A DNA stretch of 64,000 nt, taken from the NCBI GenBank assembly GCA_040755995.1, contig JBFMAF010000016.1:1-64000 (forward strand), written 5' to 3'. The notes beneath the pieces were generated by a model, which saw only the letters and a program-made list of their open reading frames with translations, did not search any database and had not been told where the DNA came from. Shown one piece after another: positions 1 to 64,000 of the stretch (position 1 is its first letter; the number at the start of each line of letters is the position of its first letter). The position numbers and the translations under genes were made by a program. The stretch is from Acidobacteriota bacterium. Lineage in GTDB: Bacteria; Acidobacteriota; CAIWXX01.

Positions 1-3000
1 GCGCGTTCCCCTGGGATCTGCCGATTCCGGCGCAAGACCTTACCCAGTGCTTTGTGAGGATTGTCAATGTAGACGCACCAACGCAGTGGGACCGAAGTGA
101 CACATCGTTCACGATCAAAGCGCAGCAACAGCCGCCTGAACTTCCCAAGCTTCAACTGACTGAGCCGACGGCTGAGGATCGCTGGCAGGTGAGCACCGAG
201 CACAACATCAAGTGGACGGCCACGGGCGACTTCAAGAGCATGGACGTGAAGCTCGAGTACTGGAGCAAGGCCAACGGGTGGAAGCCGATCGCGGGTGGAC
301 TGAACCCGAAGGACGGCGCCTATCCCTGGACGGTTCCGGATGACGCCAACGCGGCCTGCCAGATCTGGATCCACACCGGAAACGGAACGGTCCAGGCCAC
401 GAGCGCTACATTCGCGGTCGTGCCGCTCGAACGGAAGATCACGGTCACGTGGCCGACCGGGTGGGAAGGCGACGATCCCGACACGCCGAGATTCGAGCCG
501 CTTGTGCTCTACGCCGGTGAAACGCGCCAGATCACGATCGACTATGAGAAGATCACGAACGGAGAGGGCATAGAGGTGAGTCTTGTCACGGGTGATGTCG
601 TCCAATGGACCAGAATCTTCGACGAATACAAGACGGTGATCACGTGGGCTCCTGTTGACGATGTGGAGTCGAGCCAGTGCCGGATCGTCGTGAAGGATCG
701 GAGCAGCGCCGCGGAGGGACGCACCGAGCACAACTTCGTGATACACGAGTGCGACCCGACAATCACCCTCCAGTTCCCGGACGGCGGCAACACGCTTGCG
801 GTGAATGAGCCGTGCCAGATCAGATGGGTCTCGACCAAGGCGGCGCAGGTGCCGCAGGTGAGAATCGAGCTCGGCGTGCGTCTGACAGCCAAGCTCATCG
901 AGTGGAATGAGGAGGTCCCGATCGCCGTAGTCGAGAACAAGGAAGGCGTGAACCTCCGTTCCTGGACGCCCGGCGAGACGGGCACGAATCTCGTCGTCAG
1001 GGTCAGAGACGAGCGGGACTACAAGCCACAGGATTTCACGCACAGCTCCTTCACGGTGATCGAGGAACAGACGCAGATCGTTGTGGACGTACCGAACGGG
1101 CCTGAGCACAACATGGTGGTCGGCAGCAAGCGATACATCAAGTGGGCCACGACGGGGCCGAACCGGCCTGACCGGGTCGTCATCAAGCTCACGCGCACAG
1201 GGTCGATGGGGGACGCGACGAAGATACACGAGGAGATCACGGTGGCCAACACGGGCTCATACCCATGGGTGGTCACGGGCCCGCCGTCGGATCACTGCCT
1301 GATCTCCGTAGGCGCCTCCAATGGCATCCCGTGCGATACATCCGACAGGGAGTTCCGCATACTGCAGGATGTCGTGGTCTCCAAACCGCAGGCAGGAGAG
1401 TACGAGATGGGCTCGTTCATGGAGATCAGGTGGACTCCGCGGAACTGGCCGAAGAACGTGAAAGTTCAGCTCCAGCGGGACGGCGGACAGTGGGAGTCGC
1501 TGACGGCGCCCGACACCAGCATCGCGAACGAGGGCAAGATGACGTGGAAAGTGACTGGCTCGGCTTCGCAGAACTGCTATATTAGAGTGAGTGACGCGAA
1601 GGACGGGAAGCCCTTTGGCGATTCCGCGAAGTTCGCGATCGTCCCGAGCGTGAAGGTGCTGTATCCCAACGGGGGCGAACAGCTCATGGTGGGCAAGACG
1701 GTGAAACTCGAATGGGAGACTCGCGGAGCCGTGCCCGAGGTCAGGCTGGAGCTGTCCCGGAACAGGGGTACCACCTGGGAGCTGATTGACGGCAGAACGA
1801 AAGTGCCGAACGACGGCAAGTATGCCTGGACAGTGAAAGGCACGAAGACGTCGAACAACTGCCTGTTCCGCGTGAGCGATCTCGACGGGAAGCCGACCGA
1901 CACGAGCGACAACCTGTTCGCTATCAGGACGGTGAGCACGGCCGGCGCCGCCGGACCCGGCACGCAGGCCGGCGTCGACCTGCTGGTCGGCGACGAGATG
2001 GAGCAGCAGCCTGGTGTTCTACCGTGGAGCAAGCCGTGGCTGGAGGATCTGCCTGGCGGCACGATCTACATCCCGGGCGCCGACGGGCTGGCCGATCGGT
2101 TGTTGCAGGTACCAGAGGACGACGGCGAGTACGTCGGAACCGAGGAGGATTTCGAGAGAGACTTCGGTGGTGTGGAGGAGCCGCCGCCGGGCGACACCCC
2201 CGGTGAGCCTGCTCCCGAGCCCGAAGGCGGGGGCGAACCGGAGGTAGCCGGACCGCCCCTCCCCGCGGGCAGCGAGATCACCTACTACATCTATTCCTTC
2301 GACGGCAGGCTTCTGGCCGAATACGACTCGGACGGCTACTGCAACCGGGACTACATCTACGCCGGCAACCGCCTGATCGCCGAATATAAACCGAAGGTGG
2401 GGATCTACCACTTCTACACGCCCGACCAGATCAACACGACGCGCATGATCACGGACCAGGCCGGGAAGATCGTCTACTCCGCCGGCTTCGGTCCATACGG
2501 CAACGAGCAGATCACCTGGGTCGACAAGTGCAGCCCAGCGCTGAAGTTCTCAGGCAAAGAGCGCGACCGCGACACCACCTTCGACTACTTTGGCGCGCGC
2601 CACTACGCCAGCTCGCAGCGCAGGTGGATCTCGCCGGATCCTGTAAAAGCCCAAAGCGAGGCGATCCACGATCCCCAATCGTGGAATCTCTATGCCTACT
2701 GTCGGAACAACCCCGTGACGCTGCTCGATCCCGATGGACGAAAGATCGATTATCAAAATCCGCAGGTCAGGATCTTCGTGGAGTACCTCGCCAGCAGGAG
2801 CCGGGCGGTCCGTGACACCCTTGCCCGGTATGACGCCGATGACGACCCTGATCTCCGGATCGAACAGGTCGAACTCGGAGAGAACGCGGATGGAGAGCTG
2901 GCGGGGTTGTTCATCCCGGACTGGGGCGAATTTACGATGGATTCCCCACCCGGATCAGGGAACTGGGAGGCTCTGCGTGGGCTCACCGAAGACCAGATCA

Positions 3001-3311
3001 TGGCAGGAAGGGCTAGTGGCAACCTGCTCACCTCCGTCGCTCTTACGGGTGGCACTCTGCAACTGGATTCCTCTCTCGATCTCAACATTGATCCATCGGG
3101 AAAGAGCAGGGACTTCCGGCAGGCGATCAGCGACGCCTTGCATGAGTTCGGGCACGGCGAGCTCGCAGCAAGGGATCCACTCCGGTTCTACCGGCTCAGC
3201 CAAGCCGTCAACCAGATGAGAGACGGTGTGAGACAGGCGCACGACGAGCGCGAGATCGAACAAGACGCGAACCGGTATCGAGACAGTGCTCTGCGGGACT
3301 TCCAGAGGTAG
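1..3311 (+). CDS. Rhs-core polymorphic toxin unit 1 (5'-partial): Ig-like repeats, acidic linker, Rhs core, HExxH metallopeptidase-like tip
   Basis: Frame is open from base 3, and window base 1 aligns to ~13834 in unit 4. Rhs core motifs YYIYSFDGRLLAEYD, KFSGKERD, YFGARHY, WISPDP...NPVTLLDPDG (2727-2738). Tip 2739-3311 has ALHEFGH (3141-3155) and a later EQDA. Confidence 0.9.
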   Translation, partial: AFPWDLPIPAQDLTQCFVRIVNVDAPTQWDRSDTSFTIKAQQQPPELPKLQLTEPTAEDRWQVSTEHNIKWTATGDFKSMDVKLEYWSKANGWKPIAGGLNPKDGAYPWTVPDDANAACQIWIHTGNGTVQATSATFAVVPLERKITVTWPTGWEGDDPDTPRFEPLVLYAGETRQITIDYEKITNGEGIEVSLVTGDVVQWTRIFDEYKTVITWAPVDDVESSQCRIVVKDRSSAAEGRTEHNFVIHECDPTITLQFPDGGNTLAVNEPCQIRWVSTKAAQVPQVRIELGVRLTAKLIEWNEEVPIAVVENKEGVNLRSWTPGETGTNLVVRVRDERDYKPQDFTHSSFTVIEEQTQIVVDVPNGPEHNMVVGSKRYIKWATTGPNRPDRVVIKLTRTGSMGDATKIHEEITVANTGSYPWVVTGPPSDHCLISVGASNGIPCDTSDREFRILQDVVVSKPQAGEYEMGSFMEIRWTPRNWPKNVKVQLQRDGGQWESLTAPDTSIANEGKMTWKVTGSASQNCYIRVSDAKDGKPFGDSAKFAIVPSVKVLYPNGGEQLMVGKTVKLEWETRGAVPEVRLELSRNRGTTWELIDGRTKVPNDGKYAWTVKGTKTSNNCLFRVSDLDGKPTDTSDNLFAIRTVSTAGAAGPGTQAGVDLLVGDEMEQQPGVLPWSKPWLEDLPGGTIYIPGADGLADRLLQVPEDDGEYVGTEEDFERDFGGVEEPPPGDTPGEPAPEPEGGGEPEVAGPPLPAGSEITYYIYSFDGRLLAEYDSDGYCNRDYIYAGNRLIAEYKPKVGIYHFYTPDQINTTRMITDQAGKIVYSAGFGPYGNEQITWVDKCSPALKFSGKERDRDTTFDYFGARHYASSQRRWISPDPVKAQSEAIHDPQSWNLYAYCRNNPVTLLDPDGRKIDYQNPQVRIFVEYLASRSRAVRDTLARYDADDDPDLRIEQVELGENADGELAGLFIPDWGEFTMDSPPGSGNWEALRGLTEDQIMAGRASGNLLTSVALTGGTLQLDSSLDLNIDPSGKSRDFRQAISDALHEFGHGELAARDPLRFYRLSQAVNQMRDGVRQAHDEREIEQDANRYRDSALRDFQR

Positions 3312-3320
3312 GTGGTCTGA

Positions 3321-3827
3321 ATGAGAAAGACAAGCGGCCTCCTGATCGTGGTGTCTTGCCTCTGCACCGGCCATTGTGCCTGGCGGCATGGCCCGTCCGA
3401 GGCACCCAAGAAGGCATACTCGCCCAACCCGTTCACGCTGCGCATCCACGTGTGGCCAGCAACAGCTGCGCCCGGTGAAACTCTGGCACTTGAGTATGTC
3501 CTCACAAACACCAGCGACAACTCCGTCGATGCTTGTCTACACGATCGAGGCGAGTATGGAATCTGGGCAGCAGGTGAGCCGGCACCGCTACATGGTCATC
3601 TTGGTGGTGGAGCCCTGGACGGTCCAGCAGCTAACACCATCTTCACACTCCCTCCACATACTAGCCTTGTGTGGCGGAGTGAGGTAACGATGCCGGATGT
3701 CCGGGCTGGCCCGGCCAAGGTGTACGGCACGTTCACTTCCTCATGCGAACTCTGGGCGGGCACGGTGTTCTCCGATTCCGTGGTCATCACGATCAAGTCT
3801 CAGACCCGACCTCTCGGCGAGCGGTGA
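3321..3827 (+). CDS. putative immunity protein 1, exported or lipoprotein-like
   Basis: Starts 9 nt after the toxin 1 stop. Basic-hydrophobic N-terminus ending in Cys (MRKTSGLLIVVSCLCTGHC). Immunity role is inferred from position. Confidence 0.65.
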   Translation: MRKTSGLLIVVSCLCTGHCAWRHGPSEAPKKAYSPNPFTLRIHVWPATAAPGETLALEYVLTNTSDNSVDACLHDRGEYGIWAAGEPAPLHGHLGGGALDGPAANTIFTLPPHTSLVWRSEVTMPDVRAGPAKVYGTFTSSCELWAGTVFSDSVVITIKSQTRPLGER

Positions 3828-3914
3828 CGTACAGACTCGGCGGACGCCTTGGCGTGGGTTCCTCTCGTGGAATGGAGATGGTGGTGCTAGGCCAAGCCCG
3901 GCGGTGAAGCAGAG

Positions 3915-5186
3915 GTGCAGATGATGGTCGCGGAAGAGATGGAGCAGCAACCCGGGGCCCTGCCGTGGAGCAAGCCCTGGCTGGAGGATCTGCCTGGCGG
4001 CACGATCTACATCCCCGGTGTCGACGGCCTCGCCGATCGCGTCCTGCAGGTGCCTGAGGACGATGACGAGTACGCCGGGACCGAGGAGGATTTCGAGAGA
4101 GACTTCGGCGGTGTGCAGGAGCCGCCACCCGCCGACCCAGGCGGTGATGCTCCTCCTTCTGGTGACCCTGGAGAAGGTGGCGACCCGGAGGTAGCCGGGC
4201 CGCCGCTCCCCGCTGGCAGCGAGATCGTCTACTACATTTACTCCTTCGACGGGAAGCTTCTAGCCGAATACGACGCCGACGGAAACTGCAACCGCGACTA
4301 CATCTACGCCGGCAACCGCCTGATCGCCGAACATAAACCGAAGGTGGGCATCTACCACTTCTACACGCCCGACCAGATCAACACGACGCGCATGATCACG
4401 GACCAGGCCGGGAAGATCGTCTACTCCGCCGCCTTCGGCCCGTATGGCGGCGAACAGATCACGTGGGTGGACAAGTGCAACCCCGCGCTGAAGTTCTCCG
4501 GCAAAGAGCGCGACCGCGACACCACCTTCGACTACTTTGGCGCGCGCCATTACGCGAGCTCCCAGGGCAGGTGGATCAGCCCGGACCCGATCAGGAACAA
4601 GCAATTGGCTATCTGGACCCCGCAGTTGTGGAACCTCTACTCGTACTGCAGGAACAATCCGATCACGTTTGTGGATCCCGATGGGAGCCTAGAGGATCAG
4701 CAGGGTCCGGTGGATCCGGAATGGCAGGGTCCAGAATTGCCCGAAGTACTCACGGATCAGATTCCACGGGACGTAAGAGCACAGATGGCAGCCGCCATAC
4801 ACGACAGCGATTCACCGACCGGGGACGACAAGAAGGGGGGATTCCATGAGGAGTCCGGCGTAGCGGGGCGGAATCTATCAGGCGAATGGGTTGTATCGCG
4901 TGACAAGCCTGGTCCTTACGGGGATCCGGATGAGGTCGACACACTGCACCCATCTCGAGAGCCCCTGAACGTAGACGAAAGAAACTCAATAGTGAATCCT
5001 ATCGTATTCTTCCATGTGCATCCCTCAGGAAGAACCAAGAAGGGCAACGTATGGGTGCAGGAACCGTCGGTCGCAGACACCGCTGCCGCGATTCCAGGAA
5101 CCATAAATATCGTATTCGGTGCACGCAACAAGAAAGCGTACTACTATAATAGGTGGACTCTCATTGGGGAACCGATGAGGAGATGA
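3915..5186 (+). CDS. orphan Rhs cassette 2 with JAB/MPN-like C-terminal toxin
   Basis: Homology to unit 1 begins only at the acidic linker (EMEQQPGALPWSKPW). Rhs core ends DPDG at 4674-4685. Tip has HEESG ... FFHVHPSG ... PSVAD, matching the JAMM motif E..HxHP..PSxxD. Confidence 0.85.
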   Translation: MQMMVAEEMEQQPGALPWSKPWLEDLPGGTIYIPGVDGLADRVLQVPEDDDEYAGTEEDFERDFGGVQEPPPADPGGDAPPSGDPGEGGDPEVAGPPLPAGSEIVYYIYSFDGKLLAEYDADGNCNRDYIYAGNRLIAEHKPKVGIYHFYTPDQINTTRMITDQAGKIVYSAAFGPYGGEQITWVDKCNPALKFSGKERDRDTTFDYFGARHYASSQGRWISPDPIRNKQLAIWTPQLWNLYSYCRNNPITFVDPDGSLEDQQGPVDPEWQGPELPEVLTDQIPRDVRAQMAAAIHDSDSPTGDDKKGGFHEESGVAGRNLSGEWVVSRDKPGPYGDPDEVDTLHPSREPLNVDERNSIVNPIVFFHVHPSGRTKKGNVWVQEPSVADTAAAIPGTINIVFGARNKKAYYYNRWTLIGEPMRR

Positions 5187-5213
5187 GGATCGAGAGTTTC
5201 TTGAGGCAATAAC

Positions 5214-5678
5214 ATGAGGAGAATTTCAAAGATCGGGACAACTGCTATGTTTCTGCTGGCCCTAGCTCAGTCAAATGCGCAGCAACAACCAATGATCGTG
5301 AATCTGACGGTCATCGACAATGGGAAAGTCACGCCCGCTCCTTCTGAAATACTGCTCAGTTTCAATGATCATTCGTTGCGAATACAGGTCGTAAACGGGA
5401 GTTTTGGCGTTCCTGCCGAGATCGTCGAAGCTAAGACGATAGTACTAGAGACCGATGTGGCGGATAGCCACATTCGACTTACCAAATTGACCGGGAGAGA
5501 CTTCAGAGTCGGCAAGTGGACGCTACGTCTCGCAGATGAGGCCAACGACAAGTACTACGAATGGCCTGGTCCGAAGAACGCCAGGATCCCGTCGACTTGT
5601 ATAGTCGAATTTGATAATGGTCAGACCTGCGCAGCTAGAGCAATGTTCGAAGAGCATTGCCGAACGCGGATGAAGTAG
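5214..5678 (+). CDS. putative immunity protein 2, exported
   Basis: Directly after cassette 2 with a GAGG RBS. Signal-peptide-like MRRISKIGTTAMFLLALAQSNA. A paralogous fragment occurs at ~10510-10675. Confidence 0.7.
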   Translation: MRRISKIGTTAMFLLALAQSNAQQQPMIVNLTVIDNGKVTPAPSEILLSFNDHSLRIQVVNGSFGVPAEIVEAKTIVLETDVADSHIRLTKLTGRDFRVGKWTLRLADEANDKYYEWPGPKNARIPSTCIVEFDNGQTCAARAMFEEHCRTRMK

Positions 5679-5731
5679 CGAGTGCCGGCATGCGCTGGCA
5701 TTCTTCATGTGGACTGAGCGAGTTTCGCACT

Positions 5732-5925
5732 ATGGAGGCAACGAGTCCTCCCGTGGTCCACACCGCTCTCGCGTGTCGCGTTGCATCGTTGTTTCTCATC
5801 GTTGGCTGGGTCGAGGCGGCAAGCAGACCGTCTGATGCTGAGCTAGCGGCTGTCACGGAACGCGGTGTTCTCCTGGCCCAGTATGACGCCGCGGCGTGGG
5901 AGGCGACCGACGCGGTAATGGCTAC
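5732..5925 (+). pseudogene. N-terminal fragment of an exported hypothetical protein, truncated by Rhs cassette 3
   Basis: Signal-like segment then PSDAELAAVTERGVLLAQYDAAAWEATDAVMATH, joined out of frame to Rhs sequence at TACTCATGG (unit 1 has TACCCATGG). Confidence 0.45.
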
Positions 5926-8007
5926 TCATGGGTGGTCACGGGCCCGCCGTCGGATCACTGCCTGATCTCCGTAGGCGCCCCGAACGGCATCCCGTGCGAC
6001 ACATCCGACAAGGAGTTCCGCATACTGCAGGATATCGTCGTCTCCAAGCCGCAGGCGGGCGAGCACGAGATGGGCTCGTTCATGGAGATCAGGTGGACCC
6101 CGCGGAACTGGCCGAAGAACGTCAAGGTTGAGCTCCAGCGGGACGGCGGACAGTGGGAGTCGCTGACGGCGCCCGACACCAGCATCGCGAACGAAGGCAA
6201 GATGACGTGGAAAGTGACTGGCTCGGCTTCGCAGAACTGCTATATTAGAGTGAGCGACGCGAAGGACGGGAAGCCGTTTGGAGATTCGGCCAAGTTCGCG
6301 ATCGTCCCGAGCGTGAAGGTGCTGTATCCCAACGGGGGCGAACAGCTCATGGTGGGCAAGACGGTGAAGCTGGAGTGGGAGACTCGCGGATCCGTGCCGA
6401 ATGTGAAGCTTGAGCTGTCGCGGAACAGAGGCACCACCTGGGAGCTGGTTGACGGCAGGGCGAGTGTGCCCAACGACGGCAAGTATGCCTGGACAGTGAA
6501 AGGCACGAAGACGTCGAACAACTGCCTCTTCCGGGTAAGCGATCTCGACGGGAAGCCGACCGACACCAGCGACAACCTGTTCGCTATCAGGACGGTGAGC
6601 ACGGGCGGGGCCGCTGGACCCGGCACGCAGGCCGGCGTCGACATGCTGGTCGGCGATGAGATGGAGCAGCAACCCGGAGCTCTGCCGTGGAGCAAGCCGT
6701 GGCTCGAGGATCTGCCTGGCGGCACGATGTACATCCCGGGCGCCGACGGGCTGGCCGATCGGTTGTTGCAGGTACCAGAGGACGACGGCGAGTACGTCGG
6801 GACCGAGGAGGATTTCGAGAGGGACTTCGGCGGTGTGGAGCAGCCGCCGCCGGGCGACACCCCCGGTGAGCCTGCTCCCGAGCCCGAAGGCGGGGGCGAA
6901 CCGGAGGTAGCCGGACCGCCCCTCCCCGCGGGCAGCGAGATCACCTACTACATCTACTCCTTCGACGGCAGGCTCTTGGCCGAATACGACTCAGACGGCT
7001 ACTGCAACCGCGACTACATCTACGCCGGCAACCGCCTGATCGCCGAATACAAACCGAAGGTGGGCATCTACCACTTCTACACGCCCGACCAGATCAACAC
7101 CACGCGGATCATCACCGATCAAGCGGGTCAGATCGCCTACTCCGCCGCTCATGGCCCATTTGGCAACGAGCAGATCACCTGGGTCGACAAGTACAACCCC
7201 GCGCTGAAGTTCTCCGGCAAAGAGCGCGACCCCGACACCACCTTCGACTACTTCGGCGCGCGCTACTTCGCCAGCACGCAGCGCAGGTGGATCTCGCCAG
7301 ATCCCATCGTCGGCGTCGGTGATGCGATGGCCATTCCACAGCGTTGGAACCTGTATGCATACGTCGCCAACAACCCCATCACCTACCTCGATCCGAACGG
7401 TATGTACATGTTCGCCAACGGAACCGCCGAGCAAAGGGAAGCCTTCCAGGAAGCCCTCGACCAGGAGTGCCAGAAGTTGTCAGAGATGACTGGTGAAGAG
7501 AAGGTTGCCGCTGAGATCGCGATCGGAGCATACGGAGAACCTTACGAAGACAATGGGGTCTGGGTCGTCTTCGGGGACCCAGGGGGCGGACGTGGTGGGG
7601 CAACAGATAGCCACTTACTACCAGATCTTGGCTCCTTTTCTACCGTCACGATCTCCCCCGATCTGAGCGGCACCGACCTAACCATCGTGATGGCTCACGA
7701 GGGCAGTCACGTCGCCGACCACCAGCGCTTCTCGGCCGCCGTGAGAAGCGTGAGCCCCACCGACAGCTCTATCATCGGGTCAGATCAATTCGATCTCACC
7801 AGATACGCGACAGAGGTGCGGGCATACGGGGTGAGCGCCTTTGTGGCCAACAGCTTAGGACAGGAGGAAGGCGTTTATGGACGGAAAAATCGCACGATCT
7901 TCAAAAGAGGCAAACTCAATATGGGGGACCTCAACAAATACCTGAAAGAGGAATACGAGGGGCTGTCCCCGGAGTCGCCGGGTAGGCGGCTGAGTGGTTT
8001 CGAGTAG
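5896..8007 (+). CDS. orphan Rhs cassette 3 with HExxH metallopeptidase-like tip
   Basis: Near-identical to 1259-2640 from ~5923, starting mid Ig-repeat 5 with no credible start codon. Core ends DPNG at 7390-7401. Tip has MAHEGSH (7696-7710) and TEVRAY. Confidence 0.85.
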   Translation: MGGDRRGNGYSWVVTGPPSDHCLISVGAPNGIPCDTSDKEFRILQDIVVSKPQAGEHEMGSFMEIRWTPRNWPKNVKVELQRDGGQWESLTAPDTSIANEGKMTWKVTGSASQNCYIRVSDAKDGKPFGDSAKFAIVPSVKVLYPNGGEQLMVGKTVKLEWETRGSVPNVKLELSRNRGTTWELVDGRASVPNDGKYAWTVKGTKTSNNCLFRVSDLDGKPTDTSDNLFAIRTVSTGGAAGPGTQAGVDMLVGDEMEQQPGALPWSKPWLEDLPGGTMYIPGADGLADRLLQVPEDDGEYVGTEEDFERDFGGVEQPPPGDTPGEPAPEPEGGGEPEVAGPPLPAGSEITYYIYSFDGRLLAEYDSDGYCNRDYIYAGNRLIAEYKPKVGIYHFYTPDQINTTRIITDQAGQIAYSAAHGPFGNEQITWVDKYNPALKFSGKERDPDTTFDYFGARYFASTQRRWISPDPIVGVGDAMAIPQRWNLYAYVANNPITYLDPNGMYMFANGTAEQREAFQEALDQECQKLSEMTGEEKVAAEIAIGAYGEPYEDNGVWVVFGDPGGGRGGATDSHLLPDLGSFSTVTISPDLSGTDLTIVMAHEGSHVADHQRFSAAVRSVSPTDSSIIGSDQFDLTRYATEVRAYGVSAFVANSLGQEEGVYGRKNRTIFKRGKLNMGDLNKYLKEEYEGLSPESPGRRLSGFE

Positions 8008-8019
8008 GAGGGAGTAAAG

Positions 8020-8694
8020 ATGTTCTCTATAACGAGATTACCGACAAGCAGGGGGCGCAGCATGGCTCACCAACTTGCAATTGGCCTGATTCGCGTGGTC
8101 GCCGCGTTGTCACTGATCCTGGCTCAAGCTAGCGAATTCCCATCGCCCGAATGTGTCGCCAGAGTGACAGACAAGCAAGAACGCCCCCAATTCATTCGAT
8201 TCGAGCAAGTCCTGCCAGCCACCGGAGGCCCGATAGGGGGCTACTACCTTGAGGCGGCTAAGGGCACACCTGTTGTTTGGTTGCGCCTCCACAACAACAC
8301 AACGTGTCCAATCGCCCTATCGATGACTCATACGTATGTCCGGATCGAGGCTGGGCGAAATGCGACTCATGTGCTGGAGGGCGAGCCGGTCGACATCTGC
8401 TTTGACTTGGAAGACCCCACCGGGAAGGGGCGGATCAGCCACTGCGGTGGCCACACTTTCGGGATGGCTCGACTTCCTGGAGGCTCCTCGCTTCTGTTTG
8501 GTGTGCCCGCAGAGTACTTAAGAAGAGGCTATCTAGTCTCCGTTCCTTTCGTGTATGAGTGGGAAGGCATCGTCTTCATAAGGACACGCGCGCTGAGAAG
8601 GACAACAGTGTTTGGACCCAACGAATTGCCGGCTTCAGTCCAGAATGAGCTCGGTATTTCGTTGGAACCCGCACAAGGAGATGACAACGACTAA
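8020..8694 (+). CDS. putative immunity protein 3, exported (start may be ATG 8062)
   Basis: Immediately after the cassette 3 stop with a GGAGGGAG RBS. Signal-like MAHQLAIGLIRVVAALSLILAQA. Confidence 0.65.
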   Translation: MFSITRLPTSRGRSMAHQLAIGLIRVVAALSLILAQASEFPSPECVARVTDKQERPQFIRFEQVLPATGGPIGGYYLEAAKGTPVVWLRLHNNTTCPIALSMTHTYVRIEAGRNATHVLEGEPVDICFDLEDPTGKGRISHCGGHTFGMARLPGGSSLLFGVPAEYLRRGYLVSVPFVYEWEGIVFIRTRALRRTTVFGPNELPASVQNELGISLEPAQGDDND

Positions 8695-9072
8695 CGATAC
8701 CTGCCGCCTTCACCCCTTCGACAAGAAGAGGGCATTCTGAGGTACTCGAGATTCGGATGCTGGCTCCAACCGCTCACGATCTATTGGGCTCGGTTTCTTG
8801 GATCCCGCAGAGGGAAGACTTCGATAGAGAGGTGAAGCGTGAGAAGTCACACCGCCGCAAGAACTGACCAAGCAGTCGGCGTGGAGGATCGCATAGTGTC
8901 CTTGCTGGATGGCGTCGATGTTCGCGTCAGGTGCGGTTCTCGCACTAGGTGTTTTCAGCGGGCTCCTTGTCTTCGTGCCCTATTTGTGGCGAGTTCGATT
9001 CATGCCTGAGTTTCCTGACGGGGCCGAGGTACAGCTCGCCGCCCTGCCGAGCATATCGAGGGAGAATGGGAA

Positions 9073-10041
9073 ATGCGCACACAAGATCGCGTCGTACGAG
9101 GGTACAGAACCTCATGCCGCGTTGTCCTTCTCGCGGTAACTATTCTTGCTTTTGGCGCCGCCCGCCAGTCCCGACTGCAGGCGCGGGTGGAAGAACCGGG
9201 AACGCAGGTCGAAGTTTCCCGGCAGATGGCCCATTACATTGTTTTCGAAAAGCATGCTGACGGGACAGCCGTCCCAGTGTACTACCGGTTGGTCGAGCTG
9301 GCCGGGCCTCTGACGACCTTGACAGGCAGCCGGATGGCGGGCGTGCTGACGTCTTCTCCGCGAAACACCGAGCCCATTGGAGTCAGCCTGCAGAACGAAG
9401 CCGGGCAGGTGGTCTACCAGAATGCCGTCCAGTTATCTCGGTGGCTGCGCGGCGAGTTCCGCGCCGAGACATCGCCGGGCGCAACCATCGATGGGCACCT
9501 GATCCCTCTTGAAACAGTCTCATTTGTTGTGCGTGTTCCGCAAATCCCAGGGACGACTCTGGTCTTGCAGAACTCTAGTCTCGAATTCATCGGGCGTTTC
9601 GACATGCAGCAATTGGCGAGCCAGACACCCACAATCCGATTGGATACCTCGATTGAAGTGGGTAGCCTGGGAGCCACCGGGCCAGCAAGCAATCGCGAGG
9701 ATCTTCTCATAATGGGAGATGGCTACACCGCTGCGCAGGAATCAATATTCCTGAGCGACGCTGCCTGGGTGGGTGCGGAGTTCTTTTCCATCTCACCTTA
9801 TTCCGTCTATCGCAACTACTACAACCTTCACACCCTGTTTACCCCTTCCAAGCAGTCGGGGGCAGATCATCCTCGCTATGATCCAGCCTGCGGTACTACC
9901 GACCCCAGCTGCTGCAGCGATCCCGCGATGCAGTCGGACCCCCTGCAAGGCAGGAATGTCTGGAGTGATAATCCTCTCGGCAAGGAATTGTTCAGGCACG
10001 AGTTTACTATTCTCCCGAAGGCTACGACGCGTGAGAGATGA
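9073..10041 (+). pseudogene. truncated M64 (IgA peptidase-like) metallopeptidase
   Basis: Signal peptide, then NREDLLIMGDGYTAAQ...FFSISPYSVYRNYYN...SKQSGADHP typical of the M64 N-terminal half. The ORF ends before any HExxH. Confidence 0.6.
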
Positions 10042-11481
10042 CCTGGGTCGACAAGTGCAACCCCGCGCTGTGGTTCTCCGGCAAAGGGTGCGCCCGCCAC
10101 ACCAAGTCCCACGGGCCATGGATCTCGCCGGATCCGGTGAAAGCCCGAAGCGATGCGATCCACCATCCTCAATCGTCGAATCTCTATGCCTACTGTCGGA
10201 ACAGCCCCGTGACCCTGCTGGACCCTGATGGACGAGCGATCGATTATCAGAACGACCCGGTCAGGCTGTTCGTGGAGTACCTCGCGACCAGGAACCGGGC
10301 CGTGCGTGACACCCTTGCCCGGTATGACGCCGATCACGAGCCTGATCTCCGGATCGAACAGGTCGAACGCGAGGCCAACGCCGACGGAGAGCTGGCCGGG
10401 TTCTTCATCCCGGGCTGGGGCGACTATACGATGGATTCCCCATCCGGATCAGGGAACTGGGAGGCTCTGCGTGGGCTCACTGAAGAAGAGATCATGGCAG
10501 GAAGGGCTATTAGAGACCGACATCGAGAACTGCCACATGCGACTTACCAAAGTGGAAGGGAGAGACTTCAAAGCCACCAGATGGACGCGTCGTCTCGGAG
10601 AAGAGGCCAATGAAGAGTACTATGACTGGCCTGGTCCTGAACGCGCCGACATTCCGTCAACTTGTATGCTCGAAACTCTCCCGGGGGAGGAGCAGGTGGA
10701 CCTGCTGGTCGGCGATGAGATGGAGCAGCAGCCCGGAGCTCTGCCGTGGAGCAAGCCATGGCTCGATCTGCCTGGCGGTACGATCTGGCGAGTGCACAAG
10801 TACCATGAGCAGCTCCAGAATGCCTACGAGCCGCTTCAGCAATACCCCACTCCTGGGGTACTCCTGTCCTGTCGGCCAGGAGGCCGAGGTTGCCAGTTGG
10901 CACGACATGGAACATGCTCAAAGGGCCCCAACCCAGAGAGATCATGGTCGCCGGTGACGGGGCGCTGTACCTGCTTTACAGACCTCCGTACACTGCGTGG
11001 TCACGATACCTCCCCTACCTCGTGGCAGTCATCTTGAGAAGACCTGAGCCCGTGGAGGTAAGTATTGATCCAGGTACCCGCTTGCCCGCGTTCAGAGCAG
11101 TCCACGCCGGCGACTATCCCTACAACCATGGCGTCGGCATCGGAGACCTTCGCCCGCTTCGTACAGATCGAGAAGCGCGGGACCGTGATCGGTAACCGTA
11201 CCGCGGGCGCTGTCACGCAAGCCGTCTACCATGGACATCATCTGGGCGTGGATATCGTGACTGTTTACGGAGCCAGTATCACAGACGCGGATGTGATCAT
11301 GTCCGATGCGAAGAGCCTGGAGAAGGTGGGCGTCCTGCCCGATGAGCTACTGCTCCCCACGGCCGAGGATCTCGCTGCCAGACGCGACCCGGTGCTCGCG
11401 CGAGCAGTGGAGCTGGCTGGCACGAGCATCGATGCGGCGAAAGCCGGAAGCCTCTTCCCACTCGAATGGCAGGACTACTAG
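10038..11481 (+). pseudogene. mosaic relic: Rhs core/toxin 1, immunity 2, Rhs linker, immunity 4 homolog and S41 C-terminus fragments
   Basis: 10038-10510 resembles 2513-3015; 10510-10675 resembles 5445-5610; 10693-10785 is the linker QPGALPWSKPW; 10786-11020 has YRPPYTAWSRYLPYL like 17150-17674; 11130-11481 resembles 18800-19147. Confidence 0.85.
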
Positions 11482-11617
11482 CGGGGGAGTCGCACTACGG
11501 TGAGGCCGGATGAGGAAGTCCAGATGCCCGCCGACAACGACAGGGACCGGCAGCCCGGAGCGCTCCCATCGCCTCAGAAGAGGCTGACCAAGCTATGCGC
11601 GCCCCTGCTGATGCTCT

Positions 11618-11840
11618 GTTCAGCTCGAGAAGCGCGGCGTGGTCATCGGCGATCGCACTGCCGGCGCTCTCCACCGGCAAGCGACCGACGAAGCCAGACC
11701 AGGGAGAGTCGAACGACACGCAACCACGCCCACGCTGATCAACGTATGCAGGAGGTAACCTCGTTTACCCATGCCTTTCGCATGATCGGACATGCGCTGC
11801 TCGAATTCAACGTCTCGCACACTTTCTTCATCCCACCGTC
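11618..11840 (+). pseudogene. two further S41 peptidase fragments
   Basis: 11618-11670 reads VQLEKRGVVIGDRTAGA. 11735-11840 reads ADQRMQEVTSFTHAFRMIGHALLEFNVSHTFFIPP, versus ADSRLHEATSIAHAFGIIGQALLDFDDSHTFFIPP in 17780-19147. Confidence 0.7.
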
Positions 11841-12169
11841 GGGAACCTCATTTCCAACCTCGAAATCGGAACCGCCAACGACCCATAGGCCGGGCGGAAT
11901 ATCGCTGGCGGCTGCCCGCTCGGCGCTGATACCAGCCTTCATCCTCGGCAGCGATGCCCACACAACGGGCTGTCAAAGTTCTGAGCCTACGACTCACCGC
12001 TTCCGCCCCACACTGTCTGGTGCGACCCGTGCGAAGCCGGTGGTCCGCCGGAGCCTCGCAATAGGAGTCGACGAGTCCCGACATTGTCGACAACGCCCGC
12101 CGATCCACCCAGTCCTCACCTAACTCCGCAATCCGGCGGACGGACCGCCTGAAGCTGGGACCTATGCGA

Positions 12170-12532
12170 TCAGGTGCCTGGATGCAGAGGAGCCATCCGC
12201 ACGCGATCGTCTTCGACCACGGCGAAGTGCCCTTCCCAATCGCTGCGGGAGTCTAGGGCTGCGAGGGCAAGGCGTGCCACATGCGCGGCAGAGGGAGCGG
12301 AGATCCGGAAGAGAACGACCCCTGTCGGAGGTTCCAGCCCAAGCCTGAAGACGAGCTCGCCGAAATCCTTGTCGAACGTGATCAACACTCGGCCTTCAGC
12401 CCGCGCAAGTGCGAGAACCGCCAGATCGGTACTCCCAGGCGCCTCTGTGCGAATCCACAACACATCGTGGCCACTGCTGCGAAGTGCCTGAACGGCATCG
12501 CCCGGGAAGTTCTCGTCGGCCAGTATCCGCAT
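12170..12532 (-). CDS. DUF5615 (PIN-like) toxin
   Basis: MRILADENFP...D..VL..A..EGRVLITFDKDFGEL signature. Confidence 0.9.
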   Translation of the reverse strand: MRILADENFPGDAVQALRSSGHDVLWIRTEAPGSTDLAVLALARAEGRVLITFDKDFGELVFRLGLEPPTGVVLFRISAPSAAHVARLALAALDSRSDWEGHFAVVEDDRVRMAPLHPGT

Positions 12533-12535
12533 TCG

Positions 12536-12766
12536 TCAAGCGGAGAGGGGGTATACCCTCTCCGCTCTCAGCACCAGGCTGGCGTAGTCGAGGCAGGCTC
12601 GCAGGTCGTCCTGGGTCAGCCCCGGATAGTTGCGGAGTATCTCTTCTTCCCTCCAGCCTTGGGCCAAGAGGTCGATGAGGAAATCGACGGCCAGGCGCGT
12701 CCCCCTGACGATGGGCTTCCCGACGAGGATGTCTGGATCGATCACGATCCGATCTGGCCACTTCAT
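12536..12766 (-). CDS. DUF433 antitoxin
   Basis: RIVIDPDILVGKPIVRGTRLAV...ILRNYPGLTQDDLRACLDYA. GAAGGAGGA RBS before ATG 12766 and a TATAAT at 12800-12805 on the minus strand. Confidence 0.9.
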   Translation of the reverse strand: MKWPDRIVIDPDILVGKPIVRGTRLAVDFLIDLLAQGWREEEILRNYPGLTQDDLRACLDYASLVLRAERVYPLSA

Positions 12767-12942
12767 GATTCCTCCTTCGATCGCTGCGCCGACCTCCCAA
12801 TTATACGCAACTGATGCCGTGCAATCCATGGAATGTCGGCGTTGTGGCGTTGACCACCTCACCCCGGCAATCGTCCAGAAGTTGGGCATGGAGCCTCCAC
12901 CGTTGCCGTTCATCCTCGCGCCGGGCGCGATGACCGTGTTGG

Positions 12943-13428
12943 ATGAATGATGAATGGGGTCATCATGCCCGCCGCTTCGCCCTCAAGGCGCTGAATACCC
13001 CACTCAACGGCCGAATGGAATACGGGTACGAGTCGCACGATTTCATTGGCCTGTGCGAAGAGGTCGAGGGTCCTGAGGTTTCTCGCAGCAGGTGCGATTC
13101 ATTCGTGCTGGCGAGCAAGACCGCACACTTCGGCTTCGGGGGCGGAACGAAGACCTGGGGCTACGACTATCCTTCATACGACACTCCGACGGTCGGGTCC
13201 GAAAACGACACGGTGACCGTCACGGGCCCCGAATACGTCATGAAAGTGAGATACAACAACGGGCCGACCGACCCCTCTTGGAAGCACGGCCTGATCGCAG
13301 CGAAGTGGTACGCCGACGGTAGTTTCCGGGAGGAGTACGAATGGGAGGCGGAGGTACTAGCAATCTGGATCGCAAGGTGTGGGAGGGAACGGCGACAAGC
13401 TATGAGTACAACCATAGCAACCAGCTGA
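12943..13428 (+). pseudogene. fragment of the early Rhs/YD-repeat region
   Basis: LKALNTPLNGRMEYGYESHDF and KTWGYDY are YD-like. Joined out of frame (~13365) to late YD repeats of 13341-17156, consistent with a large internal deletion. Confidence 0.55.
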
Positions 13429-16400
13429 AGAAGGTCGATTCCGGCGACGAGACCGTCGAGTATTTCTACGACGACGGAAAGGGCCGAGTGAATCGAGTCG
13501 TCAGCACGAAGGGATGGAGCCGCAAGGGAATCGACTACAATGACTTCGGATCCGCCAAGACAGAGATCGTGAACCCCGGCGGCGACCTCATGACCTGGTA
13601 TTCCTATGACGATCGCGGTCTCCGTTTCAAGACGGTCCGGCTGCCGCAGACCCAGCATGGAACGCTCCACCTCACCTACCCCAACGGTGGAGAGGTTCTG
13701 CAGGGCGGAGAGGTGTGCACTATCACGTGGGACCCGGTGCCCGCGGGTGTCGAGTACCTCAAGATCGAGTGGCGCCAGGGTGGTGGAGACTGGCAACAGA
13801 TTCCTGGTGGTGAGCAGTGGGTCGCGAGCGTGGGCGCGTTCCCCTGGGATCTGCCGATTCCGGCGCAAGACCTTACCCAGTGCTTTGTGAGGATTGTCAA
13901 TGTAGACGCACCAACGCAGTGGGACCGAAGTGACACATCGTTCACGATCAAAGCGCAGCAGCAGCCGCCTGAACTTCCCAAGCTTCAACTGGCTGAGCCG
14001 ACGGCTGAGGATCGCTGGCAGGTGAGCACCGAGCACAACATCAAGTGGACGGCCACGGGCGACTTCAAGAGCATGGACGTGAAGCTCGAGTACTGGAGCA
14101 AGGCCAACGGATGGAAGCCGATCGCGGGCGGACTGAACCCGAAGGACGGCGCCTATCCCTGGACGGTTCTGGATGACGCCAACGCGGCCTGCCAGATCTG
14201 GATCCACACCGGAAACGGAACGGTCGAGGCCACGAGCGCTACATTCGCGGTCGTGCCGCTCGAACGGAAGATCACGGTGACGTGGCCGACTGGGTGGGAA
14301 GGCGACGATCCCGAAACGTCGAGGCTCGAATCACTCGTCCTCTTCGCGGGCGAGCCCCGCCAGATCACGATCGACTATGACAAGATCACCTATGGCAAGG
14401 GTGTCGAGGTGAGCCTTGTCATTGCCGGCGTGGTCAAGTGGACCAGATTGTTGGACCAGTACAAGACGGTGGTGGACTGGACCGTGGATGACGTGGAGTC
14501 GCCTGAATGCAAGATCGTCGTGAAGGACCGCAGCAGCGCGGCGGAGGGTCGTACCGAACGCAACTTCGTGATACACGAGTACGATCCGACGATCGACCTC
14601 CAATTCCCCGACGGCGGGAACACGCTCGCGGTGAATCAGCCGTGCGAGATCAGGTGGGTCTCGACGAAGGCGGCCAGGGTGCCGCTGGTCAGGATCGAGC
14701 TGGGCGTCCGAGTCGCGCCCAAGCTCATCGAGTGGAATGAGGAGACACCGATCGCCGTTGTCGAGAACAAGGAAGGCGTGAACCTCTATTCCTGGACGCC
14801 CACCGAGCCCGGCACGAACCTGGTCGTCAGGGTCAGAGACGACCGGGACTACAAGCCACAGGATTTCACGCACAGCTCGTTCACGGTGATCGAGGAACAG
14901 ACGCAGATCGTTGTGGACGTACCGAACGGGCCTGAGCACAACATGGTGGTCGGCACCAAGCGATACATCAAGTGGGCCACGACGGGGCCGAACCGGCCTG
15001 ACCAGGTCGTCATCAAGCTCACGCGCACGGGGTCGATGGGGGATGCGACGAAGATACACGAGGAGATCACGGTGGCCAACACGGGCTCGTACCCATGGGT
15101 TGTGACGGGCGCGCCCTCGGATCATTGCCTGATCTGGGTAGGCGCCCCCAATGGCATCCCGTGCGATACATCCGACAAGGAGTTCCGCATACTGCAGGAT
15201 GTCGTCGTGTCCAAGCCCCAGGCCGGAGAGTACGAGATGGGCTCGTTCATGGAGATCAGGTGGACCCCGCGGAACTGGCCGAAGAACGTCAAGGTTGAGC
15301 TCCAGCGGGACGGCGGACAGTTGGAGTCGCTGACTGCGCCCGACACCAGCATCGCGAACGAAGGCAAGATGACGTGGAAAGTGACTGGCTCGGCTTCGCA
15401 GAACTGCTATATTAGAGTGAGTGACGCGAAGGACGGGAAGCCGTTTGGCGATTCCGCGAAGTTCGCGATCGTCCCGAGCGTGAGGGTGCTGTATCCCAAC
15501 GGGGGCGAACAGCTCATGGTGGGCAAGACGGTGAAGCTCGAATGGGAGACTCGCGGAGCAGTGCCGGAAGTCAGGCTGGAGCTGTCCCGGAACAGAGGCA
15601 CGACATGGGAGCTCATCGACGGCAGAACGAAGGTGCCGAATGACGGCAAGTATGCCTGGACAGTGAAAGGCACGAAGACGTCGAACAACTGCCTGTTCCG
15701 CGTGAGCGATCTCGACGGGAAACCGACCGACACCAGCGACAATCTGTTCGCTATCAGGACGGTGGGCACGGCCGGCGCCGCCGGACCCGGCACGCAGGCC
15801 GGCGTCGACATGCTGGTCGGCGATGAGATGGAGCAGCAACCGGGGGCTCTGCCGTGGAGCAAGCCCTGGCTGGAGGATCTGCCGGCCGGCACGGTCTACA
15901 TCCCGGGCGCCGACGGGATGGCCGATCGCCTGCTGCAGGTGCCTGAGGACGATGGCGAGTACGTCGGGACCGAGGAGGATTTCGAGAGAGACTTCGGCGG
16001 TGTGGTGGAGCCGCCTCCGCCCGGCACGGGCGGTGACACTCCTCCCTCTGGTGACCCCGGAGAAGGGGGCGAACCGGAGCTAGCCGGACCGCCCTTCCCC
16101 GCGGGCAGCGAGATCACCTACTACATCTATTCCTTCGACGGCAGGCTTCTGGCCGAATACGACTCGGACGGCTACTGCAACCGCGACTACATCTACGCCG
16201 GCAACCGCCTGATCGCCGAATATAAACCGAAGGTGGGCATCTACCACTTCTACACGCCCGACCAGATCAACACTACGCGCATGATCACGGACCAGGCCGG
16301 GAAGATCCTCTACTCCGCCGGCTTCGGTCCATACGGCAACGAGCAGATCACCTGGGTCGACAAGTGCAGCCCCGCGCTGAAGTTCTCCGGCAAAGAGCGC

Positions 16401-17156
16401 GACCGCGACACGGGCTTCGACTACTACGGCGCGCGCTACTTCGCGAGCACGCAGCACCGCTGGATCTCGCCGGATCCCGTCAGGACTCAGGACGCCGCGG
16501 TCGCCACTCCCCAGATGTGGAACCTCTACTCTTACGTGGCAAACAACCCAATCTCCCTGACCGATCCCGATGGCCGGGTGATAGAGCTGAAATACGACCC
16601 TGCCCAACGCGCTGCTCAGCTCAGGTTCATCCGCAGTGTCCTGGGTAACAAGGGCCAGCATGTCACAGATGTCTGGAAGAACGGCGAGTGGATTCTGAGT
16701 GTCACAGGTATGGGCAGGAAGGATTTCGCCAAGTTCGGGGTAGCCGAGCTAGCTCTAGCTCACTTGATGAGGAGCTCGGGAACGTTCAAGCTCGAGCTGG
16801 GCCGCAGTCGCGAGACAGTCTTAAACGACGGCGGCGCATTCCTTGCGGACAAGAAAGGAGGAGGAACGATATACATGGACCCGGTGGAGTGGAATTGGTA
16901 CGGCGGCTATCACCAGTCGCCTCAAGACCGCTTTGTACATGAGATGGGCCACGCATTGATGGAAGTCGTGGCTGACCCATCATATTGGCGCTTGGGAAGT
17001 TCCAAAGCCGGCCTGTTGTTTAGGCCCCGGGAGCTCTATGGGATGGCCGCAGAGAATGCATATCTGGCACAAACCAATCGTCGCCGCCCCTACTACGATA
17101 GGCCCACTGACTACGAGCGACCTCAAAGCGGGACTGAGGAGATACCGCAATGGTGA
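13341..17156 (+). CDS. Rhs unit 4: late YD repeats, 7 Ig-like repeats, linker, Rhs core, HExxH (M91/Tox-MPTase-like) tip; probably N-terminally truncated
   Basis: TSYEYNHSNQL, YFYDDGKGRV and YSYDDRGLR repeats; YPNGGE-type repeats; DPDG at 16563-16574; FVHEMGH (16938-16952) followed by AAEN..R.YY. Confidence 0.88.
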   Translation: MGGGGTSNLDRKVWEGTATSYEYNHSNQLKKVDSGDETVEYFYDDGKGRVNRVVSTKGWSRKGIDYNDFGSAKTEIVNPGGDLMTWYSYDDRGLRFKTVRLPQTQHGTLHLTYPNGGEVLQGGEVCTITWDPVPAGVEYLKIEWRQGGGDWQQIPGGEQWVASVGAFPWDLPIPAQDLTQCFVRIVNVDAPTQWDRSDTSFTIKAQQQPPELPKLQLAEPTAEDRWQVSTEHNIKWTATGDFKSMDVKLEYWSKANGWKPIAGGLNPKDGAYPWTVLDDANAACQIWIHTGNGTVEATSATFAVVPLERKITVTWPTGWEGDDPETSRLESLVLFAGEPRQITIDYDKITYGKGVEVSLVIAGVVKWTRLLDQYKTVVDWTVDDVESPECKIVVKDRSSAAEGRTERNFVIHEYDPTIDLQFPDGGNTLAVNQPCEIRWVSTKAARVPLVRIELGVRVAPKLIEWNEETPIAVVENKEGVNLYSWTPTEPGTNLVVRVRDDRDYKPQDFTHSSFTVIEEQTQIVVDVPNGPEHNMVVGTKRYIKWATTGPNRPDQVVIKLTRTGSMGDATKIHEEITVANTGSYPWVVTGAPSDHCLIWVGAPNGIPCDTSDKEFRILQDVVVSKPQAGEYEMGSFMEIRWTPRNWPKNVKVELQRDGGQLESLTAPDTSIANEGKMTWKVTGSASQNCYIRVSDAKDGKPFGDSAKFAIVPSVRVLYPNGGEQLMVGKTVKLEWETRGAVPEVRLELSRNRGTTWELIDGRTKVPNDGKYAWTVKGTKTSNNCLFRVSDLDGKPTDTSDNLFAIRTVGTAGAAGPGTQAGVDMLVGDEMEQQPGALPWSKPWLEDLPAGTVYIPGADGMADRLLQVPEDDGEYVGTEEDFERDFGGVVEPPPPGTGGDTPPSGDPGEGGEPELAGPPFPAGSEITYYIYSFDGRLLAEYDSDGYCNRDYIYAGNRLIAEYKPKVGIYHFYTPDQINTTRMITDQAGKILYSAGFGPYGNEQITWVDKCSPALKFSGKERDRDTGFDYYGARYFASTQHRWISPDPVRTQDAAVATPQMWNLYSYVANNPISLTDPDGRVIELKYDPAQRAAQLRFIRSVLGNKGQHVTDVWKNGEWILSVTGMGRKDFAKFGVAELALAHLMRSSGTFKLELGRSRETVLNDGGAFLADKKGGGTIYMDPVEWNWYGGYHQSPQDRFVHEMGHALMEVVADPSYWRLGSSKAGLLFRPRELYGMAAENAYLAQTNRRRPYYDRPTDYERPQSGTEEIPQW

Positions 17157-17674
17157 ATCAACCAATGGCCCACGAAAGCCCCGGACGCATTGCACATCTC
17201 AAGATCTTGCTATCCCAGCGCCGGGTCAAGATTCTCGGGTTGCTTATAGGCGCGGTTGTCGTCCTTGGCACCATAGACAGGATGTCCCTGATGATCTGGC
17301 GCTGGAGGGTGGCGCACCAATATGTGATCTACAAGGAGGCATGCGAAGCCACGCAAGGCCCGGACCCGGAGTATGGGATCGTCGGTTGGTCACCGCCGTC
17401 ATCCGAATTCCCCGTCCGACTGATATGGGTGCGCTCAATAGGTCCGCACCCGTACGGGATAGTGGTCGACGGGGGAGGAGGACTTACCCTGTTCTACACA
17501 CCGCCGTACCTCGCTTGGTCGCGATACCTGCCATATCTAACTGACCGGAGCACTTATGGCCAACCCGGTGTCTACCCTTATGACGACGTCTATCTCATTA
17601 GTTTGGAGCTCAGGGATGATCGGGGGAAAGACCTACAACGCCCTCAGGTTAGCCTCGAACATGGGCTTCCGTAG
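17150..17674 (+). CDS. putative immunity protein 4, membrane-anchored
   Basis: Overlaps the toxin 4 stop. Single hydrophobic segment ILGLLIGAVVVLGTI. Diverged homolog fragment at 10786-11020. Confidence 0.65.
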   Translation: MVNQPMAHESPGRIAHLKILLSQRRVKILGLLIGAVVVLGTIDRMSLMIWRWRVAHQYVIYKEACEATQGPDPEYGIVGWSPPSSEFPVRLIWVRSIGPHPYGIVVDGGGGLTLFYTPPYLAWSRYLPYLTDRSTYGQPGVYPYDDVYLISLELRDDRGKDLQRPQVSLEHGLP

Positions 17675-17779
17675 TTGTTTGGCGGGCGAGAGCGATGGCC
17701 TGCAGACTCTCGCACGCGGTTCGGCGAACACGCTACGCGAGAGAGGTCGCAACTCATCATTCTCGCCCGAGGAGGACAA

Positions 17780-19147
17780 ATGTCAATGGTTGGAATCGTC
17801 GACAGGCGGCGACACTGCTGCAGAGCTGGGTTCGTTCTCGTAGTCGTGGGTGCGTGCACAGCCGCGTCCCTGGTCAACAGCCAGGAGGCCCGCGCTGAGG
17901 GATTGAGCAAGATCGAGCGCGAGCGCTCTCGCGTCATGCTCAAGGTCATCAAGGACGACATCAAGAAACACTACTACGATCGGGCTTTCCACGGCGTGAA
18001 ACTGGAAGCGCGCTTCGCGGAGGCCGATAGTAGACTGCATGAGGCAACTTCGATTGCCCACGCCTTCGGCATCATCGGCCAGGCTCTCCTCGATTTCGAC
18101 GATTCGCACACGTTCTTCATTCCTCCGCCGCGTACCAACCGCGTCGACTATGGATGGCAAGTCCAGATGATTGGCGAGAAGTGCAACGTCATCGCTGTGA
18201 AGCCCGGCAGCGATGCCGAGGCGAAGGGGCTGCGCGTCGGTGATATCGTCCACTCGATCAACGGCTTCACGCCGGCGCGGGACACTCTCTGGAAGATGAA
18301 ATACAGCTACTACATGATCAGACCACTGCCCGGGATGAGGATCGTGGCAGAAAGCCCCGGCGGCCCGGCGCGAGAGATCGACGTGATGGCCGAGGTGCGA
18401 CAGGGCAAGCGAGTGCTCGACCTGACGGGAACGGACGAAGGCGTCGATATCTCCAGTGTGATCAGGGATGTCGAAAGCGAAGACCGGTTGCACCGCCAGC
18501 GCCACTGGGAAGCGGGTGCGGACCTGATCATCTGGAAGATGCCCGAGTTCGATGATGATGAGAGCAGTGTAGATCGCATGATGGACAAGGTCAGGGCGCA
18601 TAAGGCTCTGGTCCTGGATCTGCGTGGCAACACGGGCGGCTCGGCCAAGACGCTGGAGCGCCTCGCGGGGTACTTCTTCGACAAGGACTTGAAGATCGCA
18701 GACTTGAAGGGCGCCAAGCCCATGAAGCCGCTGCTGGCCAAGAGCCGCGGGCGTGATGCCTACGCGGGCAAACTCGTCGTGGTCGTTGACAGCCAGACGG
18801 CATCGGCCTCAGAGATCTTCGCCCGCCTCGTTCAGATCGAGAAACGGGGAACCGTTCTCGGTGATCGTACAGCCGGCGCTGTCATGCAGGCCGTATACCA
18901 CGGACATCACCTGGGCGTGGACAAGATCGTTCTCTACGGCGCCAGTATCACAGACGCGGACGCGATAATGTCAGACGGCAAGAGCCTCGAAAAGGTGGGG
19001 GTTGTCCCGGATGAGCTGCTGCTCCCATCCGCGCAGGATCTTGCCGGACGGCGCGACCCGGCGCTTGCGCGAGCAGCGGAGCTGGCCGGCACTAACATCG
19101 ACGCCGTGAAAGCCGGCACCCTCTTCCCCCTTGAGTGGCAGGACTAG
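17780..19147 (+). CDS. PDZ-containing S41 family (tail-specific/C-terminal processing) peptidase, exported
   Basis: GGAGGA RBS; signal peptide; DSHTFF; PDZ VIAVKPGSDAEAKGLRVGDIVHSING; LVLDLRGNTGG; TASASEIF; GDRTAG. Confidence 0.9.
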   Translation: MSMVGIVDRRRHCCRAGFVLVVVGACTAASLVNSQEARAEGLSKIERERSRVMLKVIKDDIKKHYYDRAFHGVKLEARFAEADSRLHEATSIAHAFGIIGQALLDFDDSHTFFIPPPRTNRVDYGWQVQMIGEKCNVIAVKPGSDAEAKGLRVGDIVHSINGFTPARDTLWKMKYSYYMIRPLPGMRIVAESPGGPAREIDVMAEVRQGKRVLDLTGTDEGVDISSVIRDVESEDRLHRQRHWEAGADLIIWKMPEFDDDESSVDRMMDKVRAHKALVLDLRGNTGGSAKTLERLAGYFFDKDLKIADLKGAKPMKPLLAKSRGRDAYAGKLVVVVDSQTASASEIFARLVQIEKRGTVLGDRTAGAVMQAVYHGHHLGVDKIVLYGASITDADAIMSDGKSLEKVGVVPDELLLPSAQDLAGRRDPALARAAELAGTNIDAVKAGTLFPLEWQD

Positions 19148-19456
19148 ATAGCGAGGGCCACCTCCATGTTCAGCTCGTTCCGAAGCTCGGGAATGGGACA
19201 GCGGCCAGGCAGGTCAGGGCGGCGAAGAGGCCCCTTCTTTGCGGAAACACAGTATGCCCACTGGCGGTCTTCGAGCAGCTAGCGCCGGGTCGGACACGAG
19301 CGACACGTTCGCAATCGTGCCGCTCGAGTGGAAGATCACGGTGACGCGCGACCCCGAAGCACCTCACCATGTTCCACTCGCCCGTCGCAAGGGTGCAGCG
19401 CTTGCCGTCCGCTGTGGTCCCGGCAAGTCGCGGACTGATCGACATATAAGGAGAGA

Positions 19457-21394
19457 TCACGATCTTCGCCGTATCGTGAAATACCCATCGCTGATCCCGA
19501 CGCAGCCGTACTGAGTTGTCACCATGATCTGGTAGTCGCTTCCAGGAACCGTTGATTTCGGTATTCTCCATCGGAATGCACCCTTCCCACCTCCTCCGAT
19601 TGATACACGCGCCTTCAGGGTCGAAACGACGGAACCGGCCTCAAGCAGGTCAATGCGCGCGTAGGTTCCCGTGGCACCGGTGTAGGTCCACCGGATCGTC
19701 TTGGTCGTTCCGGCCCGCCAGACATCTCCATCGCGCGGAGAAGTGACTGTCACAGAACCTGTTCCCTCGGAGACCACTACGTACCCTGTTCTGGCTTCCG
19801 TGTCAGAACCGCCTGGCCCCGAGACCGTGAGCGTCACGGTGAAGATGCCTTTCGACGCGTAGGTGTGCGTGGGATTCGGCTCTTCCGACGTTCTGCCATC
19901 TCCGAAGCTCCAGGACCATGCAGAGATCGTGCCGCTCGACTGATCCGTGAAGCTGACGACAAGCGGCGCTTGGCCCGAGGTCGGAGTCGCGCTGAAGATG
20001 GCTACGGGCGCACTTCCGCCTGAGCTGTACTCGAACGCGCCGATGTCGAAGCCCGCCCCCTGCGGCCTCGCGACGCCATCGTAGTCCACGGAGGGCGCAG
20101 AAACCGAGGAACCGCTGTCGATGGCAGGTGAGCTCGAAAGGAGGCGGAAATTCCCGCCAGAGGCGCTCCCGAACGCCGGGTCGCCTTGCACGGCTGCAGT
20201 GCCGATGATCTCTCCGGGGCAGTCCCGGTATCCGTCCACAAGATTGTGGTCGACGGAAAGGTTGCCTGCGGGGACGCTCGGGTCCTTCGCCATCTGAAAG
20301 GAAAGGTTCTGACTGCAGATGTTGTTTCGAACGATGACGCCGGAGGCATCGGGATTGTCGATCGTGATCCCGCCTCCCCAGCCACTCTGTCCATTCCCAT
20401 AGAACGTGTTGTTCACGATGAGGACATTGCGCATCGGGTGATGCGGGACAGGATTGCCCCAGTTCGCGACGGTGAGCCCGACGAACTTGTTGCCATAAGA
20501 GATGTTGTCAGAGACTTCCACGGTTTCGAGGAGACCGCCGCTTTCGGAGGCGATGTCGATGCCATCGCTCTCGCAATGATGAACGAGATTGCGCGTGACC
20601 CTGATATTGAACGTGTGCTTGTCCCAGGCATCGACGTAAAGGCCGACTCTGTTGATGTTGTACACGTGGTTGCCGATGACAACGCCGTTGGCAGAGCCAT
20701 CCTTCGCGTCTATACCCTCACCGCCGTTCGAGCCCGGACCCCCGTCGTGCACAGTGTTGTTGCTCACGACGAAACCGTTCGTCGTGCCAATCGTGATGCA
20801 TTCCTGATCGCCGTCATTGCAGGCGAGCACCACCTCGTTGGAGTCGACGGTTATGTTGTCGCTATTCCAGACTCCGATGCCCGAGGACCAGGTGTTGTAG
20901 GTGAAGTTCTTCTCGATAGTGACGTGGCTCGTCGTGTCAGCCAGGATCCCAGCCTTGGACGAGTTGATCACTCGCAGGCCGGATATCCTGACATGGCTGC
21001 GATTTGAAACATCAAGGAGGCCACTGTATTCGGGCACTGAAACGCCGGCTCCATTGATCGTCACGATTTCGCCGGTGTATGCCGCGATTGTGATTTCACT
21101 CCCCGCCGCCCCGGAGTTTTCCACAACAACCCGTTCTGAGTACGTTCCGCCCCTGATGTATAGCGTGTCGCCTGCCACGACCTCAGAGGCTCCGTGCTGG
21201 ACCGTTCGCCATGGGCTCGCCAGGCTGCCCGAGTTGCCGTCGCTTCCCCCGGGCGATACGTAGTAAGTCGCGCTCACCACGCACTTGTGACTCAGCAGGA
21301 CCAGGATGAGTGCGTTGACAATCGCAGGAACAAGCATTGAACGATACCGAGGCAATCCCGACGCTGGGCTCATGTTCCCTCCAGTTTCACACAC
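19457..21394 (-). CDS. secreted right-handed beta-helix (DUF1565-like) protein with PKD and C-terminal Ig-like domain
   Basis: ATYYVSPGGSDGNSGS..SPWRT; GDTLYIRGGTY; parallel beta-helix repeats; SSPAIDSG...DIGAFEY; PKD WSWSFGDG; terminal VTSPRDGDVWRAG..IRW repeat. Confidence 0.85.
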   Translation of the reverse strand: MCETGGNMSPASGLPRYRSMLVPAIVNALILVLLSHKCVVSATYYVSPGGSDGNSGSLASPWRTVQHGASEVVAGDTLYIRGGTYSERVVVENSGAAGSEITIAAYTGEIVTINGAGVSVPEYSGLLDVSNRSHVRISGLRVINSSKAGILADTTSHVTIEKNFTYNTWSSGIGVWNSDNITVDSNEVVLACNDGDQECITIGTTNGFVVSNNTVHDGGPGSNGGEGIDAKDGSANGVVIGNHVYNINRVGLYVDAWDKHTFNIRVTRNLVHHCESDGIDIASESGGLLETVEVSDNISYGNKFVGLTVANWGNPVPHHPMRNVLIVNNTFYGNGQSGWGGGITIDNPDASGVIVRNNICSQNLSFQMAKDPSVPAGNLSVDHNLVDGYRDCPGEIIGTAAVQGDPAFGSASGGNFRLLSSSPAIDSGSSVSAPSVDYDGVARPQGAGFDIGAFEYSSGGSAPVAIFSATPTSGQAPLVVSFTDQSSGTISAWSWSFGDGRTSEEPNPTHTYASKGIFTVTLTVSGPGGSDTEARTGYVVVSEGTGSVTVTSPRDGDVWRAGTTKTIRWTYTGATGTYARIDLLEAGSVVSTLKARVSIGGGGKGAFRWRIPKSTVPGSDYQIMVTTQYGCVGISDGYFTIRRRS

Positions 21395-21401
21395 AAAGCA
21401 C

Positions 21402-22301
21402 CTATGGGCATGTGAAAGGTCCCTCTGGAATTCTCGTCAACCCGATGTCCGAGACGTAGGGCAGAGCGCCGGCGCTGCAGGCGTTCGAGATCGCTTTCTG
21501 TTCGGTGGCGGAGTCGCCACCGGCAGCATAGTCCGTTGCCATCACCAGCAGCCCCGCGCCCGATACCTTGCGCAGTGCATCAAGCGCTGCCTGGACATCC
21601 TCAGGACCCTGCAACAGATACCTGTCGTTGTCGAAATCATAAGTCGACGTCACGTCCTCGCGATTCCATCCGTCATAGTCTGCGAGGGAAGGGCCGATTA
21701 CCTCCTCACCGTTCTGGCTGAACAGGAAGCCATTCCTTCCATGAACCAACAGCGACAAGGCGTGCACGAGTTTTCGCATGCCAGGAGCCTGCCTGGGATG
21801 GTCCGATATCATGTCGGTGTTGTCCAGGAAGAGGCCGTCAATACCTTTCGCGAGCATCCAGGGGGCAACGCGATTCCGCAACACCTTTCTATATCCGGCC
21901 TTGCTGGTGTCTGCGTACCACTCGCCCCAGTCCCCCCAGTAGTCCAGCCGATATCGTTTGACGGCCTTGTACCACCACCGCCAGTTCTCGATTGTGCCAA
22001 CTGAGAGATAGGCGAGCACCAGGACGCCGTGCTGGTGAAGAGTCCGGACCTGTTCTACAGTGACAGCCTCGCCATCCACTATCACGAGGTCAAAGGCGCC
22101 GAGCTTGTCCCCGACGTCACCATCGAGACATCCGTCGCCGATTGCGAATGCAAACGACTTGACGGTGTCGAGCCGCGGTGACCCGGTCGCCAACAGCTGG
22201 CGACTCCAGACAACGGACATCACGACTACACCGACCAAGATGATCGCCAGGCTGCGATGGCGCACCGGGGTCCTGATACAGCTCATCGTCTCACCATCCA
22301 A
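21402..22301 (-). CDS. GH114-like endo-alpha-1,4-polygalactosaminidase, exported
   Basis: LAYLSVGTIENWR, WGEWYAD, KGIDGLFLDNTD and QNG motifs; N-terminal hydrophobic segment. Confidence 0.8.
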   Translation of the reverse strand: MDGETMSCIRTPVRHRSLAIILVGVVVMSVVWSRQLLATGSPRLDTVKSFAFAIGDGCLDGDVGDKLGAFDLVIVDGEAVTVEQVRTLHQHGVLVLAYLSVGTIENWRWWYKAVKRYRLDYWGDWGEWYADTSKAGYRKVLRNRVAPWMLAKGIDGLFLDNTDMISDHPRQAPGMRKLVHALSLLVHGRNGFLFSQNGEEVIGPSLADYDGWNREDVTSTYDFDNDRYLLQGPEDVQAALDALRKVSGAGLLVMATDYAAGGDSATEQKAISNACSAGALPYVSDIGLTRIPEGPFTCP

Positions 22302-22591
22302 TCATTTCGCGATTCCATTCGAAAGCAACGACAAAGCCCCAGCCCGAAGGAAGGCTGCTCCGACCGAGGGACTGCCAATACTGAGTCCCCTGGCTCTCAT
22401 TGTGGGATCCTCTTCGGAAAACCAATCGAATCCGAATCTTCTGACATACAAATGATAGGCTCATGGCTCTCAGAATTCAGTGATCACGATCACTTCCTGG
22501 CCGCCTCACCAGGGTTCTCCTCGCCAACATTGTTCGCTGCGACGCGTAGACGCGGGGCATCCAGATCCTGCGCGAGATTGGCGGAAACAGG

Positions 22592-22849
22592 ATGTATGAG
22601 GCCGAGGCCATGGACCGCATGGGGTCCGTTCTGATGGAGCTCGGCGAGCACTCCGCCGCACGGAAGGCACTGACCGAATCCTACCGAATCGGCAAGGAGG
22701 TCCCCGAAGGTTTCGCAGAGGGCTGTACCTTTCTGCCCGACAATGCACTGTGCGATCTCGCGATGTTGAACGCCAGAGAAGGCGACCTGGTCCACGCCCT
22801 CATCGCCGTGATTACGACGCTCACCAGAGCCCTGCACCGCGCTCCGTGA
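22592..22849 (+). pseudogene. TPR-like protein fragment
   Basis: EAEAMDRMGSVLMELGEHSAARKALTESY is TPR-like; short and without a clear N-terminus. Confidence 0.35.
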
Positions 22850-23139
22850 GCCACACTGATCACGTGCCGGTCGAGGGAAAGAAGCTCATCGGCGCGTGCA
22901 ACTACAACCTGTACTCGATGAGAGGTGACAGCGACCGTCATCCCGCCTATCGGGAGTTCGCGGAGGTCATCGAGAAGGCGACGACTCTTCTCAAGGAGAG
23001 TCCATTATTTCGTCCCCCCGGAAACGCGTCTCGTCGCCTTCCGAGCGGATCATGGGCCCGAAGGCGCTGCGAGGCAATCGCGCGGACTTGTCAGCAGGGC
23101 ATCGGGCGAGTAGGCTTTTGTCAGGGAGGCATGTGACCC

Positions 23140-24384
23140 ATGAGAAGAAGAATCGCAAGCGATGGCGGGGCGTACGGGGGAGCGTTTGCATCACGGAGTC
23201 TGCCGCGGCTCTCCGCCGCGCTCCTTGCGGCGGCTTTGGCGCTAGTCGCGGCGTGGCCTGCGGCCGCGCAGGTCTCGGGCGGGATACACATCACTCGCAG
23301 ACCCGAGGTCGGCAAGATCTCGGGGAGCACGGTCACGATAACGTGGACGACGGACAAGGCCAGAGCGGGATCGGTCCAGTGGGGCGACAGCAGGGGTCAC
23401 TACAAGGGCGCACTCAGCGAGAGCGTTCCCACTAAGAACCACACTGTCCGGATCACCGGCCTAGCCCGGAATACGACCTACCACTATAAGGTCAAGACTG
23501 GCAGCGCCAAGTCAAGGGACCGCGCCTTTATGACGGCGGACTACGACGACACGCCCTTCACCTTCGCCAATATGGGCGACAACCGGGGCGATTCGATTGC
23601 GAACGACACGCAACACGTGACCCCGGGGTTCCAGAACGTCGTCGATGCGGCGACGGCCAAGGCCCCAGCTTTCACGGTTCACGTGGGCGACATGTTTGTC
23701 GGGGACACCAGCCTCGCCAATACGCAGATGATGTACGACGTCTTCAAGGCGGCGATCCAGCCCCTAGTCTCCGCCTCCGCGTTCACGCAATACCCGTTCA
23801 CCGTCAGTCCCGGAAACCACGAGATGAGGCCGGGCTGCTCCAGCTTGGAGACCTCTGGCGAGGAGTCCTGCGCGCCAGCCTTCGACCCCTTCCAGCTCTT
23901 CAACCAGGAGCTCCCGAATCAACCGCAGAACGGGCCTCAGGGCTACGTTGGGACGACCTTCTCCTTCGACTACGGCAACACCCACATCGCCTCTATCGAC
24001 GCCTGCCGTTTCGACGCCAACGCGACAACCGCCGATTGGGACCTCTACCACCTTGACGACGAGGTGATCACCTGGCTGGACGCGGACCTCACGGCAGCCC
24101 AGCAGGCGCACGTCCGCCACATCTTCGTCTTCGGACATCCGGAGGCATGGGCCCCGGATGGCGTGCGATGGTCCGTCGGCTCGTCCGGCTCGCAGGCCGA
24201 CCTGTACGCCGCAGTCAACCACCTGGCCGTGGGCTCGGGGGGCACGATCCTGGCCTCGCAGGACGGCGTCACTTGGACGCCGCAAGCTTCGGGAACCGCG
24301 GCCACCCTGCGGGAGGTGGCAGAGGGGCCAGTTCTTGTGGCGGTGGGGGACGGCGAACGGCGCTCCGCTCCACCCCGCCGCTGA
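23140..24384 (+). CDS. secreted FN3 + calcineurin-like metallophosphoesterase (purple acid phosphatase-like), C-terminally truncated
   Basis: Signal peptide; NHTVRITGL..NTTYHYKV; GDNRG, VGDM, PGNHE and VFGHP motifs. A beta-propeller-like insert (AVGSGGTILASQDGVTW) is cut at ~24355 by attC-like DNA. Confidence 0.75.
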   Translation: MRRRIASDGGAYGGAFASRSLPRLSAALLAAALALVAAWPAAAQVSGGIHITRRPEVGKISGSTVTITWTTDKARAGSVQWGDSRGHYKGALSESVPTKNHTVRITGLARNTTYHYKVKTGSAKSRDRAFMTADYDDTPFTFANMGDNRGDSIANDTQHVTPGFQNVVDAATAKAPAFTVHVGDMFVGDTSLANTQMMYDVFKAAIQPLVSASAFTQYPFTVSPGNHEMRPGCSSLETSGEESCAPAFDPFQLFNQELPNQPQNGPQGYVGTTFSFDYGNTHIASIDACRFDANATTADWDLYHLDDEVITWLDADLTAAQQAHVRHIFVFGHPEAWAPDGVRWSVGSSGSQADLYAAVNHLAVGSGGTILASQDGVTWTPQASGTAATLREVAEGPVLVAVGDGERRSAPPRR

Positions 24385-24832
24385 ACCGGAACGTCATGCC
24401 GTTTCGCGCAATGAAAGCAATCCTCGCCATTCCGTTCCTGCTGGCTGTCGCACTTGTCGTTCATTCCCAAGGCTCGTTCAGCGGTTTCACGGTTTGGAAT
24501 GCGCTTCCCGTCGTGCTGGGTTTTGGTGTGCTCATGCTTGGGCTGCGCTCTCGTCGTGCGATCACCGTCGGCTGCATTGCGTTCGCGATCTCAGCCACGC
24601 TTCTTGTGGCTCTATTTCATCTGGCTTGGCTGTTCGACTGGGGCGGCACGGCGACTGGTTCGTCCACATCAGCGCTCGCGTTCATCTTCGTTCCGATTTG
24701 GGCCTGTCTTTTCGCCGGCATCATTGGAGTCGCGGCGTGGGGTATCAGTCGAGTTGTTTGTCGGAGGCGTGTTACAGGGGAGAGCACCTGAGCACACAAC
24801 GGCCTAACCATGCGCCGCAGCGAACCCGGCCA
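24375..24832 (+). mobile_element. probable stranded integron gene cassette with attC half-sites
   Basis: Upstream GCCGCTGAACCGGAACGTCATGCCGT resembles an attC right end. Downstream of the ORF, ACGGCCTAACCATGCGCCGCAGCGAAC (GCCTAAC at 24802-24808) resembles an attC left end. The reverse complement of ACGGCCTAAC is GTTAGGCCGT versus cassette start GTCATGCCGT (8/10). Confidence 0.6.
24411..24791 (+). CDS. small 4-TM membrane protein (cassette cargo)
   Basis: 126 aa, four hydrophobic segments, GSSTSALAFIFVPIW motif, bounded tightly by the attC-like ends. Confidence 0.7.
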   Translation: MKAILAIPFLLAVALVVHSQGSFSGFTVWNALPVVLGFGVLMLGLRSRRAITVGCIAFAISATLLVALFHLAWLFDWGGTATGSSTSALAFIFVPIWACLFAGIIGVAAWGISRVVCRRRVTGEST

Positions 24833-25074
24833 TCGTGGATCGTGTGGCATTTGTATGCATGCATGGTCGGTTTCCTAATCGTGGTCGTGACCGTATTCGT
24901 TGTCGGCATCGACCACGACGTGGAATGTCGCGGTCTTCTTTGCATCGTCCGCAGAGTCGATGTAGAGTCCTCGACGAACATCGCGGATCTCTCGACGGAA
25001 TGAAGCCCTGAGCAAGCAACGGAGCAAGTGCATGGAACAGCTGCGGGACAAGATCGTTCTCCTAACGGGTTATT

Positions 25075-25295
25075 CCTGCGTATACCGCAGTCCCGATAGA
25101 TTTCGATGACGCCCTGGTCACGGCTTTGCACAGCCGGGATCTGCCGGCCGACTGGAAGAAGTACCCTCCTTCGGCCTCCACCCAGGCCATCGGAGACGCG
25201 TCGGTCGCGGCCGCCAGTAGCCCTATGCTCAAGGTTCCCAGCGTCGTCGTCCCCACTGAGTTCACCTACGTGCTATTCCCAGCCATCCGGATCTT
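25075..25295 (+). pseudogene. RES-domain toxin C-terminal fragment
   Basis: LPADWKKYPPSASTQAIGD....ASSPMLKVPSVVVPTEFTYVLFP is the characteristic RES C-terminus. No N-terminus or Xre/MbcA partner is present. Confidence 0.7.
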
Positions 25296-25703
25296 GCGCG
25301 CATCCGGATCGGAAATCCGATGCAGTTCCCGTTCGATCCGAGATTACTGTAGTATTCACGGCGAGTCGGCGCAGCACGCGCCACGCCTCGGTTCCCAAGA
25401 GTGGAGGGCGGCAACACTTGAGGGTGCATCCACGGAGTGGTACTGGCGCTGCCACAGTACCGCCTTTCCACCTAGGCGTGCTCCATGGGCGCGAACTTCC
25501 CACCAATCGTCAGCTACGGCCTCCCCCCCGGTGGAGAGTGACCGCGCCGATGGACGTGTGATAGACCTCTCGTGTCTCAAGCGTGAGCGAAATGCCCCTT
25601 CCCTTTTTTCTGCCGATCTGATAGCATGATTGGCTGTCGCGTCAGAGTCTGCGGGCAATGGTGCCCATGCCTCTTTAGCGGCACCCAGCCTTAAGGAGGC
25701 TAT

Positions 25704-26039
25704 ATGGGTAAAAAGTTATTCGTCGGAAACCTCCCGTACACCGCAACCGATCAATTCCTGCAGGACACGTTCTCTCAGTGCGGAACCGTGGAATCCGCCA
25801 AGGTCATCAGCGACCGGGACACCGGCAGGAGCAAGGGCTTCGGATTCGTCGAGATGTCCAGTGAAGCGGAAGCGGCGGAGGCGATCAGGAGGCTCAACGG
25901 GTCGAACTACGAGGGCCGCGCACTGACCGTCAACGAAGCCAAGCCGATGGTCCCTCGCGAGAACAGAGGCGGCGGTTTTGGCTCGGGCAAGCGCGACCGA
26001 GGTGGCCGCGGCGGCTACGCCGGTCGAGGCGGCTACTGA
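25704..26039 (+). CDS. RRM RNA-binding protein with Gly-rich tail
   Basis: RNP2 LFVGNL and RNP1 KGFGFVEM; AAGGAGG RBS. Confidence 0.95.
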   Translation: MGKKLFVGNLPYTATDQFLQDTFSQCGTVESAKVISDRDTGRSKGFGFVEMSSEAEAAEAIRRLNGSNYEGRALTVNEAKPMVPRENRGGGFGSGKRDRGGRGGYAGRGGY

Positions 26040-26200
26040 TCGGTACGACTCGAATCATCGGCATCTATCGCGGGCTCCGCCCCATCGCGCGGAGACTCGT
26101 GTCCACGGCCGTGTCGTGGTCGCAGCTCTTCACGCGGCACTGAGAGGACACCAGCCGGTGGCGCCGGATTCCCAAACGACATACGCTCAAGGAGGTCTGC

Positions 26201-26395
26201 ATGGCCAAACCTGGAAAAGCCGCTCTAGGAAAGCGCGTGCGTGAAAGAGCCAAGATGGAGAAGCGCCAGAAGAAGGCTGAACGACGCGCCCAGAGGAAGG
26301 TGGAGAAGGAGAACAGGCCACGCGGAGAGGGTGAGCAGGACCCAGATCTGGCAGGGATAGTGCCCGGGCCCCAGCCCCCGCGGGACGACTTTTAG
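26201..26395 (+). CDS. small basic hypothetical protein
   Basis: AAGGAGG RBS; K/R/E-rich helix then DPDLAGIVPGPQP; follows the RRM gene. Confidence 0.75.
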   Translation: MAKPGKAALGKRVRERAKMEKRQKKAERRAQRKVEKENRPRGEGEQDPDLAGIVPGPQPPRDDF

Positions 26396-26632
26396 CGAGG
26401 CGATGCCTCGCTCCGATGAAGCATGCGAGGCCGATCTACGCAGCGCGTCACAAGACCACGGCACATTCAACGGGTCGACGCAGCGTATGACGCGCCGTAT
26501 TCGCGGGGATGGCCTCATGCCTTGGTCGCGCGAGCCCTCCCCCCACGCGCACACGGCGCCTCGCGCCGCCTTGCCTGACCGAGGGTGTCGCTTGAGTTTG
26601 AGCGCGATTCCTCTATCATATGAGTTTCGGAG

Positions 26633-27973
26633 ATGAGAGCGAAGGTGACCCTGGCGAGCGTGGTGGTGGTGGCGGCGGTCACGCTGTGCTGGGCCGGTGC
26701 GCTGGCATGCGCCGGCGAAGCGCCGTTCGAAGAGGTGTTGAGCCAGACTCAGACGCAGCCTGCGGCCGTCGGACTCAGGGACGTCTATCGTCAGGCCCTG
26801 GAGAAGAACGAGCGAATCGGAATTGCTGACGAGAACCTCCTGCAGGCCGGCTACTACCGCCGCCAGGCGCTGTCCGGCATCCTCCCCAGTCTGACGTTCC
26901 AGGGGGCGTACTTCCGGCAGAAGGCCACGGGTTCCACGGGGATTGCCGGGCAGTCGTTCTTGATCGACCGGAGGAGCACCTATTCGTTTCAGTTGGAGCA
27001 GAACATCTTCAGCGGTCTGCAGGAGCAGTTCGGTTTGCGGCAGGCGACCGTCCTGTCGCACGCCGCGGAGCAGGACTTGCAACGGCAGAAGGACTTGCTG
27101 CTTCTGGATGTCGCGCAGGCCTTCTACGATTCTCTGAAATTGCAGGCCGAGGTCGAGAACACCGCCAGCACTCTGAAGCTGCGCCGCGAGCTGCTCGCAG
27201 AAGCACAGGCCAGGAATGAGGTAGGTCTTGCGCGATACACCGACGTTCTGCTGATCGAGACGGAGGTGGCCGGTGACGAGTCCAACCTGATCCGGTCGGA
27301 GAATGCGCTGAGGACGGCGAGGGACCGGCTCGACTTTGTCGCGGGTGCCCCTATAGGGGGCGCTTTGGTAGATGACCTGGAGGAGACGGGGACCGAGCCC
27401 GATGCCGAGAAGCTTGTGGCCAAGGCGAGGATGTCACGCCCGGACTACCTCGAATCGCTGCGGCTGCTGGAAGCGGCCAAGTACGGAGTCAGGATCGTTC
27501 GCGGTGAGTATTCGCCCACGCTGGATTTCACCGGCAACTACTACACGCACCGCGAGGGGATTCAAGCGCCGGTCAACTGGGATTTCCAGGTCACGTTGAA
27601 GTTCGCGCTGTTTTCCGGGGGTGAGACGCGGGCGAAGGAGCTGCAGGCGCTGTCGAAGCAGCGCCAGGCGGAGCTGAACCGCAGCCGGCTTGAACGAGGG
27701 ATCGCATTGGAGATCGAGAACCAGCTCCTCGACCTGCTATCATACGATTCGCTGCTGGCGTCGATACGAAGGGAGATCGAGCTCGCCGAGGAGAACTACC
27801 GCGCGATGGAGGAGGAGTATCGGATGGGCCTTGCCACCAACCTCGAGGTCCAGGTGTCCTTCAACGCGATGCAGAATACGAAGCTGACCTTCGAGAAGGA
27901 GAAGCTCAACCGGAAGCTCTCGTGGGTTCGTCTGCAACTCGCGACGGGTGTCAATCCGGCGCTGGAGAAGTAG
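26633..27973 (+). CDS. TolC-family outer membrane efflux protein
   Basis: Signal peptide, two OEP repeats (LLLDVAQAFYD; EEYRMGLATNLEV; LQLATG), upstream of MFP and RND. Confidence 0.9.
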   Translation: MRAKVTLASVVVVAAVTLCWAGALACAGEAPFEEVLSQTQTQPAAVGLRDVYRQALEKNERIGIADENLLQAGYYRRQALSGILPSLTFQGAYFRQKATGSTGIAGQSFLIDRRSTYSFQLEQNIFSGLQEQFGLRQATVLSHAAEQDLQRQKDLLLLDVAQAFYDSLKLQAEVENTASTLKLRRELLAEAQARNEVGLARYTDVLLIETEVAGDESNLIRSENALRTARDRLDFVAGAPIGGALVDDLEETGTEPDAEKLVAKARMSRPDYLESLRLLEAAKYGVRIVRGEYSPTLDFTGNYYTHREGIQAPVNWDFQVTLKFALFSGGETRAKELQALSKQRQAELNRSRLERGIALEIENQLLDLLSYDSLLASIRREIELAEENYRAMEEEYRMGLATNLEVQVSFNAMQNTKLTFEKEKLNRKLSWVRLQLATGVNPALEK

Positions 27974-28095
27974 GTGAGAGTTTTCGGGCAGGTGGTCCGG
28001 CCGTCGCAGCGGTTAACGTCGAGGGACGGCGGGACAACAGTTATGCTCTGGGCTGAAGATGACGGCGGAGACGGCCACCGGCGCGGGAGACATGC

Positions 28096-29334
28096 ATGAG
28101 ACGAACTGCGGAACTGTACGGTGCAAGGCGTGGGGATTCCGGCGAGATGCAGAGAGCGACCGTTGAGAAGCGTCCGGCGGCTCAGATCCGATGGGCCGCG
28201 ACCGATGGCTTCCGAGCACACCCAGCATTCTCCCTGGTCGCATGGGCCGCGTTCATCGCTTCCCTGCTGGTGCTGCACGCCTGTTCAGGCAGCTCGAAAT
28301 CGGCTCCTCGACAGGAAGGCATGAGCGCGGGCGTCCCAGTCACCGTGGCGACCGTGGTCCAGAAGCCGGTCCCGGCGCAGGTCCGGGCCATCGCGAATGT
28401 GGAGGCGTATTCGACGGTCCTGATCAAGACCCGGGTCGCGGGCGAACTGACGCGTGTCCATTTCGAGGAAGGCGACGACGTGGCGCGGGGGGACCCGTTG
28501 TTCACCATCGACCCGCGCCCCTTCGAGTTGGCGCTGGAGGTGGCCGCTGCCGATCTGGAGAGGGACAAAGCAAGGGCGCGGAAGGCGGATGAGGATGTTC
28601 AGCGATACGCGGACCTTCTGAAGAAGCGGTACGCGTCGCAGGAGATGTACGATCGCACGCGCACGGACGCGGAGGCAATGAGGGCGACCGTGAAGGCCGA
28701 CGAGGCCGCGGTCGAGAACGCGCGGCTCCAGCTGAGCTACTGCACGATCTACGCGCCGATCTCCGGTCGCACAGGCAGCCTCCTGGTTCACGCCGGCAAC
28801 CAGATAAAGGCCAACGACGACAAGGGGCTGGTCGTCATCCACCAGATCCGCCCCATCTACGTCTCGTTCGCCGTGCCCCAGCGGCATCTATCGGAGATCC
28901 GTAAACACTGGTCCGCCGGGCGGCTGAAAGTCGAGGCCGTGGTGCCAGGAAACGACAGCCCTCCGCTCATGGGGAAGCTCACCTTCGTCGACAATGCCGT
29001 CGACGAGCAGACCGGCACGATCCGCCTCAAGGCCACCTTCCCCAACGACGACAAGGCACTCTGGCCGGGCGCCTTCGTCAACGTCACGCTCACGCTCAGC
29101 ATCCAACCGGACGCGATCGTCGTCCCCACGCGCGCGATCCAGACCGGCCAACAGGGCCAGTACGTGTTCGTGGTGAAGCCGGACATGACCGCCGAGAACC
29201 GCCCCGTCGTGGTGACCAGTACCGGTGAGACGGAGTCAGCGATCGAGAAGGGCGTGTCGCCCGGCGAACGAGTAGTCACGGACGGCCAGCTGCGGCTCGT
29301 GCCGGGCTCCAAGCTCGAGATCAAGAGTGAATAG
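28096..29334 (+). CDS. RND efflux membrane fusion protein (MdtA-like); true start probably downstream
   Basis: Lipobox-like LHAC; RVAGELTRVHFEEGDDVARGDPLFTIDPRPF; IYAPISGRTG; VDEQTGTIRLKATFPN. Confidence 0.92.
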   Translation: MRRTAELYGARRGDSGEMQRATVEKRPAAQIRWAATDGFRAHPAFSLVAWAAFIASLLVLHACSGSSKSAPRQEGMSAGVPVTVATVVQKPVPAQVRAIANVEAYSTVLIKTRVAGELTRVHFEEGDDVARGDPLFTIDPRPFELALEVAAADLERDKARARKADEDVQRYADLLKKRYASQEMYDRTRTDAEAMRATVKADEAAVENARLQLSYCTIYAPISGRTGSLLVHAGNQIKANDDKGLVVIHQIRPIYVSFAVPQRHLSEIRKHWSAGRLKVEAVVPGNDSPPLMGKLTFVDNAVDEQTGTIRLKATFPNDDKALWPGAFVNVTLTLSIQPDAIVVPTRAIQTGQQGQYVFVVKPDMTAENRPVVVTSTGETESAIEKGVSPGERVVTDGQLRLVPGSKLEIKSE

Positions 29335-29340
29335 GGTGCC

Positions 29341-32300
29341 ATGAACATCTCGGCGCTCTTCATTCGGCGGCCCGTCATGACTACTCTAGTCATGCTGGGA
29401 ATCCTCCTCTTCGGGATCATGGCCTATCGGCTGCTCCCGGTGAGCGACCTGCCGAACGTGGATTTCCCGACCATCCAGGTTTCGGCCGGCCTGCCCGGCG
29501 CAAGCCCGGAGACGATGGCGGCGGCGGTGGCGACAACGCTGGAGAAGCAGTTCTCGACGATCGCCGGGCTCGACAACATGAGCTCCTCCAGCGCCCTCGG
29601 TTCCACATCAATCACACTTCAGTTCAGCCTGGAACGGGACATCGACGCGGCCGCACAGGACGTGCAAGCCGCAATCGCGGCCGCAACCCGCTCGCTCCCA
29701 CCCGACATGCCCAGCCCCCCCTCATATCAAAAGGTAAATCCAGCCGACTCGCCGATACTCTACATCGCGCTCACTTCGTCGACACTCCCGCTCTCCACAC
29801 TCAACGAATACGGCGAGACCGTGATGGCACAGAAGATCTCCACGGTGAGCGGCGTGGCACAGGTGCTGGTCTACGGCGCCCAGAAGTACGCGGTTCGCGT
29901 CCAACTCGATCCGCAGGCGCTGGCGTCTCGGGGCATAGGCATCGACGAGGCGGCCGCTGCGGTGCGGCGGCAGAACGTGAATCTTCCTACGGGTACGCTC
30001 TACGGGCAGTTCCAGGCCTTCACAGTCGAGGCCAATGGGCAGCTCACCGAGGCCTCGGCCTACAGGCCGATCATCGTGGCCTACCGGAACGGGTCGCCCG
30101 TGCGGCTCCAGGAAATCGGACGGGTCCTCGACAGCGTAGAGAACGACAAGGTGGCGGCCTGGTACGTCGACGAGCGCGCAATCGTCCTTGCGATTCAGAG
30201 GCAGCCCGGCACCAACACCGTTAAGGTCGCAGGCGCAGTCCGCGCACTGCTGCCGACCTTCCGCGCCCAGATTCCCGCCTCCGTGTCCATGCACATCCTC
30301 TACGACCGGTCCGATTCCATTCGCGCTTCGGTCGAGGACGTCAAGTTCACGCTGTTCCTGACACTTTGCCTCGTCGTCCTGGTGATCTTCCTCTTTCTTC
30401 GCAATCTGTCCGCCACGTTGATCCCCAGCCTCGCGCTCCCGATGTCGATCGTCGGGACGTTCGCCGTCATGTACCAGCTCGGCTACAGCCTCGACAATCT
30501 CTCGCTCATGGCTCTCACCCTCTCGGTGGGATTCGTCGTCGACGACGCAATCGTCATGCTGGAGAACATCGTACGGCATATGGAGAAAGGGGAGAAGTTC
30601 TTCGAGGCGGCGCTGAAGGGCTCAAAGGAGATCGGCTTCACGATCCTCTCCATGACGCTATCGCTGGCGGCAGTCTTCATCCCCGTGCTCTTCATGGGCG
30701 GCATCCTGGGCAGGCTCTTTCACGAGTTCGCGGTGACGATCGGTGTCGCGGTGCTGGTTTCGGGCTTCGTCTCGCTGTCGCTCACCCCGATGCTCTGCAG
30801 CCGGTTTCTGCGGCCGCCGGGCGAGGCCCATCACGGGCGGGCCTACGCCTGGTCCGAGCGCTACTTCGAAGGCGTGATCAACACATACAAGTACGGCTTG
30901 AGGTGGACCCTGCGGCACCGCCGTTTCACCATGCTCTACTCCGCCGCCATACTCATCGGTACGGTCTTCCTCTTCAGGCTCGTCCCCAAGGGGTTCATAC
31001 CGAGCGAGGACACTGGGCAGCTGTTCGCGCAGACCGAGGCGGCCCAGGGAATCTCGTATCTGGACATGGTGCGGCATCAGCAGACCGCAGCGGCAATCGT
31101 CAAGCAAGATCCGAACATCGAGGGATTCATGTCGAGCGCCGGCGCGCGCGGCGCCATGGGGGGCAGCAACTCGGGCATGCTGTTCATCCGCCTGAAGAAC
31201 CGGTCGCTGAGGAAGCTGCACGCCGACGAAATCATCGAAGAACTTCGCCCGAAGCTCGCGGTTGTCCCGGGCTTGCGCGTCTACATCCAGAACCCGCCTC
31301 TGATCCGCATCGGAGGGCGCATGACGCGGGCCCTCTACCAGTATACCCTGCAGAGCCCCGATACCGACGAGCTGTATGCATACGCGCCGGTTCTGGAGGA
31401 GAAGGTGCGGACGCTGCCTGGATTCCAGGATGTGTCCAGCGACCTGCAGATCAAGAACCCGCAGGTGAATGTCGATATCGACCGCGACCAGGCCGCCGCA
31501 CTCGGCGTGACACCCGGACAGATCGAGGACGGGCTCTACTATGCTTACGGGAGCCGCCAGATCTCGACCATCTTCGCTCCGAACAACCAGTACCGCGTGA
31601 TCATGGAGCTGGAGCCTGAGCACCAGACCGATCCGTCCGCGCTCTCACTGCTCTACATCCGATCCTCCAACGGCAGCCTCGTGCCGTTGAATGCGGTGGC
31701 GAACCTGACCCGGAGCCTCGGGCCGCTCACCGTGAACCATACGGGCCAGCTGCCGTCTGTCACGATCTCGTTCAACCTGAAGCCCGGGATGTCTCTCGGC
31801 GATGCGGTCGACGCAGTCGACAGAGTCGCGCGAGCGAGCCTGCCTGCCAGCATCAATACCAGCTTCCAGGGCACAGCTCAGGCCTTCCAGGCCTCCATGC
31901 AGGGCCTCGGACTGCTCCTGATCATGTCCATCCTCGTCATCTACATGGTGCTCGGCATACTCTACGAGAGCTTCATCCACCCGCTGACGATCCTCTCCGC
32001 CCTCCCCTTCGCCGGCTTCGGCGCGCTGCTGACGCTGCTCGTATTCCGGACCGACCTTTCGATCTACGCGTTCGTCGGCGTCATCATGCTCGTCGGACTG
32101 GTCAAGAAGAACGGCATCATCATGATCGACTTCGCGATCGAAGCGCAGCGAACCAGGGGCCTGGCGCCCGTCGATGCCATCTACGACGCGTGCGTCGTGC
32201 GCTTCCGCCCGATCATGATGACCACCATGGCGGCCCTGATGGGCACGCTCCCGATCGCCATGGGCTTCGGCGCCGGCGCCGAGAGCCGGCAGCCGCTCGG

Positions 32301-32493
32301 CCTTGCCGTAGTCGGAGGACTGCTCTTCAGCCAGTTCCTCACGCTGTTCGTGACACCGGTCTTCTATCTCTACATGGAGTCCTTCCGCAACAGACTGCAC
32401 CGCTGGTCTTCCCGTGGCAAGCCGGAGCCGGAGATCGAGGAGCGGGAGCGGTCGCGGGAAGAAGAGCTCCAGGCGGCATCGCGACGGAACTGA
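29341..32493 (+). CDS. RND efflux transporter permease (AcrB/MdtB-C family)
   Basis: FIRRPVMT; LPVSDLPNVDFPTIQV; GFVVDDAIVMLENI; VKKNGI; RFRPIMMTT. Confidence 0.95.
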   Translation: MNISALFIRRPVMTTLVMLGILLFGIMAYRLLPVSDLPNVDFPTIQVSAGLPGASPETMAAAVATTLEKQFSTIAGLDNMSSSSALGSTSITLQFSLERDIDAAAQDVQAAIAAATRSLPPDMPSPPSYQKVNPADSPILYIALTSSTLPLSTLNEYGETVMAQKISTVSGVAQVLVYGAQKYAVRVQLDPQALASRGIGIDEAAAAVRRQNVNLPTGTLYGQFQAFTVEANGQLTEASAYRPIIVAYRNGSPVRLQEIGRVLDSVENDKVAAWYVDERAIVLAIQRQPGTNTVKVAGAVRALLPTFRAQIPASVSMHILYDRSDSIRASVEDVKFTLFLTLCLVVLVIFLFLRNLSATLIPSLALPMSIVGTFAVMYQLGYSLDNLSLMALTLSVGFVVDDAIVMLENIVRHMEKGEKFFEAALKGSKEIGFTILSMTLSLAAVFIPVLFMGGILGRLFHEFAVTIGVAVLVSGFVSLSLTPMLCSRFLRPPGEAHHGRAYAWSERYFEGVINTYKYGLRWTLRHRRFTMLYSAAILIGTVFLFRLVPKGFIPSEDTGQLFAQTEAAQGISYLDMVRHQQTAAAIVKQDPNIEGFMSSAGARGAMGGSNSGMLFIRLKNRSLRKLHADEIIEELRPKLAVVPGLRVYIQNPPLIRIGGRMTRALYQYTLQSPDTDELYAYAPVLEEKVRTLPGFQDVSSDLQIKNPQVNVDIDRDQAAALGVTPGQIEDGLYYAYGSRQISTIFAPNNQYRVIMELEPEHQTDPSALSLLYIRSSNGSLVPLNAVANLTRSLGPLTVNHTGQLPSVTISFNLKPGMSLGDAVDAVDRVARASLPASINTSFQGTAQAFQASMQGLGLLLIMSILVIYMVLGILYESFIHPLTILSALPFAGFGALLTLLVFRTDLSIYAFVGVIMLVGLVKKNGIIMIDFAIEAQRTRGLAPVDAIYDACVVRFRPIMMTTMAALMGTLPIAMGFGAGAESRQPLGLAVVGGLLFSQFLTLFVTPVFYLYMESFRNRLHRWSSRGKPEPEIEERERSREEELQAASRRN

Positions 32494-32705
32494 GCGGTCC
32501 GCGTGCGGCGGATCCGTTCACACCGGAGCCCGCGCCGACCAGGTCAAGGACGATGCCGCCGCTCCGCGGAAGCCGATCGATTCCGCCGCGGCCCCGGAGC
32601 GGTTCGGCTCCTTGCCCAGGCGGCTGCTGACGCCGATGGCGCCGATGGCGGGGTCGCCTCGTCATGGCCCTCCGATTCATGTATGATCGATCTCGATGGT
32701 TTCAC

Positions 32706-32939
32706 ATGACAGCCATACGGGTCGTCTTCGACGAGCAGCTTCTTGCGTTGCTCGACCGTGATCCTGCGGTGCAACGCGATGGGCGATCCGCTGTGCTGCG
32801 CCGGGCGGCGGCCGAGTACCTTCGCCTCAGCCGCGCACGGCGGGTGGACAGGGAATACGAGAGGGCCTATCGAGATGCCTCTGGCGTAGCACCGGAGTTC
32901 GCGGGATGGGAGGACGAGAGTTCATGGCCGGGGAACTGA
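32706..32939 (+). CDS. ribbon-helix-helix (CopG-like) antitoxin, no toxin downstream
   Basis: IRVVFDEQLLALLD...RSAVLRRAAAEYL and an acidic tail EFAGWEDESSWP. Confidence 0.7.
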   Translation: MTAIRVVFDEQLLALLDRDPAVQRDGRSAVLRRAAAEYLRLSRARRVDREYERAYRDASGVAPEFAGWEDESSWPGN

Positions 32940-35650
32940 ATAGCGCTGTTCCACTCATCGCCCTCTGCCTGCTAATGACGCCGGGTCTCTCTCGCTCTCA
33001 GAACCTCGTGACCAATGGCGGGTTCGAGAACGGAACCACAGGATGGGAGGGCGGCCTCATCGACAAGACCAGCCCGCACTCAGGGAAGGCCTGCCTGCGC
33101 GTGGACGACGACAGCCCCCGTGAGGACATCGCGGCCTACACACCCGGCATCATCCCGGTCACGCACGGGCGCGCATATCTGTTCGAGGTCTGGTGTCGCT
33201 GCCCCCAGGACGATCAGGAGCTGCTGGTCTCGCTCAACCAGTACGACGGGAGTGGCGACTGGATCAGCGGCAACAACCAGGACTTCGTGGTCGTGCCTGG
33301 CACGACCTGGAAACGGTTCCGCATTGCAGTCCGCGCATTCCACCCGGACACCGCCGGCCTGGCCATCTTCCTCAGGCCGGTCCTCTGGACCGAGTCGGGC
33401 GATCTGACGGGAACGGCCTGGTTCGACGATGTGCGATTCACGGAGCAGGCGATCGAGGCGGAGGTCCGCGGGGTCTGGATCAAGAAAGACGGGGGCGTCG
33501 CAGCGTGGCTTTCGCCGGTCGAGCAGAAGGTGCGGCGCGATGCCGTGCTGGACCCGTCCGCCGGTGCCCGGAAAGAAATCGCAATTGCAGCGGCCGCCGG
33601 AGAATTCGAGCCCTTCCAGCTGGTGCTTGCCCCCCGATCGAAGGACGAGGTGATCGAGGTCTCGCCGGGCGATCTGCGCGGGCCCGGGGGTGCTGTGGTC
33701 GCCGGCTCGGAACTGAAAGTCCACGAGGTCGCCTACGTTAGCGTCACCCAGCCGACCGACGTCGCATCCCTCACCGGCTGGACCCCGGACCCGCTACCTC
33801 TGTTCCGCGCGCCGTTGCCGCTCACTCCAGGCGCGCAGCAGCCGCTATGGTTCGACGTCCACGTGCCCTCCGCAGCGACGCCGGGCGAGTATCGCGGGAC
33901 CGTGCTCATACGATTCAGGTCGGGTGCGCGCGTCGTTATCCCTGTCCGCCTGCGCGTATGGGACTTCGACATGCCGCGTGAGCGGCATCTGCGCACGGCC
34001 TACGGGCTCTGGCTCGATCTGATAGACCGCTACCATCACCTGGGGAACAGCGTTGACAAGCGCCGGCGGACCCTCAGGCTCTATCTCCGCGACTTCGCCG
34101 ATCACCGGATCAGTACTTACAACCCGTTCGGCGACGACGGGTTCGAGGTGTCGGTGCCCGGCTGGAACTGGATGGACGGGAAGATCGTCCCCGATCCGGA
34201 CGCGCCCGGGTTGGGAAACTGCGTTCTCGAGGTGAATGACGATGACTCGGAGGTCGCGGTATCGGTCCGATCCGAGATCGCTGTCGCGGTTCGGCACGGC
34301 GTCGGCTACGCGCTCCGCTGGCGGGCGCACACCGACGGTGCTCACGATTACCTCGTCTCGGTCAACCAGTACGACTGGAAGAAGCGCTGGATACCCGGCC
34401 ACAACATCGACTTCCAGAGGACAGGAGCGGGAGAATGGCAGTCGGGCTCGGCCGAGGTCTCCGCCGGCGAGATCACACGATCGACGGCATTCCTGCGTAT
34501 TCACCTCTACGCGCGCCGCTGGACCGAGGAAGGAGAGCTTACGGGACGCACCTGGTTCGATGACGTTGCGATGGTCGAAAGCGGCACCACTGCCAATCTC
34601 GTCGCAAACGGCGACTTCCAGCTCACGCCCGAGCAGGCCGAGATCCGCGTCGATTTCTCGCGATTCGACCAGGCGGCGGAGTACGCGCTCGACGAGCTGG
34701 GTTCCGACTCATTCATGCTAGATCTGCCTCACTTCGCCTCCGGCTGGCTCGGCGAATACTACCTCCCGCGATTCCTCGGTTACGACTGGGGGACGGCGGA
34801 GTACGAGGCGGCGTTCGGCCGCATGCTCAGGATCATCACCGACCACCTGGCGGCCCGCGGCTGGCTTGACCGCGCCTACACATACTGGTACGACGAGCCA
34901 GAGCCGGAAACGTACCCGGTCGTAGTGGAAGGGATGCAGATCCTGCATCGTGCCGAACCAAGGCTGCAACGGCTGCTGACCGAGCAGTTTGAGCCAAAGC
35001 TCGCCGGTCACGTCGACATATGGTCGCCGGTCCTCGACTTGTTCAGACGGGATTGGGCGCAAGAGCGGCAGGCAGCGGGCGAAGAAGTCTGGTGGTACGT
35101 TTGCACCGGGCCGAAGGCACCGTACCCCAACGACTTCATCGACCACCCGGGCATAGAACACCGCATCCGGTACTGGATGGCCTGGCACTACAAGGTGCAG
35201 GGAGACCTGTTCTGGCAGACCAACTACTGGACGTGCGACGAGGTCTTCCCTCGATCGAAACCGCAGGATCCGTGGATCGATCCCCAGAGCTACAACTCGG
35301 ATGGCGTGTGGGGAAACGGGGACGGGCGCCTTCTCTATCCTCCGCGCAACTGGAAGGATGGGAAGGAACGAATCGAGGGTCCGACGCCGTCGATCCGATG
35401 GGAGCTCATACGCGAAGGGATCGAGGACTACGAGTACTTCTGGCTGCTCAAGGATTGCGCCGACCGCCTCGAACGACTCCACAAAGCACCCGGTATCGTC
35501 CGCCGCGCACGCGACTTGGCCGCGATCCCCTCGAGTGTGTTCAAGTCAACAACTGAGTACACGGACGACCCCGTCCTTCTGCACACCTATCGCCAGTCTG
35601 TGGCCGAGACAATCGAGGACGCAATCCGCGCCATGGGTGCCGGGCGATAG
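32924..35650 (+). CDS. secreted DUF4091/GH123-like glycoside hydrolase with two CBM4/9-like domains
   Basis: NLVTNGGFE; GEFEPFQL; WTPDPL; YDEPE; VWWYVC; GDGRLLYP; PSIRWELIREGIEDYEY. Confidence 0.8.
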   Translation: MAGELNSAVPLIALCLLMTPGLSRSQNLVTNGGFENGTTGWEGGLIDKTSPHSGKACLRVDDDSPREDIAAYTPGIIPVTHGRAYLFEVWCRCPQDDQELLVSLNQYDGSGDWISGNNQDFVVVPGTTWKRFRIAVRAFHPDTAGLAIFLRPVLWTESGDLTGTAWFDDVRFTEQAIEAEVRGVWIKKDGGVAAWLSPVEQKVRRDAVLDPSAGARKEIAIAAAAGEFEPFQLVLAPRSKDEVIEVSPGDLRGPGGAVVAGSELKVHEVAYVSVTQPTDVASLTGWTPDPLPLFRAPLPLTPGAQQPLWFDVHVPSAATPGEYRGTVLIRFRSGARVVIPVRLRVWDFDMPRERHLRTAYGLWLDLIDRYHHLGNSVDKRRRTLRLYLRDFADHRISTYNPFGDDGFEVSVPGWNWMDGKIVPDPDAPGLGNCVLEVNDDDSEVAVSVRSEIAVAVRHGVGYALRWRAHTDGAHDYLVSVNQYDWKKRWIPGHNIDFQRTGAGEWQSGSAEVSAGEITRSTAFLRIHLYARRWTEEGELTGRTWFDDVAMVESGTTANLVANGDFQLTPEQAEIRVDFSRFDQAAEYALDELGSDSFMLDLPHFASGWLGEYYLPRFLGYDWGTAEYEAAFGRMLRIITDHLAARGWLDRAYTYWYDEPEPETYPVVVEGMQILHRAEPRLQRLLTEQFEPKLAGHVDIWSPVLDLFRRDWAQERQAAGEEVWWYVCTGPKAPYPNDFIDHPGIEHRIRYWMAWHYKVQGDLFWQTNYWTCDEVFPRSKPQDPWIDPQSYNSDGVWGNGDGRLLYPPRNWKDGKERIEGPTPSIRWELIREGIEDYEYFWLLKDCADRLERLHKAPGIVRRARDLAAIPSSVFKSTTEYTDDPVLLHTYRQSVAETIEDAIRAMGAGR

Positions 35651-35702
35651 CTCACACCAGCGGTGGTTGCTGCTGCGGCCGCTGGTGCACGCTCACGGAA
35701 GT

Positions 35703-35746
35703 CACTTTCTACCCTCCACTCTCTACTCTCTACGCGAGGCGCGGCC
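35703..35746. repeat. intergenic heptamer-based repeat, copy A
   Basis: CACTTTCTACCCTCCACTCTCTACTCTCTACGCGAGGCGCGGCC; inverted match at 37397-37433 and partial copy at 42180-42209. Confidence 0.65.
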
Positions 35747-35833
35747 GAGGGCGCGCGCCTGCGCCTCGTCCACGTTTGACCCTCCGTAAGCGCTATGCTA
35801 CGCTTCCGATATTGTTTTTCGAGGAGGCCTGAC

Positions 35834-37387
35834 GTGTCGGACGGTGAATTCAAGGTAAGCAAGGTCAAGCTCGTGATCGTGCTGCTCGTGCTCGCCGCGA
35901 GCGGCTACGCGATCTATGTTCGGTACGTGGAGCCGCGTCTCAAGACGAAGGAAGGCCTGACCAAGATCCTCAAGACCTCGAAGTTCTCCGAGGCCGAGAC
36001 GCTGAGAGTGGCGCACAACGTCTGGTCCGGTTACAACATCAACTTCCTGATCAAGGCGCTGGGGTACGATCAGCAGGCCGGCTTCAACCTGGACGTTCAA
36101 ATCGAGAACGACCCCGACAAGGCGTACGCGATGCTGGAGGACGGCGAGATCGACGTGAACGGGACCACCATCGACATGTTTGTCGGGCAGGCCGGCAAGC
36201 GCGATCCCGGCGTGTTGCTGTTCAAGGTCGACGACTCCGACGGCGGCGACGCCCTCGTGGTCAATCGGGAAAAGATAAAAACGTTGAACGACCTCATCGG
36301 AAAGAAGGTCTCCTACGAGGAGGGTTCTCCGTCGCAGTACTTCCTGTTGTACCTGCTCCATATCGGAGGCCTCTCCGGGCGCGACATAGAGCCAAAGACC
36401 ATGCCGGTGCCGGAGGCATTCGAGAAGTTCAAGAGCCGCGACGTTGACGCGATCGTCACCTATGAGCCCTACGCTTCCCAGGCGGCAGGACTCCCCTTCG
36501 GCTACAAGCTCCTCACCACGAAAGACGCCAAGAACCTGATCATGGACATCAACTGCGCGAGCCGCAAAGCGATCCTGGACAAGCCCGACATGCTCAAGAA
36601 ATATACGGACGCCTGGTTCCGGGCCTTACGGTACATGCAGGCCAATCCGCGTGAAGCGTACGCCAAGATGGGCGAGCAGGGAGTGCAGGAGTCGCCCGAC
36701 GTCCTCGCCGAGATCTTCTCCGGGATTCACTTCACGACACTCGAAGAGAACAAGGACTGGCTGGGGCTCACTCAGGGAAAGGTCGAACAGGCCAGCCCCG
36801 TCATCAAGATCGCGGAAAAGATCTGGATGAACGAAGGTCGCCTTACGCAGCCGATCGAAGCGGCCAAGCTGGTGAATACTACGTTCGTAGAATCGATCGG
36901 CGCCGCCAAGGGAGAGGAACTGTACGCGGGGATCAAGACGACGGTCGAAAAGGAAAAGCTCGCGCCCACGGCCCCCGTGGAGAGGCCGGTCGCGCCGATG
37001 TCGTTCGATCAGGCAGAGCGCAGCGAGAAGATCGTGCAGCTGCGGGTGGACAAGATCTATTTCCCGAGCGGGAGCGCGAAGCTGGACCCGAACGCGCAGG
37101 CAATTCTGGACGGGGTCGGCGAAACGCTGCAGAACTTCCCCCACCTCTACCTGATCATCGACGGGCACACCGATGACGTGGGCGACCTGAACGGGAACCG
37201 GCGCCTGTCCCAGGCCAGGGCGGACTCGGTAGCCAACTACCTCGCCGCCAAGTTCGGCTTCGACCGCAACCGCCTGGTGCCGCGCGGCTTCGGCGAGGAC
37301 CGCCCGATCGGGGACAACGCCACAGACGAGGGCCGCGCCCGGAACCGCCGCACGGAGTTCAGGCTGGCCCGCCAGAGCGCCGGCTAG
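35834..37387 (+). CDS. membrane-anchored NMT1/SsuA-like substrate-binding protein fused to an OmpA-like peptidoglycan-binding domain
   Basis: GAGGAGG RBS then GTG; one TM; WSGY, DDSDGGDAL and TYEPY; C-terminal IYFPSGSA, IDGHTDDVG, LSQARADSV..YL, RNRRTEF. Confidence 0.88.
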   Translation: MSDGEFKVSKVKLVIVLLVLAASGYAIYVRYVEPRLKTKEGLTKILKTSKFSEAETLRVAHNVWSGYNINFLIKALGYDQQAGFNLDVQIENDPDKAYAMLEDGEIDVNGTTIDMFVGQAGKRDPGVLLFKVDDSDGGDALVVNREKIKTLNDLIGKKVSYEEGSPSQYFLLYLLHIGGLSGRDIEPKTMPVPEAFEKFKSRDVDAIVTYEPYASQAAGLPFGYKLLTTKDAKNLIMDINCASRKAILDKPDMLKKYTDAWFRALRYMQANPREAYAKMGEQGVQESPDVLAEIFSGIHFTTLEENKDWLGLTQGKVEQASPVIKIAEKIWMNEGRLTQPIEAAKLVNTTFVESIGAAKGEELYAGIKTTVEKEKLAPTAPVERPVAPMSFDQAERSEKIVQLRVDKIYFPSGSAKLDPNAQAILDGVGETLQNFPHLYLIIDGHTDDVGDLNGNRRLSQARADSVANYLAAKFGFDRNRLVPRGFGEDRPIGDNATDEGRARNRRTEFRLARQSAG

Positions 37388-37445
37388 CGAGGCGCGGCCT
37401 CGCGTAGCGAGTGGAGAGTGGAGAGTAGGGAGTGGAGAGTGGGGG
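37387..37445. repeat. GC hairpin plus GGAGAGT heptamer repeat, copy B
   Basis: GCGAGGCGCGGCCTCGC stem-loop followed by (GGAGAGT)-like units. Confidence 0.65.
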
Positions 37446-37544
37446 ACGCGGTGGGCGGACATGGGCCACTTCACCGCGTCCGCTACGAACTGGAACGGCC
37501 CTGAGGCTGAAACGAACTTTTGAACTATCGATAGGAGGAACCAA

Positions 37545-38519
37545 ATGAGAAGGAGCATGGTGGTCGTTGCCATTGCGCTCGTCGTAGCGACGGTTGTGTT
37601 CGCCCAGTCCAAGCCGGCGCTCAAGATCGCGTTCAACACTTGGGTTGGCTACGGCCCGCTGTACATCGCGCAGGACAAGGGATTCTTCGATCAGCTCGGA
37701 ATCGAGGTCCGGATGACGAGGATCGAGGATACGGCGAGCAAGGGCGCGACGCTCAAGGCCAAGCGCCTTGACGGAGTGGGCACCACCGCCGACTCGCAGG
37801 TCATCGCCGCGTCGCAGGGAATCCCGGGGATCATCTGCCTGGCGATGGATGAGTCGGCGGGCGCCGACGGGGTCATCGCCGTCAACACCGTCGCCAGCGT
37901 GAAGGATCTGAAAGGGAGATCTGTGGCGGTGCAACAGGGCTTCGTCGGACACTTCTTCCTGCTCTACCTGCTCGACGAGGCCGGACTGAGCCCGAAGGAT
38001 ATCGTCGTTCAGGACATGGAGACGGACCAGGCCGGCGCTGCCTTCGTCGCGAAGAAAGTAGATGCCGCGGTGACCTGGGAGCCATGGCTCTCCAAGACGA
38101 AGGAGCGGGCAGACGCCCATGTCGTGATAACGAGCAAGGACAAGCCCGGCTTGATCGTCGATGTCCTCGCGATGCGCGACGATGTCATCAAGAACCGCCC
38201 GGAGGACGTGAAGAAGCTGATCCAGGGCTGGTACATGGGCGTCGACTACTGGAAGAAGAACCAGGCGGATGGTAACGCGATCATCGCCAAGAATTTCGGC
38301 CTGGAGACTGGAGCTGTCGCCGAAATGCTCTCCGGCGTCAACCTCTTCGACGCCAGAGGCAACCTCGACTATTTCGGCACGGCCGCGGCTCCCGGGCAGA
38401 TCTACAAGGTGGTGGCGAAGGCCAACGAGGTCTGGCAGAAGGCCGGATTGATGAAGGTCTCGGTCGATACCAAGAAGATAGTTGACGGTTCACTCGTGAA
38501 CCAGATCGGCGCGAAGTAG
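37545..38519 (+). CDS. ABC transporter substrate-binding protein (SsuA/NMT1 family)
   Basis: Signal peptide; WVGYGPLYIAQDKGFF; DESAGADG; VDAAVTWEPWLS. Confidence 0.92.
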   Translation: MRRSMVVVAIALVVATVVFAQSKPALKIAFNTWVGYGPLYIAQDKGFFDQLGIEVRMTRIEDTASKGATLKAKRLDGVGTTADSQVIAASQGIPGIICLAMDESAGADGVIAVNTVASVKDLKGRSVAVQQGFVGHFFLLYLLDEAGLSPKDIVVQDMETDQAGAAFVAKKVDAAVTWEPWLSKTKERADAHVVITSKDKPGLIVDVLAMRDDVIKNRPEDVKKLIQGWYMGVDYWKKNQADGNAIIAKNFGLETGAVAEMLSGVNLFDARGNLDYFGTAAAPGQIYKVVAKANEVWQKAGLMKVSVDTKKIVDGSLVNQIGAK

Positions 38520-38697
38520 GCCCGGCCAGAGGAGCCTTTCGGCGGCACACGGTGGCGCGGAGAGAACCGGACGGTCGGCGCGGAACGATCTGCCTCCTCC
38601 GTTTCTCCGCGTCCCCGTCTCCCCGTGTCTCCGCGTCGGTTGCACGGTTGAAGATGGGTCCTGCCGCCTCACGCAGTAGCGCGGGCCGGGGCCTGGC

Positions 38698-39483
38698 ATG
38701 AAGATCCGCGAGCCGATCTCCCATCGGAGGTACATCGGGCTGTCGCTGGTCCCGTTCGTTCTGGTCCTGGTCCTCTGGTCTGCACTTACTTACACCGGCC
38801 TCGTTCAGCCGTTCTTCCTCCCGTCACCGACCTCGGTTCTCAGCAGTCTCTTAGACGTTGCCAGGACGGGCCAGATCTTCCGCGACATGTGGGACTCGAC
38901 CTTCCGCGTCGTCATGGCCTTCCTGATATCGGTTGTGCTGGCAGTGCCGCTCGGCATCCTGGTCGGCTGCTATCTGGTCTTCGAGGCCCTCGCCGAGCCG
39001 ATCAACAACCTGATCCGATACCTGCCCGTGGTATCGTTCATCCCGCTCTGCATACTCTGGATCGGCATCGATGACGAAGAGAAGATCGCCGTCATCTTCC
39101 TGGGGACGTTTTTCCAGCTGCTGGTGCTCGTGGCGGACTCCGCGCGTTCGGTGCCGCAGGAACTGCTGAACACCGCTTACACCCTGGGGGCGCGCCAGCA
39201 TCAGGCGATTCTCAAGGTGGTCTTGCCCGCCTGCCTGCCGCAGATTTACGACGCGCTGCGCGTTTCGATGGGCTGGGCATGGTCCTACCTCGTGGTCGCC
39301 GAGATCGTGGCGGCTACCAGCGGCGTCGGGCACTTCATAATCCAGAGCCAGCGCTTCCTCGAGACCGCCAACGTCATCGCCGGTATCCTGGTGATCGGTG
39401 TTCTGGGACTCGCCTTCGATATGTTCTTCAAGTACACTGCCCTTTGGTTCTTCCCGTGGAATGTGAAGAAAACAACTTCTTGA
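38698..39483 (+). CDS. ABC transporter permease (NitT/TauT family)
   Basis: FLPSPTSV; RYLPVVSFIPL; EAA-like TAYTLGA; GWAWSYLVVAE. Confidence 0.92.
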   Translation: MKIREPISHRRYIGLSLVPFVLVLVLWSALTYTGLVQPFFLPSPTSVLSSLLDVARTGQIFRDMWDSTFRVVMAFLISVVLAVPLGILVGCYLVFEALAEPINNLIRYLPVVSFIPLCILWIGIDDEEKIAVIFLGTFFQLLVLVADSARSVPQELLNTAYTLGARQHQAILKVVLPACLPQIYDALRVSMGWAWSYLVVAEIVAATSGVGHFIIQSQRFLETANVIAGILVIGVLGLAFDMFFKYTALWFFPWNVKKTTS

Positions 39484-39523
39484 TGATCCCACGACAGGTC
39501 CCCTGGGCAGGCGGGCACGCGAC

Positions 39524-40276
39524 ATGAAGCTGGAGATCCGTTCAGTCGGGAAGGTCTATGAGACGCTGAAGGGGCAGGCCGTCATTGCGCTCAAGGACAT
39601 CAACCTGGAAATCCATCAGAACACGTTCACCGTGCTCGTGGGACCCTCCGGGTGCGGCAAGAGCACGCTGCTCAAGATCGTGGCCGGTCTGGAGCGCGCG
39701 AGCTCGGGCCAGGTGCTCCTCGACGGCCGGGAGATCACCGGGCCTGGCGCTGACCGCGGCATGGTTTTCCAGGCGTACACGCCGTTCGCATGGCGCACAG
39801 TCCTGGAGAACATAACCTTCGGGCTCGAGCTGAAGAAGATCGACCGCGAGCGGGCGCGCGAAACAGCGCAGCGGTTCATCCAGCTCATGGGGCTCGCGGG
39901 GTTCGAGAATGCTTACCCGCGCGAGCTGTCGGGCGGCATGCTGCAGCGCGTCGCGATCGCGCGCGCGCTGGCCAACGAGCCGGCGCTGCTGCTGATGGAT
40001 GAGCCTTTCGGAGCGCTCGACGCGCAGACTCGCGAGAAGATGCAGGAGCTGCTCCTGAAGGTCGACCGCACGACCCGCACGACGGTGCTCTTCGTTACGC
40101 ACGATCTGGACGAGGCTCTGTTCCTGGGCGAGAAGATCGTAGTTATGGGCAAGAATCCCGGCCACATCGCCGCGGTTTACGACGCGCCGGTGACCAATGA
40201 GCTCACCGACAAGCTCGAAGACAAGTTCATCGGTCTGAAGCGCAAGCTCCTTGAAATCTTCGCCACTTTCGGGTAG
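39524..40276 (+). CDS. ABC transporter ATP-binding protein (NitT/TauT family)
   Basis: GPSGCGKST; LSGGMLQR; LLMDEPFGALD; FVTHD. Confidence 0.95.
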   Translation: MKLEIRSVGKVYETLKGQAVIALKDINLEIHQNTFTVLVGPSGCGKSTLLKIVAGLERASSGQVLLDGREITGPGADRGMVFQAYTPFAWRTVLENITFGLELKKIDRERARETAQRFIQLMGLAGFENAYPRELSGGMLQRVAIARALANEPALLLMDEPFGALDAQTREKMQELLLKVDRTTRTTVLFVTHDLDEALFLGEKIVVMGKNPGHIAAVYDAPVTNELTDKLEDKFIGLKRKLLEIFATFG

Positions 40277-40288
40277 CGTCCTGTAGTA

Positions 40289-41134
40289 ATGGAGTTCCAG
40301 CAGCGGATTCGCAGGTCCCTTGTCAGGGCCGCGCTCAATTCCACTACCTCCTGGGTCATCATCGGCACGACGCTCGCGCTGAGCATCGGTCTTCAGGACC
40401 CGTTCATTCTGTTCTTCGGCGCAGCCGCCGAGACTCTGGCCGTGATGACGATGCTGAACAGCAAGAAGTTCACGGGCAAGGTGCTCGGGCGGTTCGAGGA
40501 GCAGCAGAATCGGGAAAAGCAGCTGAAGTTCGAGGCGATCGTGAAGCAGAGCGATCCGGAGACCCGCCAGCGGTACTTCGACATCGTGCAGAGCTCGCAG
40601 GAAATCGAACGGCTGTCGCAGGAGGGGGACTCGGCTTTCCTGTCGACGGGCCTTTCGGCGACCATAAGCCAGCTGCAGATGCTCAGGGAGAAGTCGGCGA
40701 ACCTGATGGAGAAGCGGCTGCTCATCCGCAAGTACCTGGTGAGGGTGGACCTGAGCGCGATGGAGCGCGAGTGCCAGAAGCTGGAGCGGAACGTGGCAGT
40801 GATCCAGGATCCGGTTGCGAAGAAGCAGTTCCAGCAGTCCCTCACGCTGAAGAGACAGGAGCTGGAGACGTACCGGTCCATGTTTGTCGCCTTGCAGCGG
40901 ATCGACGGCCAGCTCGAGCAGATCTCATCCACGCTCTCGTCCCTCAAGGGCAAGATCGTGCTGCTCAAGACCTCCGAGGTCACCACCGAAGGCGGCTATG
41001 ACAAGATGGGCGAGGAGCTGAAGGCGCTGGTGGGAGATGTGGAGCTCATGGAGAGCTCCGTTGCTGATGCGGCCGCCCTCGAAGCGACGGCGCTTTCCAC
41101 AAGCCGGAGGCCGCCGCAGAGAATCGTGCACTGA
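40289..41134 (+). CDS. N-terminal 2-TM coiled-coil hypothetical protein
   Basis: 12 nt after the ATPase; hydrophobic hairpin then long heptad-rich helices. Confidence 0.75.
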   Translation: MEFQQRIRRSLVRAALNSTTSWVIIGTTLALSIGLQDPFILFFGAAAETLAVMTMLNSKKFTGKVLGRFEEQQNREKQLKFEAIVKQSDPETRQRYFDIVQSSQEIERLSQEGDSAFLSTGLSATISQLQMLREKSANLMEKRLLIRKYLVRVDLSAMERECQKLERNVAVIQDPVAKKQFQQSLTLKRQELETYRSMFVALQRIDGQLEQISSTLSSLKGKIVLLKTSEVTTEGGYDKMGEELKALVGDVELMESSVADAAALEATALSTSRRPPQRIVH

Positions 41135-41200
41135 GACGGATACGACGCCTTCGAATGACGGGCGGAGAGGCACGGAAGACGGTCTGTGCGGTCGAGGGCG

Positions 41201-42112
41201 ATGAGCATGGGTGAGAAGAAGGGGGTTGAGATGCAGGGAGAGGGTTACTCGCCGCAGGTACTGGCGGAGCTTCTGAAGGCGCAGAAGACCGAGGTTACGG
41301 AATACTGTACCTACCTGCGCCTGGCGAAATCGGTCAAGGACTCGAAGAACGCGGAGATCCTGTTGAGGATAGGAAACGATGAGGGGCGTCATGCGGAGCT
41401 CTGGGAGAAGTATACCGGCAGGCGGCCGGGCCCGGATCGCTTCCGACTGGCATTCTACACCTGGTTAGCCCGCATACTCGGGCTTACCTTCGGCTTGAGA
41501 CTGATGGAACGCGGTGAGGAGCGGGCGCAGATCAACTACGAGCGGATCATGAAAGAGATCCCGGAAGGCCGGCAGATCCATCAGGAAGAGAAGCGCCACG
41601 AGAACGAGCTGATCGGCATGATCCAGGAGGAGCGACTGGCTCACCTTGGCTCGATCGTGTTGGGTCTGAATGACGCGCTGGTGGAGCTTACCGGAGCGCT
41701 CGCCGGGATGACCTTTGCTCTTCAGAACAGCCGGCTGGTGGCCGTGGCCGGCCTCGTAACCGGGTTTGCCGCGAGCCTCTCAATGGCCGCATCCGAGTAT
41801 CTCTCGCAGAAATCCGAAGGCAACACGGAGGGCGCCTTCAAGGCAGCGGCGTACACGGGCTTCGCCTATATCGTGACGGTGATTCTGCTGGTCCTCCCGT
41901 ATCTGCTCCTCGGCGGGCTCTACCTATCGCTCGGCGTCACGCTCATCACCGCGATCCTCATCATCGCGGCCTTCAACTTCTACATCTCGGTGGCCAAGGA
42001 TCTGCCCTTCGGCCGGCGCTTCGCCGAAATGGCGATACTGAGCCTGACCGTCGCCGTGCTCACGTTCTCGGTGGGATACCTGCTCCGAGCAACGCTCGGT
42101 GTCGAGGATTGA
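41201..42112 (+). CDS. rubrerythrin-like + VIT1/CCC1 iron transporter family protein
   Basis: ExxH ferritin-like motifs (DEGRH, EEKRH); IVLGLNDALVEL; ASLSMAASEYLS. Confidence 0.88.
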   Translation: MSMGEKKGVEMQGEGYSPQVLAELLKAQKTEVTEYCTYLRLAKSVKDSKNAEILLRIGNDEGRHAELWEKYTGRRPGPDRFRLAFYTWLARILGLTFGLRLMERGEERAQINYERIMKEIPEGRQIHQEEKRHENELIGMIQEERLAHLGSIVLGLNDALVELTGALAGMTFALQNSRLVAVAGLVTGFAASLSMAASEYLSQKSEGNTEGAFKAAAYTGFAYIVTVILLVLPYLLLGGLYLSLGVTLITAILIIAAFNFYISVAKDLPFGRRFAEMAILSLTVAVLTFSVGYLLRATLGVED

Positions 42113-42265
42113 TCACAGAGCAGACAAGACCGATCGTGGCCGGCGCTCTATAGGCGTCTTTCCGCACACACCACCAGGCCACTCTCCGCTCTCGACGCGA
42201 GGCGGGGCCAAGACAACCTCACATGCGTCATCGGCCTCAGGCCGCGCCTCGCCCGGCGGCGGGCG

Positions 42266-43045
42266 CTATGGCTCGCTGCGAAAGAGGAGCTGCAGCTGGC
42301 AGAGCGAGAGCCTGTCGCCGTTCTCGAGCGGGTACAGGACTCCCTGCTGCGCGAGCTTCACGCCGTTAATGAACGTCCCGTTCATTGCGCCGACCTCTTC
42401 GCTCAGAAAGAACTTGCCGTCCCGGTATGTGATCCGCGCGTGCCTGCGCGATATGTGGCGGGAGACGTCTTCGGCGGAGAGGTCGATTTCGGGACGCATC
42501 CCGGTGACGTGATCGAGGCGCCCGATCACCGAGCTCTCCTTGGTGATCGTGAAGACCCGGCCCGATCCCTCGACGACGACGCTCCCTCGGATTCGAGGCG
42601 GGACGACCTCGGGCGCCTGAGGTGTCACGAGGGCGCGCGGCGGAATCATGTCGTCGACCCCGGCGAGCGTCGCGCCGGCGGCCGCGAGCTCTTCGATCCG
42701 CCGGTTCGCCTCCCGCAGCCGCGTGCAATACTTCCGCAGCATGCGGACCGCGATCTCGGGATTCGCGCGGATCATGTCGGCGAATGTGGGTGGGTCGATC
42801 GAGAGGAGCTCGGAGTCCTCGACCGCCTCGGCCGAGGCCGATCGGGGCTGGTGCTCGAACAGCGCCATTTCCCCGAAGAAATCCCCCTTCTCGAGCACCG
42901 CGAATTCCACGCTCTGCGAGCCCACCTCCCTGAATATGCGGATCCGGCCCGAATGGATGATGTACATGTTCTCGCCCGGGTCGTCCTGGCTGAAGATGCG
43001 GGACCCCTTGGCGAAGCTCACTTTGTACTTGCTGAACTCCTTCAT
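42266..43045 (-). CDS. cyclic-nucleotide-binding + FHA domain protein
   Basis: cNMP motif GDFFGEMAL...PRSASAEA; FHA motifs IGR, ISRRHARI, NGTFING. Confidence 0.9.
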   Translation of the reverse strand: MKEFSKYKVSFAKGSRIFSQDDPGENMYIIHSGRIRIFREVGSQSVEFAVLEKGDFFGEMALFEHQPRSASAEAVEDSELLSIDPPTFADMIRANPEIAVRMLRKYCTRLREANRRIEELAAAGATLAGVDDMIPPRALVTPQAPEVVPPRIRGSVVVEGSGRVFTITKESSVIGRLDHVTGMRPEIDLSAEDVSRHISRRHARITYRDGKFFLSEEVGAMNGTFINGVKLAQQGVLYPLENGDRLSLCQLQLLFRSEP

Positions 43046-43056
43046 ATGGCCGTTCC

Positions 43057-45168
43057 TTACAGCGCGAGGTCGCGCAGGTACCTCTGCGCCGCCTCGGCCA
43101 CCGGTTTCCCGTCGTGGTTGGTGACGGTGGCGCGCGCATACGCCGCGGCTTGACGGAAGGCGTCTCCCGCTTCCTTCTTGTACCCGAGCTGCAACAAAAT
43201 TCTACCCTTGTAGTAAGCTGCCGTCCCGTCGCAGATTCCCCAATCGCCGCCGATCTGGGCCCGCTGCATCTCGGAGTAGGCTCCGGCGTAATCGTTGGCA
43301 TGCATGAGACACTGCGCGAGCAGGAAGTGCGCCACGCCGTTGGTACCTCCCTTGATCGCCACCCCCAGCTCGGCCATCACCTTAGAATATAGAATATCGC
43401 TGGCGTTGAGTGGTAGTTCCTGCGGAGACTTGCCGACCGTGACCTCGACCGCGCGGGCCGGCGAGTCTCTCTTGGCGTCCCGGACTTTGAGGGCGATCTT
43501 GTCTCCGGGTCGCGCCAAAGCGAGCGCGTTCTGCAGGTCTGCCGATGTGGCGACGACCTTGCCTGAGACCTCCAGTATCTCCTGCCCGACGCTCAGGCGC
43601 GCGGCGGCGGCCGGGCCCTCCGGAAGCATGGAGAGGACGACCGGGCCCGTGCGTCCGACCAGATCGACCGTGCGGCACCCGATCCAGCTCCGGTACATCG
43701 AGAACGGGCGGTTGAGCAAAGTGACGACGTTCTTGATCTCATCCTCCAACGGCTTTACATAGATCGACTCGACCGAAGGCGAGAGCGGTGTAGCGAAACA
43801 GAGGAAGAGGTTCTCCTGTATCCTCTCCTTCGACAGGAAGGCGACGCATGCCATCTCGGCCTTCGAGTCGGCACAGAGCTTGCTGACGCTCTCCTGGAAG
43901 AGCTTCTTGTCATCCTCCCCCTTGCCCCGGTCCATTCCCAGGAAGCTGTTCGGAGCCATCCCCACTCGCCGCAGCAGCTTGAGACCGCTGTCATGGTCGT
44001 TGAACAGGACGTTGAGGGTCGTGACGGTCGCGAGCGCGCCGGCGAGCTGCTCCTCGCGCTCTCGCGCCGTGGCCTCCAGCGCCGGCTCGGAGAAGATGCC
44101 GAGGAACACGAGGGTCGGGCGCGCCACGGCCTCCAGCGTGACGCTCTGGTTCCGCGCGACGACGATCTCCTGCCTGTACTTGCCGGCGGGGAAAGAGACT
44201 TCCACCGTGTGGGCGCCCGAACAAACCTTCGCGTTTGTCACGGGCAGCCGCCCCAAGGAAGTCCCTCCGTCGAGCGTGGCTTCGCCGGCCGCGCCGGAGG
44301 TGATGGTGAGCGTTCCGGTGCTGGATTCGAGCTCGATCGTTGGTATTTCGAGATCCTGGATGGACTCGATGTTGACGGCGCGCACGGTGGGTTCATAGCA
44401 GGGGCGCTTGAGCTCGAGGATATGCCGTCCGAGCGTGAGCCCGTCGATCAGGAGCGCTCGTGAGACGTCTGCCTCCCCTGGCGGTGTCTTGCCCGCCGCC
44501 TGGCCATCGATGGTGACCTCCACCTCGGCCGGCTTCGTGGTGACGCTGAGGGAGGCGGCGGTACGCACAAGCGGATAGGCCCTGATCAGCGTCTCCTTCG
44601 AGACCACCGTGATATCCTCGGTGATCTCCTGGAAGCCCTTCCGGCTCACCCGCATCTTGTGCGCTCCGGCCACCACCGGGAGGTCGATGAGGTTGGTTGC
44701 GCCGATCTCACTGGAGTCGAGATACACGGTGGCTCCCTGAGGCTCGGTCGTCACGCGCAGAAACCCGACGATGTTCTTGCGGAGATTCTCGAACAGCCCG
44801 TAGAACTTCGGAGACACCTCCGTCCGATTGATGGTGTAACCCGGGTCGATCGCTATGAGCGAGCGGAGGTCGGCGTCGCACGAGGCGTCGTCCCCGCTGT
44901 TGAAATGCGCGCGGGCGCGGTATTCGAGCGACTTCTTCAGAAGCAGCGTCTCGTCCGGCGATCGACCTTGCTTGCCAAGGAGCGCGTCCATGATCTTGTT
45001 GAATTCGGGGATGCACGCAGGCTGGTTCGGGGAATCGAAGATTTCCTTGGCGGTGGAGAAGACGCCCTGGAGCGTCGCCATGTCCATGTCCGCCTCCTGC
45101 GCGCAGGCGAGAGGAGGAAGAGCGACGAGCGGGGATATGAGGAAGAGGAGGCGAAGGAGCGTCTTCAT
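43057..45168 (-). CDS. exported TPR + PEGA repeats + PDZ protein
   Basis: Signal peptide; PEGA GFLRVTTEPQGATVYLD; PDZ GPAAAARLSVGQEILEVSG; terminal TPRs. Start overlaps the upstream stop (ATGA). Confidence 0.82.
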   Translation of the reverse strand: MKTLLRLLFLISPLVALPPLACAQEADMDMATLQGVFSTAKEIFDSPNQPACIPEFNKIMDALLGKQGRSPDETLLLKKSLEYRARAHFNSGDDASCDADLRSLIAIDPGYTINRTEVSPKFYGLFENLRKNIVGFLRVTTEPQGATVYLDSSEIGATNLIDLPVVAGAHKMRVSRKGFQEITEDITVVSKETLIRAYPLVRTAASLSVTTKPAEVEVTIDGQAAGKTPPGEADVSRALLIDGLTLGRHILELKRPCYEPTVRAVNIESIQDLEIPTIELESSTGTLTITSGAAGEATLDGGTSLGRLPVTNAKVCSGAHTVEVSFPAGKYRQEIVVARNQSVTLEAVARPTLVFLGIFSEPALEATAREREEQLAGALATVTTLNVLFNDHDSGLKLLRRVGMAPNSFLGMDRGKGEDDKKLFQESVSKLCADSKAEMACVAFLSKERIQENLFLCFATPLSPSVESIYVKPLEDEIKNVVTLLNRPFSMYRSWIGCRTVDLVGRTGPVVLSMLPEGPAAAARLSVGQEILEVSGKVVATSADLQNALALARPGDKIALKVRDAKRDSPARAVEVTVGKSPQELPLNASDILYSKVMAELGVAIKGGTNGVAHFLLAQCLMHANDYAGAYSEMQRAQIGGDWGICDGTAAYYKGRILLQLGYKKEAGDAFRQAAAYARATVTNHDGKPVAEAAQRYLRDLAL

Positions 45169-46661
45169 TTGAGCACCCATATGCCGGCGGACTTGTCGTC
45201 CCACACATAGATCTCACCGGAGTCGGTGATGGCCATCTCCCTCGGCGCGCGCATGGTGGGGACCACGCACTGGTACAGCAGCTTTCCGTCTCGATCGAAG
45301 ATGTGGACGGCGTGGAGGTCCTTGTCGAGAACGTAGAGGTGGCCGAACGCGTCGAAGCGAATGCGCGAGGGTGACTGGAACGCGTAGCCCGGCCCCTGAC
45401 TGGCTACCGTAACGACCAGCTTGCCTCGCCGGTCGTAGATATTGATCTTCTTTTCGCGCTTGAAGAGCAACGCGATCCGGTCGTACAGGTCGATCGACAT
45501 TGCCTCGACACCCCCGTCCAGCGACGGGGCGTAAACGGAATCGAAGCCGAAGCTGCTGGTGTAGTGGAGGACCTTTCCGTCGCCCCCTTCCAGCAGATAA
45601 AAGTCCCCGTAAGATGTGCGGAAGACGTCCCGGGCCTTCTCCACGATCTCGCTCTCACGCTTCGTCCCCTTCAGGTACGACAGCGGGCGGAAGGTGTCGC
45701 GCGCTGCGATTCCGGTGGAGTCGGCCACGTAGTAGCCGCCGCCCGAATCGATGAAAATCCCGGCCGGCTCGCGCGCGTTGAACCCGCCGGTGACCCGCAG
45801 GTCGCTGTCGATTGTGCGAATCCGCTGTGCCTTCGGGTCGGAGAAGTAGAGCAGCTGGTTCGAGTCGAATGCGAGCCCGGCGCAGTCCTCGACGGGGGTC
45901 GTCCCCTTGATGGTAGCCAGGGTTTGGTTCTTGAACATTCCCGCCGGATCGACTCTCGGCTGGTAGTAGAGCCGCCAGAGCAACGAGTTCCAGCGCAGGG
46001 CAACAGCTGCTTCCGATTTCTTCGGATAGAGGTCGCGCTCTCTCTGGATCTCCAGCATGGCTCGCTCGACCCTGCCTCGGAAGAACATCGCCTTGCCGAG
46101 CGCAAGCTGCGCACCCGGAGCTGCGGTGCCGAGCGGGTAGTCGGTCGTGCAGCGCTCGAGGTAGTCTGAGGCGGGCTCGTAGTGCTGCAACCGGATCTCC
46201 GTTATCCCCGCCTGGTAGAGCGCCTGCTCGACCGCTGGACTACTCGGGTAGAACTGGACGGTCCGGAGGAAGTTTGCAAGCCCGTCCTGTAGCTGCTGTT
46301 CGCTCGTCGCGGATTCGGTCAGCACCAGTCCTTTCCACAGGTAAGCATCCGCCGCAGTCTCCTTCCCCTGGAACTCCCGGATGATCCTCTCGAATTGCTC
46401 GGACGCTTTCTGAGGCGAACGCTCGACCCTGAAGTAGTACTTCCCAAGTTCGAGCAACGCGTTGTCGGCGTACGTGGACTGGGGGAAGGAAGAGAGCAGC
46501 GACTGGAAATCCTGGATCGCCTGCTGGTATAACTTCTCCCCCATCAGCTTGAGCCCGTTGAGATAGAGCTTCTCCGCCATCGCCTCCGGCGGATTCTGCT
46601 GGGCGAGGGAGACCAGTGGAAGAAGCAGCGAGAGAATAGCCGCGCGCAGACTGACTTTCAT
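45165..46661 (-). CDS. exported TPR (BamD/CpoB-like) + NHL beta-propeller protein
   Basis: Signal peptide; FPQSTYADNALLELG and YPSSPAVEQALYQAG TPRs; PSRIRFDAFGHLYVLD..IFDRDGK NHL repeats. Confidence 0.82.
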   Translation of the reverse strand: MKVSLRAAILSLLLPLVSLAQQNPPEAMAEKLYLNGLKLMGEKLYQQAIQDFQSLLSSFPQSTYADNALLELGKYYFRVERSPQKASEQFERIIREFQGKETAADAYLWKGLVLTESATSEQQLQDGLANFLRTVQFYPSSPAVEQALYQAGITEIRLQHYEPASDYLERCTTDYPLGTAAPGAQLALGKAMFFRGRVERAMLEIQRERDLYPKKSEAAVALRWNSLLWRLYYQPRVDPAGMFKNQTLATIKGTTPVEDCAGLAFDSNQLLYFSDPKAQRIRTIDSDLRVTGGFNAREPAGIFIDSGGGYYVADSTGIAARDTFRPLSYLKGTKRESEIVEKARDVFRTSYGDFYLLEGGDGKVLHYTSSFGFDSVYAPSLDGGVEAMSIDLYDRIALLFKREKKINIYDRRGKLVVTVASQGPGYAFQSPSRIRFDAFGHLYVLDKDLHAVHIFDRDGKLLYQCVVPTMRAPREMAITDSGEIYVWDDKSAGIWVLK

Positions 46662-46668
46662 GCGCCGC

Positions 46669-46697
46669 ATTATATACCAATTTGCGGCGCTTGTCTG
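46669..46697 (-). promoter_or_regulatory. sigma70-like promoter, probably leaderless
   Basis: CAGACA-17 nt-TATAAT, ending 7 nt before ATG 46661; no RBS. Confidence 0.5.
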
Positions 46698-46848
46698 GCC
46701 CAGTCGCCACGACTGCGAGACAAGCGGCCAGAGCCGGCCGCAGGTGCAGTGACGGCGCGCACAGCCGCACGCCCCGGCCGTCTCAGGGAGCTAGTACACA
46801 TCCGGGTCGAAGGGGTCTATCAGGATGACGCTGGTGATCGATGGAGGC

Positions 46849-48786
46849 ATGATGATGCGTAGCAACGGATTCAAGCACATCCTGGGGTGTCTGCTAGTCG
46901 TTGCCGGCGCGCCGCTGGCGACGCAGGCAGCACACCACTGGGCGCGTGTGATCGGGGGAAACGGCAGCGATATACCGCGTTCGGTGCAGCAGACGAGCGA
47001 CGGAGGGTACGTTCTCGCAGGGATTACCTGGGGAAGCTTCGGCGGCGACCAGGACGCGTGGCTGGTGAAGCTGGATGCGTCCGGTGTCGTCAGTTGGCAG
47101 AAGACCTTCGGAGGCGCCGGATCGGACTGGGCGAGGTCTGTGCGGCAGACAGCAGACGGCGGCTACTATCTCGGCTGCTACAGCTTGGCGTTCGGCAACG
47201 GCGTCGAAGCCTGGGTGCTCAGGCTGGACTCGGCCGGGAGTGTTGTGTGGCAAAGGACCTACGGGGGGACATCCGACGACTATCTGGACTCGTTGGAAGT
47301 GACGGGAGACGGGGGTTGCGTTTTCACAGGAGACACGACCAGCTTCGGTGCCGGGGGGAGCAATGCATGGGCCGTCAAGCTCTCCCCCGACGGGACCGTC
47401 AACTGGGCGAAGAGGAGATACGTGGACCAGAATGAGTCGGGAGTCGATATCACGCCGGATGGGAGCGGGGGATACGCGATGCTGGCTGACGCAGCGGGAG
47501 GCGGCGGAGACAGAGACGCATGGTTCACGCGGCTGGATTCGAACGGGAACTTCGTCAACAACACCAGGCATCTGATCGGATCGATCCGAAGCGAGGTGCC
47601 CCAGGCGATTGATCGCTCCGGCGACGGCGGCTGGTATGTGTCCGGCTATGTGCCAGTCCCCGGCAATGCCAATGATGGACTCCTCATGAAACTGAACTCC
47701 ACCGGCAGCCCGGTGTGGCAGAAGCACGTAGGTGGGCCGGGTGACGACCACTTTCGCGCCGGGCAGTCAACGTCAGACGGCGGATACGTGGCCGTCGGCG
47801 AGTCGAACAATAACGGCATCGACGCCGACGATCTGTGGGTCGTGAAGTTCGACTCCTCGGGCAGTGTCGTGTGGCAGAGAACATATGGCGGCGTGAGTGG
47901 CGAGTCCGGAGCCGATATCTGCCAGACCAGCGACGGAGGATACGTTGTCGCTGGCGAGACCACATCGTATGGCAACGCCAAGGAAGTATTCATTCTCCGA
48001 CTCTCACCGAACGGAGAGATCGACCCGTCATGCGGCGGGCTGATCCAGGATCCGGCTCTCGCCTCGGCCGACTGGGGCGTGAGTGATGACACCGGCTTCA
48101 CGAGTTGGACCGCGAACACGACCGTCACTGTCGCAACTCCGGCATATGCCACGAACAACACGAACGCCGGGAACACGGTGCTCTGTGTTTCCACGTGCCA
48201 GGTGAGCTGTTCCGCGACCGTGCCCGCGGCCGGTGTCGCGGGCAACGCTGTTGCGTTTCAGGCGAATGCCACCCTGGTGGATTGCGACGGGCTGAGCGTT
48301 TCCTACTCGTGGACCTTCGGCGACGGCGGCAGTTCCGCCGCGCAGAACCCGTCGCATATCTACGGCTCAGCAGGCACCTATCCGTGGACACTGACTGCCA
48401 GCGGTCCGGGCGCGACACCTTGTCTGCAGTCCGGCTTGATCACGATCTCAACCACCGCGATGCCGGATCTCACGGGCACATGGACAAGCGTCAAGAAGAA
48501 GCGCGGCAAAGTGAATGCGAAGCTCAGCTCCCAGAACACTGGGTTGGGTGAAGCCGGGAGCTTCACCGTGAAGGTCTATTTCTCCAACAAGGTCACGATC
48601 GGCCGGAAGTCGAAGCTGCTGAAGACTCAGGCAGTCTCCTCTCTTACCCCGGGCGGCAGCGTCCTGATCGCCGTCAAGGCCACCCCGACGCGCAAGCACA
48701 AGTACATCGTAGCGGTCGTAGACTCCGCCGGAGCCGTCGCCGAGACAAACGAGGCCAACAACGCGATTGCCAAGACGCTTCCTTGA
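46849..48786 (+). CDS. secreted beta-propeller repeat protein with PKD and basic CARDB-like tail
   Basis: GGAGG RBS; signal peptide; repeats QTSDGGYV.AG...W.VKLD.SG.V.WQKT.GG; PKD YSWTFGDG; PDL...VVDSAGAVAETNEANN. Confidence 0.85.
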   Translation: MMMRSNGFKHILGCLLVVAGAPLATQAAHHWARVIGGNGSDIPRSVQQTSDGGYVLAGITWGSFGGDQDAWLVKLDASGVVSWQKTFGGAGSDWARSVRQTADGGYYLGCYSLAFGNGVEAWVLRLDSAGSVVWQRTYGGTSDDYLDSLEVTGDGGCVFTGDTTSFGAGGSNAWAVKLSPDGTVNWAKRRYVDQNESGVDITPDGSGGYAMLADAAGGGGDRDAWFTRLDSNGNFVNNTRHLIGSIRSEVPQAIDRSGDGGWYVSGYVPVPGNANDGLLMKLNSTGSPVWQKHVGGPGDDHFRAGQSTSDGGYVAVGESNNNGIDADDLWVVKFDSSGSVVWQRTYGGVSGESGADICQTSDGGYVVAGETTSYGNAKEVFILRLSPNGEIDPSCGGLIQDPALASADWGVSDDTGFTSWTANTTVTVATPAYATNNTNAGNTVLCVSTCQVSCSATVPAAGVAGNAVAFQANATLVDCDGLSVSYSWTFGDGGSSAAQNPSHIYGSAGTYPWTLTASGPGATPCLQSGLITISTTAMPDLTGTWTSVKKKRGKVNAKLSSQNTGLGEAGSFTVKVYFSNKVTIGRKSKLLKTQAVSSLTPGGSVLIAVKATPTRKHKYIVAVVDSAGAVAETNEANNAIAKTLP

Positions 48787-48899
48787 GGGGCGCGGAATGC
48801 GCCCGTGCATCACTGCGCGACTGCGCGGTGTCGAGGGTGCTGCGGCCACCCGCGAGCTTCACACTACCGCACGTTCGAGACTATCTCGGCATATGTTAG

Positions 48900-49049
<150 letters not shown>

Positions 49050-49164
49050 TGAAGCAGCGTCTCATGCGGGCTAGTCGGCTGGCGAGTGACTCCAGCTGGG
49101 GATTGGAGCCAATTCCCACGTCTCAATTCGTCGCGCTCACTGGAACTTGCAGCGGAGGAGCGCG

Positions 49165-49494
49165 ATGACATATGGCACCCAGAACCAGGCAGCCCACGAC
49201 CCATGCACCGCCTGCTCGAGTCTGAGGGACAAAGAGTACGCTTTTCAGAAATACGGCGCGGAAGAAGACAACACCTACTTGCCGGCTGCCGCCGGCGACC
49301 TGAAAGTGGTGCGTGATTTCCGACCGTACGACAGCCGGAAGCTGCAACTTCGGCAGTGTTCCCAGTGCGGTACCTACTACCTCTACAGGACCGACTACGA
49401 GTACCTGGTCAACGGCAGCGAAGATGAGGAATTCCTGACGCGACTGACACAGGAACAAGCGGCTGAGTATCTGAGCCAGACGCCACCGGCTTGA
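49165..49494 (+). CDS. hypothetical protein with two CxxC motifs
   Basis: GGAGGAG RBS; CTAC and CSQC; YEYLVNGSEDEEFLTRL. Confidence 0.7.
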   Translation: MTYGTQNQAAHDPCTACSSLRDKEYAFQKYGAEEDNTYLPAAAGDLKVVRDFRPYDSRKLQLRQCSQCGTYYLYRTDYEYLVNGSEDEEFLTRLTQEQAAEYLSQTPPA

Positions 49495-49552
49495 TCTCAG
49501 CGGCAAGCACGATCATCAACATCGCCTCAGGCGAACTGCGCCCCCCACCCCA

Positions 49553-49650
49553 TGAGTTCCGTCACAGTGGGAGCTCACAAGGACGAGGTCAAGCCTACGA
49601 CACCAGCAAGGCCACCATCAGCTTTCAGCCGGGCAATCCCCTCCCGGCAC
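49553..49650 (+). pseudogene. DUF1801/YdhG-like fragment
   Basis: AHKDEVK / YDTSKATISFQPGNPLP across a frameshift resembles the Y.TSKGTIRF....PLP C-terminus. Confidence 0.5.
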
Positions 49651-49699
49651 GAACAGCAGTGCCACCGGATGTTTGGCCACAGGACGAAGGCACCCGCCG

Positions 49700-49810
49700 C
49701 CGTCACCGAGGCTCGCCGACGAGGACGAAGGGGGCCCACGAGCACTGTCGGCCGCGGCGACTCGTCGATCTCCGTCACCGAGGCTCGCCGACGAGGACGA
49801 AGGGGGCCCA
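49700..49810. repeat. perfect 39-bp direct repeat duplicating the CHAT gene 3' end
   Basis: CCGTCACCGAGGCTCGCCGACGAGGACGAAGGGGGCCCA at 49700-49738 and 49772-49810, separated by 33 bp. Confidence 0.9.
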
Positions 49811-52600
49811 GTAGAGGGGTGACTCGTGGATCGGATGGCCGGATGGAGTGCGCAGGGCTCCGGCTCGCAGCGCCGCCAGTGTGGCGAGCTGGGCGGAGCG
49901 CAGGGCGCGAGTGCGGTCGCCGCCGCTAGCAAGCTCCCTGTAAAAACGCTCCATCTGGAATTGCGCGACGACGTCGGCCACACGCCAGAGGCTGACCAGG
50001 GCACTGCGCGCACCCGCGACCAGCAAGGCTCGCTGGAAGCCGAGCACGCCGTCTCCTGAGAGCCGCCCGACACCGCTTTCGCAGGCCGACAGCGTCACCA
50101 GATCGGCAACCAGCCGGCTCGACTGTATCTCGGTCATCGTCCACCGGCCGTCGCGTGCGGCCGGGTCGCTGGTCGCATTCGGCCCCTCAGAAGGCGCCAG
50201 GACTACGCAACTTTCCTGCGGCCTGTCGTCGCGCATCAGAGCATGCGTCGCAAGATGCAGGACTGGCGCCCCGGCCGCGAGCCGGCGCACCTCGGGCTCG
50301 ACCGCCTGCCGGCCAGTGAGCATGACCGCCGCGCCGCCGCCCAGCGCCTTGGCGACTGCACGCGCTTCCTGCTCCGCCCCGGGCAGCGGATCGAGCGGTC
50401 GAGCTCGCCCCGGCACAGCCGGCATCTCCGGGTTGCCGACGACCAGAACCGGTCCCGACGCCTCGGCCCTCCCCCGCTCCCGGCCGGTCCACGCCAGAAT
50501 GCTGAGAGCTGGCACGTAGCTCAACGCGTGTCGCTCCACAAGATACTTCCCACTCGCGTCCAGCAAACTCGCGAAGGAGACCAGAAACAGCCGGTCGTGC
50601 GGAACTATCGTGACGACGCGCTCGGGGTCGCTCGGGAGCCATCGCGCGACGGGCTCGACGAGCAGCCGGTCCAGATCACGCAGCGTCGCGCGGAGCGCGG
50701 CGTCAGGATCCGCCGGAATCGGCTTCCCGGGCTCCGGCTGCACCTCGCGTCGCAGATCGCCGACCAGCTGTTCGAGCCGCGCCGGCGCGAGCGGGGAAGT
50801 GGCGACATGGAGCGCGCCATCCGGACCGATCACCCACGCGAACAGGCGGCCATCGCCCACGAAGTACTCTACCGCGGTCGCTCCGCGCTGGCGGACTTCA
50901 CCGATGAGCAACGCTGCGGGCGGAACCTCGACGTGGCGCGGGCTCGGCGTGGCATCTGCAGCCTCGGCGCCGATGGCGGCCGCGATGGCAGGATCGCTCG
51001 CCTCTGCGGTGCTGGCGAACAGGTCGAGCGACGCGCGGGCCCGCGCGCGCTCCGCCACCTCCAGCGCCTCGATCACGAGCCCGGAATCGACCAGCAATCC
51101 GACGGCCCGCGAGTAGACAGCCTGCCTGCCGGCGATCTCTGCGCGTTTCGACCGGTCGGTGGGGACTCCTTCGGCGCGGAGCTTCTCGATCGCCGCGAGC
51201 GCCGCCCTGAGATGGTCGAGCGCCTCGCGCCGCATGTCAAAGGTGATCTCGACCTCGGCCAGATCGTAGTAGGCGTTCCAGATCATCTCGAGGTTCTCGG
51301 TGGCGCGCGCGGCATCGACCGCGCGGTGGCCGTCGAGCAGCGCCGACTCGCGCTCCCCGCCGCTCGCTTCGAGTCGTGCGAGCCCGCCCAGCGCCATGCT
51401 GCGGTACGGCAGATCGATCCGCTCGGCGACCTCGATCGCTGCGTGGAAGAGCTCGCGCGCCCGCTGTGGCTCGCCGACGTTGACGCTTGCCCGCGCCGCT
51501 TCGAGCAGAAACCAGGCAGAGGCCCGCCAGTCCTCCAGCCGCCGCCAGATCGCGAGCGCCTCGCGGTAGCGAAGGAGCGCCTCGGCCGGGCGATCCAGCT
51601 CGGCGGCCAGCTGGCCGAGCCGGGCGAGTATCCAGGCCTCGCCGCGCGGATCGCGCTGCTCGCGCCGCGCCGCCAACACCTTCTGGAGCTCGCTCCGCGC
51701 TTCCTCATGCCGGTCCAAGCTGCGTAACGCCTGGGCGCGAAGATACCGCCCCCAGGCCAGAGAGGCCGGATCGCCGCCGGGCTCCGCGGCGGCCGCAACC
51801 GCACGCTCGGCCGCGGCGAGAGCGTCGTCGCCGCTGCCCTGTATCAGGAACACGACGGTCACGTTGCAGAGCACGCGCGTCTTGCCGCTGGCGCTCCCCA
51901 GTTCCTCGTAGGTACCCAGGGCCGCGTGGTAGTGATCGAGCGCCATGGCCAGGAATCTGCGGTCGAGGTTCGCGAACGCGATATCCTCGTGGGCGAGCGC
52001 CGTGCCGCGCCGGTCGCCGGCTAGCTCAGACAGCGCGGCAGCGCGGCCCGCGCGGGCGATCGCCGCATCGTAGTCGCCGCGCTTGACTGCGATGCGGCCG
52101 AGCAGCCGGAGGGCTGCAGCCTGTTGGACTCGATCGCCGGCCTGTTCCGCCAGCACCAGGGCGCGTTCGCCGCGTTCGCTGGCGGTCGCGTAGTCCGGGC
52201 GCTTCCACGCCGCGTGCCCTCGCTCGATCAAGACGATCGACTCGCCGACCGGATCGCCCAGTTCCGCGCTCCGCCGGGTTGCCTCGGCGTAGCGCGCCTC
52301 GGCCGCTTCACGCTCGCCTTGCTCGTCGAGGGCGGCGGCGAGCCGGGCCAGTGCGGCGACTTCGAGCCGCCCGTCGCCCGCCGCGCGCGCCCGCTCGAGA
52401 GCCTCCTCGGCGACCGTACGCGCAAGCCCGGCTCCAGAGGCGATCAGGAGATCCTCAGCCTGGTCCAGCAGCTCTGCAGTGCTCGGCGCGGGCGCGTCCG
52501 GATCGGCTTTCAGCGGAGCGCCGGGGCCCGGCAGGAGGGTTGCCGGCACCAGTGCAGCGAGAATGACAGCGACGATGATTCGCGCGCCGGTGCGGCTCAC
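49775..52600 (-). CDS. TPR + CHAT (caspase-like) protease with N-terminal signal-like segment
   Basis: TPR array; ERARARASLD; LPGAEQEA; catalytic VLHLATH and LVTLSACESG; VSLWRV; YWAPFVLVG. Confidence 0.92.
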   Translation of the reverse strand: MSRTGARIIVAVILAALVPATLLPGPGAPLKADPDAPAPSTAELLDQAEDLLIASGAGLARTVAEEALERARAAGDGRLEVAALARLAAALDEQGEREAAEARYAEATRRSAELGDPVGESIVLIERGHAAWKRPDYATASERGERALVLAEQAGDRVQQAAALRLLGRIAVKRGDYDAAIARAGRAAALSELAGDRRGTALAHEDIAFANLDRRFLAMALDHYHAALGTYEELGSASGKTRVLCNVTVVFLIQGSGDDALAAAERAVAAAAEPGGDPASLAWGRYLRAQALRSLDRHEEARSELQKVLAARREQRDPRGEAWILARLGQLAAELDRPAEALLRYREALAIWRRLEDWRASAWFLLEAARASVNVGEPQRARELFHAAIEVAERIDLPYRSMALGGLARLEASGGERESALLDGHRAVDAARATENLEMIWNAYYDLAEVEITFDMRREALDHLRAALAAIEKLRAEGVPTDRSKRAEIAGRQAVYSRAVGLLVDSGLVIEALEVAERARARASLDLFASTAEASDPAIAAAIGAEAADATPSPRHVEVPPAALLIGEVRQRGATAVEYFVGDGRLFAWVIGPDGALHVATSPLAPARLEQLVGDLRREVQPEPGKPIPADPDAALRATLRDLDRLLVEPVARWLPSDPERVVTIVPHDRLFLVSFASLLDASGKYLVERHALSYVPALSILAWTGRERGRAEASGPVLVVGNPEMPAVPGRARPLDPLPGAEQEARAVAKALGGGAAVMLTGRQAVEPEVRRLAAGAPVLHLATHALMRDDRPQESCVVLAPSEGPNATSDPAARDGRWTMTEIQSSRLVADLVTLSACESGVGRLSGDGVLGFQRALLVAGARSALVSLWRVADVVAQFQMERFYRELASGGDRTRALRSAQLATLAALRAGALRTPSGHPIHESPLYWAPFVLVGEPR

Positions 52601-53031
52601 CGGACGCCCCCGGAGAGCGTCACCTCATGTCGCGTAGTGGAGAGCTGCCACGGCATTGACCTCTCCTCGTCCCGCAGCTCCCTCACACCATCATAGACCA
52701 TGAAATACGCGTTTTGTACCAGGCGATCGACTCGGCGTCTTGTCCATCCACTTGGATCCAACCCTGAGACTATTTCTAGGCAAGGCAGCGGCATAAGTCA
52801 AGGAGTTCGCTTGATTGAGCCAAGAGCGGAGTGATGATCGTCACAGGGGTCATGGTACTTCAGCGTGGCGGCTGAGTCTTACTCATCAGGATGCGCTAGT
52901 TGGAGCGTGTCAGGAGGATTCGGTAGTGGCGGCTCGGGATGGCGTGGGGCGAACGGTCGCGAGTGCGCTCGCGTCCTTGCTCTTCTCGCCCCGAGCGCCG
53001 AAGGTCGTCGATACTCCGGCGGAGGGTTATC

Positions 53032-55317
53032 ATGGGCACAAAGATGCGTGCGCTCTACCTGGTCTTCGGACTGGCTGCGACCATTGCCCCGGGCATGGCT
53101 GCGCCGCCCGTCCTGCACTTTTCCGACCTCACGAGTGGCCCGAGAACCGGCAATTCGGATAGCTCCGGAGGCCGCACTCCTGGTCGTGACGGCGCGATCG
53201 TCACGATCTGGGGAACCAATCTCGGGAGCAGCAGGGGAAGCAGCAAGGTCTACTGCAACGGTGTCGAGGCCGCGTCGTACTATTCGTGGGGTGACGCGAC
53301 GTCGCCCGCCAACCTCTCGACCTACCACAAGATGCAGACGATATCGTTCCAGGTGAGCCAGAGCGCTCAGAACGGCTTGGGGCAGATCTGCGTGGTCGTC
53401 GACGGGCTGCAATCCAACGGTCTGCCGTTCACCGTGAGAAGCGGCGGGATCTTTTTCGCCAAGACCAGCGGCAACGACGGGACGGGCAGCGGCAGCTGGG
53501 GCAGCCCCTGGCGCACAATAGTGAAGGCCAAAGACAGCCTCTCGCCAGGCGACATCGCCTACATCTGCGACGGTGTCAACCAGACGACGGAAACGGATGT
53601 CAGCGCCTGTGTGAACCTGGATACCGACGGGACGGCTGGCACCCCCAAGGCTCTCGTCGTGTATCCCGGGGCGAGATCGTATGTGGGGAACACGTCGATC
53701 GAGCGCGCCTTCCATGTATGGAACGGGCAGAAAGCGGGCTACTCGGTGCACTGGGTGGTAGCCAAGTTCGACATCACGACCGGGGCAGTCGGCGTCAACG
53801 CGCAAACCGGCTTCCGCGTCGTGGGCAATCACATCAGGGCGCCCAACGGCGACGGCATGGATGGCGCGATCTACTGCGTCGGCAGCGACGTCTTCGCGCT
53901 CGGCAACGAGCTCGAGAGCGTAGGAAGCGCGCAGTGCAACAAGCTGTATCATACGATATACGTGACGGGGGTAAGACAGGACGGCGGCCCGCGGGCGCCG
54001 ACGGAGCGCAACCGCGAAGTTGGCTGGAACTACATCCACGACAACCTGGCGAACCGGGCTATCAACATCTACAGCGAGCAGGACTACTCGGCATACATCC
54101 AGCAGCACCGCATCCATGACAACGTCATAGTGAACCAGCGTGGCGACGGGATTCTGCTGGGCTACTACGTCACCGCCGAGAACTGGATCTACAACAACCT
54201 GATCGTGCGCGCGGGGCTTGGGCCCGAATTCAGCGATCCCTCGTACCATACCGGGATTCGCATCAACACCGGGCACGAGAGCGTCGCTTCGACTGTAGTG
54301 CATTGCTACAACAACACGCTCTACGGTTGTGGCTGGGCCGGGGCGGCTTACGACGGTGAGACCGGCGGCATACTCGTCAGCCCGGAGGCGCTCGCGATGA
54401 GCGGTGTCAGCTTCCGCAACAACATCGTCTACTCGACCGGAGAGCCCTACATGGCAGGGGAATCGGGCGCGATTCCGCCTGGAGATGGGCGCAACTGCTG
54501 GTTCGGGAACGGGGCCGCTCCGGGCTGGGACGCGGGAGCGGTGAACGCGGATCCGCTCTTCGTGAATGCAGGCGCGAACGATTTCCGGCTCACATCGGGC
54601 AGCCCTTGCAGGGACACCGGTGTCGACCTGTCCGCGGTAGTCGCCAGAGACATCCTGGGCACTTCCAGGTCTCAGGGCCCGGCGCTCGACATCGGGCCGT
54701 TCGAGTTCATCGATGAGGCGCCGGTGTGCCGCGTGAGCTGTTCGGCCAGCGTGCCCTCGGTCGGCCTCATCGGGGCTGCGGTCGCTTTCCAGGCCACCGC
54801 ATGGTTGATCGATTGCCCAGGCGGCGAAGTTGCCTACATGTGGGAATTCGGGGACGGCGACACAGCAGCCGCGCAGAATGCGTCGCACACATACGGCTCG
54901 GCGGGCACTTACTATTGGACGCTGACGACCACGGCCCCCGGAGCGCGTACATGCTCGCAATCCGGCTCGATCACGATCTACTCGACCGCGATGCCGGATC
55001 TCACGGGCGCCTGGACGAGCGTCAAGAAGAGGCGCGCCAAAGTGAATGCAACGTTCTCTTGCCGGAACACGGGGATCGGTGGCGCGGCGGGTTTCATCGT
55101 GAGAGTCTACTTCTCCAACAAGGCCAAGGTCAGCCGCAAGTCGACGCTCGTCAAGACGCAATCTGTCCCGTCACTTGCCGCAGGCGGCAGCGTGGCAGTC
55201 AAGGTCACTGGCACCCCGTCGAGCAAACACAAGCACATCATAGCAGTCGTGGACTCGACCGGTGCCGTCGCCGAGGCGAACGAGTCCAACAACACAGTCG
55301 CCGCCCCGCTCCCTTGA
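53032..55317 (+). CDS. secreted IPT/Ig + right-handed beta-helix protein with PKD and basic CARDB-like tail
   Basis: GGAGG RBS; signal peptide; GAIVTIWGTNLG; GNDGTGSGSWGSPWRT; beta-helix repeats; DIGPFEF; tail homologous to 46849-48786. Confidence 0.85.
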   Translation: MGTKMRALYLVFGLAATIAPGMAAPPVLHFSDLTSGPRTGNSDSSGGRTPGRDGAIVTIWGTNLGSSRGSSKVYCNGVEAASYYSWGDATSPANLSTYHKMQTISFQVSQSAQNGLGQICVVVDGLQSNGLPFTVRSGGIFFAKTSGNDGTGSGSWGSPWRTIVKAKDSLSPGDIAYICDGVNQTTETDVSACVNLDTDGTAGTPKALVVYPGARSYVGNTSIERAFHVWNGQKAGYSVHWVVAKFDITTGAVGVNAQTGFRVVGNHIRAPNGDGMDGAIYCVGSDVFALGNELESVGSAQCNKLYHTIYVTGVRQDGGPRAPTERNREVGWNYIHDNLANRAINIYSEQDYSAYIQQHRIHDNVIVNQRGDGILLGYYVTAENWIYNNLIVRAGLGPEFSDPSYHTGIRINTGHESVASTVVHCYNNTLYGCGWAGAAYDGETGGILVSPEALAMSGVSFRNNIVYSTGEPYMAGESGAIPPGDGRNCWFGNGAAPGWDAGAVNADPLFVNAGANDFRLTSGSPCRDTGVDLSAVVARDILGTSRSQGPALDIGPFEFIDEAPVCRVSCSASVPSVGLIGAAVAFQATAWLIDCPGGEVAYMWEFGDGDTAAAQNASHTYGSAGTYYWTLTTTAPGARTCSQSGSITIYSTAMPDLTGAWTSVKKRRAKVNATFSCRNTGIGGAAGFIVRVYFSNKAKVSRKSTLVKTQSVPSLAAGGSVAVKVTGTPSSKHKHIIAVVDSTGAVAEANESNNTVAAPLP

Positions 55318-55756
55318 GTGAGCGGGAGGCACCGCCAAGGCGGGTGAAGCCAGTAAGGCGTGGCGGCCTCCAATGGCGCGGGAGAGAAGATGGGGGTGAG
55401 GCGAGGGCGATTGCTCCGCGCGTTTCATGTGCACCCTGCGCTGCCCTGGAATGCAGCAGAACCGCACGTGCGGACTTCCACTGACAGCTTGGGGCTCGGA
55501 TGCTCTGTGCCCGAACGAGTGTCCGAGTTGTGGTCTCTATCTTCCCCGGAGCACCCGTCCGGGGGCGAGACACTGGAGGCCGCTTTTCTGACCGGATCGC
55601 GGAGATACTTGCACAGTTCAGGCTAGCTTCCAGGCTGAACGCTGCTGTCGCCCGTCTCCCAACCGGCGGAGTCGCCGCCGCTGACCGCGCCGCGCACGGC
55701 GGCAGCCGCGGGACTGCCCGCACCGACGCGATAGTCGACAAGTCGCAGCCGTGAAC

Positions 55757-56560
55757 CTACGTTCGAGCACGAAACCGCGCGATGAATCCGAGGACCAGGC
55801 TATTAAATATGCCGGGCTGCTCGATCGGGAGCGCGTGGCCGGCCTTCGGTACGACCACCAGCTCGGCGTTCTGTATCTCCCGTGCAATGATCTCGCTGTA
55901 CTTGCGTGGCTTGAGGACGTCGTCCTCGCCCACCATCACGAGCGTGGGCACGGTGATTCGGTGGAGCTCAGAGGTGAGGTTGAGGCGGGAGAAGGCGAGG
56001 AGCAGCTCGCGGACGGCGTCCATGTCGAGCGACGCGAAGCGTGCCTCGGAGGCCTCGATGGCGGCCCGGTTCTCAGAGATGAATCGGTCTGAGAAGTTCA
56101 AGAAGTAGCTGGCCAAGTAGAGCGCCCTCGGGCTGTTCGCCTCCGCTGCTGCGGTCCAGGAGGCAATCATTCCCTGCAGCACGGCGTCCGATTGGCTCAC
56201 AGCGGAAGCCACAATCAGCGTGCGAACCCGCTCGGGATGGTCAATGGCGAAGGTCATGCTGACCTCGGCTCCATATGAGATACCGCCGATGTGAGCTCGT
56301 TCAATGCCAAGCCCGTCCATCAACGCGGCGAGATCGTGGGCGTGGAGAGCCATGCTGTAAGGGCCCGCCGGGTGATCCGACAGTCCCATGCCGCGGCAAT
56401 CGTACAGAAGTAAACGCACGTGCTGAGAGAGCACATCCTTCTGGTGCACCCAGCTGGCTGTTGTCATGAACACTCCGTTCGACAGCACCAGGACGGCAGC
56501 ATCCTCCGGCCCGTGGATCTCATAATACATGTCGATTCCACCTGCATGAATCATGGGCAT
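55757..56560 (-). CDS. alpha/beta hydrolase (PcaD-like)
   Basis: YDCRGMG; GISYG nucleophile elbow; GEDD; GHAL. Confidence 0.88.
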   Translation of the reverse strand: MPMIHAGGIDMYYEIHGPEDAAVLVLSNGVFMTTASWVHQKDVLSQHVRLLLYDCRGMGLSDHPAGPYSMALHAHDLAALMDGLGIERAHIGGISYGAEVSMTFAIDHPERVRTLIVASAVSQSDAVLQGMIASWTAAAEANSPRALYLASYFLNFSDRFISENRAAIEASEARFASLDMDAVRELLLAFSRLNLTSELHRITVPTLVMVGEDDVLKPRKYSEIIAREIQNAELVVVPKAGHALPIEQPGIFNSLVLGFIARFRART

Positions 56561-56657
56561 GGCACGTCTCCATTGCATTTCTCGGTTGGCGGTACCATGG
56601 ACCGCACAGCCCGCTCGCGACGGGAGATGCTGTTCTCCGTCCCGGTCGCAAAGAACG

Positions 56658-56704
56658 TTGACCGCGAAGTGAATGCGTCGTAGAATAAAAACCTAACGTT
56701 TGGT
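56658..56704 (+). promoter_or_regulatory. sigma70 promoter and probable TetR operator
   Basis: TTGACC (56658)-17 nt-TAGAAT (56681); near-palindrome ACCTAACGTTTGGT at 56691-56704 over the predicted start site. Confidence 0.7.
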
Positions 56705-56712
56705 ATGTAATC

Positions 56713-57378
56713 ATGCAGCAAAATGAGAGATCGGAACGGAGTAGGGGAGCGGTGCTTGAGGCGGCGCTTGATCTGTTCTCCCGCCAGGGTTACCGCGGTA
56801 CGAGTGTGCGTGAGATCGCAGCGGCTGCTGGGGTCTCCACCGGCAACGTCTACCACCATTTTCCGGATAAGGAGACCATGTTCGTCGCTCTGCTGGAACA
56901 GTACTGGGAGGCGATCGACGGCCCCGACCTGCCACTCAATAAGGCGCTGGCATCCGGCCAGTTTCCGGATGACCTGGCCGCACTGGGCGAAGCCGCGCGA
57001 GAGACTGTGGAAAAATACAAGCCGTACGTGGCGCTGATTTATGTGGACGTGGTGGAGTTCGGCGGCGTCCATATCCGGAGATTCTATTCTGAGATGGCCA
57101 GGCGGTTCGAGGACTCCATGGGTGCCCGAGTGGACAGGGCTCGCGTGGAGAGACGCATCAGGCCCGGCATTTCGCCCGGCTTCGCCGCGATGTTGGTGAG
57201 TCGCGTCTATCTGAACTACTTCGCCGTCGAGATCCTCTTCGGAGTGCCAAACCACTTCGGCAAGAGCACGCCCGATGTGATCCGCGCGATCGCCGACATC
57301 TTAGAGAGGGGCATCCGCGTTCCGGAAGACCCGTCGGCAGGCAGTCCAGCCACTGACTCCAAACCCCAGGCGTCATAG
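56713..57378 (+). CDS. TetR/AcrR family regulator
   Basis: AALDLFSRQGYRGTSVREIAAAAGVSTGNVYHHFPDKE HTH. Confidence 0.95.
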   Translation: MQQNERSERSRGAVLEAALDLFSRQGYRGTSVREIAAAAGVSTGNVYHHFPDKETMFVALLEQYWEAIDGPDLPLNKALASGQFPDDLAALGEAARETVEKYKPYVALIYVDVVEFGGVHIRRFYSEMARRFEDSMGARVDRARVERRIRPGISPGFAAMLVSRVYLNYFAVEILFGVPNHFGKSTPDVIRAIADILERGIRVPEDPSAGSPATDSKPQAS

Positions 57379-57440
57379 GCCGGGCCGAACGGTTGAGCCG
57401 GCGGGCGGTGGAGGCCGCCTCCACGGCGTTCGACACCGCA

Positions 57441-58301
57441 TCAGAACCGAAGCGACTTTGCGCGCATGAATGCCAACAATGTCGAGAAGAATACATCAGG
57501 GCGTTCAAGGTACACCACGTGGCCGGACTCTTCGACCAGCTCGAAGCGCGTGTTGGGCAGGATGCCGGTGATTCTCCGCTGAACCCACGGCGGGATCGCG
57601 CGGTCCTGGGCTCCGGCCATGATGAGAGTCGGGGTGCGAATGGCCCGGTATGCCGGCAGGTTCTGGTCGACTGAGGCGAAGAAGGGGTCCTGCGCCTCGG
57701 TCAGCCGGATCAGGCAATGCAGCCTGTTCTTGTAGCGATCTTCGAACCGCTTGCGCATAGGTTCCAGGTTCTCGCGGCCGATCCTGCGCACGAAAGCATC
57801 GCCGAAGATCTTCTCGTACATGTAGTGCGTGTAGATGTCGAAGACATCGGGGCCGCGCCGGTAGTACAAGAGCGACAGCGCCTCGTACATCTCGAATAGC
57901 TCGTCGGGCATCAGAAGGATTCCGGACAGCACCAGGGTGTGGAGGCGCTCCTGGAAGAGGCGCGCGAACTCGATCGCCACGAAACCCCCGTAGGAAATCC
58001 CCATGAGATGGACCTTCTCGATCCCAAGATGGTCCAGGATCGCCGTGAGGTAGCCCGCCATGTCCGGGAGCGAGTAGGGTATGTCGGGATCGGAGGACTC
58101 GCCCTGGCCGAGGTAGTCATACAGGATGACATCGAATTCGGGAAACACATGCGGCAAGAACGGATACCATGCCCTTGTGTGCATGGCCAGGCCGTTCAGC
58201 AGGCAGACCGCATCGCGCTTCTTCTCGCCGAAGTACTCCCAGTGCACCCGGTATTCGCCGGCCTGGATGAAGCCGTCCTGTGTCGGCTGCAGTTCACTCA
58301 C
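57441..58301 (-). CDS. alpha/beta hydrolase
   Basis: YDYLGQG; GISYG; GAQD; GHVV; GAGGAGG RBS. Confidence 0.88.
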   Translation of the reverse strand: MSELQPTQDGFIQAGEYRVHWEYFGEKKRDAVCLLNGLAMHTRAWYPFLPHVFPEFDVILYDYLGQGESSDPDIPYSLPDMAGYLTAILDHLGIEKVHLMGISYGGFVAIEFARLFQERLHTLVLSGILLMPDELFEMYEALSLLYYRRGPDVFDIYTHYMYEKIFGDAFVRRIGRENLEPMRKRFEDRYKNRLHCLIRLTEAQDPFFASVDQNLPAYRAIRTPTLIMAGAQDRAIPPWVQRRITGILPNTRFELVEESGHVVYLERPDVFFSTLLAFMRAKSLRF

Positions 58302-58329
58302 GTCTACCTCCTCACCTCAACAATGGTCC

Positions 58330-59868
58330 TCAGCCTCGCCCAGTCTGCAGGTGCCTCTCGCGGAGCTCCCCCTTCAGCACCTTGCCGTAAGGCGTGCGAG
58401 GAAGCGAATCGAGGAACACGAATTCGACCGGGATCTTGAAGCGCGCGAGCCTCTCGCCCAGGAACGTCCTGAGGCTGTCCGCGCTCGGCCGATCCTCCGT
58501 GCTCGCAACCACGAACGCCACCCCCACCTCCCCCCACCTCTCATCGGGCACGCCGACAACCGCTGCATCCATCACGGCCGGATGGAGCAGTAGCTCGTTC
58601 TCGACCTCGGCCGGGTACACGTTCACACCGCCGGAGATGATCATGTCCTTCTTCCTCCCGGCGATCCAGAAGAACCCGTCGGCATCGCGTTTGGCCAGAT
58701 CGCCGGTGTGGAACCATCCGTCCGGATCGATCGCTTCAGCCGTGGCCGCCGGGTTGTTCCAATACCCGCTGCAGACATGCGGCCCGCGCAACAACAGCTC
58801 GCCGACTTCGCCCACGGGCACCTCATCTCCGTCCGCCCCGGCCAGGCGCGCCTCCGTGAACATCAGCGGCTTCCCAATGGAACCGATTTTGCGAGTGGAC
58901 TCCTCGGTGGTCATCGAGAAGCAGTTCACTCCTACCTCGGTGAGACCATACCCCTGCTTGAAGACGACGCCCCTCCGCTGGTACGCATCCATGATGTAGA
59001 GAGGCAGAGGCGCCCCGCCTGATATGAACCATCGCACATGACTCAGATCCACCGTCTCGAACTCCGGCGACTCCATCAGCAGCTTCCAGATCGTCGGGAC
59101 TCCCAGCACAACCGTGCACCTCTCGGCCTGGATCTCCCGCCAGATCTCTGAGGAATCGAAGCCGCGGTGGAGGACGATAGTGCCGCCGATCGCAAAGATC
59201 GGCACCAGAAATGCGCCGAGCCCGCCTGCGTGATACAGCGGAGTGAAGATCGGACTGACGTCGTCCGCGCGAAGCTGCCAGCACATCGCCGTGTTGAAGC
59301 CGTTCCAGGTCACCATGCGATGAGGTATCATCACGCCCTTGGGGCTGCCCGTCGTGCCGCTGGTGTAAAGAAGGCAATAGATGTCCTCGACACCGCATCG
59401 CGGAAGCGTGGCTGATGAGCCCCGCCCCTGCTCGACCAAATGGGCGTGCCGCACGTCCGATTCGTCAGCGGGCTCGTCCAGCGCTATCCAGCAGCGAATC
59501 GCCGTGGCCTGTTTGAGCTCGCGTACGGCGTCGCGGAATGCCCCGTCGTAAGCGAGCGCGGTCATCCCGCTGTCTCGCGCTATCGGCTCCAGCTCACGAG
59601 CCGTCAGCCGCGTTCCCAAAGGCACCAGCACCACGCCGGACTTCCCCGCCGCGAAGAACGCATCGAGGAACTCGACCCGGTTGTGCGCGAGTATCCCGAT
59701 CCGATCCCCCTTCTTCAAGCCAACCACATCGAGCCATGCACGCGCACAAGAGGCCGCACGCTGGTCGAGCTGGGCGTATGTGAAGCGTTCGCCTGTCGGC
59801 ACGTAGACGAGGGCGGTCTTCAGAGGCGTGAGGCGCGCCCGCTCGCCGAGAAGGTCACCGCGCAGCAC
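58330..59868 (-). CDS. acyl-CoA synthetase / AMP-binding ligase
   Basis: YTSGTTGSPKG; GYGLTE; GWFHTGD; KDMIISGG.NVYPAEVE; LPRTPYGK; GTG start at 59868. Confidence 0.93.
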   Translation of the reverse strand: MLRGDLLGERARLTPLKTALVYVPTGERFTYAQLDQRAASCARAWLDVVGLKKGDRIGILAHNRVEFLDAFFAAGKSGVVLVPLGTRLTARELEPIARDSGMTALAYDGAFRDAVRELKQATAIRCWIALDEPADESDVRHAHLVEQGRGSSATLPRCGVEDIYCLLYTSGTTGSPKGVMIPHRMVTWNGFNTAMCWQLRADDVSPIFTPLYHAGGLGAFLVPIFAIGGTIVLHRGFDSSEIWREIQAERCTVVLGVPTIWKLLMESPEFETVDLSHVRWFISGGAPLPLYIMDAYQRRGVVFKQGYGLTEVGVNCFSMTTEESTRKIGSIGKPLMFTEARLAGADGDEVPVGEVGELLLRGPHVCSGYWNNPAATAEAIDPDGWFHTGDLAKRDADGFFWIAGRKKDMIISGGVNVYPAEVENELLLHPAVMDAAVVGVPDERWGEVGVAFVVASTEDRPSADSLRTFLGERLARFKIPVEFVFLDSLPRTPYGKVLKGELRERHLQTGRG

Positions 59869-60784
59869 CAGGGCTCCCTGCGGCCTCAAGAGCCGCCTGC
59901 AGCGCCTCCAGCAGCGCCTCGGGGCACTCCTGCTGGGGCACATGTCCGCACTTCGGCACCATGCGCAGCCGCACGTTGGGGAGCTCCGCCCGCATCCTCT
60001 CGGCGTACTCGATCGGCATCAGCCGATCGGAAGCACCCCAGATAATCGCAACCGGCGTCTTGATCTCAGAGAGGCGCCCGTCCAGCACGTACCGCTCCAT
60101 GTCCTGCGCCGCTGCCGCAAGCCTCGCAATCGGTCCCTCCCTGGCCAAGCGAATGACGTCATCCAGCACGAAGTCCGGAATCGGCGGGCTCGACGGATCG
60201 CGCAACGCCTGCATGAGTGTGCGAGCTTCTTCCCGATTGGCGGGCTGAAGAGTCACTGCAGAGTGCTCGCCGCGCAGCGCTCCACCGTTCACCAACAGGA
60301 CCTGTGCGACTCGTGCCGAATGCGTCTGCGCATAGAGCGTCGCGACCCATCCACCCAGAGAGTTGCCTGTCAGGGTCACAGGTTCACCTGGCGAAGCCTT
60401 GTCGAGGACCGCCTCCAGGCCGGACAAGACGACACCCACAGGCAGAGGGCCGTCCTCGGGAGCGCTCTCGCCGTGTCCGGCAAGATCGGGAATGATCAGC
60501 TTGTACTGGGAGAGGAGCGCCGGCGCAACCTTCGACCATGTGCCGGCCTGATCCCCCGCGCCGTGCAGCAGCACGGTCGGACGGCCCGAACCGCCCTCCC
60601 AGTAGACCTGCGTGCCCACCGGCGACTGCACGGCGCTCCTGGTGAGGCCGGCCTTCGCAAGCGCCTTCCGGCTCTGCCACGCGTACACTTCGAGCGGTCT
60701 CTTCCAGACGTACAGTCCACCGCCGACGGCCGCCACCAGGACCGCCGCCCCGAGTCCCAACGCCACCTTTGCCCAGACGCTCAT
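59855..60784 (-). CDS. membrane-anchored or exported alpha/beta hydrolase
   Basis: N-terminal hydrophobic helix; LLHGAG; GNSLG; GASD; GHVP. Confidence 0.88.
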   Translation of the reverse strand: MSVWAKVALGLGAAVLVAAVGGGLYVWKRPLEVYAWQSRKALAKAGLTRSAVQSPVGTQVYWEGGSGRPTVLLHGAGDQAGTWSKVAPALLSQYKLIIPDLAGHGESAPEDGPLPVGVVLSGLEAVLDKASPGEPVTLTGNSLGGWVATLYAQTHSARVAQVLLVNGGALRGEHSAVTLQPANREEARTLMQALRDPSSPPIPDFVLDDVIRLAREGPIARLAAAAQDMERYVLDGRLSEIKTPVAIIWGASDRLMPIEYAERMRAELPNVRLRMVPKCGHVPQQECPEALLEALQAALEAAGSPGAAR

Positions 60785-60821
60785 CTTACCTCCATTCAGC
60801 CGGCCCGCTCTGCCGATGCGC

Positions 60822-61829
60822 TCAGGCCACCTCACCCATCCGGAACGCCGCGGCCGCCTGGTTGTATCCGACGCCTGAGCCGACGAGCACCAGAAGCTGG
60901 CCGGGGCGCACCAGGCCGCGACGCACCGCGTCATCCAGCGCCATCGGAATGCACGCCGAGCCCGTGTATCCCCATTGCTCCATGATCGTGTGCGTTCGTT
61001 CCATGGGTAGCCGCAGATCCTGCATCACGAGCTCGATCGAAGGCTTGCGCACCTGCGTGAAGATGATGAAGTCGATGTCCGAAAGGACGAAGTCGCCATC
61101 CTGCGCGATCCGGCGCACGAGGCGCGGCCATCCCTCGTGGTTGACTTCCGGCGGGTAGCGCTGGAGCATCTTCACAGTTGTTCTTCCGGCGCTCACGGCC
61201 TCCTTCGTTGCCGGCTCATAGGTGCCTCCGGCATAGAGTCCCCAGTGGGCGTGATATGAGCCGTCGGCCTGCGATGCGGCTGCGACGAAGCCGGGTTGCT
61301 CGGACGGCTCCAGCACCACCGCGCCCGCTCCGTCTCCGTAGAAGAAGACCATCGGGTCATCCGGGTCGGCCAGCTTGTGCATCAGGTAGACCCCGATGAC
61401 CAACACAGTCCGTATCGCCCGATTGGTCGATATGATCCCTGCTCCGCAGGCCAGGGCTGTGGGGAACGAGGCGCAGGCACAGCCGATGTCGAATGTGCCG
61501 GCGTTCTTTGCCCCGAGCTTGTGCTGCAACACCACCGAGGTGGCGGGGGTGATATAGTCGGGCGAGTCGGTCCCAAGGATGATCAGGTCGACGTCGGCGG
61601 GCGATCGGCCTGCTCGACTCAGCGCCTGCTGAGCTGCCGGCAGTGCCACATCGGAGGTCGCCCAGGAGTCGGGTGCCCAGAAGCGGCTACGGATGCCGCT
61701 GGACAGCTCCATCTTGTCGACGAACTCCGGGAAGCGCGAGTTGAAACGGCTGCGCAGTTCGTCGTTGGGAACTTCACGCTCGGGCAGGTAGCGCCCCGTC
61801 GAGACGATTCTTGCATGACGCGGTGCCAT
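60822..61829 (-). CDS. KAS III (FabH-like) enzyme with non-canonical active site
   Basis: STGRYLPE; SGIRSR; FDIGCACASF with catalytic Cys; FYGDGAGAVV; IFTQV and WGYTGSA replace PHQAN and GNTSAA. Confidence 0.9.
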   Translation of the reverse strand: MAPRHARIVSTGRYLPEREVPNDELRSRFNSRFPEFVDKMELSSGIRSRFWAPDSWATSDVALPAAQQALSRAGRSPADVDLIILGTDSPDYITPATSVVLQHKLGAKNAGTFDIGCACASFPTALACGAGIISTNRAIRTVLVIGVYLMHKLADPDDPMVFFYGDGAGAVVLEPSEQPGFVAAASQADGSYHAHWGLYAGGTYEPATKEAVSAGRTTVKMLQRYPPEVNHEGWPRLVRRIAQDGDFVLSDIDFIIFTQVRKPSIELVMQDLRLPMERTHTIMEQWGYTGSACIPMALDDAVRRGLVRPGQLLVLVGSGVGYNQAAAAFRMGEVA

Positions 61830-61838
61830 GGTTTCCTC

Positions 61839-62624
61839 TCAGGTCCCCATGACCAGGCCACCGTCCACCGAGAGGACGGCTCCGTGCACGAAGGAGGCGG
61901 CGTCCGAGGCGAGCCATACGAATGCAAGGGCAATATCCTCCGGACGCCCCAGCCGGCCCATCGGCGTGTGATCGGTCATGTTCTTGAGCACCTTCTCGGG
62001 CATGGACCTCAGTATTTCGGTGGCGATGAAGCCCGGGGCCACGGCATTCACGCGGATACCATGGCGCCCGAGCTCGCGGGCCCACGTCCGAGTCATGCCG
62101 ACAACAGCAGCCTTAGTGGCGACATAGTTGGTCTGGCCGAAGTTACCGTATAGCCCCACCACAGATGAGGTGCTGAGAATTACGCCGCGCCCGGCCGCGA
62201 TCATGTGGGGCGCCACGGCTCGCGTGCAGTTGAAGACCCCCTTCAGGTTGACGCTGACGACCGCGTTGAACGCGTCGTCAGTCATCATGCCCTGGACGGC
62301 TCCGTCCTTGTACTTCACGAGCAACGCATCACGCACTATCCCGGCGTTGTTGATCATCACGTCGATCCGGCCCCACCGCCGGACAACCTCGGCCGCTGCG
62401 GCTTCCACCGCGCGCGGGTCGGTCACGTCGACTCTGGCGTAGACCGCCTCGCCGCCCGCGGCCCGCGCGGCTGCGACCAGCTCTGCGGGATCGGCCTCGC
62501 TGACATCCCAGGCGGCGACCCGCCCGCCCTCCTCGGCGAACCGCATGACGGTCGCGCGCCCGATGCCGGCGGCTGCGCCCGTCACTACGATCACTCGTTC
62601 CTTCAGCCCCGTTTCGATACTCAT
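61839..62624 (-). CDS. fabG: 3-oxoacyl-(ACP/CoA) reductase, FabG-like SDR
   Basis: TGAAAGIG; NNAGIVRD; GNFGQTNYVATK; GAGGAG RBS. Confidence 0.88.
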   Translation of the reverse strand: MSIETGLKERVIVVTGAAAGIGRATVMRFAEEGGRVAAWDVSEADPAELVAAARAAGGEAVYARVDVTDPRAVEAAAAEVVRRWGRIDVMINNAGIVRDALLVKYKDGAVQGMMTDDAFNAVVSVNLKGVFNCTRAVAPHMIAAGRGVILSTSSVVGLYGNFGQTNYVATKAAVVGMTRTWARELGRHGIRVNAVAPGFIATEILRSMPEKVLKNMTDHTPMGRLGRPEDIALAFVWLASDAASFVHGAVLSVDGGLVMGT

Positions 62625-62686
62625 CTGACCATCTCTCCTCTTGGTGCCCGTCGAGCCCGCGTACACGGGCTGTGAGGGTCGTACCC

Positions 62687-62713
62687 GTGCCCGATTGCCT
62701 GCCCGTCGGGCAC
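62687..62713 (-). terminator. intergenic stem-loop after the TonB receptor
   Basis: GTGCCCGA...TCGGGCAC 8-bp stem; no clear U tract, so the role is uncertain. Confidence 0.35.
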
Positions 62714-62740
62714 CGATACGATTGACTGGATGCGCCTGTC

Positions 62741-64000
62741 CTAAAACGTCAACTTGAATCCGAGCTGGATCTCCCTTGCCCGCAACGTCGCTGAGTAATT
62801 CCCGAAGTTCGGGTTGGGCACGTATGCAATGGTGGGATTGGTGATTGTCGGCCCGCGCAGGTACATCGCGGAGTCCACCGAATTGACGTCGTAGTTGACG
62901 TTGTTGAAGAGGTTGAACCCCTCGACGATCACGTCGATCCTCGCGCGGTCGCCAAACGAGACCGCCTTGGTGACGCGCAGGCTGAACTGCTTGAACGACG
63001 GGCCGTCCTCGGAGTTGCGCTTGACGCCCGGGGCGCGGTCCGAGTTCTTCCCGTCGCCGTTATAGTCGTAGCCCAGGCGGGGGTTCCACGGCATGCCGGA
63101 TCCGTACTCGGCGATCGGCGCCACCGTGATGGTCCACGGAAGCTGCAGAATCGCCGTGGCCACGAAGTGCCATCGTTCGTCCGAGCGAGCGCGGCCGTAT
63201 TCTGCCTCCATGTCGGCCGGATCGGAGGGGTACCCGTACGGGAACTCCGGGCTGAAGTCATCGCTGATGTTCTTCTTGTCCGCGACCGTGAGGAAGCCGG
63301 TGATCGTGTGCTTTCGAGCCACCGCGCCATTCATGCTGAACGTGACGGCCTTGTAGCTGGAGTGTCCGTCGTTAGTATAGGTGTTGATCTGGTCGTACGA
63401 GGTGTTGGGACGCGTATGGGTGGCGTTGCCGCTCCAGTTCTTGTCGCGTATCACGATCTCCTTCTCACCCTTGACGTAGACGGCCTCGGTGTCGAAGTAG
63501 AGACCGGTGTCACCGAGCTTGGCCGTCCACCCCAGGCTGAACTGATCGGCCTCGGGGGCGTCGAACGTGTTGTCCAGGAGAGTGATCTGCGGTTTCAGCA
63601 GGTAGCCGGTCGTGGTCGGATTGTTCGGATCGAGGATGAAGTACGGCGGGATGTTGACTCGCGTGAAGATGCGGCGCCCTGTCACGCCGTTCTGCTGCAG
63701 CTCGGTGAAGGCCGGAACCAGCAGGTAGCGGCCCGCGTAACGGCCGTAGCCGCCGCGCACGACCTGGGACCCGTCCGCGCGGATGTCCCACGAGAACCCG
63801 ACGCGAGGCTGGATGTTGTTCTTGTCACGCTTGCGCCCGTCCGGCACCAGCGGATGCGTAAAGTCTGGATTGTTGCCCCCGGTGTCGAGGTCGTAGCGGA
63901 GGCCGAGGCTGAGCGTGAGGTTCGGCTTGATGTGCCAGTCGTCCTGGAAGAAGGTTCCGAACAGAGTGGTGGGCTTTTCGACCTCGCTCGACCCGATCCC
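62741..64000 (-). CDS. TonB-dependent receptor (Oar-like), C-terminal part; starts beyond the window
   Basis: FFQDDW...LTLSLGLRYD; DKNNIQPRVGFSWD; VRGGYGRY; FNLFN; C-terminal REIQLGFKLTF. Confidence 0.92.
   Translation of the reverse strand, partial: GIGSSEVEKPTTLFGTFFQDDWHIKPNLTLSLGLRYDLDTGGNNPDFTHPLVPDGRKRDKNNIQPRVGFSWDIRADGSQVVRGGYGRYAGRYLLVPAFTELQQNGVTGRRIFTRVNIPPYFILDPNNPTTTGYLLKPQITLLDNTFDAPEADQFSLGWTAKLGDTGLYFDTEAVYVKGEKEIVIRDKNWSGNATHTRPNTSYDQINTYTNDGHSSYKAVTFSMNGAVARKHTITGFLTVADKKNISDDFSPEFPYGYPSDPADMEAEYGRARSDERWHFVATAILQLPWTITVAPIAEYGSGMPWNPRLGYDYNGDGKNSDRAPGVKRNSEDGPSFKQFSLRVTKAVSFGDRARIDVIVEGFNLFNNVNYDVNSVDSAMYLRGPTITNPTIAYVPNPNFGNYSATLRAREIQLGFKLTF

Follow-up and report, generated by a model that had tools for sequence, protein, structure and literature searches.

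The window (the whole 64,000-nucleotide stretch analysed, G000:C16:1-64000) begins with an array of four Rhs units bearing four differing tips, each followed by an ORF of 154-224 aa. The core model TIGR03696 scores above its cut-off in all four units, and the Rhs core motifs PDP...DPxG are present. The start of contig C16 has the same 124 bases as the end of C31, and this exact overlap makes unit 1 the 3' half of a parent gene begun on C31. Length arithmetic across the join gives a parent of ~2309 aa, consisting of a hydrophobic signal, DUF6531, YD repeats, an insertion site (here the slot, at aa ~1143) with seven Ig-like domains, a linker, the core and a tip with HEFGH. The features of the array are listed below in window coordinates, unless a contig is named.

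G000:C31:143356-147107: parent 5' half with signal, DUF6531, shell and Ig1 (C31/C16 overlap)
3..3311, + strand: unit 1, parent 3' half, Ig2-Ig7 and linker (end overlap, Pfam, motifs)
2280-2738, + strand: unit 1 plug/core (motifs/Pfam)
2739-3308, + strand: unit 1 tip, HEFGH at 3141-3155 (motif)
3321..3827, + strand: putative immunity protein 1, N-terminal hydrophobic stretch, exported or lipoprotein-like (position, hydropathy)
3915..5186, + strand: unit 2, orphan cassette of linker, core (4227-4685) and JAB-like tip (HVHPS 5013-5027); homology to the parent from ~3900, i.e. at the linker
5214..5678, + strand: putative immunity protein 2, signal-like N-terminus (ORF position, hydropathy)
5896..8007, + strand: unit 3, orphan cassette of part of Ig5, Ig6-7, linker, core (6943-7401) and HEGSH tip; homology to the parent from 5923, inside Ig5 (blastn self-comparison)
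8020..8694, + strand: putative immunity protein 3, signal-like N-terminus (ORF position, hydropathy)
10036..11487, + strand: scrambled relics (this and the next four by blastn self-comparison)
10036-10509, + strand: relic, unit-1-like core/tip piece
10508-10674, + strand: relic, immunity-2 piece
10696-10786, + strand: relic, linker piece
11130-11487, + strand: relic, S41 peptidase 3' piece
12965-13358 and 13362-13574, + strand: two remnants of parent shell DNA heading unit 4 (85% and 90% identity to C31)
16575..17156, + strand: unit 4 tip, HEMGH zinc-metallopeptidase-like domain (motif)
17150..17674, + strand: putative immunity protein 4, N-terminal hydrophobic stretch (ORF position, hydropathy)

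Unit 4 is the ORF 13341-17156 (1271 aa). Rather than being complete, the gene joins three segments of the parent (aa ~307-438, ~840-910 and 1121 onward), with two internal deletions, and has no signal peptide; judged by its sequence it is an internally deleted relic of the parent. Tips 1, 3 and 4 bear HExxH and tip 2 HxHPS (motif search). Pfam gave no name to any of the four; the JAB label of tip 2, likewise unmatched in Pfam, is a comparison of its motif with the Tox-JAB pattern given in Zhang et al., 2012 (PMC3482391). For tip 4 the Atlas features lead, at 0.95, to a cluster in which 27% of members carry M91, which serves as a lead only. The small ORF after each tip has an N-terminal hydrophobic, signal-like stretch by hydropathy (4/4). 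Immunity protein 1 has two unnamed homologues at ~50% and no Pfam match, and a complex prediction of tip 1 with immunity protein 1 scored 0.14 against a mark of 0.32.

Several other genes lie in or near the Rhs loci. An S41 tail-specific peptidase (17675-19147) follows immunity protein 4 and has a 3' duplicate among the relics (11065-11481), and an M64 peptidase fragment with a signal peptide is fused against an Rhs core relic (9073-10041). Toxin-antitoxin pairs of DUF433/DUF5615 type occur inside or beside three Rhs loci: at 12170-12913 of the window (minus strand, by Pfam) and, by eye, at G000:C28:22770-23454 and after the C24 paralogue. Primase and recombinase-like genes (by eye) stand directly 3' of Rhs or teneurin-like loci (G000:C28:24023-28886 and C16:129017-131170), which suggests an integrating element that favours such sites.

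An earlier note on this DNA had reported two Rhs strands lying far apart in unit 4, and YSYDDRGLRFKT and TYYIYSFDGRLLAEYD are separated by 827 aa in this ORF, as set out below.

13599..13634, + strand: shell strand before the slot, YSYDDRGLRFKT, aa 87-98
13659..15758, + strand: seven Kre9/KNH-type Ig-like domains in the hairpin (Pfam; paralogue model)
13659-13952, 13980-14255, 14265-14576, 14586-14891, 14907-15194, 15201-15473 and 15477-15758, + strand: Ig1-Ig7
15759..16115, + strand: acidic G/P-rich return linker, 119 aa, predicted disordered (composition; paralogue pLDDT <50)
16116-16163, + strand: strand after the slot, TYYIYSFDGRLLAEYD, aa 926-941
16116..16574, + strand: strand after the slot and Rhs plug/core, with WISPDP (16461) and DPDG (16563-16574)

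The slot lies where the plug begins, ~153 aa ahead of DPxG, and the TIGR03696 core is at aa 997-1078. The seven ~100-aa repeats of the earlier note were recovered as seven beta-rich repeats of 91-104 aa, and its D/E/P/G-rich linker as 119 aa rich in G, P, E and D. Of its (Y/F)PNGG-like repeat starts, only those of Ig1 and Ig7 are a literal YPNGG; that of Ig4 is FPDGG. Plain BLASTP self-comparison gave no repeat-to-repeat match among the Ig domains; against shuffles, 16 of the 21 repeat pairs reach z>=3, with 19-37 identities per pair, and the five pairs below z 3 all involve Ig3 or Ig2-Ig3. We regard the similarity among the seven repeats as weak but real. Pfam Kre9_KNH exceeds its cut-off for the whole protein (40.5 against 24.6 bits).

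The insert, or its distal part, had been assigned to units 1-3 as well. This is correct for unit 1 (Ig2-7, with Ig1 on C31) and unit 3 (part of Ig5 plus Ig6-7), but unit 2 holds the linker only. Three insert-bearing paralogous loci are found elsewhere in the genome: C28 is whole (G000:C28:15322-22311; 2331 aa, 7 Ig), C3 has its 5' end off the contig and six Ig matches, and C24 stops after Ig7, without a core. An assembly artefact was rejected as the source of the insert, which occurs in four loci of the genome and in 66/71 homologues, as was an intein or mobile element, for which there was no Pfam/NCBIfam match, the cargo being surface-protein domains. The genome also encodes similar Ig domains in secreted proteins that are unrelated to the array, such as that at 19457-21394 of the window. 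In the C28 and C24 paralogues the hairpin preceding the main slot bears another acidic loop, of ~30 aa (P0001 aa ~1135-1165; P0058).

The C28 paralogue (aa ~966-2162) was modelled with AlphaFold, using a 43-row alignment that included insert-less rows (mean pLDDT 69.9, pTM 0.39, linker <50). Across model positions 1-1188, 311 residues superpose on 4IGL_D 276-690 (Z 22.6, rmsd 3.1); as the flanks measure only ~208 and ~155 aa, both must contribute. The proposal that the insert is grafted into a loop of the Rhs shell next to the plug is supported by this paralogue model, whose two flanks superpose together on solved shells (Z 14-24). All 26 YD-shell entries among the matches listed are matched over spans of ~335-415 residues, so none of them has a large insert at the slot. 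The Ig parts match FnIII/Ig domains at Z ~9. Foldseek with the whole model returned multi-Ig proteins only (TM ~0.1), and phmmer against the PDB with an insert-less member gave two weak matches, neither covering the slot. Both flanks are predicted to form one shell with the Ig arm outside it, an arm position suggested by size: the Rhs cavity measures about 28,000 cubic angstroms in the structure described in PMC8636562, against ~700 folded residues here. From the sequences compared, the slot is a hairpin of the last shell turn, real and variable.

A search with the core region yielded 57 proteins and one with the shell 150, and flank profiles placed both strands in 71; this set leaves out one-flank fragments, P0017, P0057, P0058 and distant matches. 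The gap between the strands is 2, 6, 16, 16 or 27 aa in five homologues, 96-98 aa in six, 339-888 aa in 54 and 1512-2525 aa in six, so that 66/71 hold an insert of at least 90 aa and 5/71 only 2-27 aa. P0025, with two residues between the strands, reads straight through; distant signal-peptide Rhs proteins have 5-8 residues at the position of the slot, and the genome's own three long teneurin-like YD proteins have about six residues between the corresponding strands.

The cargo of the slot varies. The first cargo is a Kre9-type Ig in 19 members, an ASH-type Ig in 40 and FG-GAP/ASPIC only in one, and some inserts add FG-GAP or LVIVD repeats. All six single-Ig inserts lack the strand that closes a full repeat; ending there would return both chain ends to the shell. 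Among inserts of at least 90 aa, a jelly-roll module of ~230 aa is present in 50 of 66. It is modelled as an Ig with a jelly-roll nested inside (pLDDT 87.5, pTM 0.88), its best match is a lectin wing of Vibrio cholerae sialidase (378-541; Z 13.6, rmsd 2.8, 153 residues), and its Atlas features lead to DUF6645 and sialidase-like CBM clusters. The module may be called lectin-like by predicted fold, a likeness that does not in itself show sugar binding. The window's own insert has Ig domains only, without this module. Scaling of linker length with Ig number was tested in the homologues and not seen, and their linkers have no conserved cleavage motif.

The best 34 genome loci comprise 24 under the names Ca. 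Aminicenantes, Aminicenantia or Saccharicenans, one under Acidobacteriota and nine with other labels. Among 60 relatives only G057, which belongs to the same phylum, has left flank, Ig and core matches in one frame (2095 aa), a whole member that suggests an acidobacterial origin for the window; the two genomes of the same family gave weak matches only. Phage records gave two weak matches, to the core only. The 67 tips of relatives compared are diverse. Tip domains met in relatives include M15, M23, YkuD and DUF5675, and some tips have a cytoplasmic look (Ntox28, Ntox33).

The earlier note had also proposed that receptor binding travels with each toxin cassette. This is not supported by comparison of the units, in which the orphans are nested 3' fragments of a conserved insert, with no, 2.5 or 7 Ig domains. 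Orphan inserts are 77-99% identical to the parent (pN/pS <0.45); between units 1 and 4, Ig2-7 are 97, 77, 87, 94, 98 and 99% identical, with pN/pS of 0.02-0.42. The C28 and C24 paralogues are 65-92% identical in the Ig domains and 55-60% in the shell. Hypervariable receptor domains were looked for in units and paralogues and not seen, with purifying selection on the Ig domains. Ig3 is the least conserved domain in both pairs (65% in C28/C24), a weak hint of a binding face. The more variable Ig3-4 patch of units 1 and 4 (77%, 87%) has a high pS and probably came in by recombination. In relatives, orphans start mostly in the linker or core. Dissociated tip arrays made by homologous recombination have been described (Jackson et al. 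2009, PMC2935791), and the orphan pattern fits C-terminal displacement as set out there, with the insert as a homology arm.

A quick tree was built from shell and core with the insert removed (68/71 members, three being too short, and eight outgroup rows; SH-aLRT only). Insert presence requires three changes on it, most simply one gain and two losses, and single-Ig forms fall in two clades. Since the five cargo-less relatives keep core and tip, with two losses on the tree, the arm is dispensable. Cargo class tracks the shell lineage, needing 7 changes where shuffling gives a mean of 34.6, and near-identical shells bear differing tips.

For export, the parent carries a Sec-type signal followed directly by DUF6531 (aa 49-142), with no PAAR, and its 5' half matches RHS_repeat at 53.9 bits. 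By hydropathy only, a signal-like stretch precedes the N-terminal motif in 46 of the 49 homologues with that motif, the other three being cut short. PAAR, VipB, TssF and phage sheath gave no match in the genome (99.84% complete; proteobacterial-type T6SS models), and among carrier genomes, whose completeness is not stated, VipB/TssC is found in 0/21 and PAAR in 1/21. The suggestion of a T6SS-independent system therefore stands as regards the signal and the lack of any PAAR, sheath or baseplate gene found, but has to be qualified by two VgrG-like and two Hcp-like genes in the genome. The VgrG-like genes (G000:C36:158077-160005, C28:201228-202838) score below cut-off and have no sheath or baseplate neighbours; the Hcp-like genes (C38:1092-1568, C10:388192-388551) stand alone, one with a signal-like N-terminus. 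No SpvB match was found in the parent 5' half and no NHL match in parent aa 1-1143. The array is an Rhs polymorphic toxin, not one of T6SS type or a teneurin-like one.

All three own-genome Ig-insert Rhs genes with an intact 5' end follow a gene for a TPR protein which we take to be cohesin-like. It resembles the genome's secretins at both ends but has no pore domain; secretin matches number seven in the genome, and full secretin genes precede three teneurin-like YD genes.

G000:C31:142227-143234, C28:14183-15202 and C24:243205-244395: TPR/cohesin-like lipoprotein genes directly before the Ig-insert Rhs genes
G000:C16:119006-127780, C24:369722-373937 and C29:59817-66298: dedicated secretin genes directly 5' of the teneurin-like YD genes

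These neighbours make a type II-like exit likely for the Ig-insert Rhs proteins. By eye, no secretin-like upstream gene was seen in the 10 loci of relatives inspected.

The shell/plug junction may also be a place where genes are split. In a sister group, 18/25 proteins examined run >300 aa past a second site three strands after the slot. Two of these 18 keep a core (P0227, and P0228, where ~620 aa of BACON/FG-GAP/Fn3 come first); the remaining 16 close with adhesin modules and show no recognisable core. Core-less Rhs shells that end in adhesin modules include P0191, P0197, P0198, P0205, P0206, P0214-P0217, P0229, P0243, P0251, P0267, P0272, P0280 and P0282. Conversely, 5/35 core frames in the fetched loci have their own signal-like start, which in L032 lies exactly before the strand after the slot and in the other four at the site three strands later; stand-alone genes of signal peptide, plug and tip are seen at L080:1-2787, L069, L074, L079 and L032. 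At L080, the locus of a close relative of one core-less sister protein, a gene of this kind comes immediately after one that encodes a shell-adhesin without core, and a small ORF is next in line; this pairing of shell and plug is known from one locus. It suggests that the plug can be a separate chain, and core-less shells with stand-alone plug genes are possible two-chain Rhs proteins.

The array thus combines a signal-peptide Rhs without PAAR, an insert at a fixed slot whose cargo varies over 71 homologues, and orphan cassettes. To explain it we favour, at about even chances, a Sec-signal Rhs whose Ig arm sits in the last hairpin before the plug, outside the shell, and putatively holds the secreted capsule to a cell surface. 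The protein would be exported by Sec and then by a type II-like secretin, and would cleave itself at DPxG; the arm would provide contact in place of a PAAR/VgrG spike. The signal-like N-termini of all four downstream genes point to the envelope or periplasm of neighbouring bacteria as the place where the HExxH and JAB-like tips would act. Orphans would be silent reservoirs whose tips swap into the parent by recombination in insert, linker or core, their Ig copies serving as homology arms. The cargo is of adhesion type (Kre9 Ig, ASH Ig, FG-GAP, LVIVD, jelly-roll). The conservation of the Ig domains, unlike that of fast-changing receptor binders, would count against the arm as a target binder. 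It is in keeping with a possibility that we consider unlikely without being far-fetched, namely that the arm is a self-anchor, fixing the capsule to the surface or matrix of its producer in the way that cell-wall-binding or lipoprotein modules work in other secreted Rhs, target choice lying in the shell or tip. The Ig domains are conserved between cassettes and between paralogues, T9SS-tagged surface proteins contain long arrays of this Ig type, and with DUF6531 straight after the signal the family has no N-terminal anchor. However, the alternation in the slot of a lectin-like module, FG-GAP propellers and two unrelated Ig types is more variety than a self-anchor of fixed kind needs, and arm-less members exist.

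The position of the slot at the start of the plug would also suit an arm that is a mechanical handle, where load or a cut in the linker loosens the plug and frees the tip, the seam being the parting point. The signal-like starts of core frames and the L080 pair agree with this, as do relatives with 16-17 Ig matches whose tails of 53-75 aa could not reach back down a stalk of that length if it were straight. We nevertheless hold it improbable: the linkers have no conserved cleavage motif, arm-less members presumably still release their tips, and the pairing of a shell with a separate plug is known from a single locus. It is more improbable still that the hairpin merely tolerates insertions, with surface Ig modules abundant in the lineage piling up there to little effect on delivery. 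Losses of the insert on the tree and similar Ig domains in unrelated secreted proteins are what this would predict, but the insert is kept in 66/71 members, pN/pS is 0.02-0.42, and no single-Ig member has the last strand, so that the chain returns to the shell, a tailored arrangement with origins in two clades. The earlier note's own reading, in which each cassette carries a receptor-binding arm matched to its toxin, now seems very improbable. The divergence of Ig3-4 between units 1 and 4 and of Ig3 in C28/C24 speaks for it; against it, unit 2 has no Ig, unit 3 has only distal Ig domains that are 93-99% conserved, most orphans in relatives begin in linker or core, and insert class follows the shell lineage while tips differ between near-identical shells.

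The favoured surface-holding arm has relatives among known systems, and to call it an undescribed system, as the earlier note did, is too strong: signal-peptide Rhs toxins and shell-inserted domains are both in print. Rhs polymorphic toxins of the general secretory pathway are known (Zhang et al. 2012, PMC3482391), with Myxococcus Rhs4/5 and WapA as examples (PMC10433427), and adhesion domains embedded in Rhs repeats are reported in both papers. The passages available from these sources give no defined slot, Ig arrays or structural placement, whereas in the present family a single hairpin accommodates 0-2500 aa drawn from several cargo types. Mosquito SGS1 has a solved Rhs/YD shell whose outer face bears domains inserted in the repeats, two of them Ig-like sugar-binding folds, according to the parts of PMC9935623 consulted; it differs in being eukaryotic, in having single domains at other places and in lacking a polymorphic toxin array. 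Its last insert ends at 2465 and its C-terminal moiety starts at 2734 (residue numbers as read in that paper), against ~153 aa here, and SGS1 is absent from the listed fold matches of our model. Bacterial teneurin-like proteins share Sec-type signals, adhesion domains, a YD shell, polymorphic toxic tips and occurrence in Acidobacteriota, but in the sections seen of PMC13018210 their adhesion modules are N-terminal and they have an FN-plug/NHL superfold; the matched span of their shell (PDB 9IFO, 1810-2144) has no interruption. T6SS Rhs effectors (Photorhabdus Rhs1, 7PQ5, PMC8636562; 8QJA, 8QJC, Tse5) have the shell, the plug with bipartite DP motifs and the encapsulated tip in common with the array; they differ, in the text of PMC8636562 accessible to us, in an N-terminal PAAR/VgrG adaptor, a chaperone and the absence of a signal peptide, and their structures have no insert in the matched span. 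Tc toxin BC shares the shell fold, but the parent 5' half has no SpvB match. Dissociated-tip arrays are common to Rhs C-terminal displacement as outlined in the portions seen of PMC2935791; here the homology arms reach into the adhesin insert. Neither the slot nor its cargo series nor the split form turned up in the open literature (titles, abstracts and passages; subscription papers and supplements, e.g. the study behind 8QJA/8QJC, lie outside this scope).

It is conceivable, if rather doubtful, that across a large Sec-secreted Rhs lineage of Acidobacteriota the shell/plug junction is a modular seam, which either takes a swappable targeting arm (Ig stalk, lectin or propellers) in place of the T6SS spike or is cut to give separate plug-plus-toxin cartridges loaded in trans. 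The window would then be the one-chain form, and L080 and L032 the two-chain form. At one hairpin the family offers a natural series of arms, ranging from none at all up to 17 Ig domains, some with a lectin-like tip and some lacking it, and this makes the role of the arm testable. The plug end of an Rhs shell tolerates insertions of 2,500 residues and perhaps a break in the chain as well, a matter of interest for plug opening. The family also suggests that sediment and digester Acidobacteriota, which are mostly without T6SS markers, possess a contact-dependent weapon.
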